From an uncultured Enterobacterales bacterium (GTDB taxonomy: Bacteria; Myxococcota_A; UBA796; UBA2385): a stretch of 64,000 nt of DNA. Numbering within the stretch: position 1 is the first letter of the stretch; each line of letters opens with the position of its first letter. The DNA is taken from contig CAZCUX010000027.1 of the NCBI GenBank assembly GCA_964502005.1, positions 30,219 through 94,218 on the forward strand. Direction: 5' to 3'. This document shows, piece after piece, positions 1 to 64,000 of this stretch. Under the pieces are notes generated by a model that saw only the letters and a program-made list of their open reading frames with translations, was not told the origin of the DNA and did not search any database. The position numbers and the translations under genes are program-made.

Positions 1-825
1 TGTGATGATGCCTGGCCGATTGTCGCCATCAGGAGACAGCCATCGCACGAGGGGATGGGGCTCGGCCCGCTGCCACCGGCTGATGTCCGGCGCGTCGAGG
101 GCCGAGGCCTGCTGGGATACCATCGCCACCGTCACATCGTCGAAAATCGCGAATCCACGCCCCGACCCACTGCATCGGTGCAAGTCGATTTGCAGCGCAT
201 CGGTGTTGCGCGGTGCGTCGATCGCGACGGTCATCGTCTGCCAACCTTCGGAGTCACCGCGCAGCCGGGTGGGCGTGATGTTGCGCGTGAGCACTTCGTT
301 TTCTTCGGGGGTGCCTTTCAGCGCCGCGACCTCAATGCCGGCGCCCGCCTTGAGCGAACCCCCGGACAGCCCGACCGCCTTCACCCGCGCGGAAATCTGG
401 TAGCGCGCACCCATTCGCACGGGAACATTGGTGGTGACGGGCACACAGGTTCCCGAGCCCGTGCGTTTTTCGGGCCCTACATGAATGCCGGGCGTGCCAT
501 CATAGCCATCGGGCGTCGCCCGAAGCTGGCCTTGGGCCGCTTTGTCGTCGGCTTTGTCACCGAGGGTCCAACGTTCTAGCGCCGCATCGGAGTCATCAAA
601 GTCAAACGCCACCAACACATCCGCCGACGGTGGGTCAGGGGGCATCTGCACGAAGTTCTCGTCCCCCACCACCTCCACCGCGCGCACGGGCGGGACAAAC
701 ACCGGCAAGCTGTCTACCGAAATCGGCAACGGCTCAGGCGCACAACCAACAACCTGCGAAGCAAGCAAGCCGCCCAGAAACGCAGGAAGACCAACAAATC
801 GACAGACAACGCAACGCGAGGACAC
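1..825 (-). CDS. hypothetical lipoprotein; C-terminus lies beyond the window edge
   Basis: Own translation of the minus strand. GTG at 825 sits 4 nt after GGAGG (834-830). It is followed by VSSRCVVCRFVGLPAFLGGLLASQVVGCAPEP (signal peptide plus lipobox VVGC). The frame stays open to position 1. It is absent from the ORF track because no stop lies inside the window. Confidence 0.6.
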   Translation of the reverse strand, partial: MSSRCVVCRFVGLPAFLGGLLASQVVGCAPEPLPISVDSLPVFVPPVRAVEVVGDENFVQMPPDPPSADVLVAFDFDDSDAALERWTLGDKADDKAAQGQLRATPDGYDGTPGIHVGPEKRTGSGTCVPVTTNVPVRMGARYQISARVKAVGLSGGSLKAGAGIEVAALKGTPEENEVLTRNITPTRLRGDSEGWQTMTVAIDAPRNTDALQIDLHRCSGSGRGFAIFDDVTVAMVSQQASALDAPDISRWQRAEPHPLVRWLSPDGDNRPGIIT

Positions 826-937
826 AGAACCTCCGGTTCGGTCGTCTATCCGACCAAGGGTCGGTTTGGATGCGGTACAACACCGAAATCAACGATAGTC
901 CGCCCACCCGATTTCGCACCACGACACCCAATTTCTC

Positions 938-1399
938 ATGGCACACCCCCTCGCGCTTCGACTGTATCCAGACATGCCGCTAACAGTCGACGTTTTCGCC
1001 CAGCACCTCCAAGCGCTGACCGAGCGCCGTTCATCGGGCGGCCTCGCGCCCCGCTTTGGCCTCAGCAGCCGCGAAACCCGCTTTGTGCGTGCCATTCACG
1101 CACGAAAGAGCAATCTATGGCTGTGGCGGTGTCGTCAAGACGCATTTGCCGGTGACTTTGTGGTGGTCGACATGTCCGAACCGCGTCCCGAAGCCCGCAC
1201 CGTTTGGGTGTTGGAGCTCAAACAAGGCCAAGCGCTCAAGCCGGTGGGTGGGCACCAGATGTCCCGCGTTGACACCGTCCTCGAAGAAATAGCCTCCTCA
1301 ACGGAACCCTTCCCCCTCGGCCACCCCTATCGCGTGCTCACCGGCGATGGAGGCGCAATATTGCGGCACTTTACCCAAGACGAGACGCTCACATTGTGA
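938..1399 (+). CDS. hypothetical protein with a PD-(D/E)xK-like motif
   Basis: 153-aa ORF with coding-like composition. GDFVVVDMS...VWVLELKQG resembles the D...(D/E)xK restriction-endonuclease-fold core. It converges on the Mur ligase gene. Confidence 0.5.
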   Translation: MAHPLALRLYPDMPLTVDVFAQHLQALTERRSSGGLAPRFGLSSRETRFVRAIHARKSNLWLWRCRQDAFAGDFVVVDMSEPRPEARTVWVLELKQGQALKPVGGHQMSRVDTVLEEIASSTEPFPLGHPYRVLTGDGGAILRHFTQDETLTL

Positions 1400-1400
1400 C

Positions 1401-2708
1401 TTACGCGCCCGACCGCAGCTTCGTCGCAAGCGCCGCCCGGCACACCGCGCGGTCGGAGAACGGTATTTGAAGGCCACCAATGTCTTGCATCTCCTCGTGG
1501 CCCTTTCCGGCAACAATCACAACATCGGCGTCCGCCGCATTCCGAATGGCCAGCGCAATCGCCTCCGCGCGGTCCAGCTCTCGCGTCCAGACGGCGCGGT
1601 GGGCCTGGACGGGCGGCTGCACTTGGTCTGCGATGGCCGTTGGGCACTCGGTGCGCGGATTGTCCGAAGTCAACACCACCACATCCGCGGAAACATTGGC
1701 GATATCGCCCATCGGACGCCTTTTTTCGGTGTCGCAGTCGCCCCCACACCCAAACACGAGCACCACCCGCCCCGCCCGGTGGTGCGCCAGAGCGCGCGCG
1801 GACTGGAGCACCATCTCGAGCGCATCGGGCGTATGGGCATAATCAACAAGCACGAGGGGATGGTCCCCCACGCGCTCAAAACGGCCCGATACCCCACCGA
1901 ATGTCGCAAGGCCCGCCTGAATGTGGGCGAGAGATGTCCCGAGCGCCAGGCCCGCCAGCGCGGCAGCCGCCGCGTTCCACGCATTGACCTCGCCCAACAT
2001 CGGCAACGACCAAACCAGCGGGCGCCCGTCTAGGTCGAGCGCGAACGTCAAGCCAGCGTCCGTTTGCGCAATATGCGTCAACCGCAGCACCCACGGCAAA
2101 CGGGCCGCCGCGGCATGGGGCTTGTGTCCATAGCCGCGCACCGTGACCCCCGGCGGCAGGACCGCGGCAAGCGCAGCACTGACGGGGTCATCGAGGTTGA
2201 GCACGGCGACGGCGCCGGAATGGAGCGTCTGAAACAAGCGCGCTTTGGCCGCTTGGTAGACAGCAGGCGTGCCGAAACGATTGAGGTGGTCATGGGAGAA
2301 GTTCGTAAAGACGGCCACATCGGGTGTCCACCGATTCGCAAAGCCCGCCGACAAGGCCTGGGCGGTGGTCTCGACCGCTATCACCGATGCGCCGCCCGCC
2401 ACCGCAGCGCGCACCCGCTCACCAAACGGCCCCTGGACGGGCGTGCCGCCAACAAAAGAGCCCACGGTGGTCACCCGCGCCGGCGTTTGCCCGCCTGCCG
2501 CCACAATCGCAGCGACCATCGACGTGGTGGTGGTCTTCCCGTTTGTGCCCGTCACCCCGACCGCTTGGAGCAGCCTGCCGGCCTCGGGACTGCGCACGGG
2601 TACGCGCCGTCGAATGGTGCTCGAAGCCAACGGATGCACACCCACGCCCTCTTGCTGTCCGACCGTCCTATCTCGATTTGCGACGACGCCGAAGCGAGCG
2701 AACGCCAA
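1401..2708 (-). CDS. Mur ligase family protein, MurE-like, with a short N-terminus
   Basis: P-loop GVTGTNGKTTTTSM, a central Mur ligase domain and LTSDNPRTE (the MurE DNPR motif). The P-loop sits near residue 52, whereas in E. coli MurE it is near residue 110. Confidence 0.85.
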   Translation of the reverse strand: MAFARFGVVANRDRTVGQQEGVGVHPLASSTIRRRVPVRSPEAGRLLQAVGVTGTNGKTTTTSMVAAIVAAGGQTPARVTTVGSFVGGTPVQGPFGERVRAAVAGGASVIAVETTAQALSAGFANRWTPDVAVFTNFSHDHLNRFGTPAVYQAAKARLFQTLHSGAVAVLNLDDPVSAALAAVLPPGVTVRGYGHKPHAAAARLPWVLRLTHIAQTDAGLTFALDLDGRPLVWSLPMLGEVNAWNAAAAALAGLALGTSLAHIQAGLATFGGVSGRFERVGDHPLVLVDYAHTPDALEMVLQSARALAHHRAGRVVLVFGCGGDCDTEKRRPMGDIANVSADVVVLTSDNPRTECPTAIADQVQPPVQAHRAVWTRELDRAEAIALAIRNAADADVVIVAGKGHEEMQDIGGLQIPFSDRAVCRAALATKLRSGA

Positions 2709-2769
2709 TTTGTCCGAGACCTATCCCAAAGCACGCCGCAAACCGCCCCCACTTCCGTGCTGCGCGCAT

Positions 2770-3840
2770 CTACACCACAGCGGAGGGGTTGCGCCGCCCC
2801 AAGCGCCTGCGACGCAGCCAGAAGGCCGTACCCAGCCCAAACGGAATGAGCGGCAACGCGCCTTCCCACACCTCCACCGTGGTCGCGAGCGGGGCATCGC
2901 CTTGGTCGAGCAAAAACTCGGCATCCAGGGTGTGGACTTCGGCGGCCGCCACCGTCTCAAAGCGGGTGACGAACTGCCCGTCGACTTCACCCGCAAAGAC
3001 CCGCACGAACGTAGGGGTGGTCGCGCCGACCTCGGCGAGCGTATCGAGCCAAAGCGTGTCGGGGTCGACGTTGTCGCCGCTGATGCTCTCCATCTCGACG
3101 CTCGACCAGCCGGTCACGCGCGCGCCTTGGTCTCCCGCCACATAAATGACGGTGTGAAATGCCTCGGCACCGGCACTTCGGGCCATTCGGGCCGGAAAAT
3201 ACAACCGGGACGACGACGATGTGATGGCCAACGGGGGAAGCTGCCGCCCTTCGGACGGCGTCGCGGCTACATCGGGGGCAACCTCCACCAACACAAGCTC
3301 ATAGCCACCTTCGGCGACGAGGTCGGCGAGGGTGTCTTCGGCGCCGCCGACCGCCCAGCCATGTGCGTCGAGCCACGCCTGGAGCGCGCCCGCGTCGTCT
3401 GCGGAAACAACGGTGTACTGGTAGCTTCCACCAAAACCTTCGGCGACGATGTCGACGCCTCCCTCAAAGTTACGGGCGCCACCGCTGTCCATTCCGCCCT
3501 TGAGGCCGTCACTTCCGCAGCCACAGCCGCTCTCTTCTTCGCTGTCGCCCCCAAACGCGTAGACGTCTACGTTGGGCGCCGTCGCTTCGTGCAAGGCGGT
3601 GAAGCGGCCGGGGTCGCCATCACCGAGGGATTGAAAGCCCGCGGGAATGACCACCATCCAACCAAATGCCGCAGCATCGCCGGTATAGTCGACGGACAGC
3701 TCGATGGTGGAGCCGGTGGGCGTCGCCGTCAAAATCATCTGCTGGCCGCTCGCTTCGGCAAGCTCACCCGCTTCGTGAACCAGCGCCACGCACGCGTTCG
3801 CGTCTACACCCGACGAAAGGGCCCATAGAATCCAAAGCAT
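2770..3840 (-). CDS. secreted DUF2330-like protein with a C-terminal TM/basic anchor
   Basis: ATG at 3840 lies 7 nt after GGGAGG. Signal peptide MLWILWALSSGVDANA. FGWMVVIPAG resembles the DUF2330 core. The C-terminus reads LPLIPFGLGTAFWLRRRR. Confidence 0.6.
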   Translation of the reverse strand: MLWILWALSSGVDANACVALVHEAGELAEASGQQMILTATPTGSTIELSVDYTGDAAAFGWMVVIPAGFQSLGDGDPGRFTALHEATAPNVDVYAFGGDSEEESGCGCGSDGLKGGMDSGGARNFEGGVDIVAEGFGGSYQYTVVSADDAGALQAWLDAHGWAVGGAEDTLADLVAEGGYELVLVEVAPDVAATPSEGRQLPPLAITSSSSRLYFPARMARSAGAEAFHTVIYVAGDQGARVTGWSSVEMESISGDNVDPDTLWLDTLAEVGATTPTFVRVFAGEVDGQFVTRFETVAAAEVHTLDAEFLLDQGDAPLATTVEVWEGALPLIPFGLGTAFWLRRRRLGRRNPSAVV

Positions 3841-3860
3841 CGTTTTGCCTCCCAGCAACC

Positions 3861-4748
3861 TCACGGGTCTGTGTAGAGGTAAACCGGCGTGGCCGTAAAC
3901 TCGAACGTAATCGAAAGCTGGGTACACTGACCGGCATCATTGGGGGACAGGTCCGCGACGACCCCCAGCAGGCTCTCCAGAATGTCGCCGACCTCTTGGG
4001 CGATTCCTTGCTCGCGCGCCACCGACAGCACCTCTTGTACGTTCACGCCTCCCGCAAGCGCGCCTTTTGCGTGACCATCGGGCAAGCGGTCGAGGCGCAC
4101 GGCACCGTCCACCAAGCGAAACTCCAGCGAGGCGTTGAGAATCTGCACAGGCAGCGTAGCGGTAATCGGACGCCCCTCCATCGAGCCGTCGACGATGGCC
4201 ATATTGGACAAGTGGGCGCCATCGAAGTCGGCGTCCATTTCGAGGGTTTGCCCGGCCAAGAAGTTTCCGTCGGTGCCGAGCATCGGTTCGCCGATGGCGC
4301 GGCCGAGCGACATGTCGATGCAGTCGTCTTGCTCGGGGTCATCGACGCCATCGGCCCACACGAGCAACATCAGCTCGCCGGTGCGAATGGTGTCGTTGAT
4401 GAGCGCCTCCGCCCCCACAAACTCGGTGCCTTCAAGCGCCGGAATGATTTCGCCAAACGAGTTGTCGACGCCGGTGACCCCAGCGGGCGTCACAAAATCG
4501 CCGCGCCCACAGCCGGTAGTGCCGCCGGTAGTAGAGACAATGCCGTCGAGGTCGAATCCTTCGGACACACCATCGGCAATGCGTGCAAAGTGCAGGCTAT
4601 CGACCACCCAAACTTCGCGGGTGGACGACGGCCCATCGCACGTTTCTTGGGACGTGGTGGTGCCCGACTCGGCGGCCTTGGGCGGCGAACAAGCGACCAC
4701 CGACAACGCAACGGCGGCGATGAAGAAAGACGAGGGCGTGTGCGTCAT
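3861..4748 (-). CDS. hypothetical lipoprotein
   Basis: MTHTPSSFFIAAVALSVVAC lipobox. Its ATG overlaps the stop of the upstream DUF1552 gene (ATGA), suggesting translational coupling. Confidence 0.6.
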   Translation of the reverse strand: MTHTPSSFFIAAVALSVVACSPPKAAESGTTTSQETCDGPSSTREVWVVDSLHFARIADGVSEGFDLDGIVSTTGGTTGCGRGDFVTPAGVTGVDNSFGEIIPALEGTEFVGAEALINDTIRTGELMLLVWADGVDDPEQDDCIDMSLGRAIGEPMLGTDGNFLAGQTLEMDADFDGAHLSNMAIVDGSMEGRPITATLPVQILNASLEFRLVDGAVRLDRLPDGHAKGALAGGVNVQEVLSVAREQGIAQEVGDILESLLGVVADLSPNDAGQCTQLSITFEFTATPVYLYTDP

Positions 4749-6121
4749 GCGTGAATGTCCGTGAGCGCGCCATTGGCAGCGGCTTCCCCCGCACCGAACG
4801 AAGAAACCGACATACCCACCGCCTGCTGGAGCGAAATCAGCAGCTTGGTTGCGTTTTCGTCCGAAAGTGACCGGTAGTGGTGGTCCTGCTTGAAGAAGCC
4901 ACACGCCGAACCTGCCAGCACCACCGGCATCTCGTCGATGCTGTGGACTTGGCCGAGGCTCACTTCGCTGGTCGCAAACAGCACCATATTGTCGAGCAGA
5001 GTGCCGTCGCCTTCGGGGATGCTATCGAGGATGCCGATGGTGTCCGCCAAGCACTCCATGATTTGAATCGTAATGTCGTTGACCGTCGGCTGCCCGCCGC
5101 CTTCGTTGTGGGTGAGGTCGTGGTGCCCCGAGGCCGCGCCTTCAAACAGCACATCGCTCACGGGCGCCGTGACGAAGTGCGCCGCGACGCGGGTCTGGTC
5201 GCACGCGAACGACATCGCGATAAGCTCGCTCATCACGCGGTTTCGCGCGCGCACTTGGGGACGACCGGCTTCGTCGGAAAAATCCGCTGCCAACGGCGCG
5301 GGACGTGTACACGCTTCAAGGTCGGGGGGGTCTTCTTCGAGCCGCGCGAGGCGCTGTTCGAGCTCCCGCACCCCGGTGAGGTGCTGGTCCAGGCGCGCGC
5401 GGTCCTCGACACCGACCCGCGCCGTGAGCGCCTGAATATCGGCCATTACGCCATCCAGCACGCTCCGTCGCAGGCCCAGCCGTGGGTCAACCACCCCGTC
5501 CTCGCCTGGCGCCACGAAGGTATCGCCAAACAAGCGCGCGTAGACCGCATAAGGGTCGGTCTCACATGGATTGCGGCTATTGGGACCGTTCCAACTCTCG
5601 CCCGCCATATCGGTCGCAGCCGTCTGGATAGAGCGGTAAATCGTCTCCCCACCGATGCCTGCCGCGATGACTTGGTCGATGGTGGGTCCGCCAATGATAG
5701 AGTCATCCCCCACCACTTGGCGCGGAACCGCGGTGAGAATGCCCGCCAGACCGCTACCGTGCGGAGATGTGTTGGGCAGTTTGCAAGCCAAGCCCGTGGG
5801 CACACAAATGCGCGACTTATACGGAGCGAGGGGCGCCAACTGCTCCGACAACGTCCATTCGTCGCCATCTCCCGTGCCTACCGGCGTCCAGTGGTCTGGC
5901 AAGTTGCCATTGCCCCAAAACCACAGCCCGAACCGCACCGGCAGCACCCCATCGCAGGCATACGCCGTGCCATTGCCGTCAAACATCGCCTGAAGGGGCG
6001 GCAAGGCCAAAAACACCGCAGAGCCACGGGCCACTCCCCGCAGCACCGCCCGCCGAGACAACGCACCAGTGGAAGGTCGCCAATCCAATGCAGCAGGCCA
6101 ATGCAAGAAACGTCGATTCAT
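4745..6121 (-). CDS. DUF1552 domain protein with TAT signal
   Basis: SRRAVLRGVARGSAVFLALPPLQAMF twin-arginine leader typical of DUF1552, plus a HHDLTH motif. It is paired with a DUF1592-type gene upstream. Confidence 0.8.
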   Translation of the reverse strand: MNRRFLHWPAALDWRPSTGALSRRAVLRGVARGSAVFLALPPLQAMFDGNGTAYACDGVLPVRFGLWFWGNGNLPDHWTPVGTGDGDEWTLSEQLAPLAPYKSRICVPTGLACKLPNTSPHGSGLAGILTAVPRQVVGDDSIIGGPTIDQVIAAGIGGETIYRSIQTAATDMAGESWNGPNSRNPCETDPYAVYARLFGDTFVAPGEDGVVDPRLGLRRSVLDGVMADIQALTARVGVEDRARLDQHLTGVRELEQRLARLEEDPPDLEACTRPAPLAADFSDEAGRPQVRARNRVMSELIAMSFACDQTRVAAHFVTAPVSDVLFEGAASGHHDLTHNEGGGQPTVNDITIQIMECLADTIGILDSIPEGDGTLLDNMVLFATSEVSLGQVHSIDEMPVVLAGSACGFFKQDHHYRSLSDENATKLLISLQQAVGMSVSSFGAGEAAANGALTDIHA

Positions 6122-6124
6122 CGT

Positions 6125-7747
6125 TCATTCCCCCTGTGCGAGCCCGCGAAACGCAGGGCTGAGGGCAACATCGCGCAACAACCACAGCACACGGAAATTG
6201 GCGTCGGCGAAGCCTTCGGCGTGCCAGTCAACGAGCAGCGCATCGAGGTCCGCGCTGCGCGAGCCGGTGGCGTAGCGGAGGAAGGTTTCGGTCAAACAAG
6301 GCCCCAACTGCCTGTCTTGGGCGACCACTGCGCCCATTTCCCAGGCGTCGGCGAAGGGTGCGCCATCCAGGTCGCCCGATGCGTCGATGGTGGCGCCGTT
6401 CTCTGCGTCGCGCCACATGCCCAGGCCGTCAAAGTTCTCGAAGCCCAAGCCGATGGGGTCGGTGATGTTGTGACAGCTGGCGCAGGTGGGGTCTTCGAGG
6501 TGGACGGCGATGCGTTCCCGCATTGTGCGCGCATCTTCGTCGACTTCGGGGATTGCCGTGTTGGCGTTGGCCGGCGGCTCGGGAATCACCGTACACAGCA
6601 GCACTTCGCGCACAAAGATACCACGGCGCGTCACGGACGTTGTCGACGCATGGGCGTGCAGCGCGAGGAAGCTCGCGTGCCCGAGCAAGCCGCGACGGCC
6701 CCCGTCGGCCGGCAACTCTACGGGCGCGAAACCGTCCAGCGAGGGCGCAGGCACGTTGTAGAGCGCGGCGAGGGTGCGGTCGAGATACGTCTGGCGGGTG
6801 GTGAAAAGCTCGGGATAGGGCGCGTCATCGTCAAACACATGGCGGGTGACGACAGACAGCGTCTCGGTGCGGGCGCTGGGACCGAGGGCGTCGCTCATGT
6901 AGGTATAGACGGTGGGGTCTTTGTTGAGCGCGTCGAGGTTGTCCAGCTCCAGCATTTCCGTAAACAGCGCTTGCACGCCATTCTTCGCGCGTGGGTCCGC
7001 AATCATCTGCGCGACGATACCGGCGAGGCTGTCTTCGTCGGTGAGCTTGCTTTCCGCGGCAGCGGTCAACAGAGCGTCGTCGGGCGCGGTGTTCCACAAG
7101 AAAAAGGAGAGACGACTCGCCATTTCGTAGTCGTCGTAGCCGCCCGCAGGCGCATCCGAACTGTCCCCCAACTCGACGCGGTAGAGAAAGTGCGGACTCA
7201 TCAAAAGTGCAGCAAACCCAAAAGTCAAGCCATTGTCAAATGTCCCCAGTGCTTGAGCGGCTTGACTCGAAAGGTCGACCAACCGGTCCAACTCAGCACC
7301 GGACAACGGACGACGCCACGCAAGGCGTCCCAAATCATCCAGGGCTTCCGCCATACAGGCTTCATCGTCGAGGACATCGCCGGCACAAGGCACCCAGCGC
7401 GCCCGGAGCGCGGAATCGGCCATCACCTGCCGGGCGATGTCATACGCGGCGGACTCATACTTTTCGACGCCATACGCGCTGATGGACGTGGTGGCCGCAC
7501 CCACAGCATACAGTCCTTCCACCCGCTCATCGGGTTCGAGGCTCGCTGGCAACACCAAGGATGCACCGAAGAGGTCCATCAGGATGTTGTCGTACTGCGG
7601 ACGCGTGAGGCGCTTGAGGCGGGGCGCGGGCGCATCGACGGCAGGCGCATCGCCACGGTGCGCACCCGTCTCTTTGGCAACGTTTTCGGGCGCACAAGCA
7701 GCACCCAGGAGCGCCCACGCTACGATGGGAAAGCGAACGGATGACAT
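6125..7747 (-). CDS. DUF1587/DUF1592/DUF1595/DUF1588/DUF1585-type lipoprotein with a CxxCH haem motif
   Basis: MSSVRFPIVAWALLGAAC lipobox. LKRLTRPQYDNILMDLFG is DUF1587-like. TSVTRRGIFVREVLLC is DUF1588-like. CASCHNITDPIGLGFENFDGLGMWR carries the haem motif. Confidence 0.8.
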   Translation of the reverse strand: MSSVRFPIVAWALLGAACAPENVAKETGAHRGDAPAVDAPAPRLKRLTRPQYDNILMDLFGASLVLPASLEPDERVEGLYAVGAATTSISAYGVEKYESAAYDIARQVMADSALRARWVPCAGDVLDDEACMAEALDDLGRLAWRRPLSGAELDRLVDLSSQAAQALGTFDNGLTFGFAALLMSPHFLYRVELGDSSDAPAGGYDDYEMASRLSFFLWNTAPDDALLTAAAESKLTDEDSLAGIVAQMIADPRAKNGVQALFTEMLELDNLDALNKDPTVYTYMSDALGPSARTETLSVVTRHVFDDDAPYPELFTTRQTYLDRTLAALYNVPAPSLDGFAPVELPADGGRRGLLGHASFLALHAHASTTSVTRRGIFVREVLLCTVIPEPPANANTAIPEVDEDARTMRERIAVHLEDPTCASCHNITDPIGLGFENFDGLGMWRDAENGATIDASGDLDGAPFADAWEMGAVVAQDRQLGPCLTETFLRYATGSRSADLDALLVDWHAEGFADANFRVLWLLRDVALSPAFRGLAQGE

Positions 7748-7848
7748 CGGACCTCACCTGGTGCTCCAGGATAGCCGATTGGGGTGTATGTTCGTGCCAA
7801 TCTTGGCGGGAAAAAAGAGACAAGCGGTGTGACGCCGTCATCACTTTC

Positions 7849-8595
7849 GTGCCCGCGGTGGAGAGACGCCTGACCCGGCCTTACACCAACAATGTCTTTG
7901 CTCCCAGTCGCCGCGACTGGCTGCGCACGCTCGCGGCGCTCGCCTTGGTGGCGCCCCGTGTGGCGCGCGCCGAAGACGTGCCAAGCTGGGTGCAATGGCG
8001 TCCACTGCCCAACGACGCCGAGCGGAAGCGGCTGACGGCCGAATATTTGGCTGCACATTTGCCCGAAGGCCTCGTCTCCAGCACCACCATGACCCCGCAG
8101 GCCATCGTGCTGCATTGGACCGGCAGCGGGAGCGCGCAAGGCGCCTGGAACACGTTTGCGCCCGCGCGCTTGGGTGGGCGGCCCGAGCTCCAGGGAGCGG
8201 GTGCGCTCAACGTCGGCGCTCACTTCATCGTGGACCGTGACGGGAGCACGCTCCAGCTCGCGCCCACCGACCAAGTGTTGCGTCACGTCATTGGCTTGAA
8301 CCACTGCGCCGTCGGCGTGGAGAATGTAGGCGATGGCCCCCCCCGGGGATCAACCGATGCGCCACTGACCGATGCGCAGATCGATCGCAACGCACAGCTC
8401 GTTCGCTGGCTCGTACAAAAGCACCCCTCGATCCGCTACTTGCTCGGTCACCACGAGTATAGAAGAATGGAGAAAACTCCGCTGTTTGCGGAGCGAGACT
8501 CCTCCTACCGCACCGGAAAATCCGACCCCGGCGCACTCTTTATGGACGCTGTACGCGCACAAACGGTCGATTTGGGGCTGCTTGCTCCGCCTTGA
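7849..8595 (+). CDS. N-acetylmuramoyl-L-alanine amidase (Amidase_2/PGRP fold) with TAT signal
   Basis: SRRDWLRTLAALALVAPRVARA, IVLHWTG, GAHFIVDRDG, HCAVGVENVG and LLGHHE. The start is uncertain: GTG 7849 or 7858. The ORF-track start at 7741 would overlap the divergent gene. Confidence 0.75.
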   Translation: MPAVERRLTRPYTNNVFAPSRRDWLRTLAALALVAPRVARAEDVPSWVQWRPLPNDAERKRLTAEYLAAHLPEGLVSSTTMTPQAIVLHWTGSGSAQGAWNTFAPARLGGRPELQGAGALNVGAHFIVDRDGSTLQLAPTDQVLRHVIGLNHCAVGVENVGDGPPRGSTDAPLTDAQIDRNAQLVRWLVQKHPSIRYLLGHHEYRRMEKTPLFAERDSSYRTGKSDPGALFMDAVRAQTVDLGLLAPP

Positions 8596-8735
8596 ACGAA
8601 GTTTCTACACCCACCCTTCACCTTGGGTGTCCAGTGGTCGACCACTACCGGTGTGACAGGATACGTCTCCCCCTCGAATACCTCTGCGCCTACTGCGCGT
8701 TTCCTTCTGCCACCTGCAACCTGTGAGCATCCGCG

Positions 8736-9260
8736 ATGGAGAGCCTCTCGTACGGCCTAGTCGGCTTGTCCGTGCTGGTAGGACTCATCAGCTTCTTGAG
8801 CGCGCACAGCACGCCCTTGCCACTGCCGAACGTCTCCAAGATCGGGTGCACCGGTGCGATTGCATTGCTGGTGCTGGCGTTCATTGCGGGCTTGGTCACG
8901 CCGCTCAGCACATTCAGCACATGTACGGACAAGTGTAGTGCCGTCTTCGCGGACCTGAATGTAGAAAGCGGTGAGTTTGCCGAGAAGTCCTACGGTGAAT
9001 TCCAGTCTTGTGCCGATGCTGCACGCAATGAATACAGAAATTGCGTGAAGGGCGCGGTTGATGCCGACCGCAAGTCCAAGCAGCTCGCCGACGAACAGGG
9101 TGACCCTTCCTTGTATACGCCCATCGACCTGCCATCCGCCAAGCAGCGGTGCCAAGAGCAGGCAACGGGCGCATGTCACGCGCAGTGCTTCAACCCTGAC
9201 CCTCCGCCGCCCTCGAAGAAGGCAGCCGCCGAAGCTGCCGCTGCCGCTGCCGCCAAATAG
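8736..9260 (+). CDS. hypothetical membrane protein, Cys-rich, with an Ala-rich tail
   Basis: Two N-terminal hydrophobic helices, six Cys in the soluble part and a PPPPSKKAAAEAAAAAAAK tail. An intrinsic terminator follows. Confidence 0.55.
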   Translation: MESLSYGLVGLSVLVGLISFLSAHSTPLPLPNVSKIGCTGAIALLVLAFIAGLVTPLSTFSTCTDKCSAVFADLNVESGEFAEKSYGEFQSCADAARNEYRNCVKGAVDADRKSKQLADEQGDPSLYTPIDLPSAKQRCQEQATGACHAQCFNPDPPPPSKKAAAEAAAAAAAK

Positions 9261-9279
9261 AGCGCGCGCTGTACGGTTT

Positions 9280-9304
9280 GCCCCCGCTCGGGGGCATTTT
9301 TGTT
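9280..9304 (+). terminator. Rho-independent terminator
   Basis: GCCCCC (9280-9285) / GGGGGC (9290-9295) stem with a GCTC loop, followed by ATTTTTGTTT. It lies 20 nt after the TAG of 8736-9260. Confidence 0.8.
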
Positions 9305-9360
9305 TCGAATCCCGCTCTTGTTTTGGACGTCGCACTTGTTTCGGATGCCAACGTCCACAC

Positions 9361-9385
9361 AAAAAAAAAGGACGCCGAGGCGTCC
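9361..9385 (-). terminator. Rho-independent terminator
   Basis: On the minus strand: GGACGC-CUCG-GCGUCC (9385-9370) followed by a run of nine U (9369-9361). It lies downstream of the stop of 9409-10401. Confidence 0.8.
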
Positions 9386-9408
9386 TTCTACCCAAGAGGC
9401 TCACAGCC

Positions 9409-10401
9409 TCATTCGGCGCCTTCGGACGGAGCCGCTGCGACGGGCACGATGCCCAAGCCAGCCTGGGACAAGCCGACAAGCGCTTCTTTCTGGAAGCCCG
9501 CCACGATGATGCGGTCTTCACGGGAGAAGTCGGTGTCGAGGAGCACGCCCTTTTCAAACCAGATGTGGGCGACGACAGCTTCTTCACCACCGCGGAAGTC
9601 CTGGACTTTGCCATCGGCCTTGGCGCGAATACGAACGGCGCCGGTGACGTCCAGCTCCCCACCCTCTTCCTTGGGCTCGGAGGCAGCGACGACTTGAACG
9701 GTGCAGCGGTTTTCGTTGCAGCCGGTGCCGAGGTTGGCCTCTAGCTCGGGCTTGATGGTGATGACCGTGGGCTCGTCTTCGCCACCGGTGACGGCGACCC
9801 AGGCTTCCGTCGCATCGATCGCTTCGGCAATCTTCTGGGTGACGACTTCTGCGGTCATGTCGTCTTCGTAGGTCCAGTGCTCGCCTTCTTTGATGTGGGT
9901 CTCGTTGCCATTCTCGATGAGGAGAATGTCGAGGCCCCACACACCGCCGCGCTCTTTGTTGGCGGGGGCGCCGAGGCCTTCGCCACGGCTGAGGCGGGCT
10001 TTGGACGGCTCACCGGCAATCTTGATCTTCACATCGGCGTCTACGCGGTCGGCGAAGCGCTTTTCGGACGAAATCCGCGCCTTGATCGCATCGGGGTAGT
10101 TGATGTGAAACGCAGCGATGTCCATCCGCTCTTCGAGCGACTTCGGCTCGCCGAGGATTTCCATCACTTGGTCGGGGGTCATGCCGTCGGACAGCTTGTT
10201 GAAGGTGTCCGCGGTGAGCTTGTGCGGGTGGTCGAGCGACGCGCTGGTCTGCAGGCCGGCGAAGCCCGTGAGCCCCAAGAAACCGAGGGTTCCCAGGACC
10301 GGAATGGGCAGGCTGCGGTCCGGCGAGCGGAGCGTCAACACGAGGCCGATGGCCCACAACAGCGAGTAGAGCAGGGCAAAAGCGAGAAGGACGTAGGCCA
10401 T
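9409..10401 (-). CDS. hypothetical membrane protein with a BamE/SmpA-like segment
   Basis: ATG at 10401 lies 9 nt after GGAGA. MAYVLLAFALLYSLLWAIGLVL plus a second TM helix. GMTPDQVMEILGEP is BamE-like. Confidence 0.6.
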   Translation of the reverse strand: MAYVLLAFALLYSLLWAIGLVLTLRSPDRSLPIPVLGTLGFLGLTGFAGLQTSASLDHPHKLTADTFNKLSDGMTPDQVMEILGEPKSLEERMDIAAFHINYPDAIKARISSEKRFADRVDADVKIKIAGEPSKARLSRGEGLGAPANKERGGVWGLDILLIENGNETHIKEGEHWTYEDDMTAEVVTQKIAEAIDATEAWVAVTGGEDEPTVITIKPELEANLGTGCNENRCTVQVVAASEPKEEGGELDVTGAVRIRAKADGKVQDFRGGEEAVVAHIWFEKGVLLDTDFSREDRIIVAGFQKEALVGLSQAGLGIVPVAAAPSEGAE

Positions 10402-10807
10402 CGGGGATGCTCTCCGGTGGGGATTCCAGACCGTGCGGGGGCACCTCCAAACGACCGAAGCGCGCGGGGTACCCAATTCGGTCGGTAAGCCTACCACGCC
10501 GCACGCATCTGAGCAGCCGGGAAGCCGCACCGATTGTTCAGAGTTCTTGAAGAGATCGGCCAGCAGTACATCGCAAATCGGCACGAGGACCACGACTACA
10601 ACCATTCCCACCGTGTGCCCTGGCGCTCGGTTGTGGCTTCACCGAATTCTTTCAACCCAGGGCCTCGGCACCTGGACTTTCGGTTGGGCGCGCAAGCTGC
10701 GCCGAGTCCCCGTCCAATGTCGTTTTCCCGCTCGAATCATTCGCAGCGCTCCAATAGGGTGTCGGAACACGCAGACACCCTTCGGGTTCGCAAGGACGGT
10801 CGCTTCG

Positions 10808-13800
10808 ATGAAAGGGATTCGGCACATCCACTTACACCGCGGCCAGTCCCCCCATCGAAGCGCGGTGGAGATCGCGCTGGTTGAGGTTCGGGCGGGCGGT
10901 CCTGAACCCGATGGCCGCGGGTTTTTGGTGAATGTACGCGTCACAAGAGAAGGAAAGCCCCCCCAAGAGAGCACGCGCACGCCGCTTCCGGTGACGGCTG
11001 CACGCGCGGAGACACTTTGGGAAAACGAGCGAGCACGTCGAAAACAAGAGGGATTTGTCGACGAAAACGGCCCCGCGCCCCCCCGTCTTGTGCCAGCGCC
11101 ACCCGATGTACGCGCGCAGACCATCATTCGGTATCTCGAAACCGACACCGGACCCCGCGACTGGCCGCGCTCGCGCATCATCCAGCGGGCCGGCGACCTG
11201 CGAATTGTCGGCGCTGCACCTGCGCTGGCGCGTCTCGTGCCCTCCACCACGGGCATCGAACGGATTGCGCTCGCATTCGCGCTGGCCCGCATCGCGACCC
11301 CTTCGATTTCCGGCGCCCTCCGCTCCCTCGCCGGCCCCACGGAGCCAGAAACCGTACAACGCTTTGCGCGGGCGGGCTTGTTGGCCATTCCGAACGAGCG
11401 AGCCACCTGCATCGCGACCCTGCTCGATGAACTACCGAGCGCCATCTGCCGCGCAATCCAAGCCTCCGACGCGCACGCGCTCGCGCAGGCTGTCGATGCG
11501 TACCTCGCGTCCCCCGACCCCACCCGTCCGATGGTCTGGGTCACCCTCGCGCTCCTCGATACGCCCGAAGCACGCGACCTCTTGTGCGCACGTCTCCGAA
11601 CGCTGCCCTTGCGCCCACCCCACTGGCGCGCCCTCCGACGTATCGCCAAGCTCGCCGAGCTGCGCGATGACGCGGAAATGCTGGCCATCCTCGCGCATCG
11701 TATCGACAAAACCCGTGCGCGTCCGATGGGGCACCAAGGGTTCATGTTCCAGAATGGGCAATCACGGCGGATTTCCGACATCGTACGTTCGGGAAGCAAC
11801 AACATTGGGTATACGGTTGCGACCCGCACTTGGTTTCGGCGGCACCTGTTGCGGACGCTGCGCTCTCGGGCCGCGGCGGGCGACCGCGCGTATATCGACC
11901 TCGCACTCGCGATTTTGTCCGCACACCACGACGACGCACAACCCAGCTGGCTGGTGGGACATATCCTCCTGGCCCACAGCCTCGAGTGGGCGCCACCCGA
12001 CCGACGCCCTGGCCCCTGGCGACCGCGCCTACGAACCCAAGAACCACACCAAGCTCGAACCGAAGCCTATGCGTCCTTATGGGACGAACACCCCGACGCG
12101 CTCGTGCGTCTCGCATGTGGCGGGCATACCATTGAAGGAGCGCGGGTCGGGTGCGTCGCATTGACCCCACGCACCGACCTCGCGCGCTGGGTCACCCTCC
12201 GCGATGTGCAGCAGCTCTTCCTCGCCAACACCGACCTCCAAGCCAACCTCGCGCTCCAGGCCCTCGCGGCCCTCTGGCAGCAAAGCGCCCCTGACCTCCG
12301 CGTGCTGCTCACGCTCGCGCCCGTTCCCCGCGCCGACGCCCAAGCACGCTTTCGCGCGTGGTTCCCCCAAGCCACCCGCCAGTGGATGTCCCAACCCGAG
12401 GTCTTTGCAGAGCTTTTCTTCTGTCCCGAAGAAGGTCCGCGCCGCCTCGCGACCGACTTGCTCCCCGCTGTCTTGTCGATGCCCGACAGCGCGCTACGTC
12501 TCACCGAAAATATCCTGTCACGGCTGATTTCCACCGACGCCAACGACACCTCCGCGGTTCCGCAGCTCGTCTGCCAATTCGTCGAAACGCACCTGTCACG
12601 CTTCATTTTCGCGCTTCCCCTGGAGACATTGGTGAGCGGCCTCGACGCCCCGCACATCCCGGTCCGGGAAGCCATCAGCCGGTGGTTGGTCCGCCACCCG
12701 ACGCCCGTGTCTGCGTGGCCGCTTTCCTGCGTGCGCGCGTGGATGTCCAGCACGACCCCATCCGTTCGCTGCGACGGAGTTCGCGCATTCCGCCGCTGCA
12801 CAAACGAGACCCAGCGGTCGCTGTGGACACACCTGCTCGAAATATGGGAAGGCTCCGACGCCGATGTACGCGCAATCGCGCGTGGTGTGCTCTCGGATTG
12901 GCTGCCGACCGCGCCCGACTACCGCGCAGAAGTGGCCCAGCAATTGGTCGCCAAGCTCCTTCAAGACGAGCGATGGCCGGAGTTTCACGTCGAGCTGGCC
13001 ACATTTTGGAACGAACAACCGGACCACTTCGCGCTTCCCCTCGCACAGTCGACCATTTTGGCCCTCCTCGACGCACGAGGACGCACGGCGCAGACCGTGG
13101 GCGGCCAATACCTACCGCAGCTGTCGCCCGACACCCTGTCCACCGACCAAGTGCTGGCTCTCGCGAACCATGCCTTGCTCCCCGTACGAACCGTCGCGCA
13201 AATGTGGATAGAAGCGGACATTCCGCGGTGGGCCATGCAAGAAGGCGCGATTTTGGGGCTCATCGATGCGGACTGGCCCGAAACACGGGCGCTCGGCATT
13301 CGCCTCCTCACGCATTTGCGGTCGCAAACGATGGTCGACCCTTACCTCTTGGTCGCCATTTGTGACTCTGCCCAACCGGCCGCACAAGACATCGGACGCA
13401 CCCTGCTCCGGGACTGGCTCGATGACTCCCACAATCCCCAGTGGATGATGTATCTCGCCGAGCACCCGTCCCCCAAGACCCAAGCCTTCGTCGCAGCATG
13501 GGCCATCGAAGTCGCAGCAACCGACCCCCATCGCCTCGAAGCGATGACCCCGTATTTTCGCGCCGTTCTGTTTGGGCTGTCACGCAGCGCTTTGGCAAAA
13601 ACGCGCGTATTTGCCGCCCTTGAAACCGCAGCGATGCATGATGAGATGCTCGCACGCTGGGTTCTGGCGTTGATGGAGGACTGGAGCGGCAGCACGTCCG
13701 TACAAGACCGAGCGCGCGCGATCGCGCTGATGGTGCGCATACGCAGTCGCTTTGGCCTAACGTCCTCCATCGCCAAGGTCGTGCCCGTCCCCAAGAGCAA

Positions 13801-13825
13801 CCGGAGGCTCCGCGATGAAAGTTGA
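10808..13825 (+). CDS. large WGR-like N-terminal domain / alpha-helical repeat protein (MolR/YehI-like); candidate retron accessory protein
   Basis: ATG at 10808. The upstream 125 codons of the ORF are W/C/R/T-rich junk. The N-terminus FLVNVRVTREGKP...AARAETLWENERARRKQEGFVDE fits the WGR pattern with a degenerate W-G-R. The remaining ~900 aa are L/A/R-rich helical repeats. No P-loop, nuclease or TM motif was seen. Confidence 0.75.
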   Translation: MKGIRHIHLHRGQSPHRSAVEIALVEVRAGGPEPDGRGFLVNVRVTREGKPPQESTRTPLPVTAARAETLWENERARRKQEGFVDENGPAPPRLVPAPPDVRAQTIIRYLETDTGPRDWPRSRIIQRAGDLRIVGAAPALARLVPSTTGIERIALAFALARIATPSISGALRSLAGPTEPETVQRFARAGLLAIPNERATCIATLLDELPSAICRAIQASDAHALAQAVDAYLASPDPTRPMVWVTLALLDTPEARDLLCARLRTLPLRPPHWRALRRIAKLAELRDDAEMLAILAHRIDKTRARPMGHQGFMFQNGQSRRISDIVRSGSNNIGYTVATRTWFRRHLLRTLRSRAAAGDRAYIDLALAILSAHHDDAQPSWLVGHILLAHSLEWAPPDRRPGPWRPRLRTQEPHQARTEAYASLWDEHPDALVRLACGGHTIEGARVGCVALTPRTDLARWVTLRDVQQLFLANTDLQANLALQALAALWQQSAPDLRVLLTLAPVPRADAQARFRAWFPQATRQWMSQPEVFAELFFCPEEGPRRLATDLLPAVLSMPDSALRLTENILSRLISTDANDTSAVPQLVCQFVETHLSRFIFALPLETLVSGLDAPHIPVREAISRWLVRHPTPVSAWPLSCVRAWMSSTTPSVRCDGVRAFRRCTNETQRSLWTHLLEIWEGSDADVRAIARGVLSDWLPTAPDYRAEVAQQLVAKLLQDERWPEFHVELATFWNEQPDHFALPLAQSTILALLDARGRTAQTVGGQYLPQLSPDTLSTDQVLALANHALLPVRTVAQMWIEADIPRWAMQEGAILGLIDADWPETRALGIRLLTHLRSQTMVDPYLLVAICDSAQPAAQDIGRTLLRDWLDDSHNPQWMMYLAEHPSPKTQAFVAAWAIEVAATDPHRLEAMTPYFRAVLFGLSRSALAKTRVFAALETAAMHDEMLARWVLALMEDWSGSTSVQDRARAIALMVRIRSRFGLTSSIAKVVPVPKSNRRLRDES

Positions 13826-15488
13826 CCACCGGTATGCTGGACAGAGCGGCGCGCGAACTGGCACGCACCGCTCATTGTTGTCGTTTTCCCCCGATATTTC
13901 CCGCCAGCCAACGTGGTTTCGGGGCACCGTCGCCCAGCCATGGATGTTTCGCGACGGAATGGCCGCACTGTTCGCCGTCGTGTCATCTGACTTGCGTCCC
14001 CGCAGCAAAGACCGCAGCGCATACCTTGCGTGGCGCCACCAGCAGGACGACATCGAATGGGCAGCGACCCTCGCCGCCCTCCCAACAAAGCGCGTCGAGA
14101 GCTTGGCCGCCCTCAAAGACGTCAAGCAAAAACTGAATGCCATTCAGCAGGTCCGCAATGCACGCCAAGGGTCTTTTCTCAGGGCCCAGCGTGCTTATTT
14201 TGATTGGCTGTATACCCACGACCGGGGTGCATGGGTGGTCCTTGACCCCATCATCACGGTCCACCCGGACCAACTGTTCTTCGAGTGCTTTAGCGCAGAC
14301 GAGAGCAGCTACGCACGCTTTACCTGCCAGTACGGCTCCTTTCGGTCGATTTCTGACTTTTCATGCGGCACCACAAACATCGACTTCTCGCGCGATTTGT
14401 CCCGCGCGTTTGAAAAGCTCCGCTCGTATCGAGATACCGAGCTTCTCATCGACCCCTCGGGATTTTCGGTCCATACACACGGGGAAGTGCCGCACTACGA
14501 GAAGAAGATTGACGTTCCCGATTCTTGGGTGCGCGGCTTTTTGCAGGTCAGCGCCGCGATGGGACTTCCCGGCGTTTCTCTTCGCCTGCATCCCATCGAC
14601 CTCCACAATCTGCTGTTTGTGTTGCGCCGACGAATCGAACAGCACGGCCCACGCTCGTTGCGCTTTTGTATCCAGCCCGATGGCGCCATCCATGTCGAAG
14701 TCGAGCCGTTTGCACACCATTTGGTGCTCGCACGCAGCAATGTCATCGGTTCCCTTCCCGCAGAGCCGCTCGAAGTCCGGGTGTGGGGACGGCGCAGACT
14801 TCGGGTGCTCGAACGCCTCTTGCCCCACGCACGGCACATTGACGTGCGCTTACTCGGGAGCGGTCTGCCGAGTTTCTGGAACGTCCTGCTCCCGGGGATG
14901 ACCTTTACGCTCGGGCTCTCCGGCTGGACCGCAAACGATTGGTCACGCCAAGGCGCGTTCGACCTGATGGCGCCTCGTGGAAACACCGACGCACGCACCA
15001 TTTCGCGCGTGACCGAAGCCCTCACGCGCCGCTCTTTTGCGACGGTACCCCAGCTTGTCGCAGAACTGAATGACGATTCAGCGACCATCACAGAGGCCTT
15101 GTTTGGGTCGATACAAGCCGGTCAAGTGATGCTCGATGCCGACCAACAGACCTACCGCGCGCGTCCCTTGTTCCGCGACCCCCTCGACCGCGACGCCTTC
15201 CGCTGGGCCAGTCCACGCGAGGCCGAGGCGCAAGCACTCATCCAAAAAAACGCCGTATTGGTGTTCCACGCCACACCCCAAGGCAACGGCACCGCGCTCA
15301 ACGGGACCCTCTTCGACGCGCGCGTGCAGCGCCACGCTACGGCGCTGCTCGACCAAGATGACCGGATGGTCACAGGCACCTGTACCTGCGCATACTTCCG
15401 GCAAAACAAGCTCCATTATGGCCCGTGCTCGCACATTCTCGCTCTTCGTATCGTGCAGTCGCAACAGCACGGCAAGGCTCGTCCATGA
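13815..15488 (+). CDS. SWIM zinc-finger protein (YehQ-like); candidate retron accessory protein
   Basis: ATG at 13815 lies 7 nt after GGAGG and overlaps the upstream gene by 11 nt. The C-terminus TGTCTCAYFRQNKLHYGPCSHILAL carries a CxCx(n)CxH SWIM signature (15381-15434). Confidence 0.85.
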   Translation: MKVDHRYAGQSGARTGTHRSLLSFSPDISRQPTWFRGTVAQPWMFRDGMAALFAVVSSDLRPRSKDRSAYLAWRHQQDDIEWAATLAALPTKRVESLAALKDVKQKLNAIQQVRNARQGSFLRAQRAYFDWLYTHDRGAWVVLDPIITVHPDQLFFECFSADESSYARFTCQYGSFRSISDFSCGTTNIDFSRDLSRAFEKLRSYRDTELLIDPSGFSVHTHGEVPHYEKKIDVPDSWVRGFLQVSAAMGLPGVSLRLHPIDLHNLLFVLRRRIEQHGPRSLRFCIQPDGAIHVEVEPFAHHLVLARSNVIGSLPAEPLEVRVWGRRRLRVLERLLPHARHIDVRLLGSGLPSFWNVLLPGMTFTLGLSGWTANDWSRQGAFDLMAPRGNTDARTISRVTEALTRRSFATVPQLVAELNDDSATITEALFGSIQAGQVMLDADQQTYRARPLFRDPLDRDAFRWASPREAEAQALIQKNAVLVFHATPQGNGTALNGTLFDARVQRHATALLDQDDRMVTGTCTCAYFRQNKLHYGPCSHILALRIVQSQQHGKARP

Positions 15489-15545
15489 CGCTCCTCTTTC
15501 TTTTTCCCTTTCGTCGTCCAGCGGAGTTCGATACAACAGGAAGGT

Positions 15546-15777
15546 GGGCTGGGGTTGCGCCGTGTGCCTTGCAAACCGAACCGTGCCATCGCGGTTCATG
15601 CCAACGGCTCTTCCCTCCTTCACCGGCCCGGTTTTCACTGGGCGTGGCCTGGGCCATCGCGACGGCTGCCGGTGGGAGTCCTGCCGGACTCAGCCGTCGC
15701 GATGGCCCGTCCCCGCGTCGAGTGAACCGCTCCGGTCTCCCGTGTGTGACGAAGTCTTCTTCGGCGCGCCCCAGCCC
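15546..15777 (+). ncRNA. candidate retron msr-msd non-coding RNA
   Basis: a1 GGGCTGGGGTTGCGCCG (15546-15562) pairs with a2 CGGCGCGCCCCAGCCC (15762-15777). An msr-position hairpin is GAACCG/CGGTTC (15578-15597). An msd-position hairpin spans 15622-15736 with an 18-bp perfect core (15651-15668 / 15691-15708). The element lies in the 472-nt gap directly upstream of a retron-type RT. Confidence 0.6.
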
Positions 15778-15811
15778 CTCCCCCATTCTCTCGTGCCCAA
15801 ACCGCGCACCT

Positions 15812-15843
15812 GATGGGCAGCGCGATGTTCGCGGACGCCCATC
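15812..15843 (+). promoter_or_regulatory. stem-loop between a2 and the RT start codon
   Basis: GATGGGC-AG-CGCGA-TGT-TCGCG-GAC-GCCCATC gives 7 + 5 bp with an internal loop. It lies 118 nt upstream of the RT ATG. Confidence 0.5.
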
Positions 15844-15960
15844 TCCGCAACGCACCCCAAGCGCGCGCCAACACAGCTGCTTTGTGCGGCGCTTGCCGTA
15901 CGCGAGCCGGGGTCCCCATCTGCGAACGGCGGGACGCACACGCGCGCGAGGGGCACAACG

Positions 15961-17487
15961 ATGAGTCCGCCACCTCGTCGCGAAGACGCCCTTCGAGAGC
16001 GCATTCGTGCATCCTCCAAGGCCAAGGTCATCCAAGAAGACATGGCTCGCCTCGGCTTCTGGGGCCAAGCCGAAGACCCACTCGAAGCCGAAGCCCTGCA
16101 CCTCGCCGGGCAGCTCCACGCGCTCGAACGAGAGCTTGTGGCGCTCGACCAGCTCGAAGCGCAAAAGGAGGCGGCCCACAAAGAGCGGCTGCGCGCGGCC
16201 AAAGCGCGCCGGGCCGAAGCGCGGGAACGCCGAGAGAGGGCCCGTCGTGAACGTGCTGCAGCGTGGGCGAGCCGCCAAGCAACCGACATCCTCTTTTTGG
16301 GCGAAGGCGTCAGCGATGGCCTGGCGTCCGCGCGCAAGGGCAACCCCGACACAGTGCGCGCCTATGGGCTGCCCGTGCTCGACTCGATTTCGGAGCTCGC
16401 GCACGTATTGAACGAAACAGTCGGCGGACTTCGCTGGCTTGCGTTTCACCGCGCCGTGAGCCAAACCTCGCACTACACCCGTTTTGCGATTCCCAAAAAG
16501 GCAGGCGGTGAGCGAATCATCTCGGCACCCCTCCCTCGCCTGAAGGCTGCGCAGTCCACCATTGCCGGCTGGCTCTCCGCGGTTCCGCTGCATCCGGCGG
16601 CCCACGGGTTTGTGCCCGGCCGGTCTATTGTCACGAACGCAACGCCCCATGTTGGATGCGCTGTCGTGGTCAACTTCGACCTCGAAGACTTCTTTCCGAG
16701 CATCGACTGGATCCGCGTTCGCGGCATCTTTGAGCAATTGGGCTACGGACGGCCCATCGCGACGGTATTGGCCCTCCTTTGTACAGAGGCCGAGGTCGAG
16801 ACGCTCGAAATCGACGGCAAGCGTTGGTTCGTGCAGACCTCCACGCGGCGACTTCCCCAGGGCTCACCCGCGAGCCCCGTGTTGACCAATCTCTTGTGCC
16901 GCCGCTTGGATGCCCGGTTGGCGGGGCTCGCGTCCCGCCTCCAGTTCACATACACCCGCTACGCCGACGACCTCACGTTTTCCCTTCGCCCCGGCGGCGA
17001 AATACAAAACCTCCATCGGCTACTATACGCATTACCGCGTATTGTGGTCGACGAAAATCTGCGGCTCCACCCCAAAAAGACCCGCATCATGCACAGGGGG
17101 CGCCGCCAGGAGGTCACAGGCTTGGTGGTCAACCAGCGGGTTTCTGTGCCCCGCGAGCAGCTCCATCGGTACCGGGCGGTCGTGCATCAACTTCGTCACC
17201 GTGGGCCACATGGGCTTCAATGGGGGAGCGCAGACACCGTATTTGGAGGACTCCTCGGGTTTGCCGCCTTTGTTCATATAGTGGACGCGGAAAAAGGAAC
17301 GGCGATGCTGCGCGAAGTACGCGCGCTCGGCGCACAACACGGCTGGACACCGCCTCGGCGGCCATCTCCCGCAGCTCCCGACGCACCTGCGCCAGAGGAC
17401 GAAGAAGGGACTCCGCCTCCCGCATCCACACCGATGCTGGAGTATTTGCTGGGCGGGACAAAGAAGTGGTGGCAGTTCTGGCGTTGA
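15961..17487 (+). CDS. retron-type reverse transcriptase with an N-terminal coiled-coil extension
   Basis: GAGGGG lies 7 nt before the ATG. Motifs seen: FAIPKKAGGERIISAP, SIVTNATPH (NAxxH), VVNFDLEDFFPSI, LPQGSPASPVLTNL, YTRYADDLTFS (YADD), LHPKKTRIM and RRQEVTGLVVN (VTG). Confidence 0.9.
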   Translation: MSPPPRREDALRERIRASSKAKVIQEDMARLGFWGQAEDPLEAEALHLAGQLHALERELVALDQLEAQKEAAHKERLRAAKARRAEARERRERARRERAAAWASRQATDILFLGEGVSDGLASARKGNPDTVRAYGLPVLDSISELAHVLNETVGGLRWLAFHRAVSQTSHYTRFAIPKKAGGERIISAPLPRLKAAQSTIAGWLSAVPLHPAAHGFVPGRSIVTNATPHVGCAVVVNFDLEDFFPSIDWIRVRGIFEQLGYGRPIATVLALLCTEAEVETLEIDGKRWFVQTSTRRLPQGSPASPVLTNLLCRRLDARLAGLASRLQFTYTRYADDLTFSLRPGGEIQNLHRLLYALPRIVVDENLRLHPKKTRIMHRGRRQEVTGLVVNQRVSVPREQLHRYRAVVHQLRHRGPHGLQWGSADTVFGGLLGFAAFVHIVDAEKGTAMLREVRALGAQHGWTPPRRPSPAAPDAPAPEDEEGTPPPASTPMLEYLLGGTKKWWQFWR

Positions 17488-17572
17488 CACGCGCCGCGAT
17501 TCGGAGACGCACGCACGAAAAGGGTTGTCTTGTCGAACCTTTGGCATTCTGAATGAGCGTTCATTCACCCAT

Positions 17573-17624
17573 GTTCCACGGGGAACACCCCAACATCGAC
17601 GAAGCGTTCCACGGGTGTTCCACG
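17573..17624. promoter_or_regulatory. three direct copies of GTTCCACG
   Basis: GTTCCACG occurs at 17573, 17606 and 17617. The first copy is part of the palindrome TGTTCC-ACGG-GGAACA (17572-17587). The region lies in the 340-nt gap between the RT and the UbiB-like gene. Confidence 0.35.
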
Positions 17625-17827
17625 CCGCGTGCGAGGCAACCCCTGGCGTTCCGATGCGGCCGTCCGAAATAGATGTTTTTACGAACGACCGCTTCCTTTC
17701 GCCCCTGCGGGGGGACGGCGGCCCGAGAATCGTTTAGGCCAAGCAGCGCGCGCGCGGTGCGTCGAAGCGCGGACCTTGTGGGCAAACCACTCGCGTCCAA
17801 CGGCCCATAGCGCGCAGGTTTTGAACG

Positions 17828-19540
17828 ATGGCCGCCACCTCACGTCCGTGGGTGCGGCGGCCCAGGGGAGTCCCCAACGTGCGATTTGTCCGTCCTGTGG
17901 TGCAAACCGTCTCCGACGTTACCGGCCGGGTCCGCGACCTCAACCGGCTACAAGAGGTCGCGCGGGTTCTCGTGGGCCACGGTCTCGGAATGTTGGTCGC
18001 CGGCCTCGACATTCCCGGCATTCGTGCGGTGGGGCGCACCTACGAGTCCACCCCCGAGCGCCTGAAAAATGCGCTGGAGCACCTCGGCCCGACCTATGTG
18101 AAGCTGGGACAGGTGATGTCCACGCGGCCCGACATTCTGCCTGCGTCCTACATCGACGCACTGCAGGAGCTACAAGACGACGTGAAACCCATCGCGCTCG
18201 AAGACGTTCAGGTGCAGCTCGACCAAGAACTCGGCCCCAACTGGAAAGACCACCTCGCGTGGTTCGACGAGACCCCCCTCGCGACGGCGTCTATCGCCCA
18301 AGTACACCGCGCACGGCTCATTGACGGCACAGACGTCGTTCTCAAGGTGCAGCGCCCGGGCATCGCCCCCAAAATCCGCTCCGACCTCAATATTCTCAAC
18401 ATCTTGGCGCGACGGGCGTTGGTGGAGTATCCCGAGGCCAAAGCATTCGACCCCGTGGGCGTTCTCGACGAGTTTGAGCACTCCATCCTCTCCGAGCTGG
18501 ACTTCGCGCAAGAAGCCAAAAATATGGACCGCGTCGCCCGAAACTTTGGCGACGCAGATTTTGTGCGGGTTCCCAAGGTTGTCGCCGCGCTTTCGGGACG
18601 AACGGTGCTGTGCATGGAGTTTCTCGCGGGCCACAAAATCCGTGACGCCCGCGATGCCGGCTACGACATGAAGGTCGTCGGCGAACGCTACCTCCGCGTC
18701 GCCTACGACATGCTGTTCCAGCATGGGTTCTTCCACGGTGACCTACACCCCGGCAACGTCGTCGTGCTGCCCAACGAAGTCATCGGCTTGCTCGACTTCG
18801 GCATGGTCGGCCGCATGACGCCGGAGATGCGCAACAACATCATCTCCATCATCTTCGCGCTGCAACGCGGCGACTACCGAACCATCGCGCGATTGTTCTA
18901 CGACATCGCCATCAAAGAGGACCGGGTCGACTTTCAGGCGGTAGAGACTGCCACCATCGACATCATGGAGCGCCATTGGACCGGCAACTCCGTCCGCGAC
19001 ATGCAGCTTGGTCCATTCGTGGTCGACCTGGCCGCCGCCGCCGCGCGTCACGGCGCAAAAGTGCCGCGCTCCTATACGATGTTCTTCAAGGCCATCCTGA
19101 CGAGCGAAGGGCTGTCCAAGACGCTGATTGAAGAGCTGGACCCCATCGCCGCCGCCGAGCCGTACATTCGGGCGCACCTTCGAGACACCTTCGGCGAAGA
19201 GCGGCTCCAGCAGGACGCTTTTTACCATTTTGTCACGTTGTCGTCGTTGGGACGGCGACTCCCCACGGTGGCGTCACAGGTACTCGACGACATCGAGCGC
19301 CAGCAGCTTCGCTTCGACAGCCGCGACCCCGACCGTCCAGAGACACTACGACGCATCGACAACATGGTGAATCGGACCATCACCGCAGCCATGACATTGG
19401 GTGCATTTGCTTGCGGCACCGCCCTCCTCGTAGGCAACTCGCTATCGTTGTTCCAGTTTGTGCTGTCGATTTTGTTTTATGTCGTCGGCGCCGGTGCCTT
19501 CGCGGTCACCGCGGGGTTGGTGCTTCGGAGCCGGGGCTGA
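17828..19540 (+). CDS. ABC1/UbiB family atypical kinase with a C-terminal TM pair
   Basis: LGPTYVKLGQVMSTRPDILPASYIDALQELQDDV, IAQVHRA and FHGDLHPGNV. Confidence 0.9.
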   Translation: MAATSRPWVRRPRGVPNVRFVRPVVQTVSDVTGRVRDLNRLQEVARVLVGHGLGMLVAGLDIPGIRAVGRTYESTPERLKNALEHLGPTYVKLGQVMSTRPDILPASYIDALQELQDDVKPIALEDVQVQLDQELGPNWKDHLAWFDETPLATASIAQVHRARLIDGTDVVLKVQRPGIAPKIRSDLNILNILARRALVEYPEAKAFDPVGVLDEFEHSILSELDFAQEAKNMDRVARNFGDADFVRVPKVVAALSGRTVLCMEFLAGHKIRDARDAGYDMKVVGERYLRVAYDMLFQHGFFHGDLHPGNVVVLPNEVIGLLDFGMVGRMTPEMRNNIISIIFALQRGDYRTIARLFYDIAIKEDRVDFQAVETATIDIMERHWTGNSVRDMQLGPFVVDLAAAAARHGAKVPRSYTMFFKAILTSEGLSKTLIEELDPIAAAEPYIRAHLRDTFGEERLQQDAFYHFVTLSSLGRRLPTVASQVLDDIERQQLRFDSRDPDRPETLRRIDNMVNRTITAAMTLGAFACGTALLVGNSLSLFQFVLSILFYVVGAGAFAVTAGLVLRSRG

Positions 19541-19562
19541 CCCATCAAACGCCCGCGGCCCT

Positions 19563-19673
19563 GAACCACCATTCATTTGCCGTAAACCAGCCGTGCTGCG
19601 TTGTTCTATGCAAATGCAACGAAGAAAGGCAAAGGAGAACAGACGCGCGAACGCGCGAAATGAATGGCGGTTC
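19563..19673. repeat. long-range inverted repeat in a locally AT-richer convergent intergenic region
   Basis: GAACCACCATTCATTT (19563-19578) matches the reverse complement of AAATGAATGGCGGTTC (19658-19673) at 15 of 16 positions. A tandem ACGCGCGA x2 lies at 19643-19658. The T-rich tract TTCATTTGTTGTTTTTGCTG follows. Confidence 0.6.
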
Positions 19674-19740
19674 ATTTGTTGTTTTTGCTGCGTGCTGGAC
19701 TGTTCTCCTCTCTTCCGTCCCAAATTTCCAGCGCAGCCAC

Positions 19741-20421
19741 TCAGTCACCGATGACGCCGCCGTCTCCATTGACCTCGCCCTCATCAAAATCCGCGACATC
19801 TTCGAGTGACAGGCCCTCTTCACGCGACGCGCGGAAATGCGTTTCAATAGACACGTCCAACGGGAGGGTAACGTCGCCAACGACACATCCAGCCGCGTAG
19901 GTCGTCACGACAACGCCGTTCCGAAGTGCCGTGGCGTCGTCATTGAAGTCAACGAGAATCTGCCGTGAAACGCTGTCTTCGCACACCGACCCGACGAAGT
20001 GATGTGCGCCCAGCACCACATCGAGCGCGCCGTCCGACAACATGCCCCCCATGCGGTCGCCTGCATGACCCGGCGTTTCATCGAGGTTCACCCAGTTCAC
20101 GAGGGGGTGATTGTCTCCATACGGAAGGTCAACGTAAACGGTGCTCCACAAGCCCTCTGCATGGCATCCGGCCTCTTTGTCCCCACAAAACGCCGACAGT
20201 GGAACCGAGACGCCACCCACGTCGAGGGTGACGTCTTCGCCCGGCGAGGTCTCGGCGACCACGTCCCTGTCCACCGTAACCTGCCACTTTGCCGCGTACT
20301 GGGGCGAAAAGGCGCCGGTGTAGTCGATGTCGCCCTTGGAGAACAAGCCGCCGCCGGAGTCGCCCCCGAGGTCGATGCACGCTACGGAAAGAACGGAAAG
20401 CAGCACGGTGGCGCGGGTCAT
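19741..20421 (-). CDS. hypothetical lipoprotein
   Basis: ATG at 20421 lies 5 nt after GGAGA. MTRATVLLSVLSVAC lipobox. Confidence 0.6.
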   Translation of the reverse strand: MTRATVLLSVLSVACIDLGGDSGGGLFSKGDIDYTGAFSPQYAAKWQVTVDRDVVAETSPGEDVTLDVGGVSVPLSAFCGDKEAGCHAEGLWSTVYVDLPYGDNHPLVNWVNLDETPGHAGDRMGGMLSDGALDVVLGAHHFVGSVCEDSVSRQILVDFNDDATALRNGVVVTTYAAGCVVGDVTLPLDVSIETHFRASREEGLSLEDVADFDEGEVNGDGGVIGD

Positions 20422-20475
20422 GGGGGTCTCCTTCGCTTGAGGGTGGACCCCCGACGCGATGTGCCCCCGCGCCAT

Positions 20476-20772
20476 TCACTCGTGGGGAGTACCGGCTGCG
20501 TCTCGCAGGGCCGAAAGTCGCTCTTCCGCCACGCGTCGCTCGGCGAGGACGGCAACAAGAACAGCAATCACGGCTTGTTCTGGCATACCACGCAGATGGT
20601 GGAGGAGGTCGCTTGCACAGTATTGCAAGCCCACGCGGGTGAGGCCGGGCATATCGAGGGGCGTCGTGAGGTCTCCGCGATACAGCGACCGCAGCAAGGT
20701 TTTCAACGCACTGTCTTCTACGGGGACAAGAGCACGGCCCAATTCAAAGGGACGCGCGGCAGGACGGGACAT
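20476..20772 (-). CDS. small hypothetical protein (99 aa)
   Basis: MSRPAARPFELGRALVPVEDSALKTLLRSLY... has helical, coding-like composition. GGAG lies 4 nt before the ATG. The stop abuts the downstream lipoprotein ORF. The longer 228-aa ORF-track version overlaps mnmG antisense. Confidence 0.4.
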   Translation of the reverse strand: MSRPAARPFELGRALVPVEDSALKTLLRSLYRGDLTTPLDMPGLTRVGLQYCASDLLHHLRGMPEQAVIAVLVAVLAERRVAEERLSALRDAAGTPHE

Positions 20773-20851
20773 AGCTGCTCCATTACGGATGGCCGGATAT
20801 CCGCTCTGCGACGGAAGTGCCGCGTCTCGCAGCGGCCAACGTGGAGTTCCG

Positions 20852-22732
20852 ATGGTTTCACCGTCTCCTGCTTTTGATGCCGATGTTCTCGTACTGGGTG
20901 GCGGCCACGCAGGCGCCGAAGCGGCGGCTGCCGCTGCCCGCATTGGCGCACGCGTAATTCTCGTCACCTTATCCCGCGATGGCATTGGTCGGCTGAGCTG
21001 CAATCCTGCGGTGGGAGGCCTCGCGAAAGGGTGTCTCGTACGCGAAATCGACGCCCTCGGAGGTCTTATGGCGCAAGTGGCCGACCGGGCCACGATCCAA
21101 TTTCGGCGCCTCAACACCCGAAAAGGCCTCGCTGTGCAAGCCAGCCGCGCCCAAGTTGACATCCACCACTACCCGCGCGAAATGCAAGCGGCCCTCGCGC
21201 AGTACCCAAGCCTGACCATCGTAGAAGGGGAAGCACGCGGCATTTTGGTGGAGGACGGCCGATGTCGCGGTCTGCGCCTCGCCGATGGCCGCACGCTCAC
21301 CGCGCGGGCCACGGTGCTCACGACCGGCACCTTCTTGGGCGGCGTGCTGCACCAAGGAGACCAACAAGAGCGCGGCGGACGAATTGGTGAGGCCGTCTCG
21401 GGGGCATTGTCGGAGAGTCTACGCGCCCACGGGGTCACGCTCGCGCGTCTCAAGACCGGCACGCCACCCCGAATCCACGTCGACTCCCTCGACCTCTCCG
21501 CGCTCGAAGTGCAAGGCGACACTGTGCCCATCGGCGAAGCGCGGTTTTCGTTTCTGCCGACCGACACGCGCCTGCCCCAGCGCGACTGCTGGATTGCGCA
21601 CACAGGCCCGAACACCCACACCATCGTGCGGGATGCCCTCGTCCATTCGCCATTGTTCAGCGGCGCGATCACCGGCCGCGGTCCACGCTATTGTCCGTCG
21701 ATTGAAGACAAAGTCACGCGGTTCCCCGACCGGGACCACCACCAGCTCTTCCTCGAACCCGAAGGCCTCGACACCCCGCGGGTGTATATCAACGGCCTGT
21801 CCACGAGTCTTCCGCCAGCGCTCCAAGAAGCCCTGGTACGCAGCATTCCCGGCCTGCAGAACGCGCAGATTCTCCAGCATGGCTACGCGGTGGAGTACGA
21901 CTTCTCCGACCCCCGCGACCTCGGCCCTGACCTCCAGCACAAACGTCTGCCGGGCCTGTATTTGGCGGGGCAGCTCAACGGCACCACCGGCTATGAAGAA
22001 GCGGCGGCCCAAGGGCTTGTGGCCGGCGCTTCCGCTGCCTCGGGCGAGCCGTTGGTATTTGGTCGTGATGAAGCGTACATCGGTGTTCTCATTGACGACC
22101 TCATCAGCCGCGGCGTCGGCGGGGAGCCGTACCGGATGTTTTCGAGCCGGGCCGAGCATCGCTTGTTGCTCCGGGAAGACAACGCCGACCGCCGCCTGAC
22201 CCCCGCGGGACGCGCCCGTGGCTTGGTCGACGACCACCGCTGGGCCGCGTTTTCGGCGAAGGTGGAGGCCATCGCAGCGTTGCAAGCCTGGTGCGAACAA
22301 ACGCCCGTGTTGGCGGATGCGCCTACGCTCGCCCGATTTATCGCGGTCGGGCACGCGCCGCCTCGCAACAAAATAACGGTAGCGGCGTTGTTGTTGCGGC
22401 CCGAGGTGGACTGGTCGGCGCTCGCCCTCCTGGTAGACGACCGCCCGGCCGTTGCGGCGGAAGTAGCGGAGCAAGTGCTGACCGACATCAAATACGCGGC
22501 TTATCTTACGCGTGCGAAGGACCGCGCTGCGCGCACCCGCGAGATGTCGTCGGTGGCCATCCCCCATGATTTTGAGTACCAACACCCCGGCGTCTCCCAT
22601 GAGGTCGCCGAAAAACTGCGAAGCGCGCGCCCGCCCACCTTGGCCGCGGCGTCCCGAATTCCCGGCGTAACACCAGCAGCACTCGACGTTCTCGCGATTC
22701 ATCTCGCCCGACGTTTTGCGGAGGCACCTTGA
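20852..22732 (+). CDS. mnmG: tRNA uridine 5-carboxymethylaminomethyl modification enzyme MnmG (GidA)
   Basis: ATG at 20852 lies 6 nt after GGAG. DVLVLGGGHAGAEAA FAD motif, GPRYCPSIEDK and GQLNGTTGYEEAAAQG. Confidence 0.95.
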   Translation: MVSPSPAFDADVLVLGGGHAGAEAAAAAARIGARVILVTLSRDGIGRLSCNPAVGGLAKGCLVREIDALGGLMAQVADRATIQFRRLNTRKGLAVQASRAQVDIHHYPREMQAALAQYPSLTIVEGEARGILVEDGRCRGLRLADGRTLTARATVLTTGTFLGGVLHQGDQQERGGRIGEAVSGALSESLRAHGVTLARLKTGTPPRIHVDSLDLSALEVQGDTVPIGEARFSFLPTDTRLPQRDCWIAHTGPNTHTIVRDALVHSPLFSGAITGRGPRYCPSIEDKVTRFPDRDHHQLFLEPEGLDTPRVYINGLSTSLPPALQEALVRSIPGLQNAQILQHGYAVEYDFSDPRDLGPDLQHKRLPGLYLAGQLNGTTGYEEAAAQGLVAGASAASGEPLVFGRDEAYIGVLIDDLISRGVGGEPYRMFSSRAEHRLLLREDNADRRLTPAGRARGLVDDHRWAAFSAKVEAIAALQAWCEQTPVLADAPTLARFIAVGHAPPRNKITVAALLLRPEVDWSALALLVDDRPAVAAEVAEQVLTDIKYAAYLTRAKDRAARTREMSSVAIPHDFEYQHPGVSHEVAEKLRSARPPTLAAASRIPGVTPAALDVLAIHLARRFAEAP

Positions 22733-23313
22733 CGACTCCCCTCGATGGCACCGTCCGCGGCCGCACCGACCTCGCGCGGCATGCCGCCGTAGACGCAGCA
22801 CATCTCCGTTTGCTCGAAAAATGGCGCAAGGCCATGGACTTGGTTGGTCCCGGTCCCCTGCAGCCCCATTTTGACGACTGCCGCCAAGCGATTGCAGGCT
22901 TGAATGCCGCAGGCCCTTGGGCCGACTTGGGCAGCGGCGCCGGGTTTCCTGGCATCGCGCTGGCCGGCATGTACCCCGACGCCGACGTTGTCTTGGTGGA
23001 GAGCCGCCAAAAGCGCGCGCTGTTCTTGGACAAGGTCGTCGCAGAGGCCAAGCTGACCAACGCGACCGTGAAGAACCAACGCAGCGAAGACCTCGCCGAC
23101 GGCACCTTCGTCGGGATTGTCAGCCGCGCGTACCGACCGCCGGAGCTGGTGATTGCCGACGCCGAACGCCTCCTTGCGCCCCATGGCCGTCTTGTGCTGC
23201 TGCTCGGAAGTCAGGCGGAAATTGCGGTGCCATCCGGATGGAAGATGGTAGACAAAATCGGCTACAACCTTTCAGACGGCGCGCGCGCGCGAATGGTGCT
23301 CGAGCGAACCTAA
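22729..23313 (+). CDS. rsmG: 16S rRNA (guanine527-N7)-methyltransferase RsmG (GidB)
   Basis: TTG start overlaps the mnmG stop. LLEKWRKAMDLVG and the DLGSGAGFPGIALA SAM motif. Canonical mnmG-rsmG synteny. Confidence 0.9.
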   Translation: MTTPLDGTVRGRTDLARHAAVDAAHLRLLEKWRKAMDLVGPGPLQPHFDDCRQAIAGLNAAGPWADLGSGAGFPGIALAGMYPDADVVLVESRQKRALFLDKVVAEAKLTNATVKNQRSEDLADGTFVGIVSRAYRPPELVIADAERLLAPHGRLVLLLGSQAEIAVPSGWKMVDKIGYNLSDGARARMVLERT

Positions 23314-23322
23314 GGAATTCCC

Positions 23323-25131
23323 TTGCTGGTGCGGCAACACTTCACTCTCCGTGGTTCCCCTACGTCGGTGGACGAGGCGTGGTCCTTGGTGGGGGACACA
23401 GACCAATTGGGTCGTTTGGCCCAAAGTCCGTCGATTCGATTGTCGATGGTGCCCGAGAATCGTTCGTTCACGGAAGTCGGCGGGACGATGGTAGGGCCGG
23501 GGCCGCTTCGTCATTCGTTTGTGGAGTCCCAAGCACAATGGGTCCACCACCGTCGGTTTGAGCTGATTCGGGAAGTTCGCGGCCCATTTATGTGTTTCAC
23601 CCACTACCAAGCATTCTTGGAACCAGGGGACGGGCATGTGGTGCCCGTCATTTCGTTTGAAGCGCGCTTTCACAATACGTTCGCCGGGATGGTTGGCTGG
23701 CCATCCGTACAACGAACGCAAAGGGCCTGGCACGCTGCATTGTCGCGACTGCCGCGCCCCGAGCTTCCCCCTGCGCCTGTGCCGCGTCGCAGCCTGCCCC
23801 CGTTGGTGAAGGGGCTATTGCAATCGTGGCAAAGCCTCGACCCTGCGCATATTGCGGTGGTGCAACGCGTGCATGCGCACCTCGAATCCGCCCGAATGCC
23901 CGAGCTTTCGCGCCTCCGTCCCTGGGCGTTGGCGGATGCATGGGGACTTGACCGAAACCACGTGCTCAATAGCTTTCTCGAAGGCGTATTGGTCGGTGCC
24001 CTAGAGCTGGTGTGGGTCACCCGCTGTCCGCGCTGCGCGGGCCCGGTCGACCAAAGCCCGTCCCTGTCGAATATCGCCGACCACGCAGAGTGCCCGTCGT
24101 GCCGAATCAACGTCACACCGCACTTGGATGAGTCGGTGGAGGTGGTGTTTGCCGCGCACCCTTCGCTGCGCACGTCCGAGCCCGAGCTGTTTTGCACGCT
24201 GTATCCTGCCGAGAACCCCGCAGTACGCGCGATGATGGTGCTCGCGCCCGGCGAGCAACGGACCCTCTCGGTGCCGCTCGCGGCGGGGCAATGGCAGCTT
24301 GGCGCCGGTGGCGACATCGCCGACCAGACGATTGCCGTCGCGCCTTCGGGCCCCGCGGAGCTGTATTGGTCGGCCGAAGGAGCCCCGCCCGCCGTCGTCG
24401 GGGCGGGGGAGGTGACCCTCCACCTGTCCAATCCTACGCCTTATCGCCAGCGCGTGCGTCTTGCCCAAATCGCAGAGGCGGACAACGTCGTAAGCGCGGC
24501 TCGTTTGGCGACACACCCCGTCTTTCGTCAACGATTTGGCCCCCAGGCGCTCGCACCGGACGTTCGGTTGTCTGTTCGCGCGATTGCGGTGGTGTTCACC
24601 GACCTCGCAGGTTCGGCGGCGATGTACGAAGCACACGGCGATGCGACCGCCTTCTCGTTGGTCCATGCCCATTTCGCGCTCCTCGACGAGGCGGTGCGCG
24701 ACTTTGGGGGTGTTCGGGTCAAAACCATCGGTGACGGCTCTATGTCCGTGTTTTTGGACCCCGCGCAAGCGGTATTGGGCACACTCGAGATGCAGCGCCG
24801 TTTTGCTGCGTGGGTGACGACCCTTGACCTCGAAATACCGCCAGCACTGCGAATTGGCATCCATTGGGGGCCTGCTCTCGCCGTGCATACCGACCAATCG
24901 GGGCTCGATTGGTTTGGCGGCACCGTCAACCTTGCGGCGCGGACGGAGAGTCGGTCTCCTCTGGGCGAGGTGACCTGGACGCAGGCCGTCCACGAAGCGC
25001 CGGGTGTAGACGAAGCGTTGGCGCGCGCGGGAGTGGTGGTGTCTACGTTCTCGACACCCGTAAAAGGCATCCGTGAACCCATCGTGATGTATCACGCACG
25101 GCCCATTCTCAACCTCTCCACCCTGGAATGA
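23323..25131 (+). CDS. class III adenylate/guanylate cyclase with a large N-terminal sensor region
   Basis: VVFTDLAGSAAMYEAHGD...VKTIGDGSMSVF...GIHWGPA...FGGTVNLAARTES. The N-terminal part contains CPRC...CPSC (24025-24102). Confidence 0.85.
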   Translation: MLVRQHFTLRGSPTSVDEAWSLVGDTDQLGRLAQSPSIRLSMVPENRSFTEVGGTMVGPGPLRHSFVESQAQWVHHRRFELIREVRGPFMCFTHYQAFLEPGDGHVVPVISFEARFHNTFAGMVGWPSVQRTQRAWHAALSRLPRPELPPAPVPRRSLPPLVKGLLQSWQSLDPAHIAVVQRVHAHLESARMPELSRLRPWALADAWGLDRNHVLNSFLEGVLVGALELVWVTRCPRCAGPVDQSPSLSNIADHAECPSCRINVTPHLDESVEVVFAAHPSLRTSEPELFCTLYPAENPAVRAMMVLAPGEQRTLSVPLAAGQWQLGAGGDIADQTIAVAPSGPAELYWSAEGAPPAVVGAGEVTLHLSNPTPYRQRVRLAQIAEADNVVSAARLATHPVFRQRFGPQALAPDVRLSVRAIAVVFTDLAGSAAMYEAHGDATAFSLVHAHFALLDEAVRDFGGVRVKTIGDGSMSVFLDPAQAVLGTLEMQRRFAAWVTTLDLEIPPALRIGIHWGPALAVHTDQSGLDWFGGTVNLAARTESRSPLGEVTWTQAVHEAPGVDEALARAGVVVSTFSTPVKGIREPIVMYHARPILNLSTLE

Positions 25132-26303
25132 CAATGATGTGGACCTGGGTTTGGTGGGCCTTGGAGGTGCCTCCTGGCATTTGTGTGGCAGACCGACCAT
25201 GTGTGCCGGTGCAGACCTTTCCGGCGGGGAGCAGCCCGTCGGGCGTCGCGATGGAGGTCATCGAGGTCGCGCATACGGCACCCTCCACGGACGAGATGCC
25301 TTCGTCGGAAGACTGCCCGCACCGCTCGTTTTGGAGAACTGGTGGTGGACTTCCTGCGCAGTCGTTCTTGGCGCTCTGCAACGATGGCTATGGCGCGTCC
25401 GGGGTGGGCGAAGACAACGTCACAGTTGGCGAAAATCGCCTGTCACTCAGCCGATACGGGGGTTCAGCATGGCGTTGGGCGAGCGAGTGGACGGTCCAGC
25501 TTGCCCCGCCCCGTTTGCTGTCCACCCGCACGGACAGCTTTCACGCCGCGGCACCCGAGCATACGTCGGTCCAAACGGCGGACCTCGTGCGGGGAGAGTG
25601 GCGCACGACCTGGAGCAGCCCGGTGTGTGGCGGGGACGAGCACTCGTTTTTGTCGATTCCCACCTGGGAGGGCGATGTCCCCAACGCGCGCTTGGGCACC
25701 TGTGCGGCCCACGTCACCGCCGACGCCACCTCCGGCTTTGTGCCCTTTGGCGGTCTTGGTTTGGCCAGCGATGCACGATTTGACGCGCTACTGGTTGGCG
25801 AAACGACCTTGGTAATCGACATTGCCGACGATGTTGTGGTTCCCGTGGCGTCGAGTTGGATTCACGCAGACCATATTGAGCTTTGGCTGAGTCCCCAGTG
25901 GAGTGATGCCCACATGGACTGGGAGTGCGAGACCCCCAACCGCAGCCAGTGGGGCCTATTGTGGGATGGCTCGGTGGTTCCGGGAGTCGGCGCGAGCGGC
26001 GTGCCCCCCACTACCCGTATCGCGCATTTCCCCCAGTACACGCGCGTTGTCGTCACTCTGCCCCCGGATTGGCACGGCATCACGGTGGTGTTTAGCGACA
26101 GCGACACCGTCGATTCGCCCAAACAAGAGCGCCTGCTGGCCACCAGCCCCGTATCGATGAAGCAGGCGCACTCCCTCGGCGGAGTCGCGCGCCTTCAGGC
26201 CACCACTTGTGCCGTGGAGGAGACACCCGAGGGTCCGCGGTTCAACCTCACGCCCAATCTAGAGGCGGTGTTGACGGCGACCGGCGACCTCACAGGCGGC
26301 TGA
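25128..26303 (+). CDS. hypothetical protein
   Basis: Its ATG overlaps the cyclase stop (ATGA). No motif was recognised. Confidence 0.45.
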   Translation: MTMMWTWVWWALEVPPGICVADRPCVPVQTFPAGSSPSGVAMEVIEVAHTAPSTDEMPSSEDCPHRSFWRTGGGLPAQSFLALCNDGYGASGVGEDNVTVGENRLSLSRYGGSAWRWASEWTVQLAPPRLLSTRTDSFHAAAPEHTSVQTADLVRGEWRTTWSSPVCGGDEHSFLSIPTWEGDVPNARLGTCAAHVTADATSGFVPFGGLGLASDARFDALLVGETTLVIDIADDVVVPVASSWIHADHIELWLSPQWSDAHMDWECETPNRSQWGLLWDGSVVPGVGASGVPPTTRIAHFPQYTRVVVTLPPDWHGITVVFSDSDTVDSPKQERLLATSPVSMKQAHSLGGVARLQATTCAVEETPEGPRFNLTPNLEAVLTATGDLTGG

Positions 26304-26321
26304 CCGAACGGAGCGTGACGG

Positions 26322-27146
26322 TCAGAGCATCCAGTACAAGCGGATATAGGGCATCGGCACCACATCCGGCACGGTGGGCGGCTGGGCGCCCCATTCGAGT
26401 GCGAGGGCTTCGAGTTCGCGGAGCACTTCGACGCCCGCATTGGAAATCGAGACGCCCCCCGCGACCCGCACCCGCTCGTAGCCGCGCATAAACGCTACAC
26501 CGCTGTTGAACACGAACGGCGCGACGTTGTCTTCGTCGGTGTCGACGGAGTACATCAGATAGGGGTCGAACCAAAACCGGAGGACTTGTACTTCGCTGAA
26601 CGCGAGGTCGTAGCCAACGTGCAGCGGCAAGGACGTGATGCGCCGCGACAGGTCGAGAGCCGGAGGGTCTGGGAAGTTGGGGTCGGCGCTCGACGGCTCA
26701 ACAGTAGACGACAATCGCTGAATGCTGAACGCGACGCCGGCGTTGAGGCGGCTTCCGACCGCGGGCCCCAGCGAGTAGATGAGGTTGGCGCTCACCGTGC
26801 GCGTCGAGAACGAGTAGTCGGCGAGGCCATCGATTTCGAGGCTGACCGCGTGCTTGTCGTTGGCGAAAGGGGTGAAGCCGATGTTGGCATTGGGCCCCGC
26901 AGCCCACAAATACGCCGTAGAACCCGTCTGGAACCAATCGGTGACACCGTATCGGTAACGACCGGCAATCGAGACGAGGTGTTTGCCTTTCTCCATCGTG
27001 CGGCCCGTGACCTCCAGCTCATTGGCGGTGATGGGCGTGCCGGTTGCAGGCTCACCCCCCACCACATCTTGAGCATGGGCAACACCGGACAAACCGATGA
27101 ACGCGGGAAAAGCACAACAAGCGATAATCTGGAGGAGAGATTTCAC
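26322..27146 (-). CDS. putative outer-membrane beta-barrel protein
   Basis: GTG at 27146 lies 5 nt after GGAG. VKSLLQIIACCAFPAFIGLSGVAHAQ signal peptide. Alternating-hydrophobic strands and an aromatic C-terminus. Confidence 0.5.
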   Translation of the reverse strand: MKSLLQIIACCAFPAFIGLSGVAHAQDVVGGEPATGTPITANELEVTGRTMEKGKHLVSIAGRYRYGVTDWFQTGSTAYLWAAGPNANIGFTPFANDKHAVSLEIDGLADYSFSTRTVSANLIYSLGPAVGSRLNAGVAFSIQRLSSTVEPSSADPNFPDPPALDLSRRITSLPLHVGYDLAFSEVQVLRFWFDPYLMYSVDTDEDNVAPFVFNSGVAFMRGYERVRVAGGVSISNAGVEVLRELEALALEWGAQPPTVPDVVPMPYIRLYWML

Positions 27147-27289
27147 GAAAGCTCCAGCGGGCGACGGGCACCGGAAAGGTGGGCACCCCACCTTGCCACG
27201 GAATTCGGCGGCTCGGACCAACCTACGTATTCCGTCCGGTGTCACGGGTCGACTTTGCGACCATTCCGCGTCGGTCGGGGACCTTGTTT

Positions 27290-28423
27290 TTAGGGTGACG
27301 CTTCTGCGCGAAGCCGACCGCGCCACGCCGTACACGTCGCGGCGTCATTGCCGGTCATGGCTTCGCACGCACCATCCAAAACATTGGCCGCATCGCCCTT
27401 TCGACCCGCCTCCGACAGCGCGCGCGCGAGCTGGGTGCGGGTGATGGCCGATGGCTGGGCCGCCAACGCCGCAATGGCGCCGTCGAGGTCGCCGGTCAAG
27501 ATGCGCAAGCCCACGGACAAATTGGCCACATCTTGCCGGTCAGCATCCGAGGCCACGGGCACCAAAGCGAGCAAACGGAGGGCCATCGCCGGTTCGCCCG
27601 CGTCGCGAACGAGGCGGACGTGGGCGATCATCGTGCCCGGCTGTAATTCCGAGACAGCGCCGCGTCCGATGGCTTTGAGGGCTTGGCTCGCCGGCCCGAC
27701 CTGGCCCGCCGCAACGGCGCAGCGCCAGATGAGAATTTGCAGTGACGCGATGTTTTCATCCGTGGGGTCCGCCTCCGCCAGCGCGCCTTGCGCCTCGGCC
27801 AAGCATGCTGCCGGCTGACCGGCGTTGAGCCAACCCGACGCACGATTGGCGCGCGTGACCGTGTTGACCCGCCGTCCCAAGGCCTGCCGCACGCGTGCTG
27901 GCGCGCCATCGGGGTCCAAGGCCACCAGCTCGGTCGCCGCGACCCGAAGTTCGGGCAATTCGCCGTGTTTGTCCAAGGCCGCCACGATGTCGCGCCACGC
28001 TCCGGCACGGTCGCCCAAAATGGCCTTGACCACAATCTCCGCCCGGATGCGTTGGGCATGGTCGGGCGCGGCTGCCCCTTGGAGGACCCCGAGAATCCGC
28101 CGTGAATCAGCGGCGTGCCCTTGGCGCGCCGCCACGATCGCCCCCACCGCCAGGGCCTCGGGCTCCGCCGTCGGCTGGGCCAGCGCCAGCGACAGGTCGT
28201 CCCACGCCCATTCGAGGCGACCGAGTTGGTAGAGGCATACCCCCCGCGCGCGTCGTGCGTCCAAGTTGCCAGGATTGGCTGTCACGGCGGATTCCAGCGC
28301 GGGGAGGTCGGCGGCGCATGGAAGCGGAGCGCCCGTCAGACCATCCAGCACCGGAGCGAGGTCTTCAGCCGAAGTGAGGCCGAGCCAAAGGCGCGCAAGG
28401 GTTGCACCCAACGAAACCATCAT
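27290..28423 (-). CDS. TPR-like repeat protein
   Basis: ATG at 28423 lies 8 nt after GGAGG. Ala/Leu-rich helical repeats with TPR-like periodicity. Confidence 0.55.
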   Translation of the reverse strand: MMVSLGATLARLWLGLTSAEDLAPVLDGLTGAPLPCAADLPALESAVTANPGNLDARRARGVCLYQLGRLEWAWDDLSLALAQPTAEPEALAVGAIVAARQGHAADSRRILGVLQGAAAPDHAQRIRAEIVVKAILGDRAGAWRDIVAALDKHGELPELRVAATELVALDPDGAPARVRQALGRRVNTVTRANRASGWLNAGQPAACLAEAQGALAEADPTDENIASLQILIWRCAVAAGQVGPASQALKAIGRGAVSELQPGTMIAHVRLVRDAGEPAMALRLLALVPVASDADRQDVANLSVGLRILTGDLDGAIAALAAQPSAITRTQLARALSEAGRKGDAANVLDGACEAMTGNDAATCTAWRGRLRAEASP

Positions 28424-28547
28424 CGGCGTATCCTCCAAACCCATGCGTGCTGGCACATCTTCGTCATTGTAGCCGCTCCATCATCCACTTCCCACCGCGC
28501 ATCGGTGTACAGATGAACAACCCACCCAACCACGCTACACCAACCCG

Positions 28548-29222
28548 ATGGACTCCTGGACCTACTCTCCACCCTCTGCTCCTTTGGTCGTCGTATATGC
28601 AGACCGCGACATCGTGGTCATCGACAAACCATCGGGACTATTGAGCGTGCCGGGCCGACTGAATGGCGATTCAGCCACCTATCGCCTCGCCCAAGTCCAC
28701 CCCCACGTCTACCCGGTCCACCGCCTCGACCTCGATACGTCCGGGCTTTTCGTGGTTGCGCTGCGCCGCAAGGCGGAGCGGGAGCTATTTCGGCAGTTTC
28801 GGGAACGAGAGGTGCAGAAGACGTACTTCGCCGTGGTTCATGGCCTGCCTTCGTTTTCGTCCACTGTGATCGATGCCCCGCTCCGCCGCTGCACCGACGG
28901 GCCGCGCTCCGAAGTGGACCCCATCCACGGAAAACCAGCCGTGACGGAGGTTACCGTCTGCGAGCGCGGGTCGCGCACCACCTTGCTGCGCCTGCACCCC
29001 CAGACCGGACGCAGCCACCAACTTCGCGTACACCTCGCGTCTATCGGGCATCCCATCGTCGGCGACCGCTTTTATGGTCCCCCCGAACCGAGCCATGGCC
29101 GCCTGCGCCTGCACGCAGCCGAGCTACGGCTGGCACACCCGTTCGACAAACGCCCGATGGCCTTCACGTCGCCGGTGCCCTTTGGGCTTGAATTGCCCCC
29201 AGAGTCCCCGTCGGGCGCCTGA
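28548..29222 (+). CDS. RluA-family pseudouridine synthase
   Basis: VIDKPSGLLSVPG, HRLDLDTSGLFVVAL (catalytic Asp) and GRSHQLRVH. Confidence 0.9.
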   Translation: MDSWTYSPPSAPLVVVYADRDIVVIDKPSGLLSVPGRLNGDSATYRLAQVHPHVYPVHRLDLDTSGLFVVALRRKAERELFRQFREREVQKTYFAVVHGLPSFSSTVIDAPLRRCTDGPRSEVDPIHGKPAVTEVTVCERGSRTTLLRLHPQTGRSHQLRVHLASIGHPIVGDRFYGPPEPSHGRLRLHAAELRLAHPFDKRPMAFTSPVPFGLELPPESPSGA

Positions 29223-29230
29223 ATCGCGAT

Positions 29231-31585
29231 TCATTCGCACAACGACGAGGTATCGACCGTCGCGATGTTGTTGTCCTCATCGCACTCTTTGGCCATGCCC
29301 CACACGGTCGAGCCGCTGCCGACCGAGGGGTCGTCTACCCACACTTCAAGCCGGTCGTAGGACGCCCAGTCCACACCTTCAAATGCCAAGGCCTCCGACA
29401 CATCGCCTGGGGACACGGGCGCCGCTAGCAGTTGGGTGTCAAGCACCGTCGTGCGGCTCCCCGACACACCCACGAGGCTCACCGGAACCCCCGCATCGAC
29501 CGTGATATAGGCCGCCACATTGGCCACTTGCACCCACATCGTCGCCGGTTGCCCACACTCCGTCTGGCAAACCTCGATGCGCGGCGCCACGTCCGAGGCG
29601 GCCAAGGCCCCAAATGCGCCCGGGGCTTGCAGCCGGAACGAGTTGAGGTTGTCGCTCGTATAGGGCGCATAGTTGGGGGCGGCGACGCCAATCATGCCGT
29701 CGTCATCGATATTTGTGACGTAATAGGCGTGCTGGTTCCAATGGGGACGGGCGCTCACCCAGTCGTCGTCGGCGGCGCCCAATAGATAGAACCCGTACTG
29801 GGTCATGGCGTCGGGGCGCGGCGAATTCAACACCAACAGCTCGGACTTGCCGTCTCCGTCTACATCGGCCACGAGCGGGTACTCGTGAATGGTCCACGAC
29901 TTGTGGTTGGTGTCTTCGAGGACGGTCGTAAACCGCTCCCAGGGCCGCATGCTGCCCGAGCCTGTGATCTGCCAGACATAGAGCGCGTCTTCGTCGCCAT
30001 AGACCACTTCATCGGTGCCGTCGCCGTTGAAGTCGAACACCGTCGCCCCCGTCGACGCGCTCGACCAATCGCGGGTGGGGGTCATGGCTGCATACTGAAG
30101 GCCGCTGGAGTCCACATCATAAATGGTGAACCAGCAGGCGCCGGCGACACCGACCTCCCGGCTGCCGTCGCCCGTAAAGTCAGCGATGGTGGGCGGTCCC
30201 CCGAAGCTGCGCCGGGTGCGGTCGCAATCGGGGTGCGCGGGGAGCTGGCTCCCAATGCTGGTGTCATAGGGGTCGTTGGTAAGTGTATCTATTTCGATAC
30301 AACGGTCATATCCGTAAGCATCATAACTTACCACCCCATGATAAAGACTGACGGACTGGTTGCCGGTGACCACAATCTCCGGTTCGCCAGCCGTATCGCC
30401 CGCAAAGCGCGCCATATCGGCGACAGCGGGGTAGCCGTCGTCGGCCTTGACCCAGGTGGTGCCTTCGTAGCGCCCAAGCTCGCAGTAGACATCGCCATCG
30501 GCGGTATAGACCGTCGAACCGGCGACCACCTCCATTTCTAAGCCGTCGCCGTCCATGTCGTAAGCGAAGGAATGGAAGCCGGAGTTCCAATAGCCCTCCG
30601 AGCCGACGTACCAGGCGTTGTACCAGCCGCGTCCCCCCGTACCTTCCCAGCGAAGCGAAAGGTCGGCGCCTTCAAACACCATACGGCCGAGAATAATCTC
30701 TACCGCGCCGTCGCCGTCGAGGTCGGCCAAAGCAGGCGCGTGGGAGGACTTCACCGAGTATCCTTCGGCCCGGCACCAAACGCTGTCTTCCCCTACACCA
30801 TCCAGGCTGAGAACGCCGTTCTGCGCGACCTCGTAGACTGCGGGGTAACAATCGCCCGAAGACTGGCCGATGACCGTGGTGACGATTTCGGTGAGCCCAT
30901 CGAGGTCGATGTCGCCCATCGCGACGCCTGCGAAAAGGAACGGCGCGTACGCATCGGCGCCATTGGCGTTGGTGTGGTTTGCCCACTCCAAGGTGTCCCA
31001 AACGCGGGCGCCATCGCCGGAAACGAGCCGCAAGACGCTGTGGACATCGCCCGAGAACTCGTCGCCCGTCACAATCGCGATGTCGGGGGTGTCGTCGCCA
31101 TCGACCACACGGTCGCTGTTGTCGTCGGTGGCCTGGCCGACAGCCGGGGACTGAAACACCGCCGTCATCGTGGGGCTATCGACGAAGGCGTAGGCGGGCA
31201 CGCTCGAACCATCGCTGGGGTCGACGAGCGCATGGGACATGCTCCACTCCACCCGCGCAGAAAAATCGGTGCCGCTCGCCTCGGGCACATACGTACAATC
31301 CGAGGTGGTGGCCGTGGTTCCGGCTGCCGGTGGGTCGTCGCACGTGACCGGTTCGGTTCCGTCGCCACCGGTTTCCCCACCGTCGCCACCGCCATCTGCG
31401 CCACCGCCGTCGTCCCCCGATCCTCCGCCGTCGGTTTCGCCGGTGCCGTCGGTTTCGCCGCCGTCGCCACGCCCTTCAGGTGCGCCGCCCTTCCCCGCGA
31501 GGTCGGAGGAACAGGCCCCTGCCCCTACGCTCAATACGCAAAAAAAGACCGCAACAAAGGGTATTCTCGAAGACATCGCCGCCAT
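29231..31585 (-). CDS. FG-GAP/VCBS repeat lipoprotein
   Basis: FCVLSVGAGAC lipobox, a Gly/Asp-rich linker and repeated DxDGDG motifs (DLDGDGAVEI, DMDGDGLEME, DFNGDGTDEV, DVDGDGKSEL). Confidence 0.8.
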   Translation of the reverse strand: MAAMSSRIPFVAVFFCVLSVGAGACSSDLAGKGGAPEGRGDGGETDGTGETDGGGSGDDGGGADGGGDGGETGGDGTEPVTCDDPPAAGTTATTSDCTYVPEASGTDFSARVEWSMSHALVDPSDGSSVPAYAFVDSPTMTAVFQSPAVGQATDDNSDRVVDGDDTPDIAIVTGDEFSGDVHSVLRLVSGDGARVWDTLEWANHTNANGADAYAPFLFAGVAMGDIDLDGLTEIVTTVIGQSSGDCYPAVYEVAQNGVLSLDGVGEDSVWCRAEGYSVKSSHAPALADLDGDGAVEIILGRMVFEGADLSLRWEGTGGRGWYNAWYVGSEGYWNSGFHSFAYDMDGDGLEMEVVAGSTVYTADGDVYCELGRYEGTTWVKADDGYPAVADMARFAGDTAGEPEIVVTGNQSVSLYHGVVSYDAYGYDRCIEIDTLTNDPYDTSIGSQLPAHPDCDRTRRSFGGPPTIADFTGDGSREVGVAGACWFTIYDVDSSGLQYAAMTPTRDWSSASTGATVFDFNGDGTDEVVYGDEDALYVWQITGSGSMRPWERFTTVLEDTNHKSWTIHEYPLVADVDGDGKSELLVLNSPRPDAMTQYGFYLLGAADDDWVSARPHWNQHAYYVTNIDDDGMIGVAAPNYAPYTSDNLNSFRLQAPGAFGALAASDVAPRIEVCQTECGQPATMWVQVANVAAYITVDAGVPVSLVGVSGSRTTVLDTQLLAAPVSPGDVSEALAFEGVDWASYDRLEVWVDDPSVGSGSTVWGMAKECDEDNNIATVDTSSLCE

Positions 31586-31899
31586 CCTGTTTCAACAAGA
31601 TACGCCCGTTGTAACCTCAAATGGAACAGACGATGCGCCCACCTTCAACCGGTTTGACGATTGCGCTTCGTGTCGGCGAACCGTGAAAACAAGATGCACA
31701 CCCGTGACACGCCTGCGGGTAGCGGTCGCCGCTGGAATCGGGCAAAACGCAAGCGCAACTCCCCAGGTCACAACGATTGACCCCGAGATGGCACAACACA
31801 GGCGCACCCGGCTGGTTACCCGCCCCCCGTCGAACACAAGACGGTTGACCGACCCCGCTGTGGTCCGTCTACCCCACGCAAATACCCGGAGACAAACCC

Positions 31900-32814
31900 A
31901 TGGCACTGCCCCGTGAACTCCTCCTGCTGGCCGGTCTGACGATTGGCGCAATGGCTTGCGAACCCGACACCAGCAAAGATGGCTCGACCACCGACAACGC
32001 CGATGGCGGCGCTGGTGACGACGGCCTCGGCGGCGACGGCACAGGCGATGGTGGCTCCGGCGACGGCGGCTCCGGCGACGGCGGCTCCGGCGACGGCGGC
32101 TCCGGCGATGGTTCGGGCGACGGCAGCTCCGTAGATTGCTCTACGCCCGTCGACCTCTCCGTGTGGCTCGACGCCGACACCTTCGACGCCAGCTTGCTGA
32201 CCACCACGCCCTACTCCAACGATGCGGGCATCGGCGCCGTATTGGCTGCCGTCCCTGGTGATGGCGAAACCGTCGCGGTCGACCTCGCGATCAACGAAGC
32301 GGTCATCACCAACGTCGGCTACGCCCCCGATGGCGCTTCGCCGGACATCTGGTTCGCCGATGCGAGCGGCGCGTTGTTCACCTACCGCGTCGAAGGCACC
32401 GTGGGCGCCAAGCCCGGCGACACCGTGAGCATGGTCGTCACCGAAATCACGAACTACTTCGGCAAGCCGGAAATCACGGGCGCCACCAACGTGACCGTGT
32501 CGTCGTCGGCCCAGCCGATTTATTATATCGCGGGCACCGGCACCTCCCTCGATTACGCCACCCAAGGCCGTCAAAACGTCCACCTCTACGGCACTCTCGT
32601 CGCCGAAGAAGGCGCATGCGGCGGGTCGTACACCTGCTTCACGATGGACCACGGCGGCCAGACCGTCACCTACCGCATCAACCTCGAAAACTTGGGCGAT
32701 TACCCCGACCAAGTCGGTGATTGCATCCAGGTCTTCGCGCCGATGGACGTGTTTGACGGCGCGCCCCAGATGAACATCACCAACTACGACTGGCGTTACG
32801 TCGTCTTCCTGTAG
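31900..32814 (+). CDS. lipoprotein with a GDGGS linker and an OB-like domain
   Basis: LLLAGLTIGAMAC lipobox, a (GDGGS)n linker and GDTVSMVVTEITNYFGKPEI, which resembles the OB module of ExeM/NucH-type extracellular nucleases. Confidence 0.6.
   Translation: MALPRELLLLAGLTIGAMACEPDTSKDGSTTDNADGGAGDDGLGGDGTGDGGSGDGGSGDGGSGDGGSGDGSGDGSSVDCSTPVDLSVWLDADTFDASLLTTTPYSNDAGIGAVLAAVPGDGETVAVDLAINEAVITNVGYAPDGASPDIWFADASGALFTYRVEGTVGAKPGDTVSMVVTEITNYFGKPEITGATNVTVSSSAQPIYYIAGTGTSLDYATQGRQNVHLYGTLVAEEGACGGSYTCFTMDHGGQTVTYRINLENLGDYPDQVGDCIQVFAPMDVFDGAPQMNITNYDWRYVVFL
32044..32130 (+). repeat. in-frame 15-nt tandem repeat (GGCGACGGCGGCTCC)
   Basis: Four consecutive units at 32044-32103, the first with two substitutions, followed by degenerate copies. 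They encode GDGGSGDGGSGDGGSGDGGSGDGSGDGSS. Confidence 0.9.
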
Positions 32815-32882
32815 GCCGACCCGAGGTCCTCTGGCCTCCATCGGGGGCCAGATTCCCCCCACCCCGATGAGGCTGGACCCCG

Positions 32883-33800
32883 ATGCGTAGACCCTTGTTT
32901 TGGTTGACTGTTGTTGGATTTGCGGGCTGTGTCGATGCTCGCGAGACTCCCGAAGATGTCTCTGGCTGGTACAACCAGGGCGAAGCTGTTTCGATTGAGG
33001 AGGCCATCTCGTTCACAACGACCGAGTACGCGCTTCCGGAAAACAGCAACGACGGCATCGGGGACTACGCGTCGCGGGTGTTTCCGGTTGGTGAATGGGA
33101 CTCCGCCAATCCCCAGGATTTGTGGGCCATCAAATATGGTCCCGGCGAAGGGTTCACCGGAGACTGCGGCGTGCTCGAAGATGATGCCCTGCCCTTCGAG
33201 GTAGAAGGCATCGTCACTCTGCATCCATCCTGGTACATCAAATCGTATGGATGCGCGACCGAGCCGGACAACACCTACACCCCGGATAGTGAGGAGAAGT
33301 ACTATAGCTCGTACTTCATCCAAGACCGCACCGGTGGGTTGTTTGTGCTGTTTGACTCGCGGGTAGCGCCCTTTACGGTCGGCGACCGCGTTCGACTGCG
33401 CGTGCGCGCGGTGCGCTCGAACCACTGGGACGACGGGGGCGAGTACCTGGGCAGCCAGGACATGATTTACGCCCACGACATCGTCTCTGTCGAGCGGGAG
33501 TCCTCGCCGATTTATTACGTCGAAGTCGACGAGCCCCTGAACATTCGCCACGTCAACCGCGTCGTGCGAGCCAGCGGAACGGTCGTCGACATCGACGAGA
33601 GCTTCAACAACGTCACTGTCGAGACGGAAAGCGGCGCCCAGGTGGTCTACTCCTTGGGCCTCGACCTCGGGCGGCGTCCATCGGCCCACGCCGAAGTGGG
33701 CGACCATGTGGTCGCTACCGGCCCCGTTCTCCTCAGCTACGACACCTTCACCATTTCCGTCGCTCAGGTGGGCCAGCTCACCATCGACCGCCCCGAATGA
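32883..33800 (+). CDS. lipoprotein with an OB-like domain
   Basis: WLTVVGFAGC lipobox. YFIQDRTGGLFVLFDSRVAPFTVGDRVRLRVRAV resembles the nuclease-associated OB module. Confidence 0.6.
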   Translation: MRRPLFWLTVVGFAGCVDARETPEDVSGWYNQGEAVSIEEAISFTTTEYALPENSNDGIGDYASRVFPVGEWDSANPQDLWAIKYGPGEGFTGDCGVLEDDALPFEVEGIVTLHPSWYIKSYGCATEPDNTYTPDSEEKYYSSYFIQDRTGGLFVLFDSRVAPFTVGDRVRLRVRAVRSNHWDDGGEYLGSQDMIYAHDIVSVERESSPIYYVEVDEPLNIRHVNRVVRASGTVVDIDESFNNVTVETESGAQVVYSLGLDLGRRPSAHAEVGDHVVATGPVLLSYDTFTISVAQVGQLTIDRPE

Positions 33801-35425
33801 CGCTCCGTATCCTCTACCGGAGCCTTGCTTCTCGGAGACACCCCGTGCCTATTCCCGCATCGCTGGTCCTGCTCGCCTTGCCGTCTCTGGCCGGCGCCCA
33901 AAGCAGCACGGATGACCTTGAGTATCGTTCGTCCGACCTCAACCGCCAAAAGGACAAGCTCGAAGTTCGCGGCGGTTTTGAAGCCCAATGGCACGAATAC
34001 GACAACCTTGACATGCGCGCGTTGACCGAAGAGAGCGACCAAGCCATCCTAGACAGCGACGACCGAAACTCATTTGCATTCACCGGTGTGCAGATTGAGC
34101 TCGGCTACAAAGCCGACGAAAAGACGCGCCTCGTCGTGGGTGCGAGCCATCGTGGCTTGTGGGGCAACGACCAAATCGGCAGCGTCAACCAGTATGGCAG
34201 CTTGCTCTATTTTACGAGCTTGTATGTAGACTACGCCCCGACCGGCTTGAAGCAAAGCCCCGTCACGATTCGTATGGGACGCGAATACTACGAGCTGGGC
34301 GGTCTTGGCGGCGCCAAGGATTTCGTGCTCGCGGACGTGCTCGACCAGGTTCGCGTCACGGTCAAGACGGGTGAAATCGGTCGCTTGGAGATTGTGCCCA
34401 TCACGGTTGTGGGCTCGTCGTCTCAAAACGACAACGCAAACTTTGTTTCGTATATCGGCCAAAGCGCGTCCCAAAGTTTTGGTTTCCGCGGCGACCACAT
34501 GACCCGTCGCTTCGGGGGCATGTATGTCCTCGACGGCATCGAGTCTTTGGATGTACGCGCCTACGCCTTTTACACGGACATCGGCGCGCTCGGCACCGGC
34601 TCCGACATCTCGTACAACGGCACGTTGGGCAACTTCGCGGACAACGACTGGGCGGCCAACGCCGGTCTGCGCGCGTCGTACACCATTGCCGATGTGGTCA
34701 CGCCGTTCGCCAGCTTGGACATGAGCACCGGCCTCGACCGAAAGGAAGAAGTCGCCCTCGATGTCACCAACTACGGCAAGGCATTGTATGGCGGCGTGGT
34801 CGTTGACAATCGCGACAAAGAAGGCACGGGCGTTCGCGCTGAGGCCACCTTCTTCCGGGCCGATGGCCCGACATTCGACGCCGATACCGCGCTGCAATCG
34901 AGCCACGGCTACGTTGGCATGAAAGCGCGTCAGGTCGGTGGCACCATCGTCGACCGCTTTTTGGGCTGGCACCCTACCGCCTATGTCGGAATGTTCGGTA
35001 TCTCCGACAATCCGCAGGATATGAGCCGAAAGAGCGGCACACAGGCCATTCACGCGAGCGCGGGCTATACCTTCGGCTTTGGTTTTGGGGTCGAAGCCGC
35101 GTGGTGGTCCCTCACCGACACCGGCAGCACGGCGTTCAAGCTCGATACCTTGGCGGACATGAACCCTCCCTTTGGGTACAGCCGGGCCGAGTTCCAAGCC
35201 CAAGAGCGCCTCGGCAAGTCTCTCGGCCAAGAAATCGACCTCACGCTCACCCAGCGTTTGAGCGACAGCCTCAGCTTTTCGGTCAACGGTGGCTACTTCA
35301 ATCCGGGTGAGTTCTACGACATCCAGATTGAGCGCGTCGCAGGTACCGCCCTCGGTCCCACCGCTCCCGGCAAACAAGCCGAAAACGTGTGGGCCATCAA
35401 CGCTGGCACCCGGATGAGGTTCTGA
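33797..35425 (+). CDS. outer-membrane beta-barrel protein
   Basis: ATGA overlap with the upstream gene. LALPSLAGAQS signal peptide. Amphipathic strand pattern and a terminal ...GTRMRF. Confidence 0.7.
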   Translation: MTLRILYRSLASRRHPVPIPASLVLLALPSLAGAQSSTDDLEYRSSDLNRQKDKLEVRGGFEAQWHEYDNLDMRALTEESDQAILDSDDRNSFAFTGVQIELGYKADEKTRLVVGASHRGLWGNDQIGSVNQYGSLLYFTSLYVDYAPTGLKQSPVTIRMGREYYELGGLGGAKDFVLADVLDQVRVTVKTGEIGRLEIVPITVVGSSSQNDNANFVSYIGQSASQSFGFRGDHMTRRFGGMYVLDGIESLDVRAYAFYTDIGALGTGSDISYNGTLGNFADNDWAANAGLRASYTIADVVTPFASLDMSTGLDRKEEVALDVTNYGKALYGGVVVDNRDKEGTGVRAEATFFRADGPTFDADTALQSSHGYVGMKARQVGGTIVDRFLGWHPTAYVGMFGISDNPQDMSRKSGTQAIHASAGYTFGFGFGVEAAWWSLTDTGSTAFKLDTLADMNPPFGYSRAEFQAQERLGKSLGQEIDLTLTQRLSDSLSFSVNGGYFNPGEFYDIQIERVAGTALGPTAPGKQAENVWAINAGTRMRF

Positions 35426-36147
35426 TGCGGTTTGCCCTCCTCTTTGTCCCGGCTGTCCTCGTGGCCTGTCACAACGAGGACCCCTCGGGCGAAATGACCG
35501 AGACTGTCGGCTATCGGGCCGGCACGGGCGACACCACATCGGGCGAGCGCGGCACGCTCAAAATCTCCGAAGTGCTGTGGTCGGGCAGCGTCACCAACGA
35601 TGGCGTGCGGGATGCCACCGACGTTTTTGTGGAAATCAAGAACGAAGGCTCGAACCCCGTCAACGTTGTGGGCTGGCTGCTCGAACAAGAGGGCTCGATT
35701 CAGCACACCTACCCCATACCCGAAGGAAACACGGTGATTGGGGTTGGTCAACGCATTGTTATAGCGGCCAAAAATACCGGCTGTTTTCCCAGTGCGGACG
35801 TAATTTTGCCCGAACTTCGGTTCATCGACGGCGACCCCTTCTCGCTTACCTTGATGGACAAAGACGAGCGCCTCATCGAGCCGATTGGCGACCGCTCCAT
35901 GCCGCCGTTCGCCGGGGGCTACGACCTCGTGCGCAGCCGCTCGATGGAACGCATCGAGATGATGTTTGGCGGGTACGGCTCCGAGCCCCAAGCGTGGCAC
36001 TATTACACGCCGCTGCTCGACGAAGAGGAAGACCTCCCCAACAACGACCTCGTCGCCGAAAACTGCCGCCAATACACCCTGGCCTCGCCCGGACGCGCGA
36101 ACTCCCCCGATTATTCGGGCGCGTTCGCCGCGGGCAACCTGGAGTGA
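35425..36147 (+). CDS. lamin-tail-domain (LTD) lipoprotein
   Basis: TGATG overlap with the upstream gene. FVPAVLVAC lipobox. LKISEVLWSG...DVFVEIKNEGSNPVNVVGWLL...ASPGRAN. Confidence 0.7.
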   Translation: MRFALLFVPAVLVACHNEDPSGEMTETVGYRAGTGDTTSGERGTLKISEVLWSGSVTNDGVRDATDVFVEIKNEGSNPVNVVGWLLEQEGSIQHTYPIPEGNTVIGVGQRIVIAAKNTGCFPSADVILPELRFIDGDPFSLTLMDKDERLIEPIGDRSMPPFAGGYDLVRSRSMERIEMMFGGYGSEPQAWHYYTPLLDEEEDLPNNDLVAENCRQYTLASPGRANSPDYSGAFAAGNLE

Positions 36148-36149
36148 AC

Positions 36150-37379
36150 ATGCAACCGCACCGCATTCTGGGTGGATTGTTGTGCCTCGGCTGGGTCGGC
36201 TGCGCGCCGCCCAATCCCGCCGAAGGCTTCATCAACCTCGAACAGTTTGTCGATGAAGACGGACCCAGCACCAACCAACGGTACGTCGAGCTGATGAACG
36301 CAGCCGAGCACGACCTGCGCGTTGCGTTGCCGGCGTTCTCCGACGTGGCCCTCGCGACCGCGTTTGCAGATGCCGTCGACCGCGGCGTCGATGCGCGGCT
36401 GGTCATCGACTACGACAGCGCCGAAGAAGAAGGTGTTGTCGCGCTTGCCGAGCGGGGCATCGATTGTATGCTCGCCGAAGACACGCTGGCGATGCGTCTG
36501 GAGGGCATGGAGCCCCCCTGCATTCTGGCCGACGACGGCGTGCAATACTTTGACTTCGGCAACAACGTCGAAGTGACCGTGCCTTCGCGTGCTATCCAGA
36601 TGACCCACGCATTTGCCGTCGCCGACCGCGTGAACATCGTGCGGTCCAACCGGGCAGGCGACACCTTGGGCGGCACACGGCTTACTTTTGTCGGCCAAGG
36701 CGAAGACCTCGGCGACGACCTCTCCTGGGAGCACCAGCAGCTTCACGGCGGCACCGACGCTTCGACGCTCACTGCGTTTTCGTCGTCGGCCAAGTCGATT
36801 ACCGACAACCGCTGGATGTATCCGACCCAAACCCCCCTCGTCGTCGAGATGTGGGTCGGCCCCCAAGAGCGCGTCATCAAGCGCGTAATTGACGCCATCT
36901 ACCGCGCACGCAGCGGTGTGTACGTGCTCACCGACGACTTCGTAGATGTCAGCGTTGCGCGCGCGCTCGACCAAAAGGCGGCAGACGGCTTCAATGTGCA
37001 AGCCATCGTCGGTCCCCGCTTTGGCGACACCCGCCCGGAGCTTTCGCGGACCTTCTACGAGACCGCCAACATCCAGAAGTACCGCGTGACCGATGAAAGC
37101 GTCGAGACGGTACCCACCATCGTCCTGGTGGACTGGGATGCCGACCGCGTCGGTGGTCGCCCCATGACGCAAGCCTTCTTGCTCACCCACGACATCGCGT
37201 CCACCAGCCGCTATATCGGCTCGGGCTCCACCATCGAAGTGCTCGACCAATCGGACCAGCTCATGGACGGCAACCTGTTCGTGCTCGATGCATGGGGCGC
37301 CGACGCCGACAATTCGCCCGAAATCGGCCAGATTACCGATGTGCTGCTCGCCTACCGCGATCTCGCAGAGGAAATGTGA
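36150..37379 (+). CDS. PLD-like domain lipoprotein with degenerate HKD motifs
   Basis: GGAG lies 5 nt before the ATG. LLCLGWVGC lipobox. The layout parallels the next gene, but the HxK(x)4D positions read THAFAVAD and LTHDIAST, with the Lys lost. Confidence 0.55.
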   Translation: MQPHRILGGLLCLGWVGCAPPNPAEGFINLEQFVDEDGPSTNQRYVELMNAAEHDLRVALPAFSDVALATAFADAVDRGVDARLVIDYDSAEEEGVVALAERGIDCMLAEDTLAMRLEGMEPPCILADDGVQYFDFGNNVEVTVPSRAIQMTHAFAVADRVNIVRSNRAGDTLGGTRLTFVGQGEDLGDDLSWEHQQLHGGTDASTLTAFSSSAKSITDNRWMYPTQTPLVVEMWVGPQERVIKRVIDAIYRARSGVYVLTDDFVDVSVARALDQKAADGFNVQAIVGPRFGDTRPELSRTFYETANIQKYRVTDESVETVPTIVLVDWDADRVGGRPMTQAFLLTHDIASTSRYIGSGSTIEVLDQSDQLMDGNLFVLDAWGADADNSPEIGQITDVLLAYRDLAEEM

Positions 37380-39157
37380 TGAAGCGCACTCCATTTGCTG
37401 TCCTCGCTGGGCTGGCCTTGGCCTGCAATCCCCCCCCCGAAGCCGTCGACCTCGCAGGCACCCGCGGCGGGCGCGTGGACGTGTTCTTCAATGACCCCGG
37501 CACCAACAACCAAAACGTCTGGGACCCTGACGCCATCGACGTAATGGTTGAGCTTATCGACGGCGCCGAGGCTACGGTCCACTTCGCCGTCATGGGCTTT
37601 ACGGAGTCGCGCGTCATCGCCGCGATGGAGCGCGCCTGGGACCGCGGCATCGACGTGCGCATGGTCGGCGATGCCGGGCACCTCAACAACTCCGGCTATA
37701 TGCTGTTCCGCGACCGCCATATTCCGATGCAAGTCGGCAATATGAACCACATCATGCACGACAAGTTCATGGTGGTGGACGGCCACTTCGTCTTTTGTGG
37801 TACCGCGAACTGGAGCGACACCGACCTCATTCGGAACTCCAACAACTTCGTGGTGATGGACTCTCCCGAAGTCGCTGCCGACTTCACGGAAGAGTTTACC
37901 CAGATGTTCAACGGCGTGTTCGGCCACAACAAAGTGGAGCTGGACAACGGCCGCAGCTACCAGCTCGGCGACACCGAGGTCGAGGTCTGGTTTTCGCCGA
38001 ACGAAGACGCGATGGGCCGCATTCGCGAAGTGCTCGCGGAAGCACAAGACAGCGTCCGGTTCACGATTTTCGCCTTCACGAAGAACGAAGTCGGCTCCGA
38101 CTTTATCCGTTTGCAAGAAGGGTTTCTCGAAAAAGACCTCGCAGACGGTGTCGCAGCCGACATCGAAGAGTGGTCGGCGCTGGCTCCGAGCGAGCGGCGC
38201 ACGGTGGCGGGTGTCATCGACCAGTCCCAGCTCCATTCGAACGGGCAGTACCACGAGGTGTACCGCCTCTTGGCCGCTGGCGTGCCCATGCAGCTCGACG
38301 GCAACGACAACAGCCGACAGCCCGGCGACTACCAAGCAGGCGGCGGGCGCTTGCACTCGAAGACAATGCTCATCGACGCATTCGGCGACAACCCGACCAT
38401 CATCACCGGTTCATTCAACTGGTCTGCGTCGGCCACCACCTCCAACGACGAGTTCTTGCTCGTCATGCGGGGACAGCGCGTCGCCGAGCTGTACGACCAA
38501 TACTTCGAGCGCCTCTACTTTAGCGGTCGCTCGATGGGCAACGACACCGTCGCCAACGGGGATGTGGCCCCCGGCGACATCGTTATCAATGAAGTGATGT
38601 GGTACGGCGTCAATTCGGGCGATGAAGACGGCTTCGACGAGTTCATCGAGCTGCGCAACATGACCGACCGCGACATCGACCTGTCCATGTGGCAGATTTC
38701 CAACGAAACCGACGTAGTGGTCGGCCTTCCGCCAGGCTCGGTCATCCCCGCCAACGGCACCTTCCTCATCCTCGACCACGTCAACGAGCCGTATGTCGAT
38801 GGGCGTCCCCAAGATGAGTGGTCGGCGTATTTGGCCGGAAACCTCGTGGTCAACTCGTTCAATGACAATCGCCAGCACCGGCTGTACCTGAAGGACGGCT
38901 CCTTGGAGCTGATTCTCCGCGACCCCGGCGGCGTCGTCATCGACCACGCCGGTGACGGCGGCGCGGCGTTTGTCGGCGGTCCCGACTTGTCCACGGGCGT
39001 TGTGCGCAGCATGGAACGGCGCGCGGTCCCGGGTGACGGCACCCTGCGAAGCTCCTGGTATGCCTGCACCAACGACCAAGGAACAGGCGTCACCAACCCC
39101 GACTTCGCCAACGAAGTCATCGGAACCCCCGGCGCCGCCAACTCCGCGGAGCCGTGA
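37379..39157 (+). CDS. secreted PLD/Nuc-family phosphodiesterase fused to a lamin-tail domain
   Basis: TGATG overlap with the upstream gene. LAGLALAC lipobox. Two intact HKD motifs: HDKFMVVD...GTANWS and HSKTMLID...GSFNWS. The C-terminal LTD reads IVINEVMWYG...FIELRNMTDRDIDLSMWQI. Confidence 0.8.
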   Translation: MKRTPFAVLAGLALACNPPPEAVDLAGTRGGRVDVFFNDPGTNNQNVWDPDAIDVMVELIDGAEATVHFAVMGFTESRVIAAMERAWDRGIDVRMVGDAGHLNNSGYMLFRDRHIPMQVGNMNHIMHDKFMVVDGHFVFCGTANWSDTDLIRNSNNFVVMDSPEVAADFTEEFTQMFNGVFGHNKVELDNGRSYQLGDTEVEVWFSPNEDAMGRIREVLAEAQDSVRFTIFAFTKNEVGSDFIRLQEGFLEKDLADGVAADIEEWSALAPSERRTVAGVIDQSQLHSNGQYHEVYRLLAAGVPMQLDGNDNSRQPGDYQAGGGRLHSKTMLIDAFGDNPTIITGSFNWSASATTSNDEFLLVMRGQRVAELYDQYFERLYFSGRSMGNDTVANGDVAPGDIVINEVMWYGVNSGDEDGFDEFIELRNMTDRDIDLSMWQISNETDVVVGLPPGSVIPANGTFLILDHVNEPYVDGRPQDEWSAYLAGNLVVNSFNDNRQHRLYLKDGSLELILRDPGGVVIDHAGDGGAAFVGGPDLSTGVVRSMERRAVPGDGTLRSSWYACTNDQGTGVTNPDFANEVIGTPGAANSAEP

Positions 39158-40264
39158 GTGGACTGCGGCTGCGACCTCCGCCGCGACCCTTGGCCGGGCC
39201 ATACCGTGCGCGGCTGGAGTCCGAAGGGCGGTCGCATCGTCCTGACATCCGATGGCATGCTCGCCGAGCCTCCTCCCGGCGGCACGCTCTCGGGCTACCT
39301 CGGCAATGATTCGAGCGATGGAGCGCTGACGCTCACCGTTCGCCCCTTGGGCGGCCGGGTTTCGGCGATGGTACGACACACACAGCCCATTGACAACACG
39401 AGCTTGTCGATTCTGGTGGAAGTGTGCTGTCAGCAACAAAAGTTGCGTATATTGGTCGTGGGTCGCGCCGGGGGAGCGCCAGTAGCCCAACCTCTCCTGC
39501 CATGGCAACACTGCGCGGCGTTGCCCCCCGATGGGCACTGGATGACCCTCCGCGTGACGGTCGCCGGCTTGGGTCTATCGGTAAACATTGAGGGCCAAGA
39601 AGTGGCGCAGGTCGCGCTTCCGGGTGCTTGGCCCGGCCAAGCCGGCATTCGCCTCAGCGGCCGCGAGACCGTCGCACCGGTAGAAGTGCAATCGCTGACA
39701 TGGGAAAACGCCGTCCGGCACGCGCAAGTGGAGCCAATCCCCGCGCGCCGTTGGAGCCTCGACATCGAAGCGCCACCGGGGCAGACCCAGCGCACGTTGT
39801 CGCCCCGCGCCGGGGGCATCGTCGTTTGTGATGGCCCCACAGAGCGCCAGAGCGGCCTCTATGCGCCCACGGGCTCCGTATCGTCCGCGTGGGCCAGCGC
39901 ATCGGGTGACGGCGTATGGGGCATCTTGCACCACGCTATCGTCGCCGGTCCCTTTCGTTATGCGACGGTCGTCGAAGTTCATCCGACACGCCTTTGTTTG
40001 CGGGAGCGCGCCTGGTTGCGCGGCACGCTGGGCGTTTCTCGCAACGTGGGCGACCTGCCGCTGCCCCATCCCGACGGGCCGCGCTGGGTGCGCGTCGAGG
40101 CCGAAGCCACGGCTATACGGGCAAGCCTCGGCGACGTCGTAGTCGAGGCACCATTTCGCGCGACCGCGGGCCGCTTCGGATGGTGGGCGGCGAACGGGAG
40201 GGTCACCCTGCATTCGCTCGGAATCGGCGTGCCGCCAACAACTACAACAGGGCGTACATCGTGA
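39158..40264 (+). CDS. hypothetical protein; two ConA/LamG-like (DUF1080-like) halves
   Basis: GTG sits directly after the upstream stop, with GGAG 7 nt upstream. W.PKGGRIVLTSDGML and GRFGWWAANGRVTLHSL resemble DUF1080 edges. No signal peptide. Confidence 0.45.
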   Translation: MDCGCDLRRDPWPGHTVRGWSPKGGRIVLTSDGMLAEPPPGGTLSGYLGNDSSDGALTLTVRPLGGRVSAMVRHTQPIDNTSLSILVEVCCQQQKLRILVVGRAGGAPVAQPLLPWQHCAALPPDGHWMTLRVTVAGLGLSVNIEGQEVAQVALPGAWPGQAGIRLSGRETVAPVEVQSLTWENAVRHAQVEPIPARRWSLDIEAPPGQTQRTLSPRAGGIVVCDGPTERQSGLYAPTGSVSSAWASASGDGVWGILHHAIVAGPFRYATVVEVHPTRLCLRERAWLRGTLGVSRNVGDLPLPHPDGPRWVRVEAEATAIRASLGDVVVEAPFRATAGRFGWWAANGRVTLHSLGIGVPPTTTTGRTS

Positions 40265-40634
40265 GGGCAACCGAAGTGGTGCCGCATCCGGGAACATCGA
40301 GCGACTCCGGCGGCGCTTCGAGGCCTGCGCCCGCGTTGTCTGCCCACACGGAGTAGACGTCCGCCGGAATATTCATGCGGGCATCGCCGAACTCGTCAAT
40401 CGACGCTTCCGTGACCGTGCCTGCGCTGTCCTCCGCATAAAACTTGGAACCGGCTGGTGGCGCTCCGCCTCCGTCTACCTGAACGCTTGCCCGCAGCACA
40501 GCTTGCCCGCTTTCGCAATCGCTTTCGGTAGTACCTGCAGTTGTGGTACCTGACTCGACGCCGCCGGATTCACCTTTGCCCGAGCAAGCAGCCAAACCGC
40601 CAGCGAAAACCACAGCCCATACAAACGCGCGCAT
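40242..40634 (-). CDS. small lipoprotein
   Basis: MRAFVWAVVFAGGLAAC lipobox. GGAGG lies 4 nt before the ATG. Confidence 0.6.
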   Translation of the reverse strand: MRAFVWAVVFAGGLAACSGKGESGGVESGTTTAGTTESDCESGQAVLRASVQVDGGGAPPAGSKFYAEDSAGTVTEASIDEFGDARMNIPADVYSVWADNAGAGLEAPPESLDVPGCGTTSVALTMYALL

Positions 40635-40654
40635 ACAACCTCCAGGCGGCCAGC

Positions 40655-41311
40655 CTATACCGATTCCGGTTCCGGCTCACCCGTCAATAGCACCTGTTGT
40701 AGTTCTTCGACGGTGGAAACACGGGCTGCACACGGAAGGCGCGCGCGCGGCACCCGGCAATATCCCCAGTCCACCAGCACAAACGGTAGACCCGCGCGGG
40801 CAGCGGCTTCTGCATCAACGGGCGAGTCGCCCACAAACCAAGCGGTCTCAACCCCCATCGCCTCGCGCACGGCATGGACGTGCAAAGGGTCGGGTTTGCG
40901 CATGGGGAGCGCATCTCCACCCACAACGGACACAAATGAATGGAGATTCAGTGCCGCCAACAATGCCTCGGTTTCAGCCTGGGGTTTGTTGGTACACAGC
41001 CCGAGCACAAAGCCCTGCGCGTGCAGATGGTCGAGCATCTCGACGATTCCCGGAAATGGAAACGTCTCGGGAATCGCCCGTTCGGCATAGGCCGCGCACC
41101 ACGCATCCACCGGCAACGGCGACACGTCACCGCCCGTTGCCGAAAAGGACCGTCGCAACAACGCTTCGACACCGTCGCCCACAAACGCTTCGACTTCGCC
41201 ATCTCGCAGCGGACGTCGGCCATAGCGCGCGAGCACGTCGTCGGTGGCTCGACGAATCCCCGGCGCAGACGCGACCAGAGTTCCGTCGAGGTCGAAAATC
41301 ACGGCTTTCAC
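40655..41311 (-). CDS. HAD-superfamily hydrolase, phosphoglycolate phosphatase-like
   Basis: MKAVIFDLDGTLV, LGLCTNKP and VGDSPVDAEAA. Confidence 0.8.
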   Translation of the reverse strand: MKAVIFDLDGTLVASAPGIRRATDDVLARYGRRPLRDGEVEAFVGDGVEALLRRSFSATGGDVSPLPVDAWCAAYAERAIPETFPFPGIVEMLDHLHAQGFVLGLCTNKPQAETEALLAALNLHSFVSVVGGDALPMRKPDPLHVHAVREAMGVETAWFVGDSPVDAEAAARAGLPFVLVDWGYCRVPRARLPCAARVSTVEELQQVLLTGEPEPESV

Positions 41312-41330
41312 GCGGCTGTCCTCGTGCGAC

Positions 41331-42386
41331 TCACCGGAACGTATTCATGAGCTTGTCGAGAGCCGCGCTCCCGGGGCACAAGTCGGAGTACGGAATCTGC
41401 ACCATTGGCGTGTCGACGCTGCCATTTTGGCTGTGCATATCGGAGTCGCTCGGCTCGATATACAGAATGCCGGTTGCGACTTCACCTTTGGCCTGAAGGC
41501 GGGTGAGGTGCGCGAATGCTGCCGCTTTGTCCGTGGGGTCGTAGTCGGTGTCGACGCTGCGCAGCCGCACCGTCGAGCCATCCTGCAACTGCACTTCGGT
41601 CAGCTCCCCCGCGCGCTGGCAGGCTTCGACCTCGCCGCAGCCCGGCACAAGGTTCGCTTCGGTGACCTCGTGGTAGTGCTCGCGGGTGTACATATAGCTC
41701 TTGGTCGAGCCTGCATGGTCATTGAAGGTGACGCACGGGGAGATGACGTCGATGAGCGCGAAGCCTTTGTGCCGCAACGCAGCTTCGAGAATGGGGATAA
41801 GCTGGCCTTTGTCGCCAGAGAACGAGCGCGCGATGAAGGTAGCGCCGAGGGTCAGCCCCAACAGCACAGGGTCGATGGGCGACTGCTGGTTGACGTTGCC
41901 TTTTTTGGCCTTGGACCCGACATCCGCGCTGGCCGAGAACTGGCCCTTGGTGAGACCGTAAACGCCGTTGTTTTCGAGAATGTAGGTGAGGTTGAGGGCG
42001 CGCCGCGCGGCGTGGCACAACTGACCGAGACCGATAGACAAGCTGTCGCCGTCGCCGCTGATGCCGACGTACAAAAGCTCGCCATTGGCGGCATTGGCGC
42101 CGGTTGCGACGGCGGGCATGCGGCCGTGAACGCTGTTGAAGCCGTGGGCATCGCGCAAGAAGTAGGTGGGTGTCTTGCTCGAACAGCCAATGCCGGACAG
42201 CTTGACGACCCGATGCGGCTCGACGGCCAAGCGCCAAAAAGCCTGCACAATCGACGCAGTGGTCGAGTCGTGGCCACAGCCCGCGCAGAGGGTGGACACC
42301 GCGCCTTCGTAGTCGCGAAATGTCAGGCCCAGCGCGTTTTTCGGCAGGTTGGGGTGGCGGGCAATCGGTTTTGGAATGTGGGTCAT
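41331..42386 (-). CDS. korB: 2-oxoacid:ferredoxin oxidoreductase, beta (TPP-binding) subunit
   Basis: ATGA overlap with korA. CAGCGHDS, GDGDSLSIG and ILENNGVYGLTKGQ. Confidence 0.85.
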   Translation of the reverse strand: MTHIPKPIARHPNLPKNALGLTFRDYEGAVSTLCAGCGHDSTTASIVQAFWRLAVEPHRVVKLSGIGCSSKTPTYFLRDAHGFNSVHGRMPAVATGANAANGELLYVGISGDGDSLSIGLGQLCHAARRALNLTYILENNGVYGLTKGQFSASADVGSKAKKGNVNQQSPIDPVLLGLTLGATFIARSFSGDKGQLIPILEAALRHKGFALIDVISPCVTFNDHAGSTKSYMYTREHYHEVTEANLVPGCGEVEACQRAGELTEVQLQDGSTVRLRSVDTDYDPTDKAAAFAHLTRLQAKGEVATGILYIEPSDSDMHSQNGSVDTPMVQIPYSDLCPGSAALDKLMNTFR

Positions 42387-44167
42387 GCCTGCGCTCCCTG
42401 CACGCCCGAGATTACGGCGTCTGCGCTCAAAGGAATGCCGCCATAATCGAGCACGCTGCGGAGGCGGTTCCGGTCGACGGTGGTCTCGGCCAACAGCAGC
42501 TTGTGAAGCTGCCCGTCGCGGTTTTGCTCGATAATAAAGTTTTGGTCGTGTTCTTGGAGGAACTGCTCGACGGAGGCGGGGAAGGGAAATGCCCGAATCC
42601 GCATATAATCGACCGCCACACCTTCGGCGGCCCACCGGTCGATGGCTTCGCGCACAGCAGCGTCACAGCCGCCAATCGTGACCACCGAGAACCGCGCGCC
42701 CTCTTGGCGGGTGATAATCGGCTGGGGGACATGGTCGGCCGCAGACAGCACCTTTTGCTTCAAGCGGTCGACCACTTCCTGATACGCCGCGGAGTTTTCG
42801 GTATACCGCCCATACTTGTCGTGGCCGGAGCCGCGCGTGAAGTAGGCGCCCTTGGGGTGGGTGCCGGGAAGCGTGCGGTAGGGGATGTGGTCTCCGTCTA
42901 CGTCGAGGTAGCGGTAGAAGGCGTCCATCTTCTCCAACTGCGCGGCGGACAGCACCTTGCCGCGGTCGGGCGTATAAGAGTCATCCCAGGTAAAGCGCTC
43001 GACCATCCAGTCGTTCATGCCGATGTCGAGGTCGGACACGAGGAAGGTGGGCGTTTGAAAGCGCTCGGCGAGGTCGAAAGAGTCCCGCGCCATCGTAAAA
43101 CACTCGCCCGGATTGGCGGGAAATAGCACAACATGTGCCGTATCGCCATGGGACGCATACACGGTCGCGAGGATGTCGCATTGTTGTGTGCGCGTCGGCA
43201 TTCCCGTAGATGGGCCAGTCCGCTGCACGTCAACAAAAACTGCAGGAATCTCCGCATAATATGCGAGTCCGATAAACTCCCCCATCAACGAAATACCAGG
43301 GCCGCTGGTACTCGTAAAGGAGCGGGCGCCTGCCCATGCCGCACCAATCACCATGCCTGCGGCGGCAAGCTCGTCTTCGGCTTGAATGATGATGTGCTTT
43401 CGCTTCCCATCGGGCGTGCGCCGGTATTTGTCGGCGAACTTCGCGAAGCCGTCCATCACCGAGGTAGACGGCGTAATCGGATACCACGCCGCCACGGTGA
43501 CGCCGGCGAACACACAACCGAGGGCGGTCGCGGTGTTGCCGTCAATCAAGATTTGGTCGTCGGTCTTGCCGAGCGGCCGGAGGTGAATGGGCAAGGGGCA
43601 CGAGAAGTGGGACTGCGCGTACTCGTAGCCGAGGTTGATGGCGAGATGGTTGGCGTCGGCCAAGTGTTTCTTGGCGGCGAACTTGTCGTCCAACATCTTG
43701 CGCAAGACCACCATGTCGAACTGCAACAGAGCGGCCAAAACACCGACATACGCGATGTTTTTCATCAAAATGCGGGTGCGCGACCCTTCAAAGTGCGCGT
43801 TGCACATATTCGCCAGAGGAACACCCAAGAAGTGGATGTCTTCGCGGGACAAGCGCGGGTCGAGGGGCCACGAGCTGTCGTAGACCAGCCAGCCGCCGCT
43901 GCGCACGGTTTGTACGTCTTCGGCGTAGGTCTGGGGGTTCATCGCGACGACGAGGTCGAAGGCGGGCGTGCGCGCGGTGTAGCCCGCGCCATTGACCCGG
44001 ATTTCGTACCACGTTGGCAGACCTTGAATGTTCGACGGGAAGACGTTTTTGCCGGAAATGGGCACGCCCATGCGGAAGATGGCCTGCATGAGCATGCCAT
44101 TGGCGCTGGCCGAGCCCGTTCCGTTGACGGTCCCGATTCGGAGGGCAAAATCGTTCTCACCGCTCAT
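42383..44167 (-). CDS. korA: 2-oxoacid:ferredoxin oxidoreductase, alpha subunit
   Basis: GTVNGTGSASAN and YPITPST. Typical ~595-aa fused alpha/gamma architecture. ATG 44167 was chosen; GTG 44188 is also possible. Confidence 0.85.
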   Translation of the reverse strand: MSGENDFALRIGTVNGTGSASANGMLMQAIFRMGVPISGKNVFPSNIQGLPTWYEIRVNGAGYTARTPAFDLVVAMNPQTYAEDVQTVRSGGWLVYDSSWPLDPRLSREDIHFLGVPLANMCNAHFEGSRTRILMKNIAYVGVLAALLQFDMVVLRKMLDDKFAAKKHLADANHLAINLGYEYAQSHFSCPLPIHLRPLGKTDDQILIDGNTATALGCVFAGVTVAAWYPITPSTSVMDGFAKFADKYRRTPDGKRKHIIIQAEDELAAAGMVIGAAWAGARSFTSTSGPGISLMGEFIGLAYYAEIPAVFVDVQRTGPSTGMPTRTQQCDILATVYASHGDTAHVVLFPANPGECFTMARDSFDLAERFQTPTFLVSDLDIGMNDWMVERFTWDDSYTPDRGKVLSAAQLEKMDAFYRYLDVDGDHIPYRTLPGTHPKGAYFTRGSGHDKYGRYTENSAAYQEVVDRLKQKVLSAADHVPQPIITRQEGARFSVVTIGGCDAAVREAIDRWAAEGVAVDYMRIRAFPFPASVEQFLQEHDQNFIIEQNRDGQLHKLLLAETTVDRNRLRSVLDYGGIPLSADAVISGVQGAQA

Positions 44168-45956
44168 GGTGCACGCCACAACCCGCACCCGCGTGCGGAA
44201 TAAAGAGGTCCATTTTGGCCATGTCCCAGGCTGCCGTGGGGCAGCGTTCCGCGCACAGACCGCAGTGCACGCACAAGTCTTCGTCCTTGGCCATCACACG
44301 GCCCGTTTGGGGAAGACCATCCGACACAAACACCGCTTGGTGGGAATTTACGGCGGGCACGGTCAACGCCAGACGAAGCGCGGGCTCGTCTTGGTTGTCA
44401 GTCATTGTAAGGCAGCTGGTGGGGCAGATGTCGACGCAGGCGTCACATTCGATACAGCGCTTGGCGGCGAACGAAGTCTGCACGTCACAATTGAGGCAGC
44501 GCTGCACTTCCCTTGCTGCTTGTTCGGCGGAAAAGCCCAGCTCGACTTCGACGGACAATGCCGCGAACCGTTCTTCCAGCTCGCGATGGGGAACGGGGGT
44601 GCGCAGCTTGGGGTTGTAGTCGTTGTGGTACGACCACTCGTGGAGCCCCATCTTGGCGCTGTGCAGCGCAACCGTGCGCGCAGGGCGGTCTTCGGTGAGC
44701 GATAGCCCGCGGCAATAGAGGTCAATCGAAATGGCCGCTTGGTGACCATGTTCGACGGCCCAGATGATGTTTTCCGGGCCCCAGGCGGCGTCGCCACCGG
44801 AGAATACGCCCGGACGGGTGGTCATGAAGGTGGTGCGGTCAACTTCGGGCATGTCCCATTTGTTGAAGTCGATGCCGATGTCGCGCTCAATCCACGGGAA
44901 TGCGTTGTCTTGTCCGATGGCCAAGATGACATCGTCGCAAGGAATCGTGACCTCTTCGAGCGTGCGGCTGCGGAGGCGACCGCGCTCGTCTTCAAACCAC
45001 TCGACCACCTCAAACACCATGCCCACCAGGCGGCCATTTTCAATCACAAATGACTTTGGTGCGTGGTTTTCGATGATTTCGACGCGCTCGTCCTCGGCGT
45101 CGAGCAGCTCCCACGGCGAGGCCTTGAAGTAGGGGCGGCTCTTGCGCGCCATGACCTTGACGCTCTTGCCGCCCAATCGCCGTGCGGTGCGGCAGCAGTC
45201 CATCGCGGTGTTGCCAACACCGATAACGAGGACTTTCTCGCCGATTTCTTTGATGTGCTCGAAGTGAACGTTGGCCAACCACTCGATGCCCAAGTGTACG
45301 TTGGCCGAGGCTTCCTCGCGGCCGGGAGCGGCGAGCTCTTTGCCTTTGGGCGCGCCGGTGCCGATGAACACAGCGTCAAAGCCGCCTTCGTCCAACAGCG
45401 CCTTCAAGCTCTCGACGCGCGTATTGGTGCGAACTTCACACAAGCCCATACTGGCAATCGCACCGCACTCTTCATCCAACACACGCGCGGGAAGCCGGAA
45501 GCTCGGAATGTTGATGCGCATGAGGCCGCCCAGTTGGGGCAGCGCTTCGATGATGGTGCAGTGGTAGCCAAGTGGCTGAAGGTCGTTGGCGACCGTCAGA
45601 GAGGCAGGGCCGCCCCCAATCAACGCAATTCGCTTTCCATTGGGCGCACCGGCGACGGGCAGTTGGTCGGATACATCATCGCGAAGGTCGGCGGCCACGC
45701 GCTTCAAGCGACAGATGGCCACCGGCTCTTCTTCGACGCGCCCACGACGGCATGCCGGCTCGCAAGGGCGGTCGCAAACGCGCCCGAGAATTCCCGGGAA
45801 TACGTTGGAGCGGCGGTTGAGAAGGTACGAGTCCGTGTACCGCCCCTGTGCAATCAACCGAATGTATTCGGGCACGGGGGTATGAGCGGGGCAAGCCCAC
45901 TGGCAGTCCACGACCTTGTGGTAATAATCGGGGTGAAGGGTATCGGTTGGCTTCAT
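44157..45956 (-). CDS. GltD-like NAD(P)H oxidoreductase fused to a 2x[4Fe-4S] ferredoxin domain
   Basis: CQWACPAHTPVPEYI...RVCDRPCEPAC, ALIGGGPASL and VIGVGNTAMDC. The C-terminus reads CLNCD...CIECDACVDICP...CVHCGLCAERCP. Confidence 0.85.
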   Translation of the reverse strand: MKPTDTLHPDYYHKVVDCQWACPAHTPVPEYIRLIAQGRYTDSYLLNRRSNVFPGILGRVCDRPCEPACRRGRVEEEPVAICRLKRVAADLRDDVSDQLPVAGAPNGKRIALIGGGPASLTVANDLQPLGYHCTIIEALPQLGGLMRINIPSFRLPARVLDEECGAIASMGLCEVRTNTRVESLKALLDEGGFDAVFIGTGAPKGKELAAPGREEASANVHLGIEWLANVHFEHIKEIGEKVLVIGVGNTAMDCCRTARRLGGKSVKVMARKSRPYFKASPWELLDAEDERVEIIENHAPKSFVIENGRLVGMVFEVVEWFEDERGRLRSRTLEEVTIPCDDVILAIGQDNAFPWIERDIGIDFNKWDMPEVDRTTFMTTRPGVFSGGDAAWGPENIIWAVEHGHQAAISIDLYCRGLSLTEDRPARTVALHSAKMGLHEWSYHNDYNPKLRTPVPHRELEERFAALSVEVELGFSAEQAAREVQRCLNCDVQTSFAAKRCIECDACVDICPTSCLTMTDNQDEPALRLALTVPAVNSHQAVFVSDGLPQTGRVMAKDEDLCVHCGLCAERCPTAAWDMAKMDLFIPHAGAGCGVHHER

Positions 45957-46220
45957 CCTGTCCTCTGAGTGTAGTCACCATACTGGACGGAACACCGCGA
46001 AGGAAGGGCAGCGGAATGACCCGATGCAGTTCCACGGTCATTGGCTGCAATGCACGCGCAAACACCGCATTGTTCGCATATCCAGGCGCGGCAAATTCGA
46101 CCGCCGGAACACAAGCAGAGGCGTCGCAAATTGCATGCAATGTGCGCCCCCGCATACCCAGCTGAGATCTGCGCGGTCGATCGAGCGTTGCCCAATCGAC
46201 CTCACCCCATCGAAGGAAGT

Positions 46221-47642
46221 TCAGCGATGGCCGACGGGACGGCACTTTTCCGTCGTCACATCGGGCGCGTCGGGTGCAGGGGAGGTCGGCAACAGCGCGC
46301 GCAACTCTGCGAGCACCGTCGTTTGGTCGGCACGACCCGCGAGGTTTGTATGTTCGCCGGGGTCGGTTTGGTGGTCATAGAGTTCTTCCCCACCGTCATG
46401 ATACCGAATATACCGCCACCTTTGCGTTCTTACCGCGTGGTTTCCCGGACTTTGAGAGGTAATACACGCATGGGGCCACGGCGCGTGGGGGTCGTCGAGC
46501 AACGGCGCCAAATCACGGCCATCCACGCGCGCGTGCAGGGGCAAGCCGCATCGATGCGCGAGGGTTGGATAGATGTCTGTCAGACAAACGACGCGGCCCG
46601 AGGCTCCGGGCGAAATGCCGGGGCCCGCGATGATGAAAGGTACACGCGTACACTCTTCCCACAATGCAAACTTCTTCCAGTGGAACTTCTCGCCGAGGGA
46701 CCAACCGTGGTCAGACCACAGCACCACCAGCGTGTTGTCGCGTGCGGGGGAGGTGTCGAGCGCCGCTATCACCCGCCCCAACATCTCGTCTGCAAACGAC
46801 AACGCCGCGAGGTAGCCCCGCACAGCGGCCTGCCACTGGTCGCTCTTCACCACTTCTTTGTGGACATCCAGATGCGCAAGGCGCACACCTACTTTGGGGA
46901 TGTCATCCATTTCATCTTTGGGGACGTTGGGCACCTTCACCGACGGTAGGTCCATCGCATCAAAAAACCGTTGGGGCGTAAACCACGGCAAATGTGGTTT
47001 GTGGAAGCCGCACGCCAAAAAGAACGGCGCTTCGCCCGGTCTCCCGAGCTGCCGCGCGACCCAAGCCGCGACCCGCTCGTCGGGATGGATGCCCTCTTCG
47101 TTGCTGCGAGATGGCCCCCAATGCAGCTCTCCGACACTTCCTGCATCGGCGGGCTTGGGACGCCCCCCCTCGTCGACCGACATACGCACACAGGTGTCGC
47201 CCAGATGGTCGTCCCACGCGCCGGGGTCGCCAAAATGGAACACCTTGCCCGCGCCAAGCGTGCGGTAGCCATGGGCGCGAAACAGCGCAGGCAGGGTGGA
47301 AACATCCCCGACGGCTTGCCACCAGGCGGCGTCGTTGGAATAGACACCCGACCGATACGGCGCCACACCTGTCAACACAGAGGTGCGCGACGGATTGCAT
47401 GCCGGGGCCGCCGCATGGGCCTGCGTGAAGGAGCGCCCACGCGCAGCGAGTGCATCCAAATGCGGCGTTTTGGCTTGGGGATGCCCGCCGAGGATGCCCG
47501 ACCAGTCGTTCAAATCGTCGATAGCGATGAACAGAACGTTGGGACGACCTCCCTCCGCGCGGCTCGCAGTGGGCAGGAACGGGAGAACAGAGACGCCGGC
47601 AAGCCCGCGTAGAACTTGGCGACGGTGAAGCGTGGTGTGCAT
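46221..47642 (-). CDS. sulfatase (formylglycine type) with TAT signal
   Basis: HRRQVLRGLAGVSVLPF, PNVLFIAIDDLNDW and CNPSRTSVLTG (CxPxR). Confidence 0.85.
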   Translation of the reverse strand: MHTTLHRRQVLRGLAGVSVLPFLPTASRAEGGRPNVLFIAIDDLNDWSGILGGHPQAKTPHLDALAARGRSFTQAHAAAPACNPSRTSVLTGVAPYRSGVYSNDAAWWQAVGDVSTLPALFRAHGYRTLGAGKVFHFGDPGAWDDHLGDTCVRMSVDEGGRPKPADAGSVGELHWGPSRSNEEGIHPDERVAAWVARQLGRPGEAPFFLACGFHKPHLPWFTPQRFFDAMDLPSVKVPNVPKDEMDDIPKVGVRLAHLDVHKEVVKSDQWQAAVRGYLAALSFADEMLGRVIAALDTSPARDNTLVVLWSDHGWSLGEKFHWKKFALWEECTRVPFIIAGPGISPGASGRVVCLTDIYPTLAHRCGLPLHARVDGRDLAPLLDDPHAPWPHACITSQSPGNHAVRTQRWRYIRYHDGGEELYDHQTDPGEHTNLAGRADQTTVLAELRALLPTSPAPDAPDVTTEKCRPVGHR

Positions 47643-47682
47643 TGCCCGCAATGTACCCGGTTTCCGGGCACAACCGGGAGGG

Positions 47683-48615
47683 TCAATCGATGCCCCGGCG
47701 CCACTTCGCAATCCAGCGACGCGCCAAGCGAATCGGCAACGCCGGCGAACCCAAGACAACCTCCCCGTCTCCTACATCACGGGCCACACCGCTTTGTGCC
47801 CCTACCCGCGCCCGATGTCCTACCCTTCGGTGGTCGGCGACGCCCGCTTGTCCGCCCAGCATCGCGCCGCTGCCGATGGTTACGGAGCCAGCCAGTCCCA
47901 CTTGCCCGGCGAGGACCGCGTGGGAGCCGACGACGCAGTTGTGACCCACTTGCACCAAGTTGTCGATTTTGGCGCCTTGGCCGATACGGGTCTCCCCAAG
48001 CCCCGCGCGGTCGATGCAGGTGTTTGCTCCTACCTCGACGTCATCTTCGAGGACGACACGTCCAATCTGCGGAACCTTTTCGAGTCCGGCGGGCCCTGGG
48101 ACATACCGAAATCCGTCCGCGCCCAAGACCGACCCCGCATGAATCCGGCATCGGCGGCCGATTTGGGTGTGCGGGTAGAGGGTGACATGGGGGAAGACGA
48201 CCGTTTCATCGCCAATCTCGACGTCATGGCCAACATAAGCAAACGCGCCAATCACGACGTTTTTTCCCAAGCGCGCAGATGGCTCGACGACAGCAGTGGG
48301 GTGAACACCGACGGGATGGGCCTCCGGGAAGTACGTTCGCAACACGAGCGCGAACGCACGCAAGGGGTCTTTGACCTCGATGCGCGGCGTGTCCAAATAC
48401 TGACAATCTGTCACCGGTTGTGACAAAATGACACCAGCGGAACACGATGGGGGGACCCTCCCTGCACACCAGACGAGGTCGTCCGGGCCCCCTTCTCCCA
48501 AGGGCGCGACGCCGTAGAGCACGACATCCCCAAGTCCTACGCCGTGTCCGCCGACCCTCTCCGCGAGTTCTTGGGCGCGTACCGGGCCACTTGGAAACCG
48601 GCCCGCGGGGCTCAT
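47683..48615 (-). CDS. lpxD: UDP-3-O-acylglucosamine N-acyltransferase
   Basis: Long hexapeptide-repeat array, e.g. IGANTCIDRAGLGETRIGQGAKIDNLVQVGHNCVVGSHAVLAGQVGLAGS. Confidence 0.9.
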   Translation of the reverse strand: MSPAGRFPSGPVRAQELAERVGGHGVGLGDVVLYGVAPLGEGGPDDLVWCAGRVPPSCSAGVILSQPVTDCQYLDTPRIEVKDPLRAFALVLRTYFPEAHPVGVHPTAVVEPSARLGKNVVIGAFAYVGHDVEIGDETVVFPHVTLYPHTQIGRRCRIHAGSVLGADGFRYVPGPAGLEKVPQIGRVVLEDDVEVGANTCIDRAGLGETRIGQGAKIDNLVQVGHNCVVGSHAVLAGQVGLAGSVTIGSGAMLGGQAGVADHRRVGHRARVGAQSGVARDVGDGEVVLGSPALPIRLARRWIAKWRRGID

Positions 48616-48917
48616 GGTTCGGTGAGGACCTGTGCCGCAAGCGTAGCCGAGATGACCTTTCGCCGAAGCTCGGCGGCACTGCCGGAGAGCACCGCTACAT
48701 CGCGCGCTTCGCCGGATGCCGCGATTCCGCGTGCGGCCTGGGCCACCGCCCGCGCCGCTTCTTCGACATCGACACTGGCCCCTTCCATACGCGCGATGCG
48801 GACCATCCACGTGGCCCGCGTGGCCTCATCCAAGACGGAAGACGCGGCCACAGGAGGGTCCTGGGCCAACGCCCGTGGACCAGCACCCAACAACAGAACG
48901 ACAAGGAAGCGATGCAT
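48612..48917 (-). CDS. small secreted protein in the Skp/OmpH position
   Basis: MHRFLVVLLLGAGPRALAQ signal peptide. ATGA overlap with the lpxD start. At 101 aa it is too short to call Skp. Confidence 0.45.
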   Translation of the reverse strand: MHRFLVVLLLGAGPRALAQDPPVAASSVLDEATRATWMVRIARMEGASVDVEEAARAVAQAARGIAASGEARDVAVLSGSAAELRRKVISATLAAQVLTEP

Positions 48918-48922
48918 ACGCG

Positions 48923-51181
48923 TTAGCTATCTCCCAGACGCCGGGACCGCACGCCCAACAACACAGTTCCGATGCCTCCCAATAGCGCGAGCAGCAAACC
49001 AGCCGCCACGCCCGGCGGTTCATAGCGCAGCCGCAACCTTCCCGGCCCTGGCGCAACGACCGCGAGCTGTACGCCCGCCGACCGAACGACGGGAAGTGGT
49101 TGACCATCCATCTCTGCGCGCCAGCCAGGCCACCACGGGCGACGAACGACATAAACGCCGGCAGCGGAGACATCGACCTCAAGGTCGGTCAAGGAGTCCT
49201 GGCGCACGGTCGCTGTGCCGGCGGACGCGGGCAAGGTGCTTGGCGCCACCGCCGATGGGTCGTCGAGAGCGGCGCGCAGGTGGGACGAAGACGGGGCGGC
49301 GAGGGCGGCGGCAACGGCTTCATTTGCGCTCGGGAACACCCTCGGCGAAGGGACGCCTTGCACGGACAGCGCACTGTCGTCGAGCACCACGACCGATGGC
49401 GCGATCCCAGGAGGCGTTCCGTCGTCGATACGTTGCCCGGCAATCGGTTCGGTGGTCGCAAGGTGTGTGCAACCCAATGCAATGGCCGCAGTGCGCTGGG
49501 TCTCCGGGTTGGAAAGGTGGGTATGCCACAAACCGACAGTGGGCGCTTGTGCGCTCGAAAGGTAATGCTGAGGAACGGCGGGGCCCCCACATTGTTGCAG
49601 GTTCGCTTTGTGCTGGAGACGCTGCACGAGCGTGACGCCATACAAGCCCCAATCGCGCTCGGGCTCGTCCAAACGCCCCGAAGCGAGCCGCGGATCTGTA
49701 CACAATACAATGTGGGAGGCGTCCCCCAACGCGACGCGGGGAATATCAAAGTCGAGAATCGGCTCTATTACGCCAATATGGGAAGATGTCGCCACGGCGA
49801 ACTCGGCCACCAATACCCAAGGCGCCCACAACGGCCGCGTTCGCCAAACCGCCAACAGCAGAGCGGCGAACGCAGTGGCCATCATGCCGCGGGAAAGAAG
49901 CAGGGAAGCGGGTTCGGGTCGCACTCCGGGGAGGGTATGGACCCCAAAGGAAAAGGAATCTGCCGATGCTTGCAATGAATCCCCATTCAGTGCGACCCCC
50001 AGCAATACGAGGGCGCTTCCGACGATGCCCACCAAGAGCACACGGCCGGAAAAACGGGAATAGGACTGGAGCGTCAGGACCGTTCCCGTCAACAATGCAA
50101 TGCTAGCGGGTGCAATGTACTTCGCTGGATACCGAAACAAGCCGATGGGAGGCACAAGCGTCTCTAACCACGCGTAGACAGGGGTATTTTCGCCCAAGGC
50201 AACGAGCAACAATCCAGCCGACACGATGCCCCACCAGCGAAAACGCTGGTCACGAACGGCCGCCAAGCCGAGCAAGAGCGCTGTCAACCCCACATACGGC
50301 GTTGGGTTCCAAGGAACGCGCACGTCTGCCGAACCAAACCAAAGATGGAAGAGAGTGGCCCCCGAAGAGAACCGCTCCGTGACGATACCCGGCCACACCA
50401 TCGCGAACGCTTCGGGCAAGCCAAGCGACCAAAGCTGTTGCTGTTCGAGCGCGAGCCCTCCGCTGCGGGCAATTGCGTCCCGAATTCCAAATGTTGGGAA
50501 CCACTGGGCCATTCCGAGCAACAAACCCGCACCGACGGCCAACGTGAGGGGACCACCGGCGGTGCGCCAAGTTCGCGTGCGCAACACCTCTGCCCCACAC
50601 ATGACCGCCGTAATCGCGAATCCTTGCAGCTCCCCGGCCAACAACAACAGGCCGAGAGCGCCTGCAACCAACGCCGCGCCGCGCCGTCCGTGGGACGACG
50701 AAAGATGAATCGCGCCCGCCCACGCCAATGGCATCCATGCCGCTCCGGCGAGATAGGCGCCGTGGAGCACCAAGTTGAGCACGGTGCCCGATAGCGCGTG
50801 CAGCGCGCCAAGCGCCGTCGAGGAGGCGCGCGGGAGGCCCACCGCGGCACCCAAACGCGCGGCGCTCCACCCCGCCAACGCGAGGTGCAGCACGCTCCAA
50901 AGGCTTGCCGCGAGCTCAGGGTCGGAGATGGGCCAAAGAAGCCAAGTCACCGGATAAAAGACACCCGATTGTGGCTCAGCCAGCAAGGGGCCCCCGCCGC
51001 CCAGCGATGCATCGAGGGAGAGTCCATCGCCATCGCGCAACGCGCACTGCATGCCCAGCAACACGAGGCTGTGGTCGAGACCGCCGTAGCGAAGGCCTAT
51101 CCACAAGGGCATCGAGAACCCGAGGGCAAGAACCAGTGCCAGCGCGAGGTGCGAGGTGCGATCGGAGGGTGCAGAAGTCAT
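48923..51181 (-). CDS. large polytopic membrane protein (GT-C/YfhO-like by architecture)
   Basis: More than 12 hydrophobic helices followed by a ~250-aa soluble C-terminal part. The start is uncertain. ATG 51181 was chosen because GTG 51232 would overlap the divergent GT2 gene. Confidence 0.6.
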   Translation of the reverse strand: MTSAPSDRTSHLALALVLALGFSMPLWIGLRYGGLDHSLVLLGMQCALRDGDGLSLDASLGGGGPLLAEPQSGVFYPVTWLLWPISDPELAASLWSVLHLALAGWSAARLGAAVGLPRASSTALGALHALSGTVLNLVLHGAYLAGAAWMPLAWAGAIHLSSSHGRRGAALVAGALGLLLLAGELQGFAITAVMCGAEVLRTRTWRTAGGPLTLAVGAGLLLGMAQWFPTFGIRDAIARSGGLALEQQQLWSLGLPEAFAMVWPGIVTERFSSGATLFHLWFGSADVRVPWNPTPYVGLTALLLGLAAVRDQRFRWWGIVSAGLLLVALGENTPVYAWLETLVPPIGLFRYPAKYIAPASIALLTGTVLTLQSYSRFSGRVLLVGIVGSALVLLGVALNGDSLQASADSFSFGVHTLPGVRPEPASLLLSRGMMATAFAALLLAVWRTRPLWAPWVLVAEFAVATSSHIGVIEPILDFDIPRVALGDASHIVLCTDPRLASGRLDEPERDWGLYGVTLVQRLQHKANLQQCGGPAVPQHYLSSAQAPTVGLWHTHLSNPETQRTAAIALGCTHLATTEPIAGQRIDDGTPPGIAPSVVVLDDSALSVQGVPSPRVFPSANEAVAAALAAPSSSHLRAALDDPSAVAPSTLPASAGTATVRQDSLTDLEVDVSAAGVYVVRRPWWPGWRAEMDGQPLPVVRSAGVQLAVVAPGPGRLRLRYEPPGVAAGLLLALLGGIGTVLLGVRSRRLGDS

Positions 51182-51225
51182 CCTCCAAAGGTTAGCGCGG
51201 CAAGCCCGTTGCCGAAGGAACGGAG

Positions 51226-52332
51226 ATGCCACTTCTTACGGTTGTCACGCCGTTCTATAATGAAGCCCGAACCCTCCGCCAAAGCATCGGGCGCGTGCTC
51301 GCAATTGCCGATGAACAGGTGACATTGGAGGTCATCCTCGTCAACGATGCGTCGACCGACGACAGCCCCCGCATCGCACAAGAACTTGCCGCGCAACACG
51401 CTGCGGTGCGTGTTCTCCATCATCCGTTGAACCAAGGAAAAGGGGCTGCACTGCGAACGGGCATCGCGCATGCGACCGGCGACTTCGTCGCCATCCACGA
51501 CGCAGATTTAGAGTACGACCCGAGAGACCTCGTACGTCTCTTGGGGCCCTTGCGCGAAGGCGTAGCGGACGTCGTTTTCGGCTCCCGGTTTATGACCGGC
51601 GGCCCCCATCGCGTGCTGTTTTTCTGGCACCAGATGGGAAACATGTTTTTGACGCTGCTGTCCAACATGTTCACCGACCTCAACCTGACCGACATGGAGA
51701 CCTGCTACAAGGTGTTCCGGCGGGACATCATCCAGCAGGTACAAATAGAAGAAGAGCGTTTTGGCTTTGAGCCGGAGGTGGTCGCCAAAATTGCTGCCAT
51801 GCGTGTGCGCATCTACGAAATGGGCATTTCGTACTATGGCCGCACCTACGAAGAAGGCAAAAAAATCGGCGTCCGCGACGGCTTTCGCGCGCTATATTGC
51901 ATCTTCCGATACAACGCCCATCGCGCACCGCTCCCTATTCAATTCCTGTTTTATCTTGTGATTGGCGGCATCTCTGCTATCGCGAACCTCGCCTTATTTA
52001 CGGCGTTTCGGGAAGGTGCGGTTCCATTGTGGTCGGCGGCGCCCCTTGCATTTGTACTCGCGGCTGCCCTCAACTATGGTCTGTGTGTGTGGTTGCTCTT
52101 CCGGCACCAAGCCCGCTGGGATGCCCGCAAAGAGCTACTTCTCTACATTCTCGTCGTTGCCATTGGCTCGGTGGTCGACATGGGAGGCACAGCATTGTTT
52201 GTCGGAACAGGTGCGAGCGAGTGGCTCGCAAAGATTGGCGGCACCTTCGCCGCGCTCGCGGTCAACTTTTTGGGGCGGCGCTTCCTCGTGTTCCCGGAAC
52301 CGTCGAGTGGGCCGTGGAAGCCGCAAAACTGA
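51226..52332 (+). CDS. GT2 polyprenyl-phosphate glycosyltransferase fused to a GtrA-like membrane domain
   Basis: VVTPFYNEARTL, VNDASTDDS and HDADLEYDP. The C-terminal four-TM region is GtrA-like. Confidence 0.85.
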   Translation: MPLLTVVTPFYNEARTLRQSIGRVLAIADEQVTLEVILVNDASTDDSPRIAQELAAQHAAVRVLHHPLNQGKGAALRTGIAHATGDFVAIHDADLEYDPRDLVRLLGPLREGVADVVFGSRFMTGGPHRVLFFWHQMGNMFLTLLSNMFTDLNLTDMETCYKVFRRDIIQQVQIEEERFGFEPEVVAKIAAMRVRIYEMGISYYGRTYEEGKKIGVRDGFRALYCIFRYNAHRAPLPIQFLFYLVIGGISAIANLALFTAFREGAVPLWSAAPLAFVLAAALNYGLCVWLLFRHQARWDARKELLLYILVVAIGSVVDMGGTALFVGTGASEWLAKIGGTFAALAVNFLGRRFLVFPEPSSGPWKPQN

Positions 52333-52354
52333 AGCGCCAAATGTAGAATCGACC

Positions 52355-53173
52355 TCATGCAAACGAAGCGGGTTCCCTGGCTGCCAAAAAGTCCAGCAGC
52401 AGCTCGTTGATGACATCCGGCTGTTCAAGTGTGCTGAGGTGACCTGCGCCGTCTACGACCGAAAGACGCGCGGACGGAATCGCTGCGGCAATCCGGCGAG
52501 CATAGCCGGGCGGGGTCGCGCGGTCGTCGGCGCCGACCACGACGAGCGTCTGTGACTGAATGTCATTCAGTCGTGACAAGATGTCATCCCGTGAAAAAAT
52601 GGCACGACCGAACCGCACAATCGCAGCGGGGTCTCCGCTTGTGATGCGTTGGCGCCACTCGTCGACCATCGGCGCAAGCTGCGGATTTTCGAGGGTACCG
52701 CGGGCAAACATGAGGTCCATCGTTGGCTTTGCGACCGGACCAAATCCAAGCAGCCGCAGCATCAAGAACATGCCTTCGTAGCGAAAGCGGTTGCGGCGTG
52801 GCTCTGCTTGTGCCGAAGTATCCATCAGCACGAGTCGTTTCAGCAAGTCGGGACGTTGGAGCGCGATACGCATCCCCACAAATCCACCGGTAGACAAGCC
52901 AACCCAATGGCAAGGCCCACCGCCAAGCGTCTCCAGGACCGCGATGCCATCGTCAACCAAGCGCTGAAGGTCGTAAGGACCACGGGCCTTTCCGCTTTGT
53001 CCGTGGTCGCGATGGTCGTAGGCCAGCACGCGGTACGTCTGGGACAAGCGCTCGATTTGCGGCGCAAAATGCCGGTGGTCCGCCAAATAAGAATGCGAAA
53101 AGACCACCGTTTCCTGCCCTGCACCTCGTTCTTCGACATACAAGGAAACGTCGCCTACTGAAACCAAAGCCAT
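52355..53173 (-). CDS. alpha/beta hydrolase
   Basis: ATG at 53173 lies 4 nt after GGAGG. VFSHSYLADHRHF, GLSTGG nucleophile elbow and GAGHLS. Confidence 0.8.
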   Translation of the reverse strand: MALVSVGDVSLYVEERGAGQETVVFSHSYLADHRHFAPQIERLSQTYRVLAYDHRDHGQSGKARGPYDLQRLVDDGIAVLETLGGGPCHWVGLSTGGFVGMRIALQRPDLLKRLVLMDTSAQAEPRRNRFRYEGMFLMLRLLGFGPVAKPTMDLMFARGTLENPQLAPMVDEWRQRITSGDPAAIVRFGRAIFSRDDILSRLNDIQSQTLVVVGADDRATPPGYARRIAAAIPSARLSVVDGAGHLSTLEQPDVINELLLDFLAAREPASFA

Positions 53174-53380
53174 CCGGCCTCCGTGCGTATGGGTGACGGC
53201 GAACGCCGACAGGGAGGCCGAGGACAAGCCTTTGGACCCCCTATCTCGTTGGGTGAGCGCCGCCGTAGGGTTCTGCTGGGCAAATCCGACACCAACGAAC
53301 GATTGCGTTTGCTGCCCATTGGTGCACCCCGCTGAACGATTCCTCGGGCGGCGCCGTTGCCCCGTTTTTACGCGCGGGGT

Positions 53381-53692
53381 CTATCGCTGGAATCGCGCAC
53401 GAAGCTGCTCGTAGCCGGTGCGGATGTGTCGGAGCACCTCGGCTACATCTTCGATCTTGGGCTCCGAAAGAACACCGAGACGCTGCTGCAAGTGAACCCA
53501 ATGGGAATCAAGAGCGTCCAACTCCGCCATGGCTTCCATGTGTCCCAGATGGGCCTGTAGGCGGAGTTCATCGCGCAACCACGCGAGGGCGCTCACCTCC
53601 GAATGAAGGGACGGCTGCCGCAGCTCAGCGCGGGCAAGCCAAGCCTGAAGCGCAAGCTCGTCACGAAGAGAAGAAGGACTGTTGCGGAACAC
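53381..53692 (-). CDS. small hypothetical helical protein
   Basis: Only the C-terminal ~100 aa of ORF 53381-53896 look coding. GTG at 53692 lies 4 nt after GGGAGG. Confidence 0.3.
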   Translation of the reverse strand: MFRNSPSSLRDELALQAWLARAELRQPSLHSEVSALAWLRDELRLQAHLGHMEAMAELDALDSHWVHLQQRLGVLSEPKIEDVAEVLRHIRTGYEQLRARFQR

Positions 53693-53862
53693 GGGGCCTC
53701 CCGGGCTTGGGGTACGCCCTTTCCTTGTGTCCCAAACGCGGCTTCGCCAAGTCGCAGCGTCCAAAATCCTGCTCTGGGTCTGTTTGGAGCGACACGCGGC
53801 GACCCCGTAAATCGTGTATAGTAGCGAAATGGCGCGCCAAACGGGCACCGGAGGAGACCTGC

Positions 53863-54360
53863 CTGCACAATCCGTACTCTGCCCCCACGTCTGCAAACCT
53901 CACGCCGGTCGACACCGCAGCGCAAGTGTTGCGCACCCAACACATTGTGGTGGAGAGCAACCTCAACTCGATTGGCGGCTTGACGATGCTCTTGGGGGGC
54001 CTGATGGTCCTCGGTTCCGTGCTCCCCCTTGTTGTAGAAGGCGGCGCGATAGGCGGTCTTTTGGGCCTGTTGGTGGGCGGACTCACGCTGTTGTGGGGCA
54101 TGCTCTTGCGTTTGCGCTGCTGTCGGAGGTTGTCCCGTTGGACAAGCTTGCTTTGGCTGCCTGTCTTTCCGCTGGGCACGCTGATGGGTGGGTATGTCTT
54201 CTGGGCGCTGACATCCGCACATGGCGAGGTCTTGTTCTCCCCCCAGTACCGTGAAGTCGTCGCCCAGACCCAACAGATTCGCGCACCCACGCCGATGGGC
54301 GTGCGCGTTGTTGTGGGTCTATGTATCGCATTGTTGCTGTGGCGGCTCTTGGCTGGCTAA
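53863..54360 (+). CDS. small membrane protein
   Basis: Three or four TM helices (GGLTMLLGGLMVLGSVLPLVV..., LLWLPVFPLGTLMGGYVFWAL). The start is unclear. GGAGGAG at 53850-53856 lies 6 nt before an in-frame CTG at 53863, giving an N-terminal HNPYSAP. Confidence 0.4.
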   Translation: MHNPYSAPTSANLTPVDTAAQVLRTQHIVVESNLNSIGGLTMLLGGLMVLGSVLPLVVEGGAIGGLLGLLVGGLTLLWGMLLRLRCCRRLSRWTSLLWLPVFPLGTLMGGYVFWALTSAHGEVLFSPQYREVVAQTQQIRAPTPMGVRVVVGLCIALLLWRLLAG

Positions 54361-54389
54361 CATAGGACCACAAACCACCAACATAATAC

Positions 54390-56525
54390 TCACCCACCGA
54401 TAGAACGCAGCAGTTCTACCAGCTGGTCAACGGATACAGGCTTGGTCAAAAAGCCCGTCATGCCGCTCTCTACAGACGCTCGCAGGTCTTCGGTGAGAGC
54501 ATGGGCAGTGAGCGCGACGATAGGTCCGGTATAGCCCTTTCGGCGGAGCATCGCAGTGGCCTCAAGTCCGTCCATGACGGGCATTTGAATGTCCATCAAG
54601 ATGAGGTCGTACGAGGTCCCAACACAATGTTGCACGGCCTCTTCTCCGTTTTCGACCAACACAACCGTATGTCCAATCCGTTGGAGAAGCGCCTCGATAA
54701 CGAGCTGATTGACGGGATTGTCTTCGGCAACCAATACCCGCAACTGCCGGAACTCCCCCACCAACGGAGCAGGAGGCTGACAACCTTGAATCGCCACGAG
54801 CACAAGGTCGTCTACAAGAAACGGCGCATCCATGACAGTAGCGGTCGACGGCGCCACAACATTCGGCGCGACTGCCAGCGAAAACGGGACGTCGGGTGCT
54901 TCGCCCTGGCCAACATATACAAGCTGGGGCTCAAACTTCCCCAAGACGGCTTCAAGGGACGGTCCGACCGCCCGTTGCGTCATCACACGAACGCCCCGTC
55001 GAACCAAACAATCCGAGATTCGTTCACGCTCGATGGCGTCGGCGTGCACAATCGCGATGCGCAGCGGTTCCTCGGGAAGAACCAAGGCCACGGGTGTTGC
55101 ACGAATGCCAAAACAAAATGTAGTGCCCGTTCCAAGCGCGCTCTCGACCGAAATCTCGCCACCCATCATCCGCACCAGTTCCTGGCTAATCGAGAGCCCA
55201 AGGCCACCGGGCGCATTTCGTCGCCGATTGCCACTTGAAAAGCGGTCAAACAAGCCAGCCAATGCATCAGATGTCATCCCCTCGCCGGTGTCTTTGACCA
55301 CAAAGTTGAGGTGGTCGCCATTGTGAACCACATCGACGGAGATTCCACCCACCCACGTATGGCGGGCCGCGTTTCCAAGCAGGTTGACCAAAACCTGCCG
55401 AAGCCGGAGTGGGTCGAGCACCCACATTGCAGGAGTGTCCATGTCCATGTGCAAGGAGAGCTCGATTCCCCGCTCGTGGGCCATCGCCTCCACGGCAGCC
55501 AGCGCACTCCGCAGCAACGGCTTGATGGCCGTTTCTTCGGGTCGCAGGACCAGCCTGCCCTCTTCGACTTGGGAGATGTCGATGATGTCGTTGAGAAGCT
55601 CCAAAAGATGCGATGCGGAGTCCTTGGCGACGGTCGCCCGATAGGTTTGTTGTGGACTCAGGCTGTCGCGCAAGAGGAGGTCAATCATTCCGAGCACACC
55701 GTTCATGGGCGTGCGAAGCTCGTGGCTCATGTTCGCCAAAAAGCGCGATTTGGTGCGGGAGGCCGCCTCGGCTGCTTCCCGCGCCGCCACGAGGTCTGCT
55801 TCTGCGGCCTTTCGCTCGCGGAGGTCACGAAACGCGGCCACACGCACGGGGCGACCTTGCCAAGTGGCCTCTTTGCCCCGCGCCTCGAGCGGAATTCGGT
55901 CGCCATTCTTTCGTACAGCGAGCGTTTCATATGTGCTGGTCCAACCGGATGCCATAACGGTCGCAATGCGGGGCAGGATTTCCGGTGCAGCCAACGCCGA
56001 AACATGCATCCCGAGCATCTCTTCACGAGAATAGCCGTATAGGTCCGCGAGCGCTTGGTTCACCTCAAACAAGGTGCCCTTTTCGTGTAAGCAGACCCCC
56101 TCAAATCCCGCGTCCAACAACGCACGATAGCGGGCATGGCTTTCGGCGCTCTCTACAGCCAGCAGGACGATTTCTACGACTGCTTCGAGCTGGTCTGCGG
56201 AGCGGTCGCTCTGATGTACCCATACGCCATTGGCGCAGACGTGCGCACCCGGAGGGGAATCGTGGAGCCCCACTGCCGCTGCCCCGCTCCAAAGGCGAAA
56301 GGCGTCCCACACCTCCGGCACGCCTTGCGTCGCACAATACCGCAGTTCACGAACAAATGAGAGGTTCGGAGGGGAACCCGGAGGTGTATCAATGTCCATC
56401 GTAATCGGATCCAGCGACCGTTTCAGACGAATATGCCCCGGGACAACCCCTTCGACACACGGAACCCGTTCTCTACCTACATAGAAGCTGAAGTTTTCAC
56501 CAGTGAAATCCGAACAAAAGTCCAA
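54390..56525 (-). CDS. hybrid sensor histidine kinase with PAS and two receiver domains
   Basis: PAS LHEKGTLFEVNQALADLYGYSREEMLG, H-box SHELRTPMNGVLG, ATPase DTGEGM...GGLGLSIS, and a terminal receiver VLVAEDNPVNQLV...ILMDIQMPVMDG. The start is uncertain (TTG 56525 or ATG 56399). Confidence 0.85.
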   Translation of the reverse strand: MDFCSDFTGENFSFYVGRERVPCVEGVVPGHIRLKRSLDPITMDIDTPPGSPPNLSFVRELRYCATQGVPEVWDAFRLWSGAAAVGLHDSPPGAHVCANGVWVHQSDRSADQLEAVVEIVLLAVESAESHARYRALLDAGFEGVCLHEKGTLFEVNQALADLYGYSREEMLGMHVSALAAPEILPRIATVMASGWTSTYETLAVRKNGDRIPLEARGKEATWQGRPVRVAAFRDLRERKAAEADLVAAREAAEAASRTKSRFLANMSHELRTPMNGVLGMIDLLLRDSLSPQQTYRATVAKDSASHLLELLNDIIDISQVEEGRLVLRPEETAIKPLLRSALAAVEAMAHERGIELSLHMDMDTPAMWVLDPLRLRQVLVNLLGNAARHTWVGGISVDVVHNGDHLNFVVKDTGEGMTSDALAGLFDRFSSGNRRRNAPGGLGLSISQELVRMMGGEISVESALGTGTTFCFGIRATPVALVLPEEPLRIAIVHADAIERERISDCLVRRGVRVMTQRAVGPSLEAVLGKFEPQLVYVGQGEAPDVPFSLAVAPNVVAPSTATVMDAPFLVDDLVLVAIQGCQPPAPLVGEFRQLRVLVAEDNPVNQLVIEALLQRIGHTVVLVENGEEAVQHCVGTSYDLILMDIQMPVMDGLEATAMLRRKGYTGPIVALTAHALTEDLRASVESGMTGFLTKPVSVDQLVELLRSIGG

Positions 56526-56739
56526 CGGTCACAGGATAGAACGCGGGCGGCGGGAACCTTTTCGCTTGGCTCTCCTGCAGGTAGAATTTTTCAATCCACC
56601 TGCCAGAAGTGCCCCTGGAACGTGAAAACATCCACCCTTCCGGTGTCATCATTCGCACGAGCAGGCCCAAAATTCCATTCAAACTTTTCGTTGGAACTCC
56701 GCTGGAGCATTTGTTACCAGCGGCTTTTCGGGACTTCAG

Positions 56740-57531
56740 ATGGACTACTCTGTCAACGTAAATGAAATGGGTGGCTCCGTACGCGTTCACGCCGAAGTGC
56801 GCGGGAACGGCCGCACGACGCTCGTACTGGTTCACGGATGGGGCACCACACGAAGGGTGTGGGATTCCCTCTTCTTGCTCGACCCACCCGACGATGTCCG
56901 TCTGGTCGCCATTGACCTTCCTGGCGTCGGTTGGAGTAGCAAGCCGGATGGGGGGTACTCCATCCGCGGTTGGGCAGCCGCAGTCGCAGCGGTGGTCGAA
57001 CAGCAAGAGGGCGATGTGGTGCTGGTTGGCCACAGTATGGGCGGAACCATCGCGATGGCCACGGCTCTGCTCCTCGGCGAACGGCTCACGCGTTTGGTGT
57101 TGGTCAGTCCCGTTCCCGCATCGGGGGTTCCGCTTCCCGACGAAGCGGTCGCCGCCTATCGTGGCATGGCGGGCACCCAAGCGGGTATGCAGCACATTCT
57201 GGAAAGCATGATGCAGCCAGAGGTTTCCCCCGCGGTGCTCCGGAGCCTCGTCGAAGCATCGGCGACCATCACGGACCGTGCATTTGTGGATGGTCTCGAT
57301 GCATGGCGGCTGGCCAACTTCGCGGATGACTTGGTCCGCCTTCGGATTCCCGTCCGGGTACTGTCGGGAGAACGCGAGCAGCCTCTTACGCCCGACCTTC
57401 TGCGCTGGACGGTCTTGCAGCAAATTCCGGGCGCTACGTTGACGGTCCTCGACGCGGTGGGCCATTACCCGCAGGTAGAGGCACCGGAGGCGTTCGCAAA
57501 GGCGCTCTATACGGCTGCCTTTGGGGCATAG
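56740..57531 (+). CDS. alpha/beta hydrolase
   Basis: LVLVHGWG, VGHSMGG and AVGHYPQVE. Confidence 0.8.
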   Translation: MDYSVNVNEMGGSVRVHAEVRGNGRTTLVLVHGWGTTRRVWDSLFLLDPPDDVRLVAIDLPGVGWSSKPDGGYSIRGWAAAVAAVVEQQEGDVVLVGHSMGGTIAMATALLLGERLTRLVLVSPVPASGVPLPDEAVAAYRGMAGTQAGMQHILESMMQPEVSPAVLRSLVEASATITDRAFVDGLDAWRLANFADDLVRLRIPVRVLSGEREQPLTPDLLRWTVLQQIPGATLTVLDAVGHYPQVEAPEAFAKALYTAAFGA

Positions 57532-57611
57532 GCCGCGCGCCAAAGGGTCGCTCATCCCGAAGGTCTGGTGAAAGCGACAATGTTCCCCGTGAAACACGGG
57601 GCAGACCCTCG

Positions 57612-57653
57612 CTGTCATGACAGAATGTCAAAATCCATGACAAACTGTCACAG
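57612..57653. promoter_or_regulatory. cluster of TGTCA/TGACA half-sites including a perfect 12-nt palindrome
   Basis: CTGTCATGACAG (57612-57623) is followed by TGTCA (57626), TGACA (57638) and TGTCA (57646), in an AT-richer intergenic stretch. Confidence 0.4.
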
Positions 57654-58006
57654 CAGGGTCGTTCTCCTGCGAGATGGCGCTCCGAAGACGATAGGAGCGC
57701 CGCCCCTCCGTGCTCCCGCGGTCTGCGTACGCTGCGCGCATGTAGTATTTCGATTCTTCCGTATTGATGGGTGTTCTTGACCAAATCGCGCGTGAATTCC
57801 CCAACCTTCAGGTAGACGCACCGATCGCGTCTTGCTATGTCAATACAGACGCCAGCCTTGGCACCCCTTCACCCCGCACCCGCTTCGAACACAGCGTCTA
57901 CCGCTGTGTGTTCTGCGCAACCCCCGCGCACCCCGAATCTCGGGAAGAACGTTCGATGCCGGGTCCTCCGCCCTCCTGCATGCCCCCCGCACACGGGAAC
58001 CCCGCT

Positions 58007-58936
58007 ATGTCCCACGCCACCGTTCTTGCATTTGATGAGACTCCCCGCGGATCGGGCGGCTCGGGTGCTGCCGAGCACATCGCCCAGGTTCTTCACGACT
58101 CGGGAGTGGATGTCCCCACTTCGCTGTTCGATGAAGCCCTCGAACTGGCCCGTGAGGGTCGCTTGGCGCCCGCATCCGAACGATTGCGGATGCTCCTCGT
58201 GCTCGACCCCTCGGATGCCGACGCCGCGTTGTTGTTGGGAAAGGTCCTTGCGATGCGCGGTCAGTGGCAAGAGGCCCTCACGCAGCTCGACGCCGCTGCG
58301 GCCAAAGGAGCACGGCTCCCGAAGGGCCTTCGCGACGAGGTTGAGCGCGAGCTGCGGCAAAAGGTCCAGAACGTCGAGTCTCAGCGGGCGCGTGTAGAGT
58401 CCCGCGAGCGCGGAGAGGTGCGCAGTCTTCGGCAAGAAGCACGTCGACTGCGCAGTGAGAGCGCCGTGTTGGAGCAGCAAATCGAAGACCTGGAGCGGCG
58501 AGTCAAAGTGTGGAGTAGCGCCACGGCGGTCGTCGCCGGAAGCGCCACGGCGCTCCTGCTGGCGGCAATGCTCTTTGGTGGCCGCACCGCTTCTACGGAT
58601 GCGCTCGACGGAGTGCCGGAAGTCGTGGAGTCGGAGGCTGCGTTGCCTCCGCCCGCCGAAATTCCCGCCAATGCAGCTCCCGCCGCTGCCGCTCCTGCAC
58701 CGGCTCCCGCAGCCGCAGCGGTGGCGCCCAAGCCCGCTGCCGCTCCTGCACCGGCTCCCGCAGCGCCGGCAGGCGTGGTGGTACACACCGTGCAGAAGGG
58801 CGAAACGCTCGGTCACATCTCGCGGAAGTACTACGGCAAGTCGAGTGAGTGGAAGAAGATTCTCGACTCCAACAAAGATGTGCTTCCTACCGAGAAGGCA
58901 CTTCATCCAGGCATGAAGCTCAAGATTCCTCGTTAG
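58007..58936 (+). CDS. TPR / coiled-coil / TM / LysM protein
   Basis: The C-terminus HTVQKGETLGHISRKYYGKSSEWKKILDSNKDVL...GMKLKIP is a LysM domain. TM segment ATAVVAGSATALLLAAMLFGG. The start is uncertain. Confidence 0.7.
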   Translation: MSHATVLAFDETPRGSGGSGAAEHIAQVLHDSGVDVPTSLFDEALELAREGRLAPASERLRMLLVLDPSDADAALLLGKVLAMRGQWQEALTQLDAAAAKGARLPKGLRDEVERELRQKVQNVESQRARVESRERGEVRSLRQEARRLRSESAVLEQQIEDLERRVKVWSSATAVVAGSATALLLAAMLFGGRTASTDALDGVPEVVESEAALPPPAEIPANAAPAAAAPAPAPAAAAVAPKPAAAPAPAPAAPAGVVVHTVQKGETLGHISRKYYGKSSEWKKILDSNKDVLPTEKALHPGMKLKIPR

Positions 58937-59255
58937 TTTCGCAAACCACAAACCGCCTCTACCCACGCTGCCCTACACCGCGGGCACCCGAGCGGCGGTA
59001 CCGTTGCACGCTGCGTGGTATTTTTCCCACCCAACGTCTCGCACCTTGGGAGAAAGGCGAACGCTGGTTGACGCAACCGTGTCCCAAGAGACCACGACGC
59101 CCGGACGGAGACCGTTCTGGCGTCTTTTCATTTCGAAGGTGCCGCCCCCCCCAAGGAAATTTCAACGAAGGGCGGCGGTGGACGACATGGAACGAATCGT
59201 GGTGGTTCTCGCCGATTTGTTGATGTGTTGGTAGAATTTTTCGAGATCACCCGGT

Positions 59256-60074
59256 ATGGTTTCGAGTGCCCATCGTTGTGTGGGCATGATTGCCCATGTT
59301 CGCCCCAGTCATCTGGCGGTTCACCCCATGCCTCACGATGCACATCGTGAACCGTCGATTCCCGTCGTTGGTTTTCCCCGCGCCAGTGGGCGGTTGTGCG
59401 ATGAGTCTGTGGTCCGGGAGGCGGCGGAGGGCTCCAAAGAAGCGTGGGACGTGCTGTATGCGCTGTATAACACCACGGTCATTGGCGTCTTTTTGTCCCA
59501 TCGCGTTCCTCGCCAACTCGCGCTGGAGCTTGCGCAAGAAGTCTGGATTCGACTGATTTCGAAGGCCAGGAACGGACAAATCGCAAATATTTCCATGCCA
59601 GGCTTGCTGGTGCAAGAGGCATGGTTTCGTGTACGCGACCATTGGCGTCGAAACCAACGAAATCCCATCGAGTTTACCGACACGGTTCCCGATATTGCGT
59701 CAAACGGACCCGATAGCCAGCAACAAGCGTCGGTGCGCGTTGCATTGGCCCATTCATCCCGCTTCTTGATGGCCCTTACACCACGCCAGCGAGAAGTTCT
59801 GGTCCTGCGAATCCAACGTGAACTTGGGTTTGATGAAATTGCAAACCAACTGAACATTTCACTGCAACGTGTTCGCCAGCTCTTCAGCCAAGCGCGCCAG
59901 AGAATGCGCATTATTCGAGACATGCCACCGAATGTACAATTTGTCTATTTGGCCGTCGTCGTAGACAAAAAGTCAGTGCAGCAGCTGGTCGCCGAACTCC
60001 AGGTCGTCGAGTCGGTGATTTGCAAAACTCTCGAAGAAGCCGAAAACCTTATCCATGGGGGGAATTCACAATGA
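59256..60074 (+). CDS. ECF-type sigma-70 family factor with a C-terminal extension
   Basis: Region 2: EAWDVLYALYNTTV...LAQEVWIRL. Region 4: LTPRQREVLVLRIQRELGFDEIANQLNISLQRVRQLFSQARQRM. The start is ATG 59256 or 59328. Confidence 0.75.
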   Translation: MVSSAHRCVGMIAHVRPSHLAVHPMPHDAHREPSIPVVGFPRASGRLCDESVVREAAEGSKEAWDVLYALYNTTVIGVFLSHRVPRQLALELAQEVWIRLISKARNGQIANISMPGLLVQEAWFRVRDHWRRNQRNPIEFTDTVPDIASNGPDSQQQASVRVALAHSSRFLMALTPRQREVLVLRIQRELGFDEIANQLNISLQRVRQLFSQARQRMRIIRDMPPNVQFVYLAVVVDKKSVQQLVAELQVVESVICKTLEEAENLIHGGNSQ

Positions 60075-60859
60075 AAGACCGAAACGATGGTAGAATCCCG
60101 GATACCCAAACGAGTTGGACACCCGACCCGCACGCCGACCACCCGCTTACGTCGGCCCAAGCGCTGCAAGGGAGCTATCAGCCCGCCGAAGAAGACTGGG
60201 ACTCGCTGGCCATAGACGCCGACGAGCAAGTGCTCCTTCATGCGTTGTTCGACGACAAGGTTGCGCAATCCGTCTCGGGAGCGCCGGCCATTTGGAGCGA
60301 CAGCCAAGCACTGCTCGACCCCACCCACGACCCCGATGAGCTGCTGGCCAACGCCATTCGCAGCGCCTCCGAATCCCGGTCCCGATGGTCGTCGTTCCAA
60401 CGATGGATTGGGTCAAGCAAAGGAATTGGCGGCCTTGCCGCTGTAGTGGCGGCTTCTGCGCTCTTCTTCTCGCGCGCGCAACCGGCTCCCGACTATACCG
60501 CGCAGTGGGGAAACGGCGTCGCCGAAGAACGAGGAATAGACGCTACTCTTGGTCGATTTGTCGTGGGCAACGAAGCAGAGCTGGTGCTGTCCGCCGGATC
60601 CGAGGCAAGGCTCGAAGCCCCATCTGTTCGAATATTTGTCCGTCCAAGCGAACAATCCGAGTTTGTCGAGGTTCCCCACAAGCAGAGGCAGATCGCTGAC
60701 AGCCTGCATGTCTTTATCAACATCGACGACACCTTCTCTCCCGGCCGCTGGGATGTGCTTACTTTCGTGGGGGATGACCTCACGCACGAGCACCCACCCA
60801 CGCCGTCGGCCCATGTAGGCGTGGTCCATTCGTCGATGGACATTGGAATCGCGCCGTGA
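60071..60859 (+). CDS. putative anti-sigma factor (single-pass membrane protein)
   Basis: ATGA overlap with the sigma gene. TM segment GIGGLAAVVAASALFF in mid-protein. Assigned by position only. Confidence 0.5.
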   Translation: MKDRNDGRIPDTQTSWTPDPHADHPLTSAQALQGSYQPAEEDWDSLAIDADEQVLLHALFDDKVAQSVSGAPAIWSDSQALLDPTHDPDELLANAIRSASESRSRWSSFQRWIGSSKGIGGLAAVVAASALFFSRAQPAPDYTAQWGNGVAEERGIDATLGRFVVGNEAELVLSAGSEARLEAPSVRIFVRPSEQSEFVEVPHKQRQIADSLHVFINIDDTFSPGRWDVLTFVGDDLTHEHPPTPSAHVGVVHSSMDIGIAP

Positions 60860-63423
60860 AACCAACGTTGCTTGTAGGCGCATTTGCCATCGGATGCGCC
60901 ATCGAGCCAACAGGCGACGAAGGCTGGGGCGTCGGTGGCTGCTTGAGCTTGGTCAACACAAGGGAATGTGTGACAGCGGGGCCTGAACGTATCGTGGTGT
61001 GGGTTCGCGATGGACTGCCTTCCGCACGGCCAAGTGGCGCTGCTGCAACGCCAGAAGCGTTTGCAGGCGGCACCCGCTGGACGTTCTCGGTCGACAAGGA
61101 CACAGACCTCGTCATACCCGCCACCAATGCAGGTCCCGAAGTGCGTGTGCGCGTGCGCACCCACGGCGGCCCATGGCTGAATGCTCTGCGCGCGGGTGCC
61201 CAATGCGCACCGTTTGAACCCGGCGACGACCTCGACCTTCGTGCGTTCTATGCGTCTGGCCTCGCACGGTGTGCTTCCACCGAAAACCCGATGGACACCA
61301 TTCAACAGGCGATTCACCTTCACGCCGAACGGCAGGATTCACTGCGCGTCGGCTGGGACCTCGCGTTTCGTGACCACCTGGCGCAGGACACCCCAACTGC
61401 CGAAGAAATTCCGTGGGCCCCTTCCGCGCATGCACTTGAAGCTCGCTATTTGTGGCTCGAACGCCATGGCCGCACCGCAGCCGAAATCGGAAATCTGGGT
61501 GACGCGGAGAGGCTGTTGGACACCGCCGCCACCATTGCCGCAATCTTGGAGCGCGATGATGAGGGCGCGTGGGAAACCGAGGTTCGCCTCCAACAGATAT
61601 CCAACTTACTAAACGCCGGACGCTCCGTTGAAGCGGTCGCGCTTGCAAACGAAACGGTGCAACAGGCCCAAGAACGCGCACCAAATGGCCAAAGCTGCAC
61701 ACTTGGAATGGCGCTCACCGCACGAGCTTGGGTTGGCTACCAAGCGAAGGAAGACCCTACACCTTTGCTCTCCGACCTCACGAAAGCCGAATCGTTTGCC
61801 GCATTGTGTCGCAGTCCAGATGACTATCGTTGGCATATCCAAGTCAACCGCGCAGCGTTGTTTTTGCAAAATGGCAACCGCGAAGGCGCCGATTCGATTC
61901 TGCTCGCAATGCCAACGGACACAGCACCCGACCCCGACTCTCTCCAGTGGCTCCGGTTGGTTCTCGCGGAGTGGCACCTCCAACACCAACGCACCGAAGA
62001 AGCGCTGCAAATATTGGCTCCACTGCTCAACACAGAGAGCATCGAACGACCCATCTGGCGCGCGTTCGGGCTCGCTGCGCGGGCGCACATCGCGCGCGAC
62101 GAGACCGAGCAAGCATTGCAATTGTTGGAAAACGTCGAGGAGCGAATCCCCGCATATGCAGCCCACGCACCCTTGATTCATGGACGAGGCGCTGTGGTGG
62201 ACGACCTTGTGGAGAACGTCCTGTTGATGGCAAACCTGTTGGAGCAGGCTGGCCGCAACGAAGAGGCATGGGAGGTTCTCCGCCGACACCGGCGAGCGGT
62301 GCTCTTTGACCTCCAACGCTCCGACCTTATCGCCGCGGTAGGTTCCGTCGACGAGCTGCCGTGGTCGACGGTTCGGCAAGAAGCGACCATCATCGCAGAC
62401 ACCGGCGCGCCACTGTCGAGTGACACCGGAATGCTGCGGAGGCCCGTTGATGCGGGCTCGCCATCCCTCAACCAAAACACACAACAGCGGATTGAACAGG
62501 CGATTCGTACCTCCGGCTTGCGCCACGATGCTCCCCTTCGCTCACCCGACCCAGACGAACTGCTCGTGTTCTTGGCCGAAGAAAATGGACAATTGGTGGT
62601 TCGCAGCCAATATGGACAGGAGCATCTTCGGAGCTTTTCCGTCGCATTCGAAGAAGGTGTTGACGAATGGGGACCAGCCGTGCTATCATTGTTGGACAAT
62701 GACATTGCGCGGGCCGCGGTCATCACGCTCTTGCCCACCCGGCAAGCACGCGAAGCCAACCTCTCCCGCGTGTTGTGGCGGGGGGAACCTTTGGGACTCC
62801 AGCGTGTATTGCGCACTAGTTTGGAAATCCGCAATCAAAGCCAAACCAGCCTTCAAGGTGTCCGCAAGAGCATCGTCATCGCAGACCCGCGCGGCGACCT
62901 CGTCCATGCGCGCGAAGAGGGGGAGGCAGTTGCGGCCGCTTTGTCCACCCTGGGGCCCGCACGCCTCATCGCACGAAGCGACGCAACCTTGCCTGCCGTC
63001 GCTTCGGCCCTCAACGAAGGCGTCGATTTTCTCCACTTGGCAGGGCACGCATCGTTCTCCGCCGACGGCTGGGACAGCGCATTTCGCCTTTCCGGTACCG
63101 ACTACCTTTACACTTGGCAAGTCTTGACGCTGCAACGGGCGCCACGGGTTGTCACCATGACGGCCTGTGACTCGTCCCGCACCCAAGCGGGCGCCGCCGA
63201 GCGACTGGGGCTTGCCCAGGCGTTTCTAATTGCCGGTAGTGACGTCGTTGTCGCCGCTGATGCCCCGGTTTCCGACAGATTGGGGAGCGCATTTGGCATC
63301 GCATGGGCCGAAAGTCTCGCCAACGGAAGCCAGCCGAACGACGCCTACCTGGCCGGTCTGCGGGCTGCACATCAGCAAAATCCACAGAGCCGCTGGTGGT
63401 CCTTCCAGATGTTCTCGCCTTGA
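60856..63423 (+). CDS. TPR + CHAT (caspase-like) domain lipoprotein
   Basis: GTGA overlap with the upstream gene. LLVGAFAIGC lipobox and TPR-like helices. The CHAT core reads FLHLAGHASF...VVTMTACDSS (His/Cys dyad). Confidence 0.8.
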   Translation: MKPTLLVGAFAIGCAIEPTGDEGWGVGGCLSLVNTRECVTAGPERIVVWVRDGLPSARPSGAAATPEAFAGGTRWTFSVDKDTDLVIPATNAGPEVRVRVRTHGGPWLNALRAGAQCAPFEPGDDLDLRAFYASGLARCASTENPMDTIQQAIHLHAERQDSLRVGWDLAFRDHLAQDTPTAEEIPWAPSAHALEARYLWLERHGRTAAEIGNLGDAERLLDTAATIAAILERDDEGAWETEVRLQQISNLLNAGRSVEAVALANETVQQAQERAPNGQSCTLGMALTARAWVGYQAKEDPTPLLSDLTKAESFAALCRSPDDYRWHIQVNRAALFLQNGNREGADSILLAMPTDTAPDPDSLQWLRLVLAEWHLQHQRTEEALQILAPLLNTESIERPIWRAFGLAARAHIARDETEQALQLLENVEERIPAYAAHAPLIHGRGAVVDDLVENVLLMANLLEQAGRNEEAWEVLRRHRRAVLFDLQRSDLIAAVGSVDELPWSTVRQEATIIADTGAPLSSDTGMLRRPVDAGSPSLNQNTQQRIEQAIRTSGLRHDAPLRSPDPDELLVFLAEENGQLVVRSQYGQEHLRSFSVAFEEGVDEWGPAVLSLLDNDIARAAVITLLPTRQAREANLSRVLWRGEPLGLQRVLRTSLEIRNQSQTSLQGVRKSIVIADPRGDLVHAREEGEAVAAALSTLGPARLIARSDATLPAVASALNEGVDFLHLAGHASFSADGWDSAFRLSGTDYLYTWQVLTLQRAPRVVTMTACDSSRTQAGAAERLGLAQAFLIAGSDVVVAADAPVSDRLGSAFGIAWAESLANGSQPNDAYLAGLRAAHQQNPQSRWWSFQMFSP

Positions 63424-63455
63424 ATTCTTTGAACTGGTACGCACAGGAGTCCACT

Positions 63456-64000
63456 ATGCTGCAACGCAATGCGCCCATTTTACTTATGTTTTTGCCGATG
63501 GTTGCTATGTCGTGTTGGAGCAATGCGAGCGCGCAAAGCGCCAAAGGTGGCGAAAGTCGGTCTGCACTGTGGGACGGCACCATCATTGTGCACGTGCCAA
63601 CACAACACCCGAGCCAAAAGAACGCCACACGAACCGCGAGAGACGCAGCCAACATTTGCAACACAATGCCCGCGGGAATGACATCCAAGGACCTGTCCAT
63701 CCGTCCGGTGGTATCAACAAAGACGAGCAAGTCCACCAACGCAGACACGCAGCTCGAACGGTATTGCGTCATGCAGCTCAAGAGCGAGCGCGCACTGCAG
63801 CTCGACACGGATTGGGTCACCGCCTTGGACCAATGGGCGACGAAGCAAGGCGTAGAGCTCGCGATGGCACTCCCCACCGCCGTCTCCTTGGGGCTCCCGC
63901 CGTCAACCTCACTCGAATCGCTTGATGCCATCGAAGCAACGCGCGTTTTGGCAGGCACGGACCCCGCGCCGCTCGCAAGTATGTCGGCGAAGAAGGTCCG
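63456..64000 (+). CDS. secreted hypothetical protein; C-terminus lies beyond the window edge
   Basis: Own translation. AGGAG (63445-63449) lies 6 nt before the ATG. MLQRNAPILLMFLPMVAMSCWSNASAQS signal peptide. The frame is open to 64000. It is not in the ORF track because there is no stop in the window. Confidence 0.55.
   Translation, partial: MLQRNAPILLMFLPMVAMSCWSNASAQSAKGGESRSALWDGTIIVHVPTQHPSQKNATRTARDAANICNTMPAGMTSKDLSIRPVVSTKTSKSTNADTQLERYCVMQLKSERALQLDTDWVTALDQWATKQGVELAMALPTAVSLGLPPSTSLESLDAIEATRVLAGTDPAPLASMSAKKV

What the first reader, a model, noticed from the sequence alone, without database searches (positions are those of the whole stretch)
15546..15777. Canonical msr-msd layout: 16-bp a1/a2 pairing flanking a small stem-loop and a ~115-nt hairpin with an 18-bp perfect core
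Seen directly in the sequence:
- a1 is GGGCTGGGG-TT-GCGCCG (15546-15562). The reverse complement of a2 (15762-15777, CGGCGCGCCCCAGCCC) is GGGCTGGGG-C-GCGCCG. This gives 15 Watson-Crick pairs plus one G-U, with one bulged U.
- A hairpin GAACCG/CGGTTC (15578-15583 / 15592-15597) sits in the msr position.
- A long imperfect hairpin spans 15622-15736. Its core is GGGCCATCGCGACGGCTG (15651-15668) against CAGCCGTCGCGATGGCCC (15691-15708).
- The core is extended apically by CCGG/CCGG plus GG/CC around an AGT loop.
- It is extended basally by GGCGTGG/CCGCGTC (two G-U), TTCACT/AGTGAA, CGG/CCG and ACCGG/CCGGT.
The order a1, short stem-loop, long stem-loop, a2, upstream of the RT, is the established retron ncRNA architecture. 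Unpaired G residues just 3' of a1 (15564, 15566) are candidates for the 2'-OH branching guanosine.
Inference: cDNA priming would begin opposite about 15761. The msDNA would then be roughly 140-160 nt, in the size class of myxobacterial msDNAs of the Mx162 kind.
Basis: partly seen in the sequence, partly recalled or inferred. Interest (0 to 1): 0.85.

Follow-up and report, generated by a model that had tools for sequence, protein, structure and literature searches.

The report
Type XIII retron template RNA gene
This is the non-coding RNA gene of a retron, a bacterial reverse-transcriptase system that copies part of this RNA into a small hairpin DNA; it belongs to an already catalogued type (XIII), so the finding is real and well supported but ordinary.

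Summary
The described structure is in the sequence exactly as stated. It folds far better than shuffled sequence (z = -7.9). It lies between a SWIM-finger gene and a reverse transcriptase gene. These two genes and an upstream WGR/HEAT gene match the PADLOC type XIII retron models at E = 1e-161 to 1e-193.

Homologous loci from metagenomes and myxobacterial genomes keep the same RNA. The long hairpin, the small hairpin and the a1/a2 closing stem all show compensatory base changes. So this is the msr-msd RNA of a type XIII retron in an uncultured Myxococcota-like bacterium.

Six type XIII retrons with the same conserved motifs have published sequenced RT-DNAs. In all six, DNA synthesis starts at the C just 5' of a conserved GAAG, and it ends 11-13 nt before a conserved YCAC.

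Mapped onto this window:
- The template runs from C15750 to C15608, giving an msDNA of about 143 nt.
- The branching G is most likely G15571, in the invariant CCUUGCAA, not G15564 or G15566.

The RNA belongs to the widespread CCUUGCAA subfamily, not the Mx162/Sa163 subfamily. It is a new member of a known kind. The effector mechanism of type XIII remains unknown.

The parts
10808..13825 (+). Type XIII accessory gene 1: WGR-like / HEAT-ARM repeat protein. The ORF is open from 10433, but the likely start is Met126, at 10808.
   Evidence: PADLOC WGR_XIII E = 3.2e-178 and HEAT-ARM_XIII E = 1e-24. It is 40% identical over the full length to the equivalent gene of L017, and that alignment starts at residue 126. 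No Pfam domain reaches threshold. No PDB relative was found.
13815..15488 (+). Type XIII accessory gene 2: SWIM zinc-finger protein with a DEDE-like motif. It overlaps the upstream gene by 11 nt.
   Evidence: PADLOC SWIM_XIII E = 2.3e-193. Pfam SWIM E = 7e-4, score 19.4 against a curated cut-off of 19.6. CxCx12CxH starts at residue 523 and a DEDE-like motif spans residues 144-229. It is 56% identical to the L017 homologue. No PDB relative was found.
15532..15537 (+). Possible -10-like hexamer TACAAC, 9 nt upstream of a1 (weak, inferred).
   Evidence: It aligns with a conserved TACACT in the closest relatives (A1). The sigma-70 consensus scan found nothing in 15300-16100.
15546..15562 (+). a1, the 5' arm of the closing stem. 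It can be extended to 15543.
   Evidence: The pairing of each locus's own a1 and a2 is the best of 15 possible partners in 11 of 15 loci.
15567..15574 (+). Invariant CCUUGCAA motif. C15568-U15570 form the 5' strand of a mini-helix with A15752-G15754. G15571 is the most likely 2'-OH branching guanosine.
   Evidence: The motif is invariant in A2 and A4. It occurs upstream of the RT in 15 loci and is unique in the window. In six type XIII retrons the RT-DNA starts at the C opposite this site.
15578..15597 (+). msr stem-loop: 8 bp with a CCAU loop. Presumed RT recognition hairpin.
   Evidence: 100% paired with 2 compensatory pairs in the close clade. 98.8% paired with 5 of 8 pairs compensatory across phyla.
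15608..15750 (-). Predicted msd: the template for an msDNA of about 143 nt (142-144). The msDNA has the sequence of the minus strand, with its 5' G copied from C15750 and its 3' end at about C15608.
   Evidence: The ends were mapped by homology to six sequenced type XIII RT-DNAs. The DNA fold is -49.4 kcal/mol, z = -6.3.
15622..15736 (+). Long msd stem-loop with an 18-bp perfect core at 15651-68/15691-708.
   Evidence: In the core, 16 of 19 pairs are compensatory and 99% of cells are paired in the close clade. Across phyla, 19 of 19 core pairs and 11 of 21 basal pairs are compensatory.
15750..15754 (+). Conserved CGAAG. C15750 is the predicted first template base, G15751 lies opposite the branching G, and AAG is the 3' strand of the mini-helix.
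   Evidence: It is conserved in A2 and A4. It lies 178-189 nt after the CCUUGCA motif in all 18 sequences that have both motifs. Census RT-DNA 5' ends support the start position.
15762..15777 (+). a2, the 3' arm of the closing stem. It can be extended to 15781.
15961..17487 (+). Retron reverse transcriptase, 508 aa, with an N-terminal extension.
   Evidence: PADLOC RT_XIII E = 7.8e-161. Pfam RVT_1 covers residues 177-388. NATPH is at 226, YADD at 334 and VTG at 385. The best PDB relatives are the Ec86 and Ec67 retron RTs.

Best explanation
The region 15543-15781 is the msr-msd non-coding RNA gene of a complete type XIII retron. The gene order is WGR/HEAT gene, SWIM gene, ncRNA, RT, all on the + strand, in the chromosome of an uncultured Myxococcota-like bacterium.

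Shown here:
- The RNA closes on itself through a1/a2.
- It carries a conserved 8-bp msr hairpin and a long msd hairpin.
- These helices are maintained by compensatory changes in relatives.

Inferred from homologous type XIII retrons with sequenced RT-DNA:
- The RT binds the msr part.
- It uses the 2'-OH of G15571 as primer. A CUU/AAG mini-helix, offset from a1/a2 by a 5 x 7 nt internal loop, holds this G opposite G15751.
- It copies the RNA from C15750 leftwards and stops at about C15608.
- RNase H removes the template. What remains is a branched RNA-DNA molecule whose DNA of about 143 nt folds into the long hairpin.

Inferred only by analogy with other retron types:
- The RT-msDNA complex holds the SWIM/DEDE nuclease-like protein and the WGR/HEAT protein inactive until phage infection disturbs it.
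For: Structure:
- The fold has z = -7.85. The core is a perfect 18-bp repeat.

Gene context:
- PADLOC gives RT_XIII 7.8e-161, SWIM_XIII 2.3e-193 and WGR_XIII 3.2e-178.
- The RT has the retron motifs NAxxH, YADD and VTG.
- Mestre et al. 2020 (PMC7736814) define type XIII by exactly these three proteins plus a distinct ncRNA, and place Mx162, Mx65, Sa163 and Ne144 in it.

Conservation:
- Eleven fetched loci with RTs 52-63% identical show two upstream genes of the same sizes and order, an intergenic gap of about 280-370 nt, then the RT. Two shorter contigs hold only part of it (L020, L025).
- The gap aligns to the window RNA.
- RNAalifold predicts 56 pairs, 29 of them with compensatory changes.
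- In the count of structure pairs no shuffle reaches the observed covariation in either alignment. The long-hairpin core has 16/19 and 19/19 compensatory pairs. The msr hairpin is 99-100% paired.
- Each locus's own a1/a2 duplex is the best of 15 partners in 11 of 15 loci. In three of the other four the better partner comes from a close relative's locus; in L003 two unrelated partners score better.
- The motif pair CCUUGCA ... CGAAG, 178-189 nt apart, lies upstream of the RT from Myxococcota to Cyanobacteria, Acidobacteriota and Campylobacterota.

Mechanism:
- Six type XIII retrons with the same motifs made RT-DNA in E. coli at 0.04-2.2 times the Eco1 yield.
- Their sequenced RT-DNAs all start at the C 5' of GAAG (in the two Comamonadaceae retrons the motif is a variant, GACGAGAAG/GATGAGAAC) and end 11-13 nt 5' of YCAC (PMC10849725 supplement; mapping; alignment to the window).
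- In several homologues the G of CCUUGCAA is the only G between a1 and the msr hairpin.
Against: - There are no transcript or msDNA data for this locus.
- No Rfam family matches.
- No sigma-70 consensus promoter was found upstream.
- The mini-helix is only 3 bp here (CUU/AAG) and is nearly invariant, so covariation cannot test it.
- The branching G is assigned indirectly, from DNA 5' ends in relatives. Post-synthetic trimming of those DNAs is not excluded.
- A review gives the Mx162/Sa163 priming G as lying in CAGC, at or just after the end of the a1 arm (PMC6868368).
- An anti-phage role for type XIII was not found tested in the searchable literature.
- The locus sits among housekeeping genes (ubiB, mnmG, rsmG). 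Type XIII shows signs of vertical inheritance. Both leave room for a non-defence role.
Confidence: 0.9

Rival explanations
1. It is the same retron RNA, but with the classical geometry the first reader proposed. The branching G lies directly after a1 (G15564 or G15566). Priming starts at the base just 5' of a2 (about 15759-15761). The msDNA would then be about 152-154 nt.
For: G15564 and G15566 are conserved within the closest clade.
Against: In six type XIII retrons sharing the CCUUGCA and CGAAG motifs, the sequenced RT-DNA starts 8-40 nt upstream of a2, at the C before GAAG. In Tenacibaculum, the two cyanobacterial retrons and L002 there is no G between a1 and CCUUG. The positions equivalent to 15564 and 15566 are A, T or C in L023, L026, L027, L028 and L029.
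Confidence: 0.2
2. It is a decayed or domesticated relic. The RNA structure is conserved, but the system no longer makes msDNA, or the msDNA serves a housekeeping role rather than defence.
For: The locus is flanked by ubiB, mnmG and rsmG. No tRNA or integrase-like gene was found in the ORFs that were scanned. Mestre et al. report a moderate correlation of type XIII with host 16S and suggest domestication. The spacer between a2 and the RT start is about 180 nt, against 26-52 nt in relatives.
Against: All three ORFs are intact and full-length compared with homologues. The RT catalytic and retron-specific motifs are intact. All conserved RNA motifs and helices are intact.
Confidence: 0.07
3. It is not a retron RNA at all. 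It would be a structured leader or attenuator of the RT gene, a terminator of the SWIM gene, or a repeat element that happens to be palindromic.
For: No Rfam match. GC-rich DNA forms many hairpins.
Against: It is homologous, motif by motif, to ncRNAs experimentally shown to template RT-DNA. Covariation covers three separate helices. There is no terminator-like T tract. It is a single copy in the window.
Confidence: 0.02

Closest known systems
Type XIII retrons with the CCUUGCAA-type ncRNA tested in the retron census (Khan et al., PMC10849725). Examples: Comamonas serinivorans (terminal 1703), Comamonadaceae NML120219 (1710), Tenacibaculum dicentrarchi (1687), Chitinophaga eiseniae (1673), two cyanobacteria (1731, 1732), Hahella chejuensis (1718), Methylobacterium nodulans (1765).
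   Same: - Same RT clade (clade 10, type XIII).
- Same RNA layout and conserved motifs: CUUGCA, an msr hairpin with an (A/U)UCGCC 3' arm, YCAC at the hairpin base, and CGAAG.
- Same spacing of the motifs.
- Measured RT-DNAs of 136-151 nt, against 143 nt predicted here.
   Different: - The window RNA is GC-rich, with its own a1/a2 and hairpin-core sequences.
- The mini-helix is 3 bp (CUU/AAG, followed by U) instead of 4 bp (CCUU/AAGG).
- The RT is at most 63% identical to anything in the protein collection apart from its own near-identical cluster.
- The host is an uncultured Myxococcota-like lineage.
Retron-Sau1 (Sa163) and Retron-Mxa1 (Mx162) of Stigmatella aurantiaca and Myxococcus xanthus
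   Same: - Same retron type (XIII) according to Mestre et al.
- RT with an N-terminal extension.
- Same overall order: a1, msr, long msd hairpin, a2, RT.
- Myxobacterial host lineage.
   Different: - The Sa163 ncRNA is 279 nt, with a1/a2 arms that I count as about 33 nt, against 16-17 nt here.
- It lacks CCTTGCAA and CGAAG.
- Its priming G lies in CAGC.
- Its msDNA is 162-163 nt, against about 143 nt here.
Retron-Nex2 (Ne144) of Nannocystis exedens
   Same: It is type XIII. Its msDNA of 144 nt, as its name indicates, is almost the size predicted here.
Retron-Eco1 (Ec86), type II-A3
   Same: - General mechanism: a1/a2 stem, branching G opposite a G, template starting at the next base 5'. In the census entry the RT-DNA GTCAG... 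starts just before G-TAAGGG.
- The RT is the best solved-structure relative, E = 1e-39.
   Different: - Different RT clade, with no N-terminal extension.
- Different effector (a nucleoside deoxyribosyltransferase-like protein, from my own knowledge).
- An 86-nt msDNA.
- The branching G lies directly at the end of a1/a2, with no internal loop or mini-helix.

Membership tests
Retron (RT plus msr-msd ncRNA) | Reverse transcriptase with the retron-specific NAxxH (region X) and VTG (region Y) motifs and a YxDD catalytic site | tested here: met
   NATPH at residue 226, YADD at 334 and VTG at 385. Pfam RVT_1 E = 1.8e-24. The nearest solved structures are retron RTs.
Retron (RT plus msr-msd ncRNA) | Adjacent non-coding region, on the same strand, closed by terminal inverted repeats a1/a2 | tested here: met
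   15546-15562 pairs with 15762-15777, with 15 Watson-Crick pairs and 1 G-U. Each homologue keeps its own complementary ends, with duplex energies of -36 to -45 kcal/mol. The cognate partner is the best in 11 of 15 loci.
Retron (RT plus msr-msd ncRNA) | One to three short msr hairpins followed by a long msd stem-loop, conserved as structure | tested here: met
   RNAalifold finds 29 of 56 pairs compensatory. The count of structure pairs gives 0 of 500 shuffles reaching the observed covariation in both the close and the cross-phylum alignments.
Retron (RT plus msr-msd ncRNA) | Conserved priming guanosine next to a helix and opposite the template start | tested here: inconclusive
   G15571 is invariant, follows the CUU/AAG mini-helix and faces G15751 next to the predicted first template base. 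The assignment is by homology, and G15564 and G15566 are not excluded.
Retron (RT plus msr-msd ncRNA) | Production of a 2'-5' branched RNA-linked msDNA | not testable with these tools
   Needs expression and nucleic-acid analysis. Shown only for homologous type XIII pairs in E. coli.
Type XIII retron (Mestre et al. 2020, RT clade 10) | RT belongs to clade 10 / RT_XIII | tested here: met
   PADLOC RT_XIII E = 7.8e-161 (534 bits). The next best type-specific models reach 246 bits or less.
Type XIII retron (Mestre et al. 2020, RT clade 10) | Linked protein with a DEDE motif and a C-terminal SWIM finger, CxCx12CxH (cluster 114) | tested here: met
   PADLOC SWIM_XIII E = 2.3e-193. The motifs were found by pattern search.
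Type XIII retron (Mestre et al. 2020, RT clade 10) | Preceding WGR-like / HEAT-ARM repeat protein (cluster 216) | tested here: met
   PADLOC WGR_XIII E = 3.2e-178 and HEAT-ARM_XIII E = 1e-24. Pfam itself detects no WGR or HEAT domain in this copy.
Type XIII retron (Mestre et al. 2020, RT clade 10) | Type XIII ncRNA | tested here: met
   It aligns motif by motif with ncRNAs listed as type XIII in the census table. The published consensus figure itself was not available for comparison.
Type XIII retron (Mestre et al. 2020, RT clade 10) | Extended N-terminus of the RT | tested here: met
   The RVT_1 domain starts at residue 177 of 508. The feature is described for Mx162, Mx65, Sa163 and Ne144 in PMC6868368.
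Mx162/Sa163-type ncRNA (subfamily within type XIII) | Long a1/a2 (about 33-34 nt), a priming G in CAGC at or just after the end of a1, and sequence similarity to the Sa163 RNA | tested here: not met
   a1/a2 is 16-17 nt here, and there is no CAGC after a1. Sa163 lacks CCTTGCAA and CGAAG.
Any Rfam 15 RNA family | Covariance-model match at the gathering score | tested here: not met
   There were 0 matches in the whole window. Only chance-level hits (E of about 1 or more) appeared in 15400-16000.

The most novel reading that the evidence does not exclude
In this large subfamily of type XIII retrons, initiation may not take place at the end of the long a1/a2 stem, as in textbook retrons. It may take place at a separate, nearly invariant 3-4 bp mini-helix (CCUU/AAGG), set off from a1/a2 by an internal loop of variable size. 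In addition, this chromosomal, apparently vertically inherited system next to ubiB, mnmG and rsmG may use its SWIM/DEDE and WGR/HEAT partners for something other than abortive-infection defence. Neither point is excluded by the evidence. The first may already be implicit in published consensus figures that I could not see.
Probability: 0.2. Interest if true: 0.5.

Novelty: new member of a known kind. Interest (0 to 1): 0.3.

Why it matters
This adds a complete, intact type XIII retron from an uncultured Myxococcota-like lineage. Its RT is at most 63% identical to any other in the protein collection. Template boundaries and branch point are now predicted to the nucleotide.

Type XIII is widespread (third most abundant group in a 2026 metagenome survey). 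It includes Mx162, the first msDNA ever described. Even so, its SWIM/DEDE and WGR/HEAT partners have no solved structure and no tested mechanism.

A GC-rich member with a long, stable msd hairpin could serve as a further test case for that open question, or as a donor scaffold for RT-DNA production. The RNA itself holds no surprise.

Tried and rejected
- **Rfam.** Searches at the gathering score and at permissive thresholds found nothing meaningful.
- **Promoter and terminator scan.** The sigma-70 and terminator consensus scan of 15300-16100 found nothing. Whether the RNA has its own promoter or is read through from the SWIM gene is therefore open.
- **Genome-contig scan.** It returned only distant RT relatives (46% identity or less) and no source genome. 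The exact RT is known only from a Logan contig; a member of its 90%-identity cluster is listed from NCBI and Logan.
- **Obtaining Mx162.** I tried to reach it through a second protein search seeded with the Melittangium RT. Neither Mx162 nor Sa163 was among the top 120 hits. I used the Sa163 RNA printed in the census supplement instead.
- **Mestre et al. supplement.** It is not held as text, so the published type XIII consensus structure could not be compared directly.
- **a1/a2 in a column-wise alignment.** This failed because the bulges differ between loci: only 64% of cells were paired. I replaced it with per-locus duplex calculations and a cognate versus non-cognate test.
- **Branch point directly after a1.** I considered this, partly because Archangium has CAGT there. 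I ranked it second because of the census RT-DNA 5' ends and the lack of a conserved G.
- **The 183-nt a2-RT spacer.** It was checked for structure and is not significant, z = -1.8.
- **Cluster look-up for organism names.** It gave none. Taxonomy rests on MnmG similarity to Myxococcota and Deltaproteobacteria MAGs at 64-72% identity.
- **Structure prediction of the accessory proteins.** Not attempted. Their homologues came from fetched loci, not from the protein search, so they could not be submitted, and single-sequence models are unreliable.
Full report
**1. The observation**

- a1 (15546-15562) and a2 (15762-15777) form 15 Watson-Crick pairs, one U-G pair and one bulged U.
- A small hairpin lies at 15578-15597.
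- A long imperfect hairpin spans 15622-15736. Its core is a perfect 18-nt inverted repeat (I1).

An unconstrained RNA fold of 15540-15785 reproduces this layout with a free energy of -144.7 kcal/mol. Shuffled sequences give -103.9 +/- 5.2, so z = -7.85, and none of 200 shuffles folds as well.

**2. The surroundings**

The structure lies in a 472-nt gap between two genes on the same strand.
- Downstream, 15961-17487 encodes a 508-aa reverse transcriptase. Pfam RVT_1 covers residues 177-388. The retron-specific motifs NATPH and VTG and the catalytic YADD are present.
- Upstream, 13815-15488 encodes a 557-aa protein. It ends in a CxCx12CxH SWIM finger and carries a DEDE-like motif.
- Before that, overlapping by 11 nt, is a gene of about 1005 aa. 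Its ORF is open from 10433, and its likely start is 10808.

Against PADLOC these three proteins match RT_XIII (7.8e-161), SWIM_XIII (2.3e-193) and WGR_XIII (3.2e-178), with an additional HEAT-ARM_XIII hit. Mestre et al. 2020 define type XIII retrons by exactly this set of proteins plus a distinct ncRNA. They place Mx162, Mx65, Sa163 and Ne144 in it (PMC7736814).

The RT's nearest solved structures are retron RTs (Ec86, Ec67). The two accessory proteins have no solved relative.

The flanks are ordinary chromosomal genes: ubiB, mnmG, rsmG and an amidase. There is no tRNA in the window.

MnmG is most similar (64-72%) to proteins named as coming from Myxococcota or Deltaproteobacteria MAGs. The exact RT sequence occurs only on a Logan metagenome contig. 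The host is therefore an uncultured Myxococcota-like bacterium. This is a weak inference.

**3. Relatives and covariation**

The closest RTs are 58-63% identical. I fetched 13 loci for RTs 52-63% identical. They include Melittangium boletus, Archangium lansingense and a Myxococcales MAG. Eleven of them show two upstream genes of the same sizes and order, a gap of about 280-370 nt, then the RT; L020 and L025 are short contigs that hold only part of it. The gaps align with the window RNA.

The msr part is nearly invariant in sequence: CCTTGCAA, the hairpin, CATGC and CTTCAC. The a1/a2 arms and the core of the long hairpin differ in sequence but stay complementary.

- RNAalifold on 11 sequences predicts 56 pairs, 29 of them with compensatory changes.
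- On the 7-sequence close-clade alignment:
  - The long-hairpin core has 16 of 19 pairs with changes on both sides, and 99% of cells are paired.
  - The msr hairpin is 100% paired.
  - No shuffle and no slid register comes near the observed covariation.
- On a cross-phylum alignment that includes published type XIII ncRNAs:
  - The msr hairpin has 5 of 8 compensatory pairs.
  - The base of the long hairpin has 11 of 21.
  - The core has 19 of 19.
- a1/a2 could not be scored column-wise because the bulges differ between loci.
  - Each RNA closes through its own ends.
  - In a 15 x 15 test the cognate 3' arm is the best partner in 11 loci.
  - In three of the other four the better partner comes from a close relative's locus; in L003 two unrelated partners score better.

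The motif pair CCUUGCA ... CGAAG, 178-189 nt apart, lies upstream of the RT in cyanobacterial, Acidobacteriota and Sulfurovum loci as well. A variant occurs in Polaribacter. No Rfam family covers this RNA.

**4. Where the DNA starts and stops**

The supplement of the retron census (Khan et al., PMC10849725) prints ncRNAs and sequenced RT-DNAs for retrons that its table lists as clade 10 / type XIII.

Six of them share the window's motifs and made RT-DNA in E. coli at 0.04-2.2 times the Eco1 yield. They are from Chitinophaga, Tenacibaculum, Comamonas, a Comamonadaceae bacterium and two cyanobacteria.

I mapped the printed RT-DNAs back onto their ncRNAs.
- In all six, the first template base is the C immediately 5' of GAAG. 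In the two Comamonadaceae the motif is the variant GACGAGAAG/GATGAGAAC.
- The last template base lies 35-37 nt after the G of CUUGC (47 nt in Chitinophaga, whose msr region is about 10 nt longer).
- The last template base also lies 11-13 nt before the YCAC at the base of the long hairpin.
- The RT-DNAs are 136-151 nt long.
- The PDF-derived text has occasional single-letter errors, so positions are good to about 1 nt.

In the alignment with the window, these landmarks fall on C15750 and on 15607-15609. The predicted msDNA is therefore the reverse complement of 15608-15750, 143 nt long (142-144). As DNA it folds into the long hairpin with 14-nt single-stranded tails on each side: -49.4 kcal/mol, z = -6.3.

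**5. The branching G**

In retrons the priming G follows a helix and faces the base next to the first template base. The census entry for Ec86 shows this rule.

In this subfamily the helix next to the template start is not a1/a2. It is a mini-helix, CCUU/AAGG. In the window it is C15568-U15570 with A15752-G15754, with G15566-C15756 possible beyond a C-U mismatch. It puts G15571 opposite G15751, next to the first template base C15750.

Several observations favour G15571.
- It is invariant in every homologue.
- In Tenacibaculum, the two cyanobacterial retrons and L002 it is the first G after a1.
- The positions equivalent to G15564 and G15566 vary: A, T or C in L023, L026-L029.
- The loop between a1/a2 and the mini-helix is 5 x 7 nt here, but varies from about 4 to more than 20 nt per side elsewhere.

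There is counter-evidence. A review says that the a1 arm contains, or ends immediately 5' of, the priming G, and that in Mx162 and Sa163 this G lies in CAGC (PMC6868368). The Sa163 RNA printed in the census is 279 nt long with arms of about 33 nt. It has CAGC at positions 34 and 40 and lacks CCTTGCAA and CGAAG. It is thus a divergent subfamily of type XIII RNA. Its geometry need not transfer to this one.

**6. How it most likely works**

Shown here:
- A structured RNA gene conserved with the RT.
- Helices kept by compensatory change.
- An intact retron RT and intact type XIII partner genes.

Inferred from experimentally characterised homologues:
- The RT recognises the msr part and primes from the 2'-OH of G15571.
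- It copies C15750 to about C15608.
- It leaves a branched RNA-DNA molecule with a hairpin DNA of about 143 nt.
- The accessory genes are not needed for DNA synthesis. The census bacterial vectors for RT-DNA production presumably carried only the ncRNA and the RT.

Inferred only by analogy with other retron types:
- The RT-msDNA complex restrains the SWIM/DEDE protein and the WGR/HEAT protein until phage infection. Mestre et al. predict the SWIM/DEDE protein to be nuclease-like or transposase-derived.

I found no experimental test of this for type XIII in the searchable literature. The housekeeping neighbourhood and the reported vertical inheritance leave a non-defence role open.

**7. Comparison, novelty and verdict**

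- The closest known systems are the type XIII retrons with the CCUUGCAA-type RNA tested in the census.
- Mx162 and Sa163 are the same retron type, but their RNA belongs to a different subfamily.
- Ne144 has almost the predicted msDNA size, but its sequence could not be compared.
- All defining features of a retron and of type XIII that can be tested in silico are met.
- The 2'-5' branch and msDNA production cannot be tested here.

This is a new member of a known kind. It is a correct and well-described finding, with two positional details revised, and of modest interest. Its main value is as a further intact example of a widespread retron type whose effector mechanism is still unknown.

Noticed in passing
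window 15778-15960: The spacer between a2 and the RT start codon is about 180 nt. In the six closest relatives it is only 26-52 nt, and the extra sequence does not align with them. It is GC-rich but not significantly structured (z = -1.8). Its origin is unexplained.
   Followed up: partly
window 10433-10807: The mechanical ORF of the WGR/HEAT gene starts at GTG 10433. Homology to relatives begins only at Met126 (10808), so the first 125 codons are probably not translated.
   Followed up: yes
L019 4377-4460, L021/L022 5649-5725, L023 2643-2716, L024 2646-2722: In these close relatives a conserved hairpin, CGGACA-N5-TGTCCG, and a TACACT box lie between the SWIM stop codon and a1. The window lacks the hairpin and has TACAAC at the place of the box. 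This could be a terminator-plus-promoter arrangement for the ncRNA.
   Followed up: no
L027 1-995 and L028 1-1009 (Melittangium boletus, Archangium lansingense): In these myxobacterial type XIII loci an additional gene precedes the three-gene module. It encodes a WGR domain fused to a beta-propeller (474 aa). The window and its closest relatives have no such gene.
   Followed up: no
window 17828-25131: Immediately downstream of the retron lie ubiB (ABC1 kinase), an unannotated 244-aa ORF on the opposite strand, then mnmG (gidA), rsmG (gidB) and an adenylate/guanylate cyclase gene. In relatives the retron module sits in other neighbourhoods (zinc alcohol dehydrogenase and Tim44-like genes, or a sulfatase). 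The conserved unit is therefore just the three genes plus the RNA.
   Followed up: partly
window 20459-20866: The mnmG ORF as listed has an N-terminal extension of about 140 aa before the GIDA domain. Homologues are 617-627 aa, so the true start is probably near 20850.
   Followed up: partly
window 37292-39157: A 621-aa protein combines two PLD-like phosphodiesterase domains with a lamin-tail domain. It is not near the retron and I did not examine it further.
   Followed up: no
census supplement, terminal 1795 (Sa163 ncRNA, 279 nt): The Sa163 RNA has two CAGC sites, with the G at positions 34 and 40. The review's statement that the priming G lies in CAGC therefore does not by itself identify which G is used. 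Counting with the published sizes as I recall them fits G34, directly after a 33-nt a1.
   Followed up: partly
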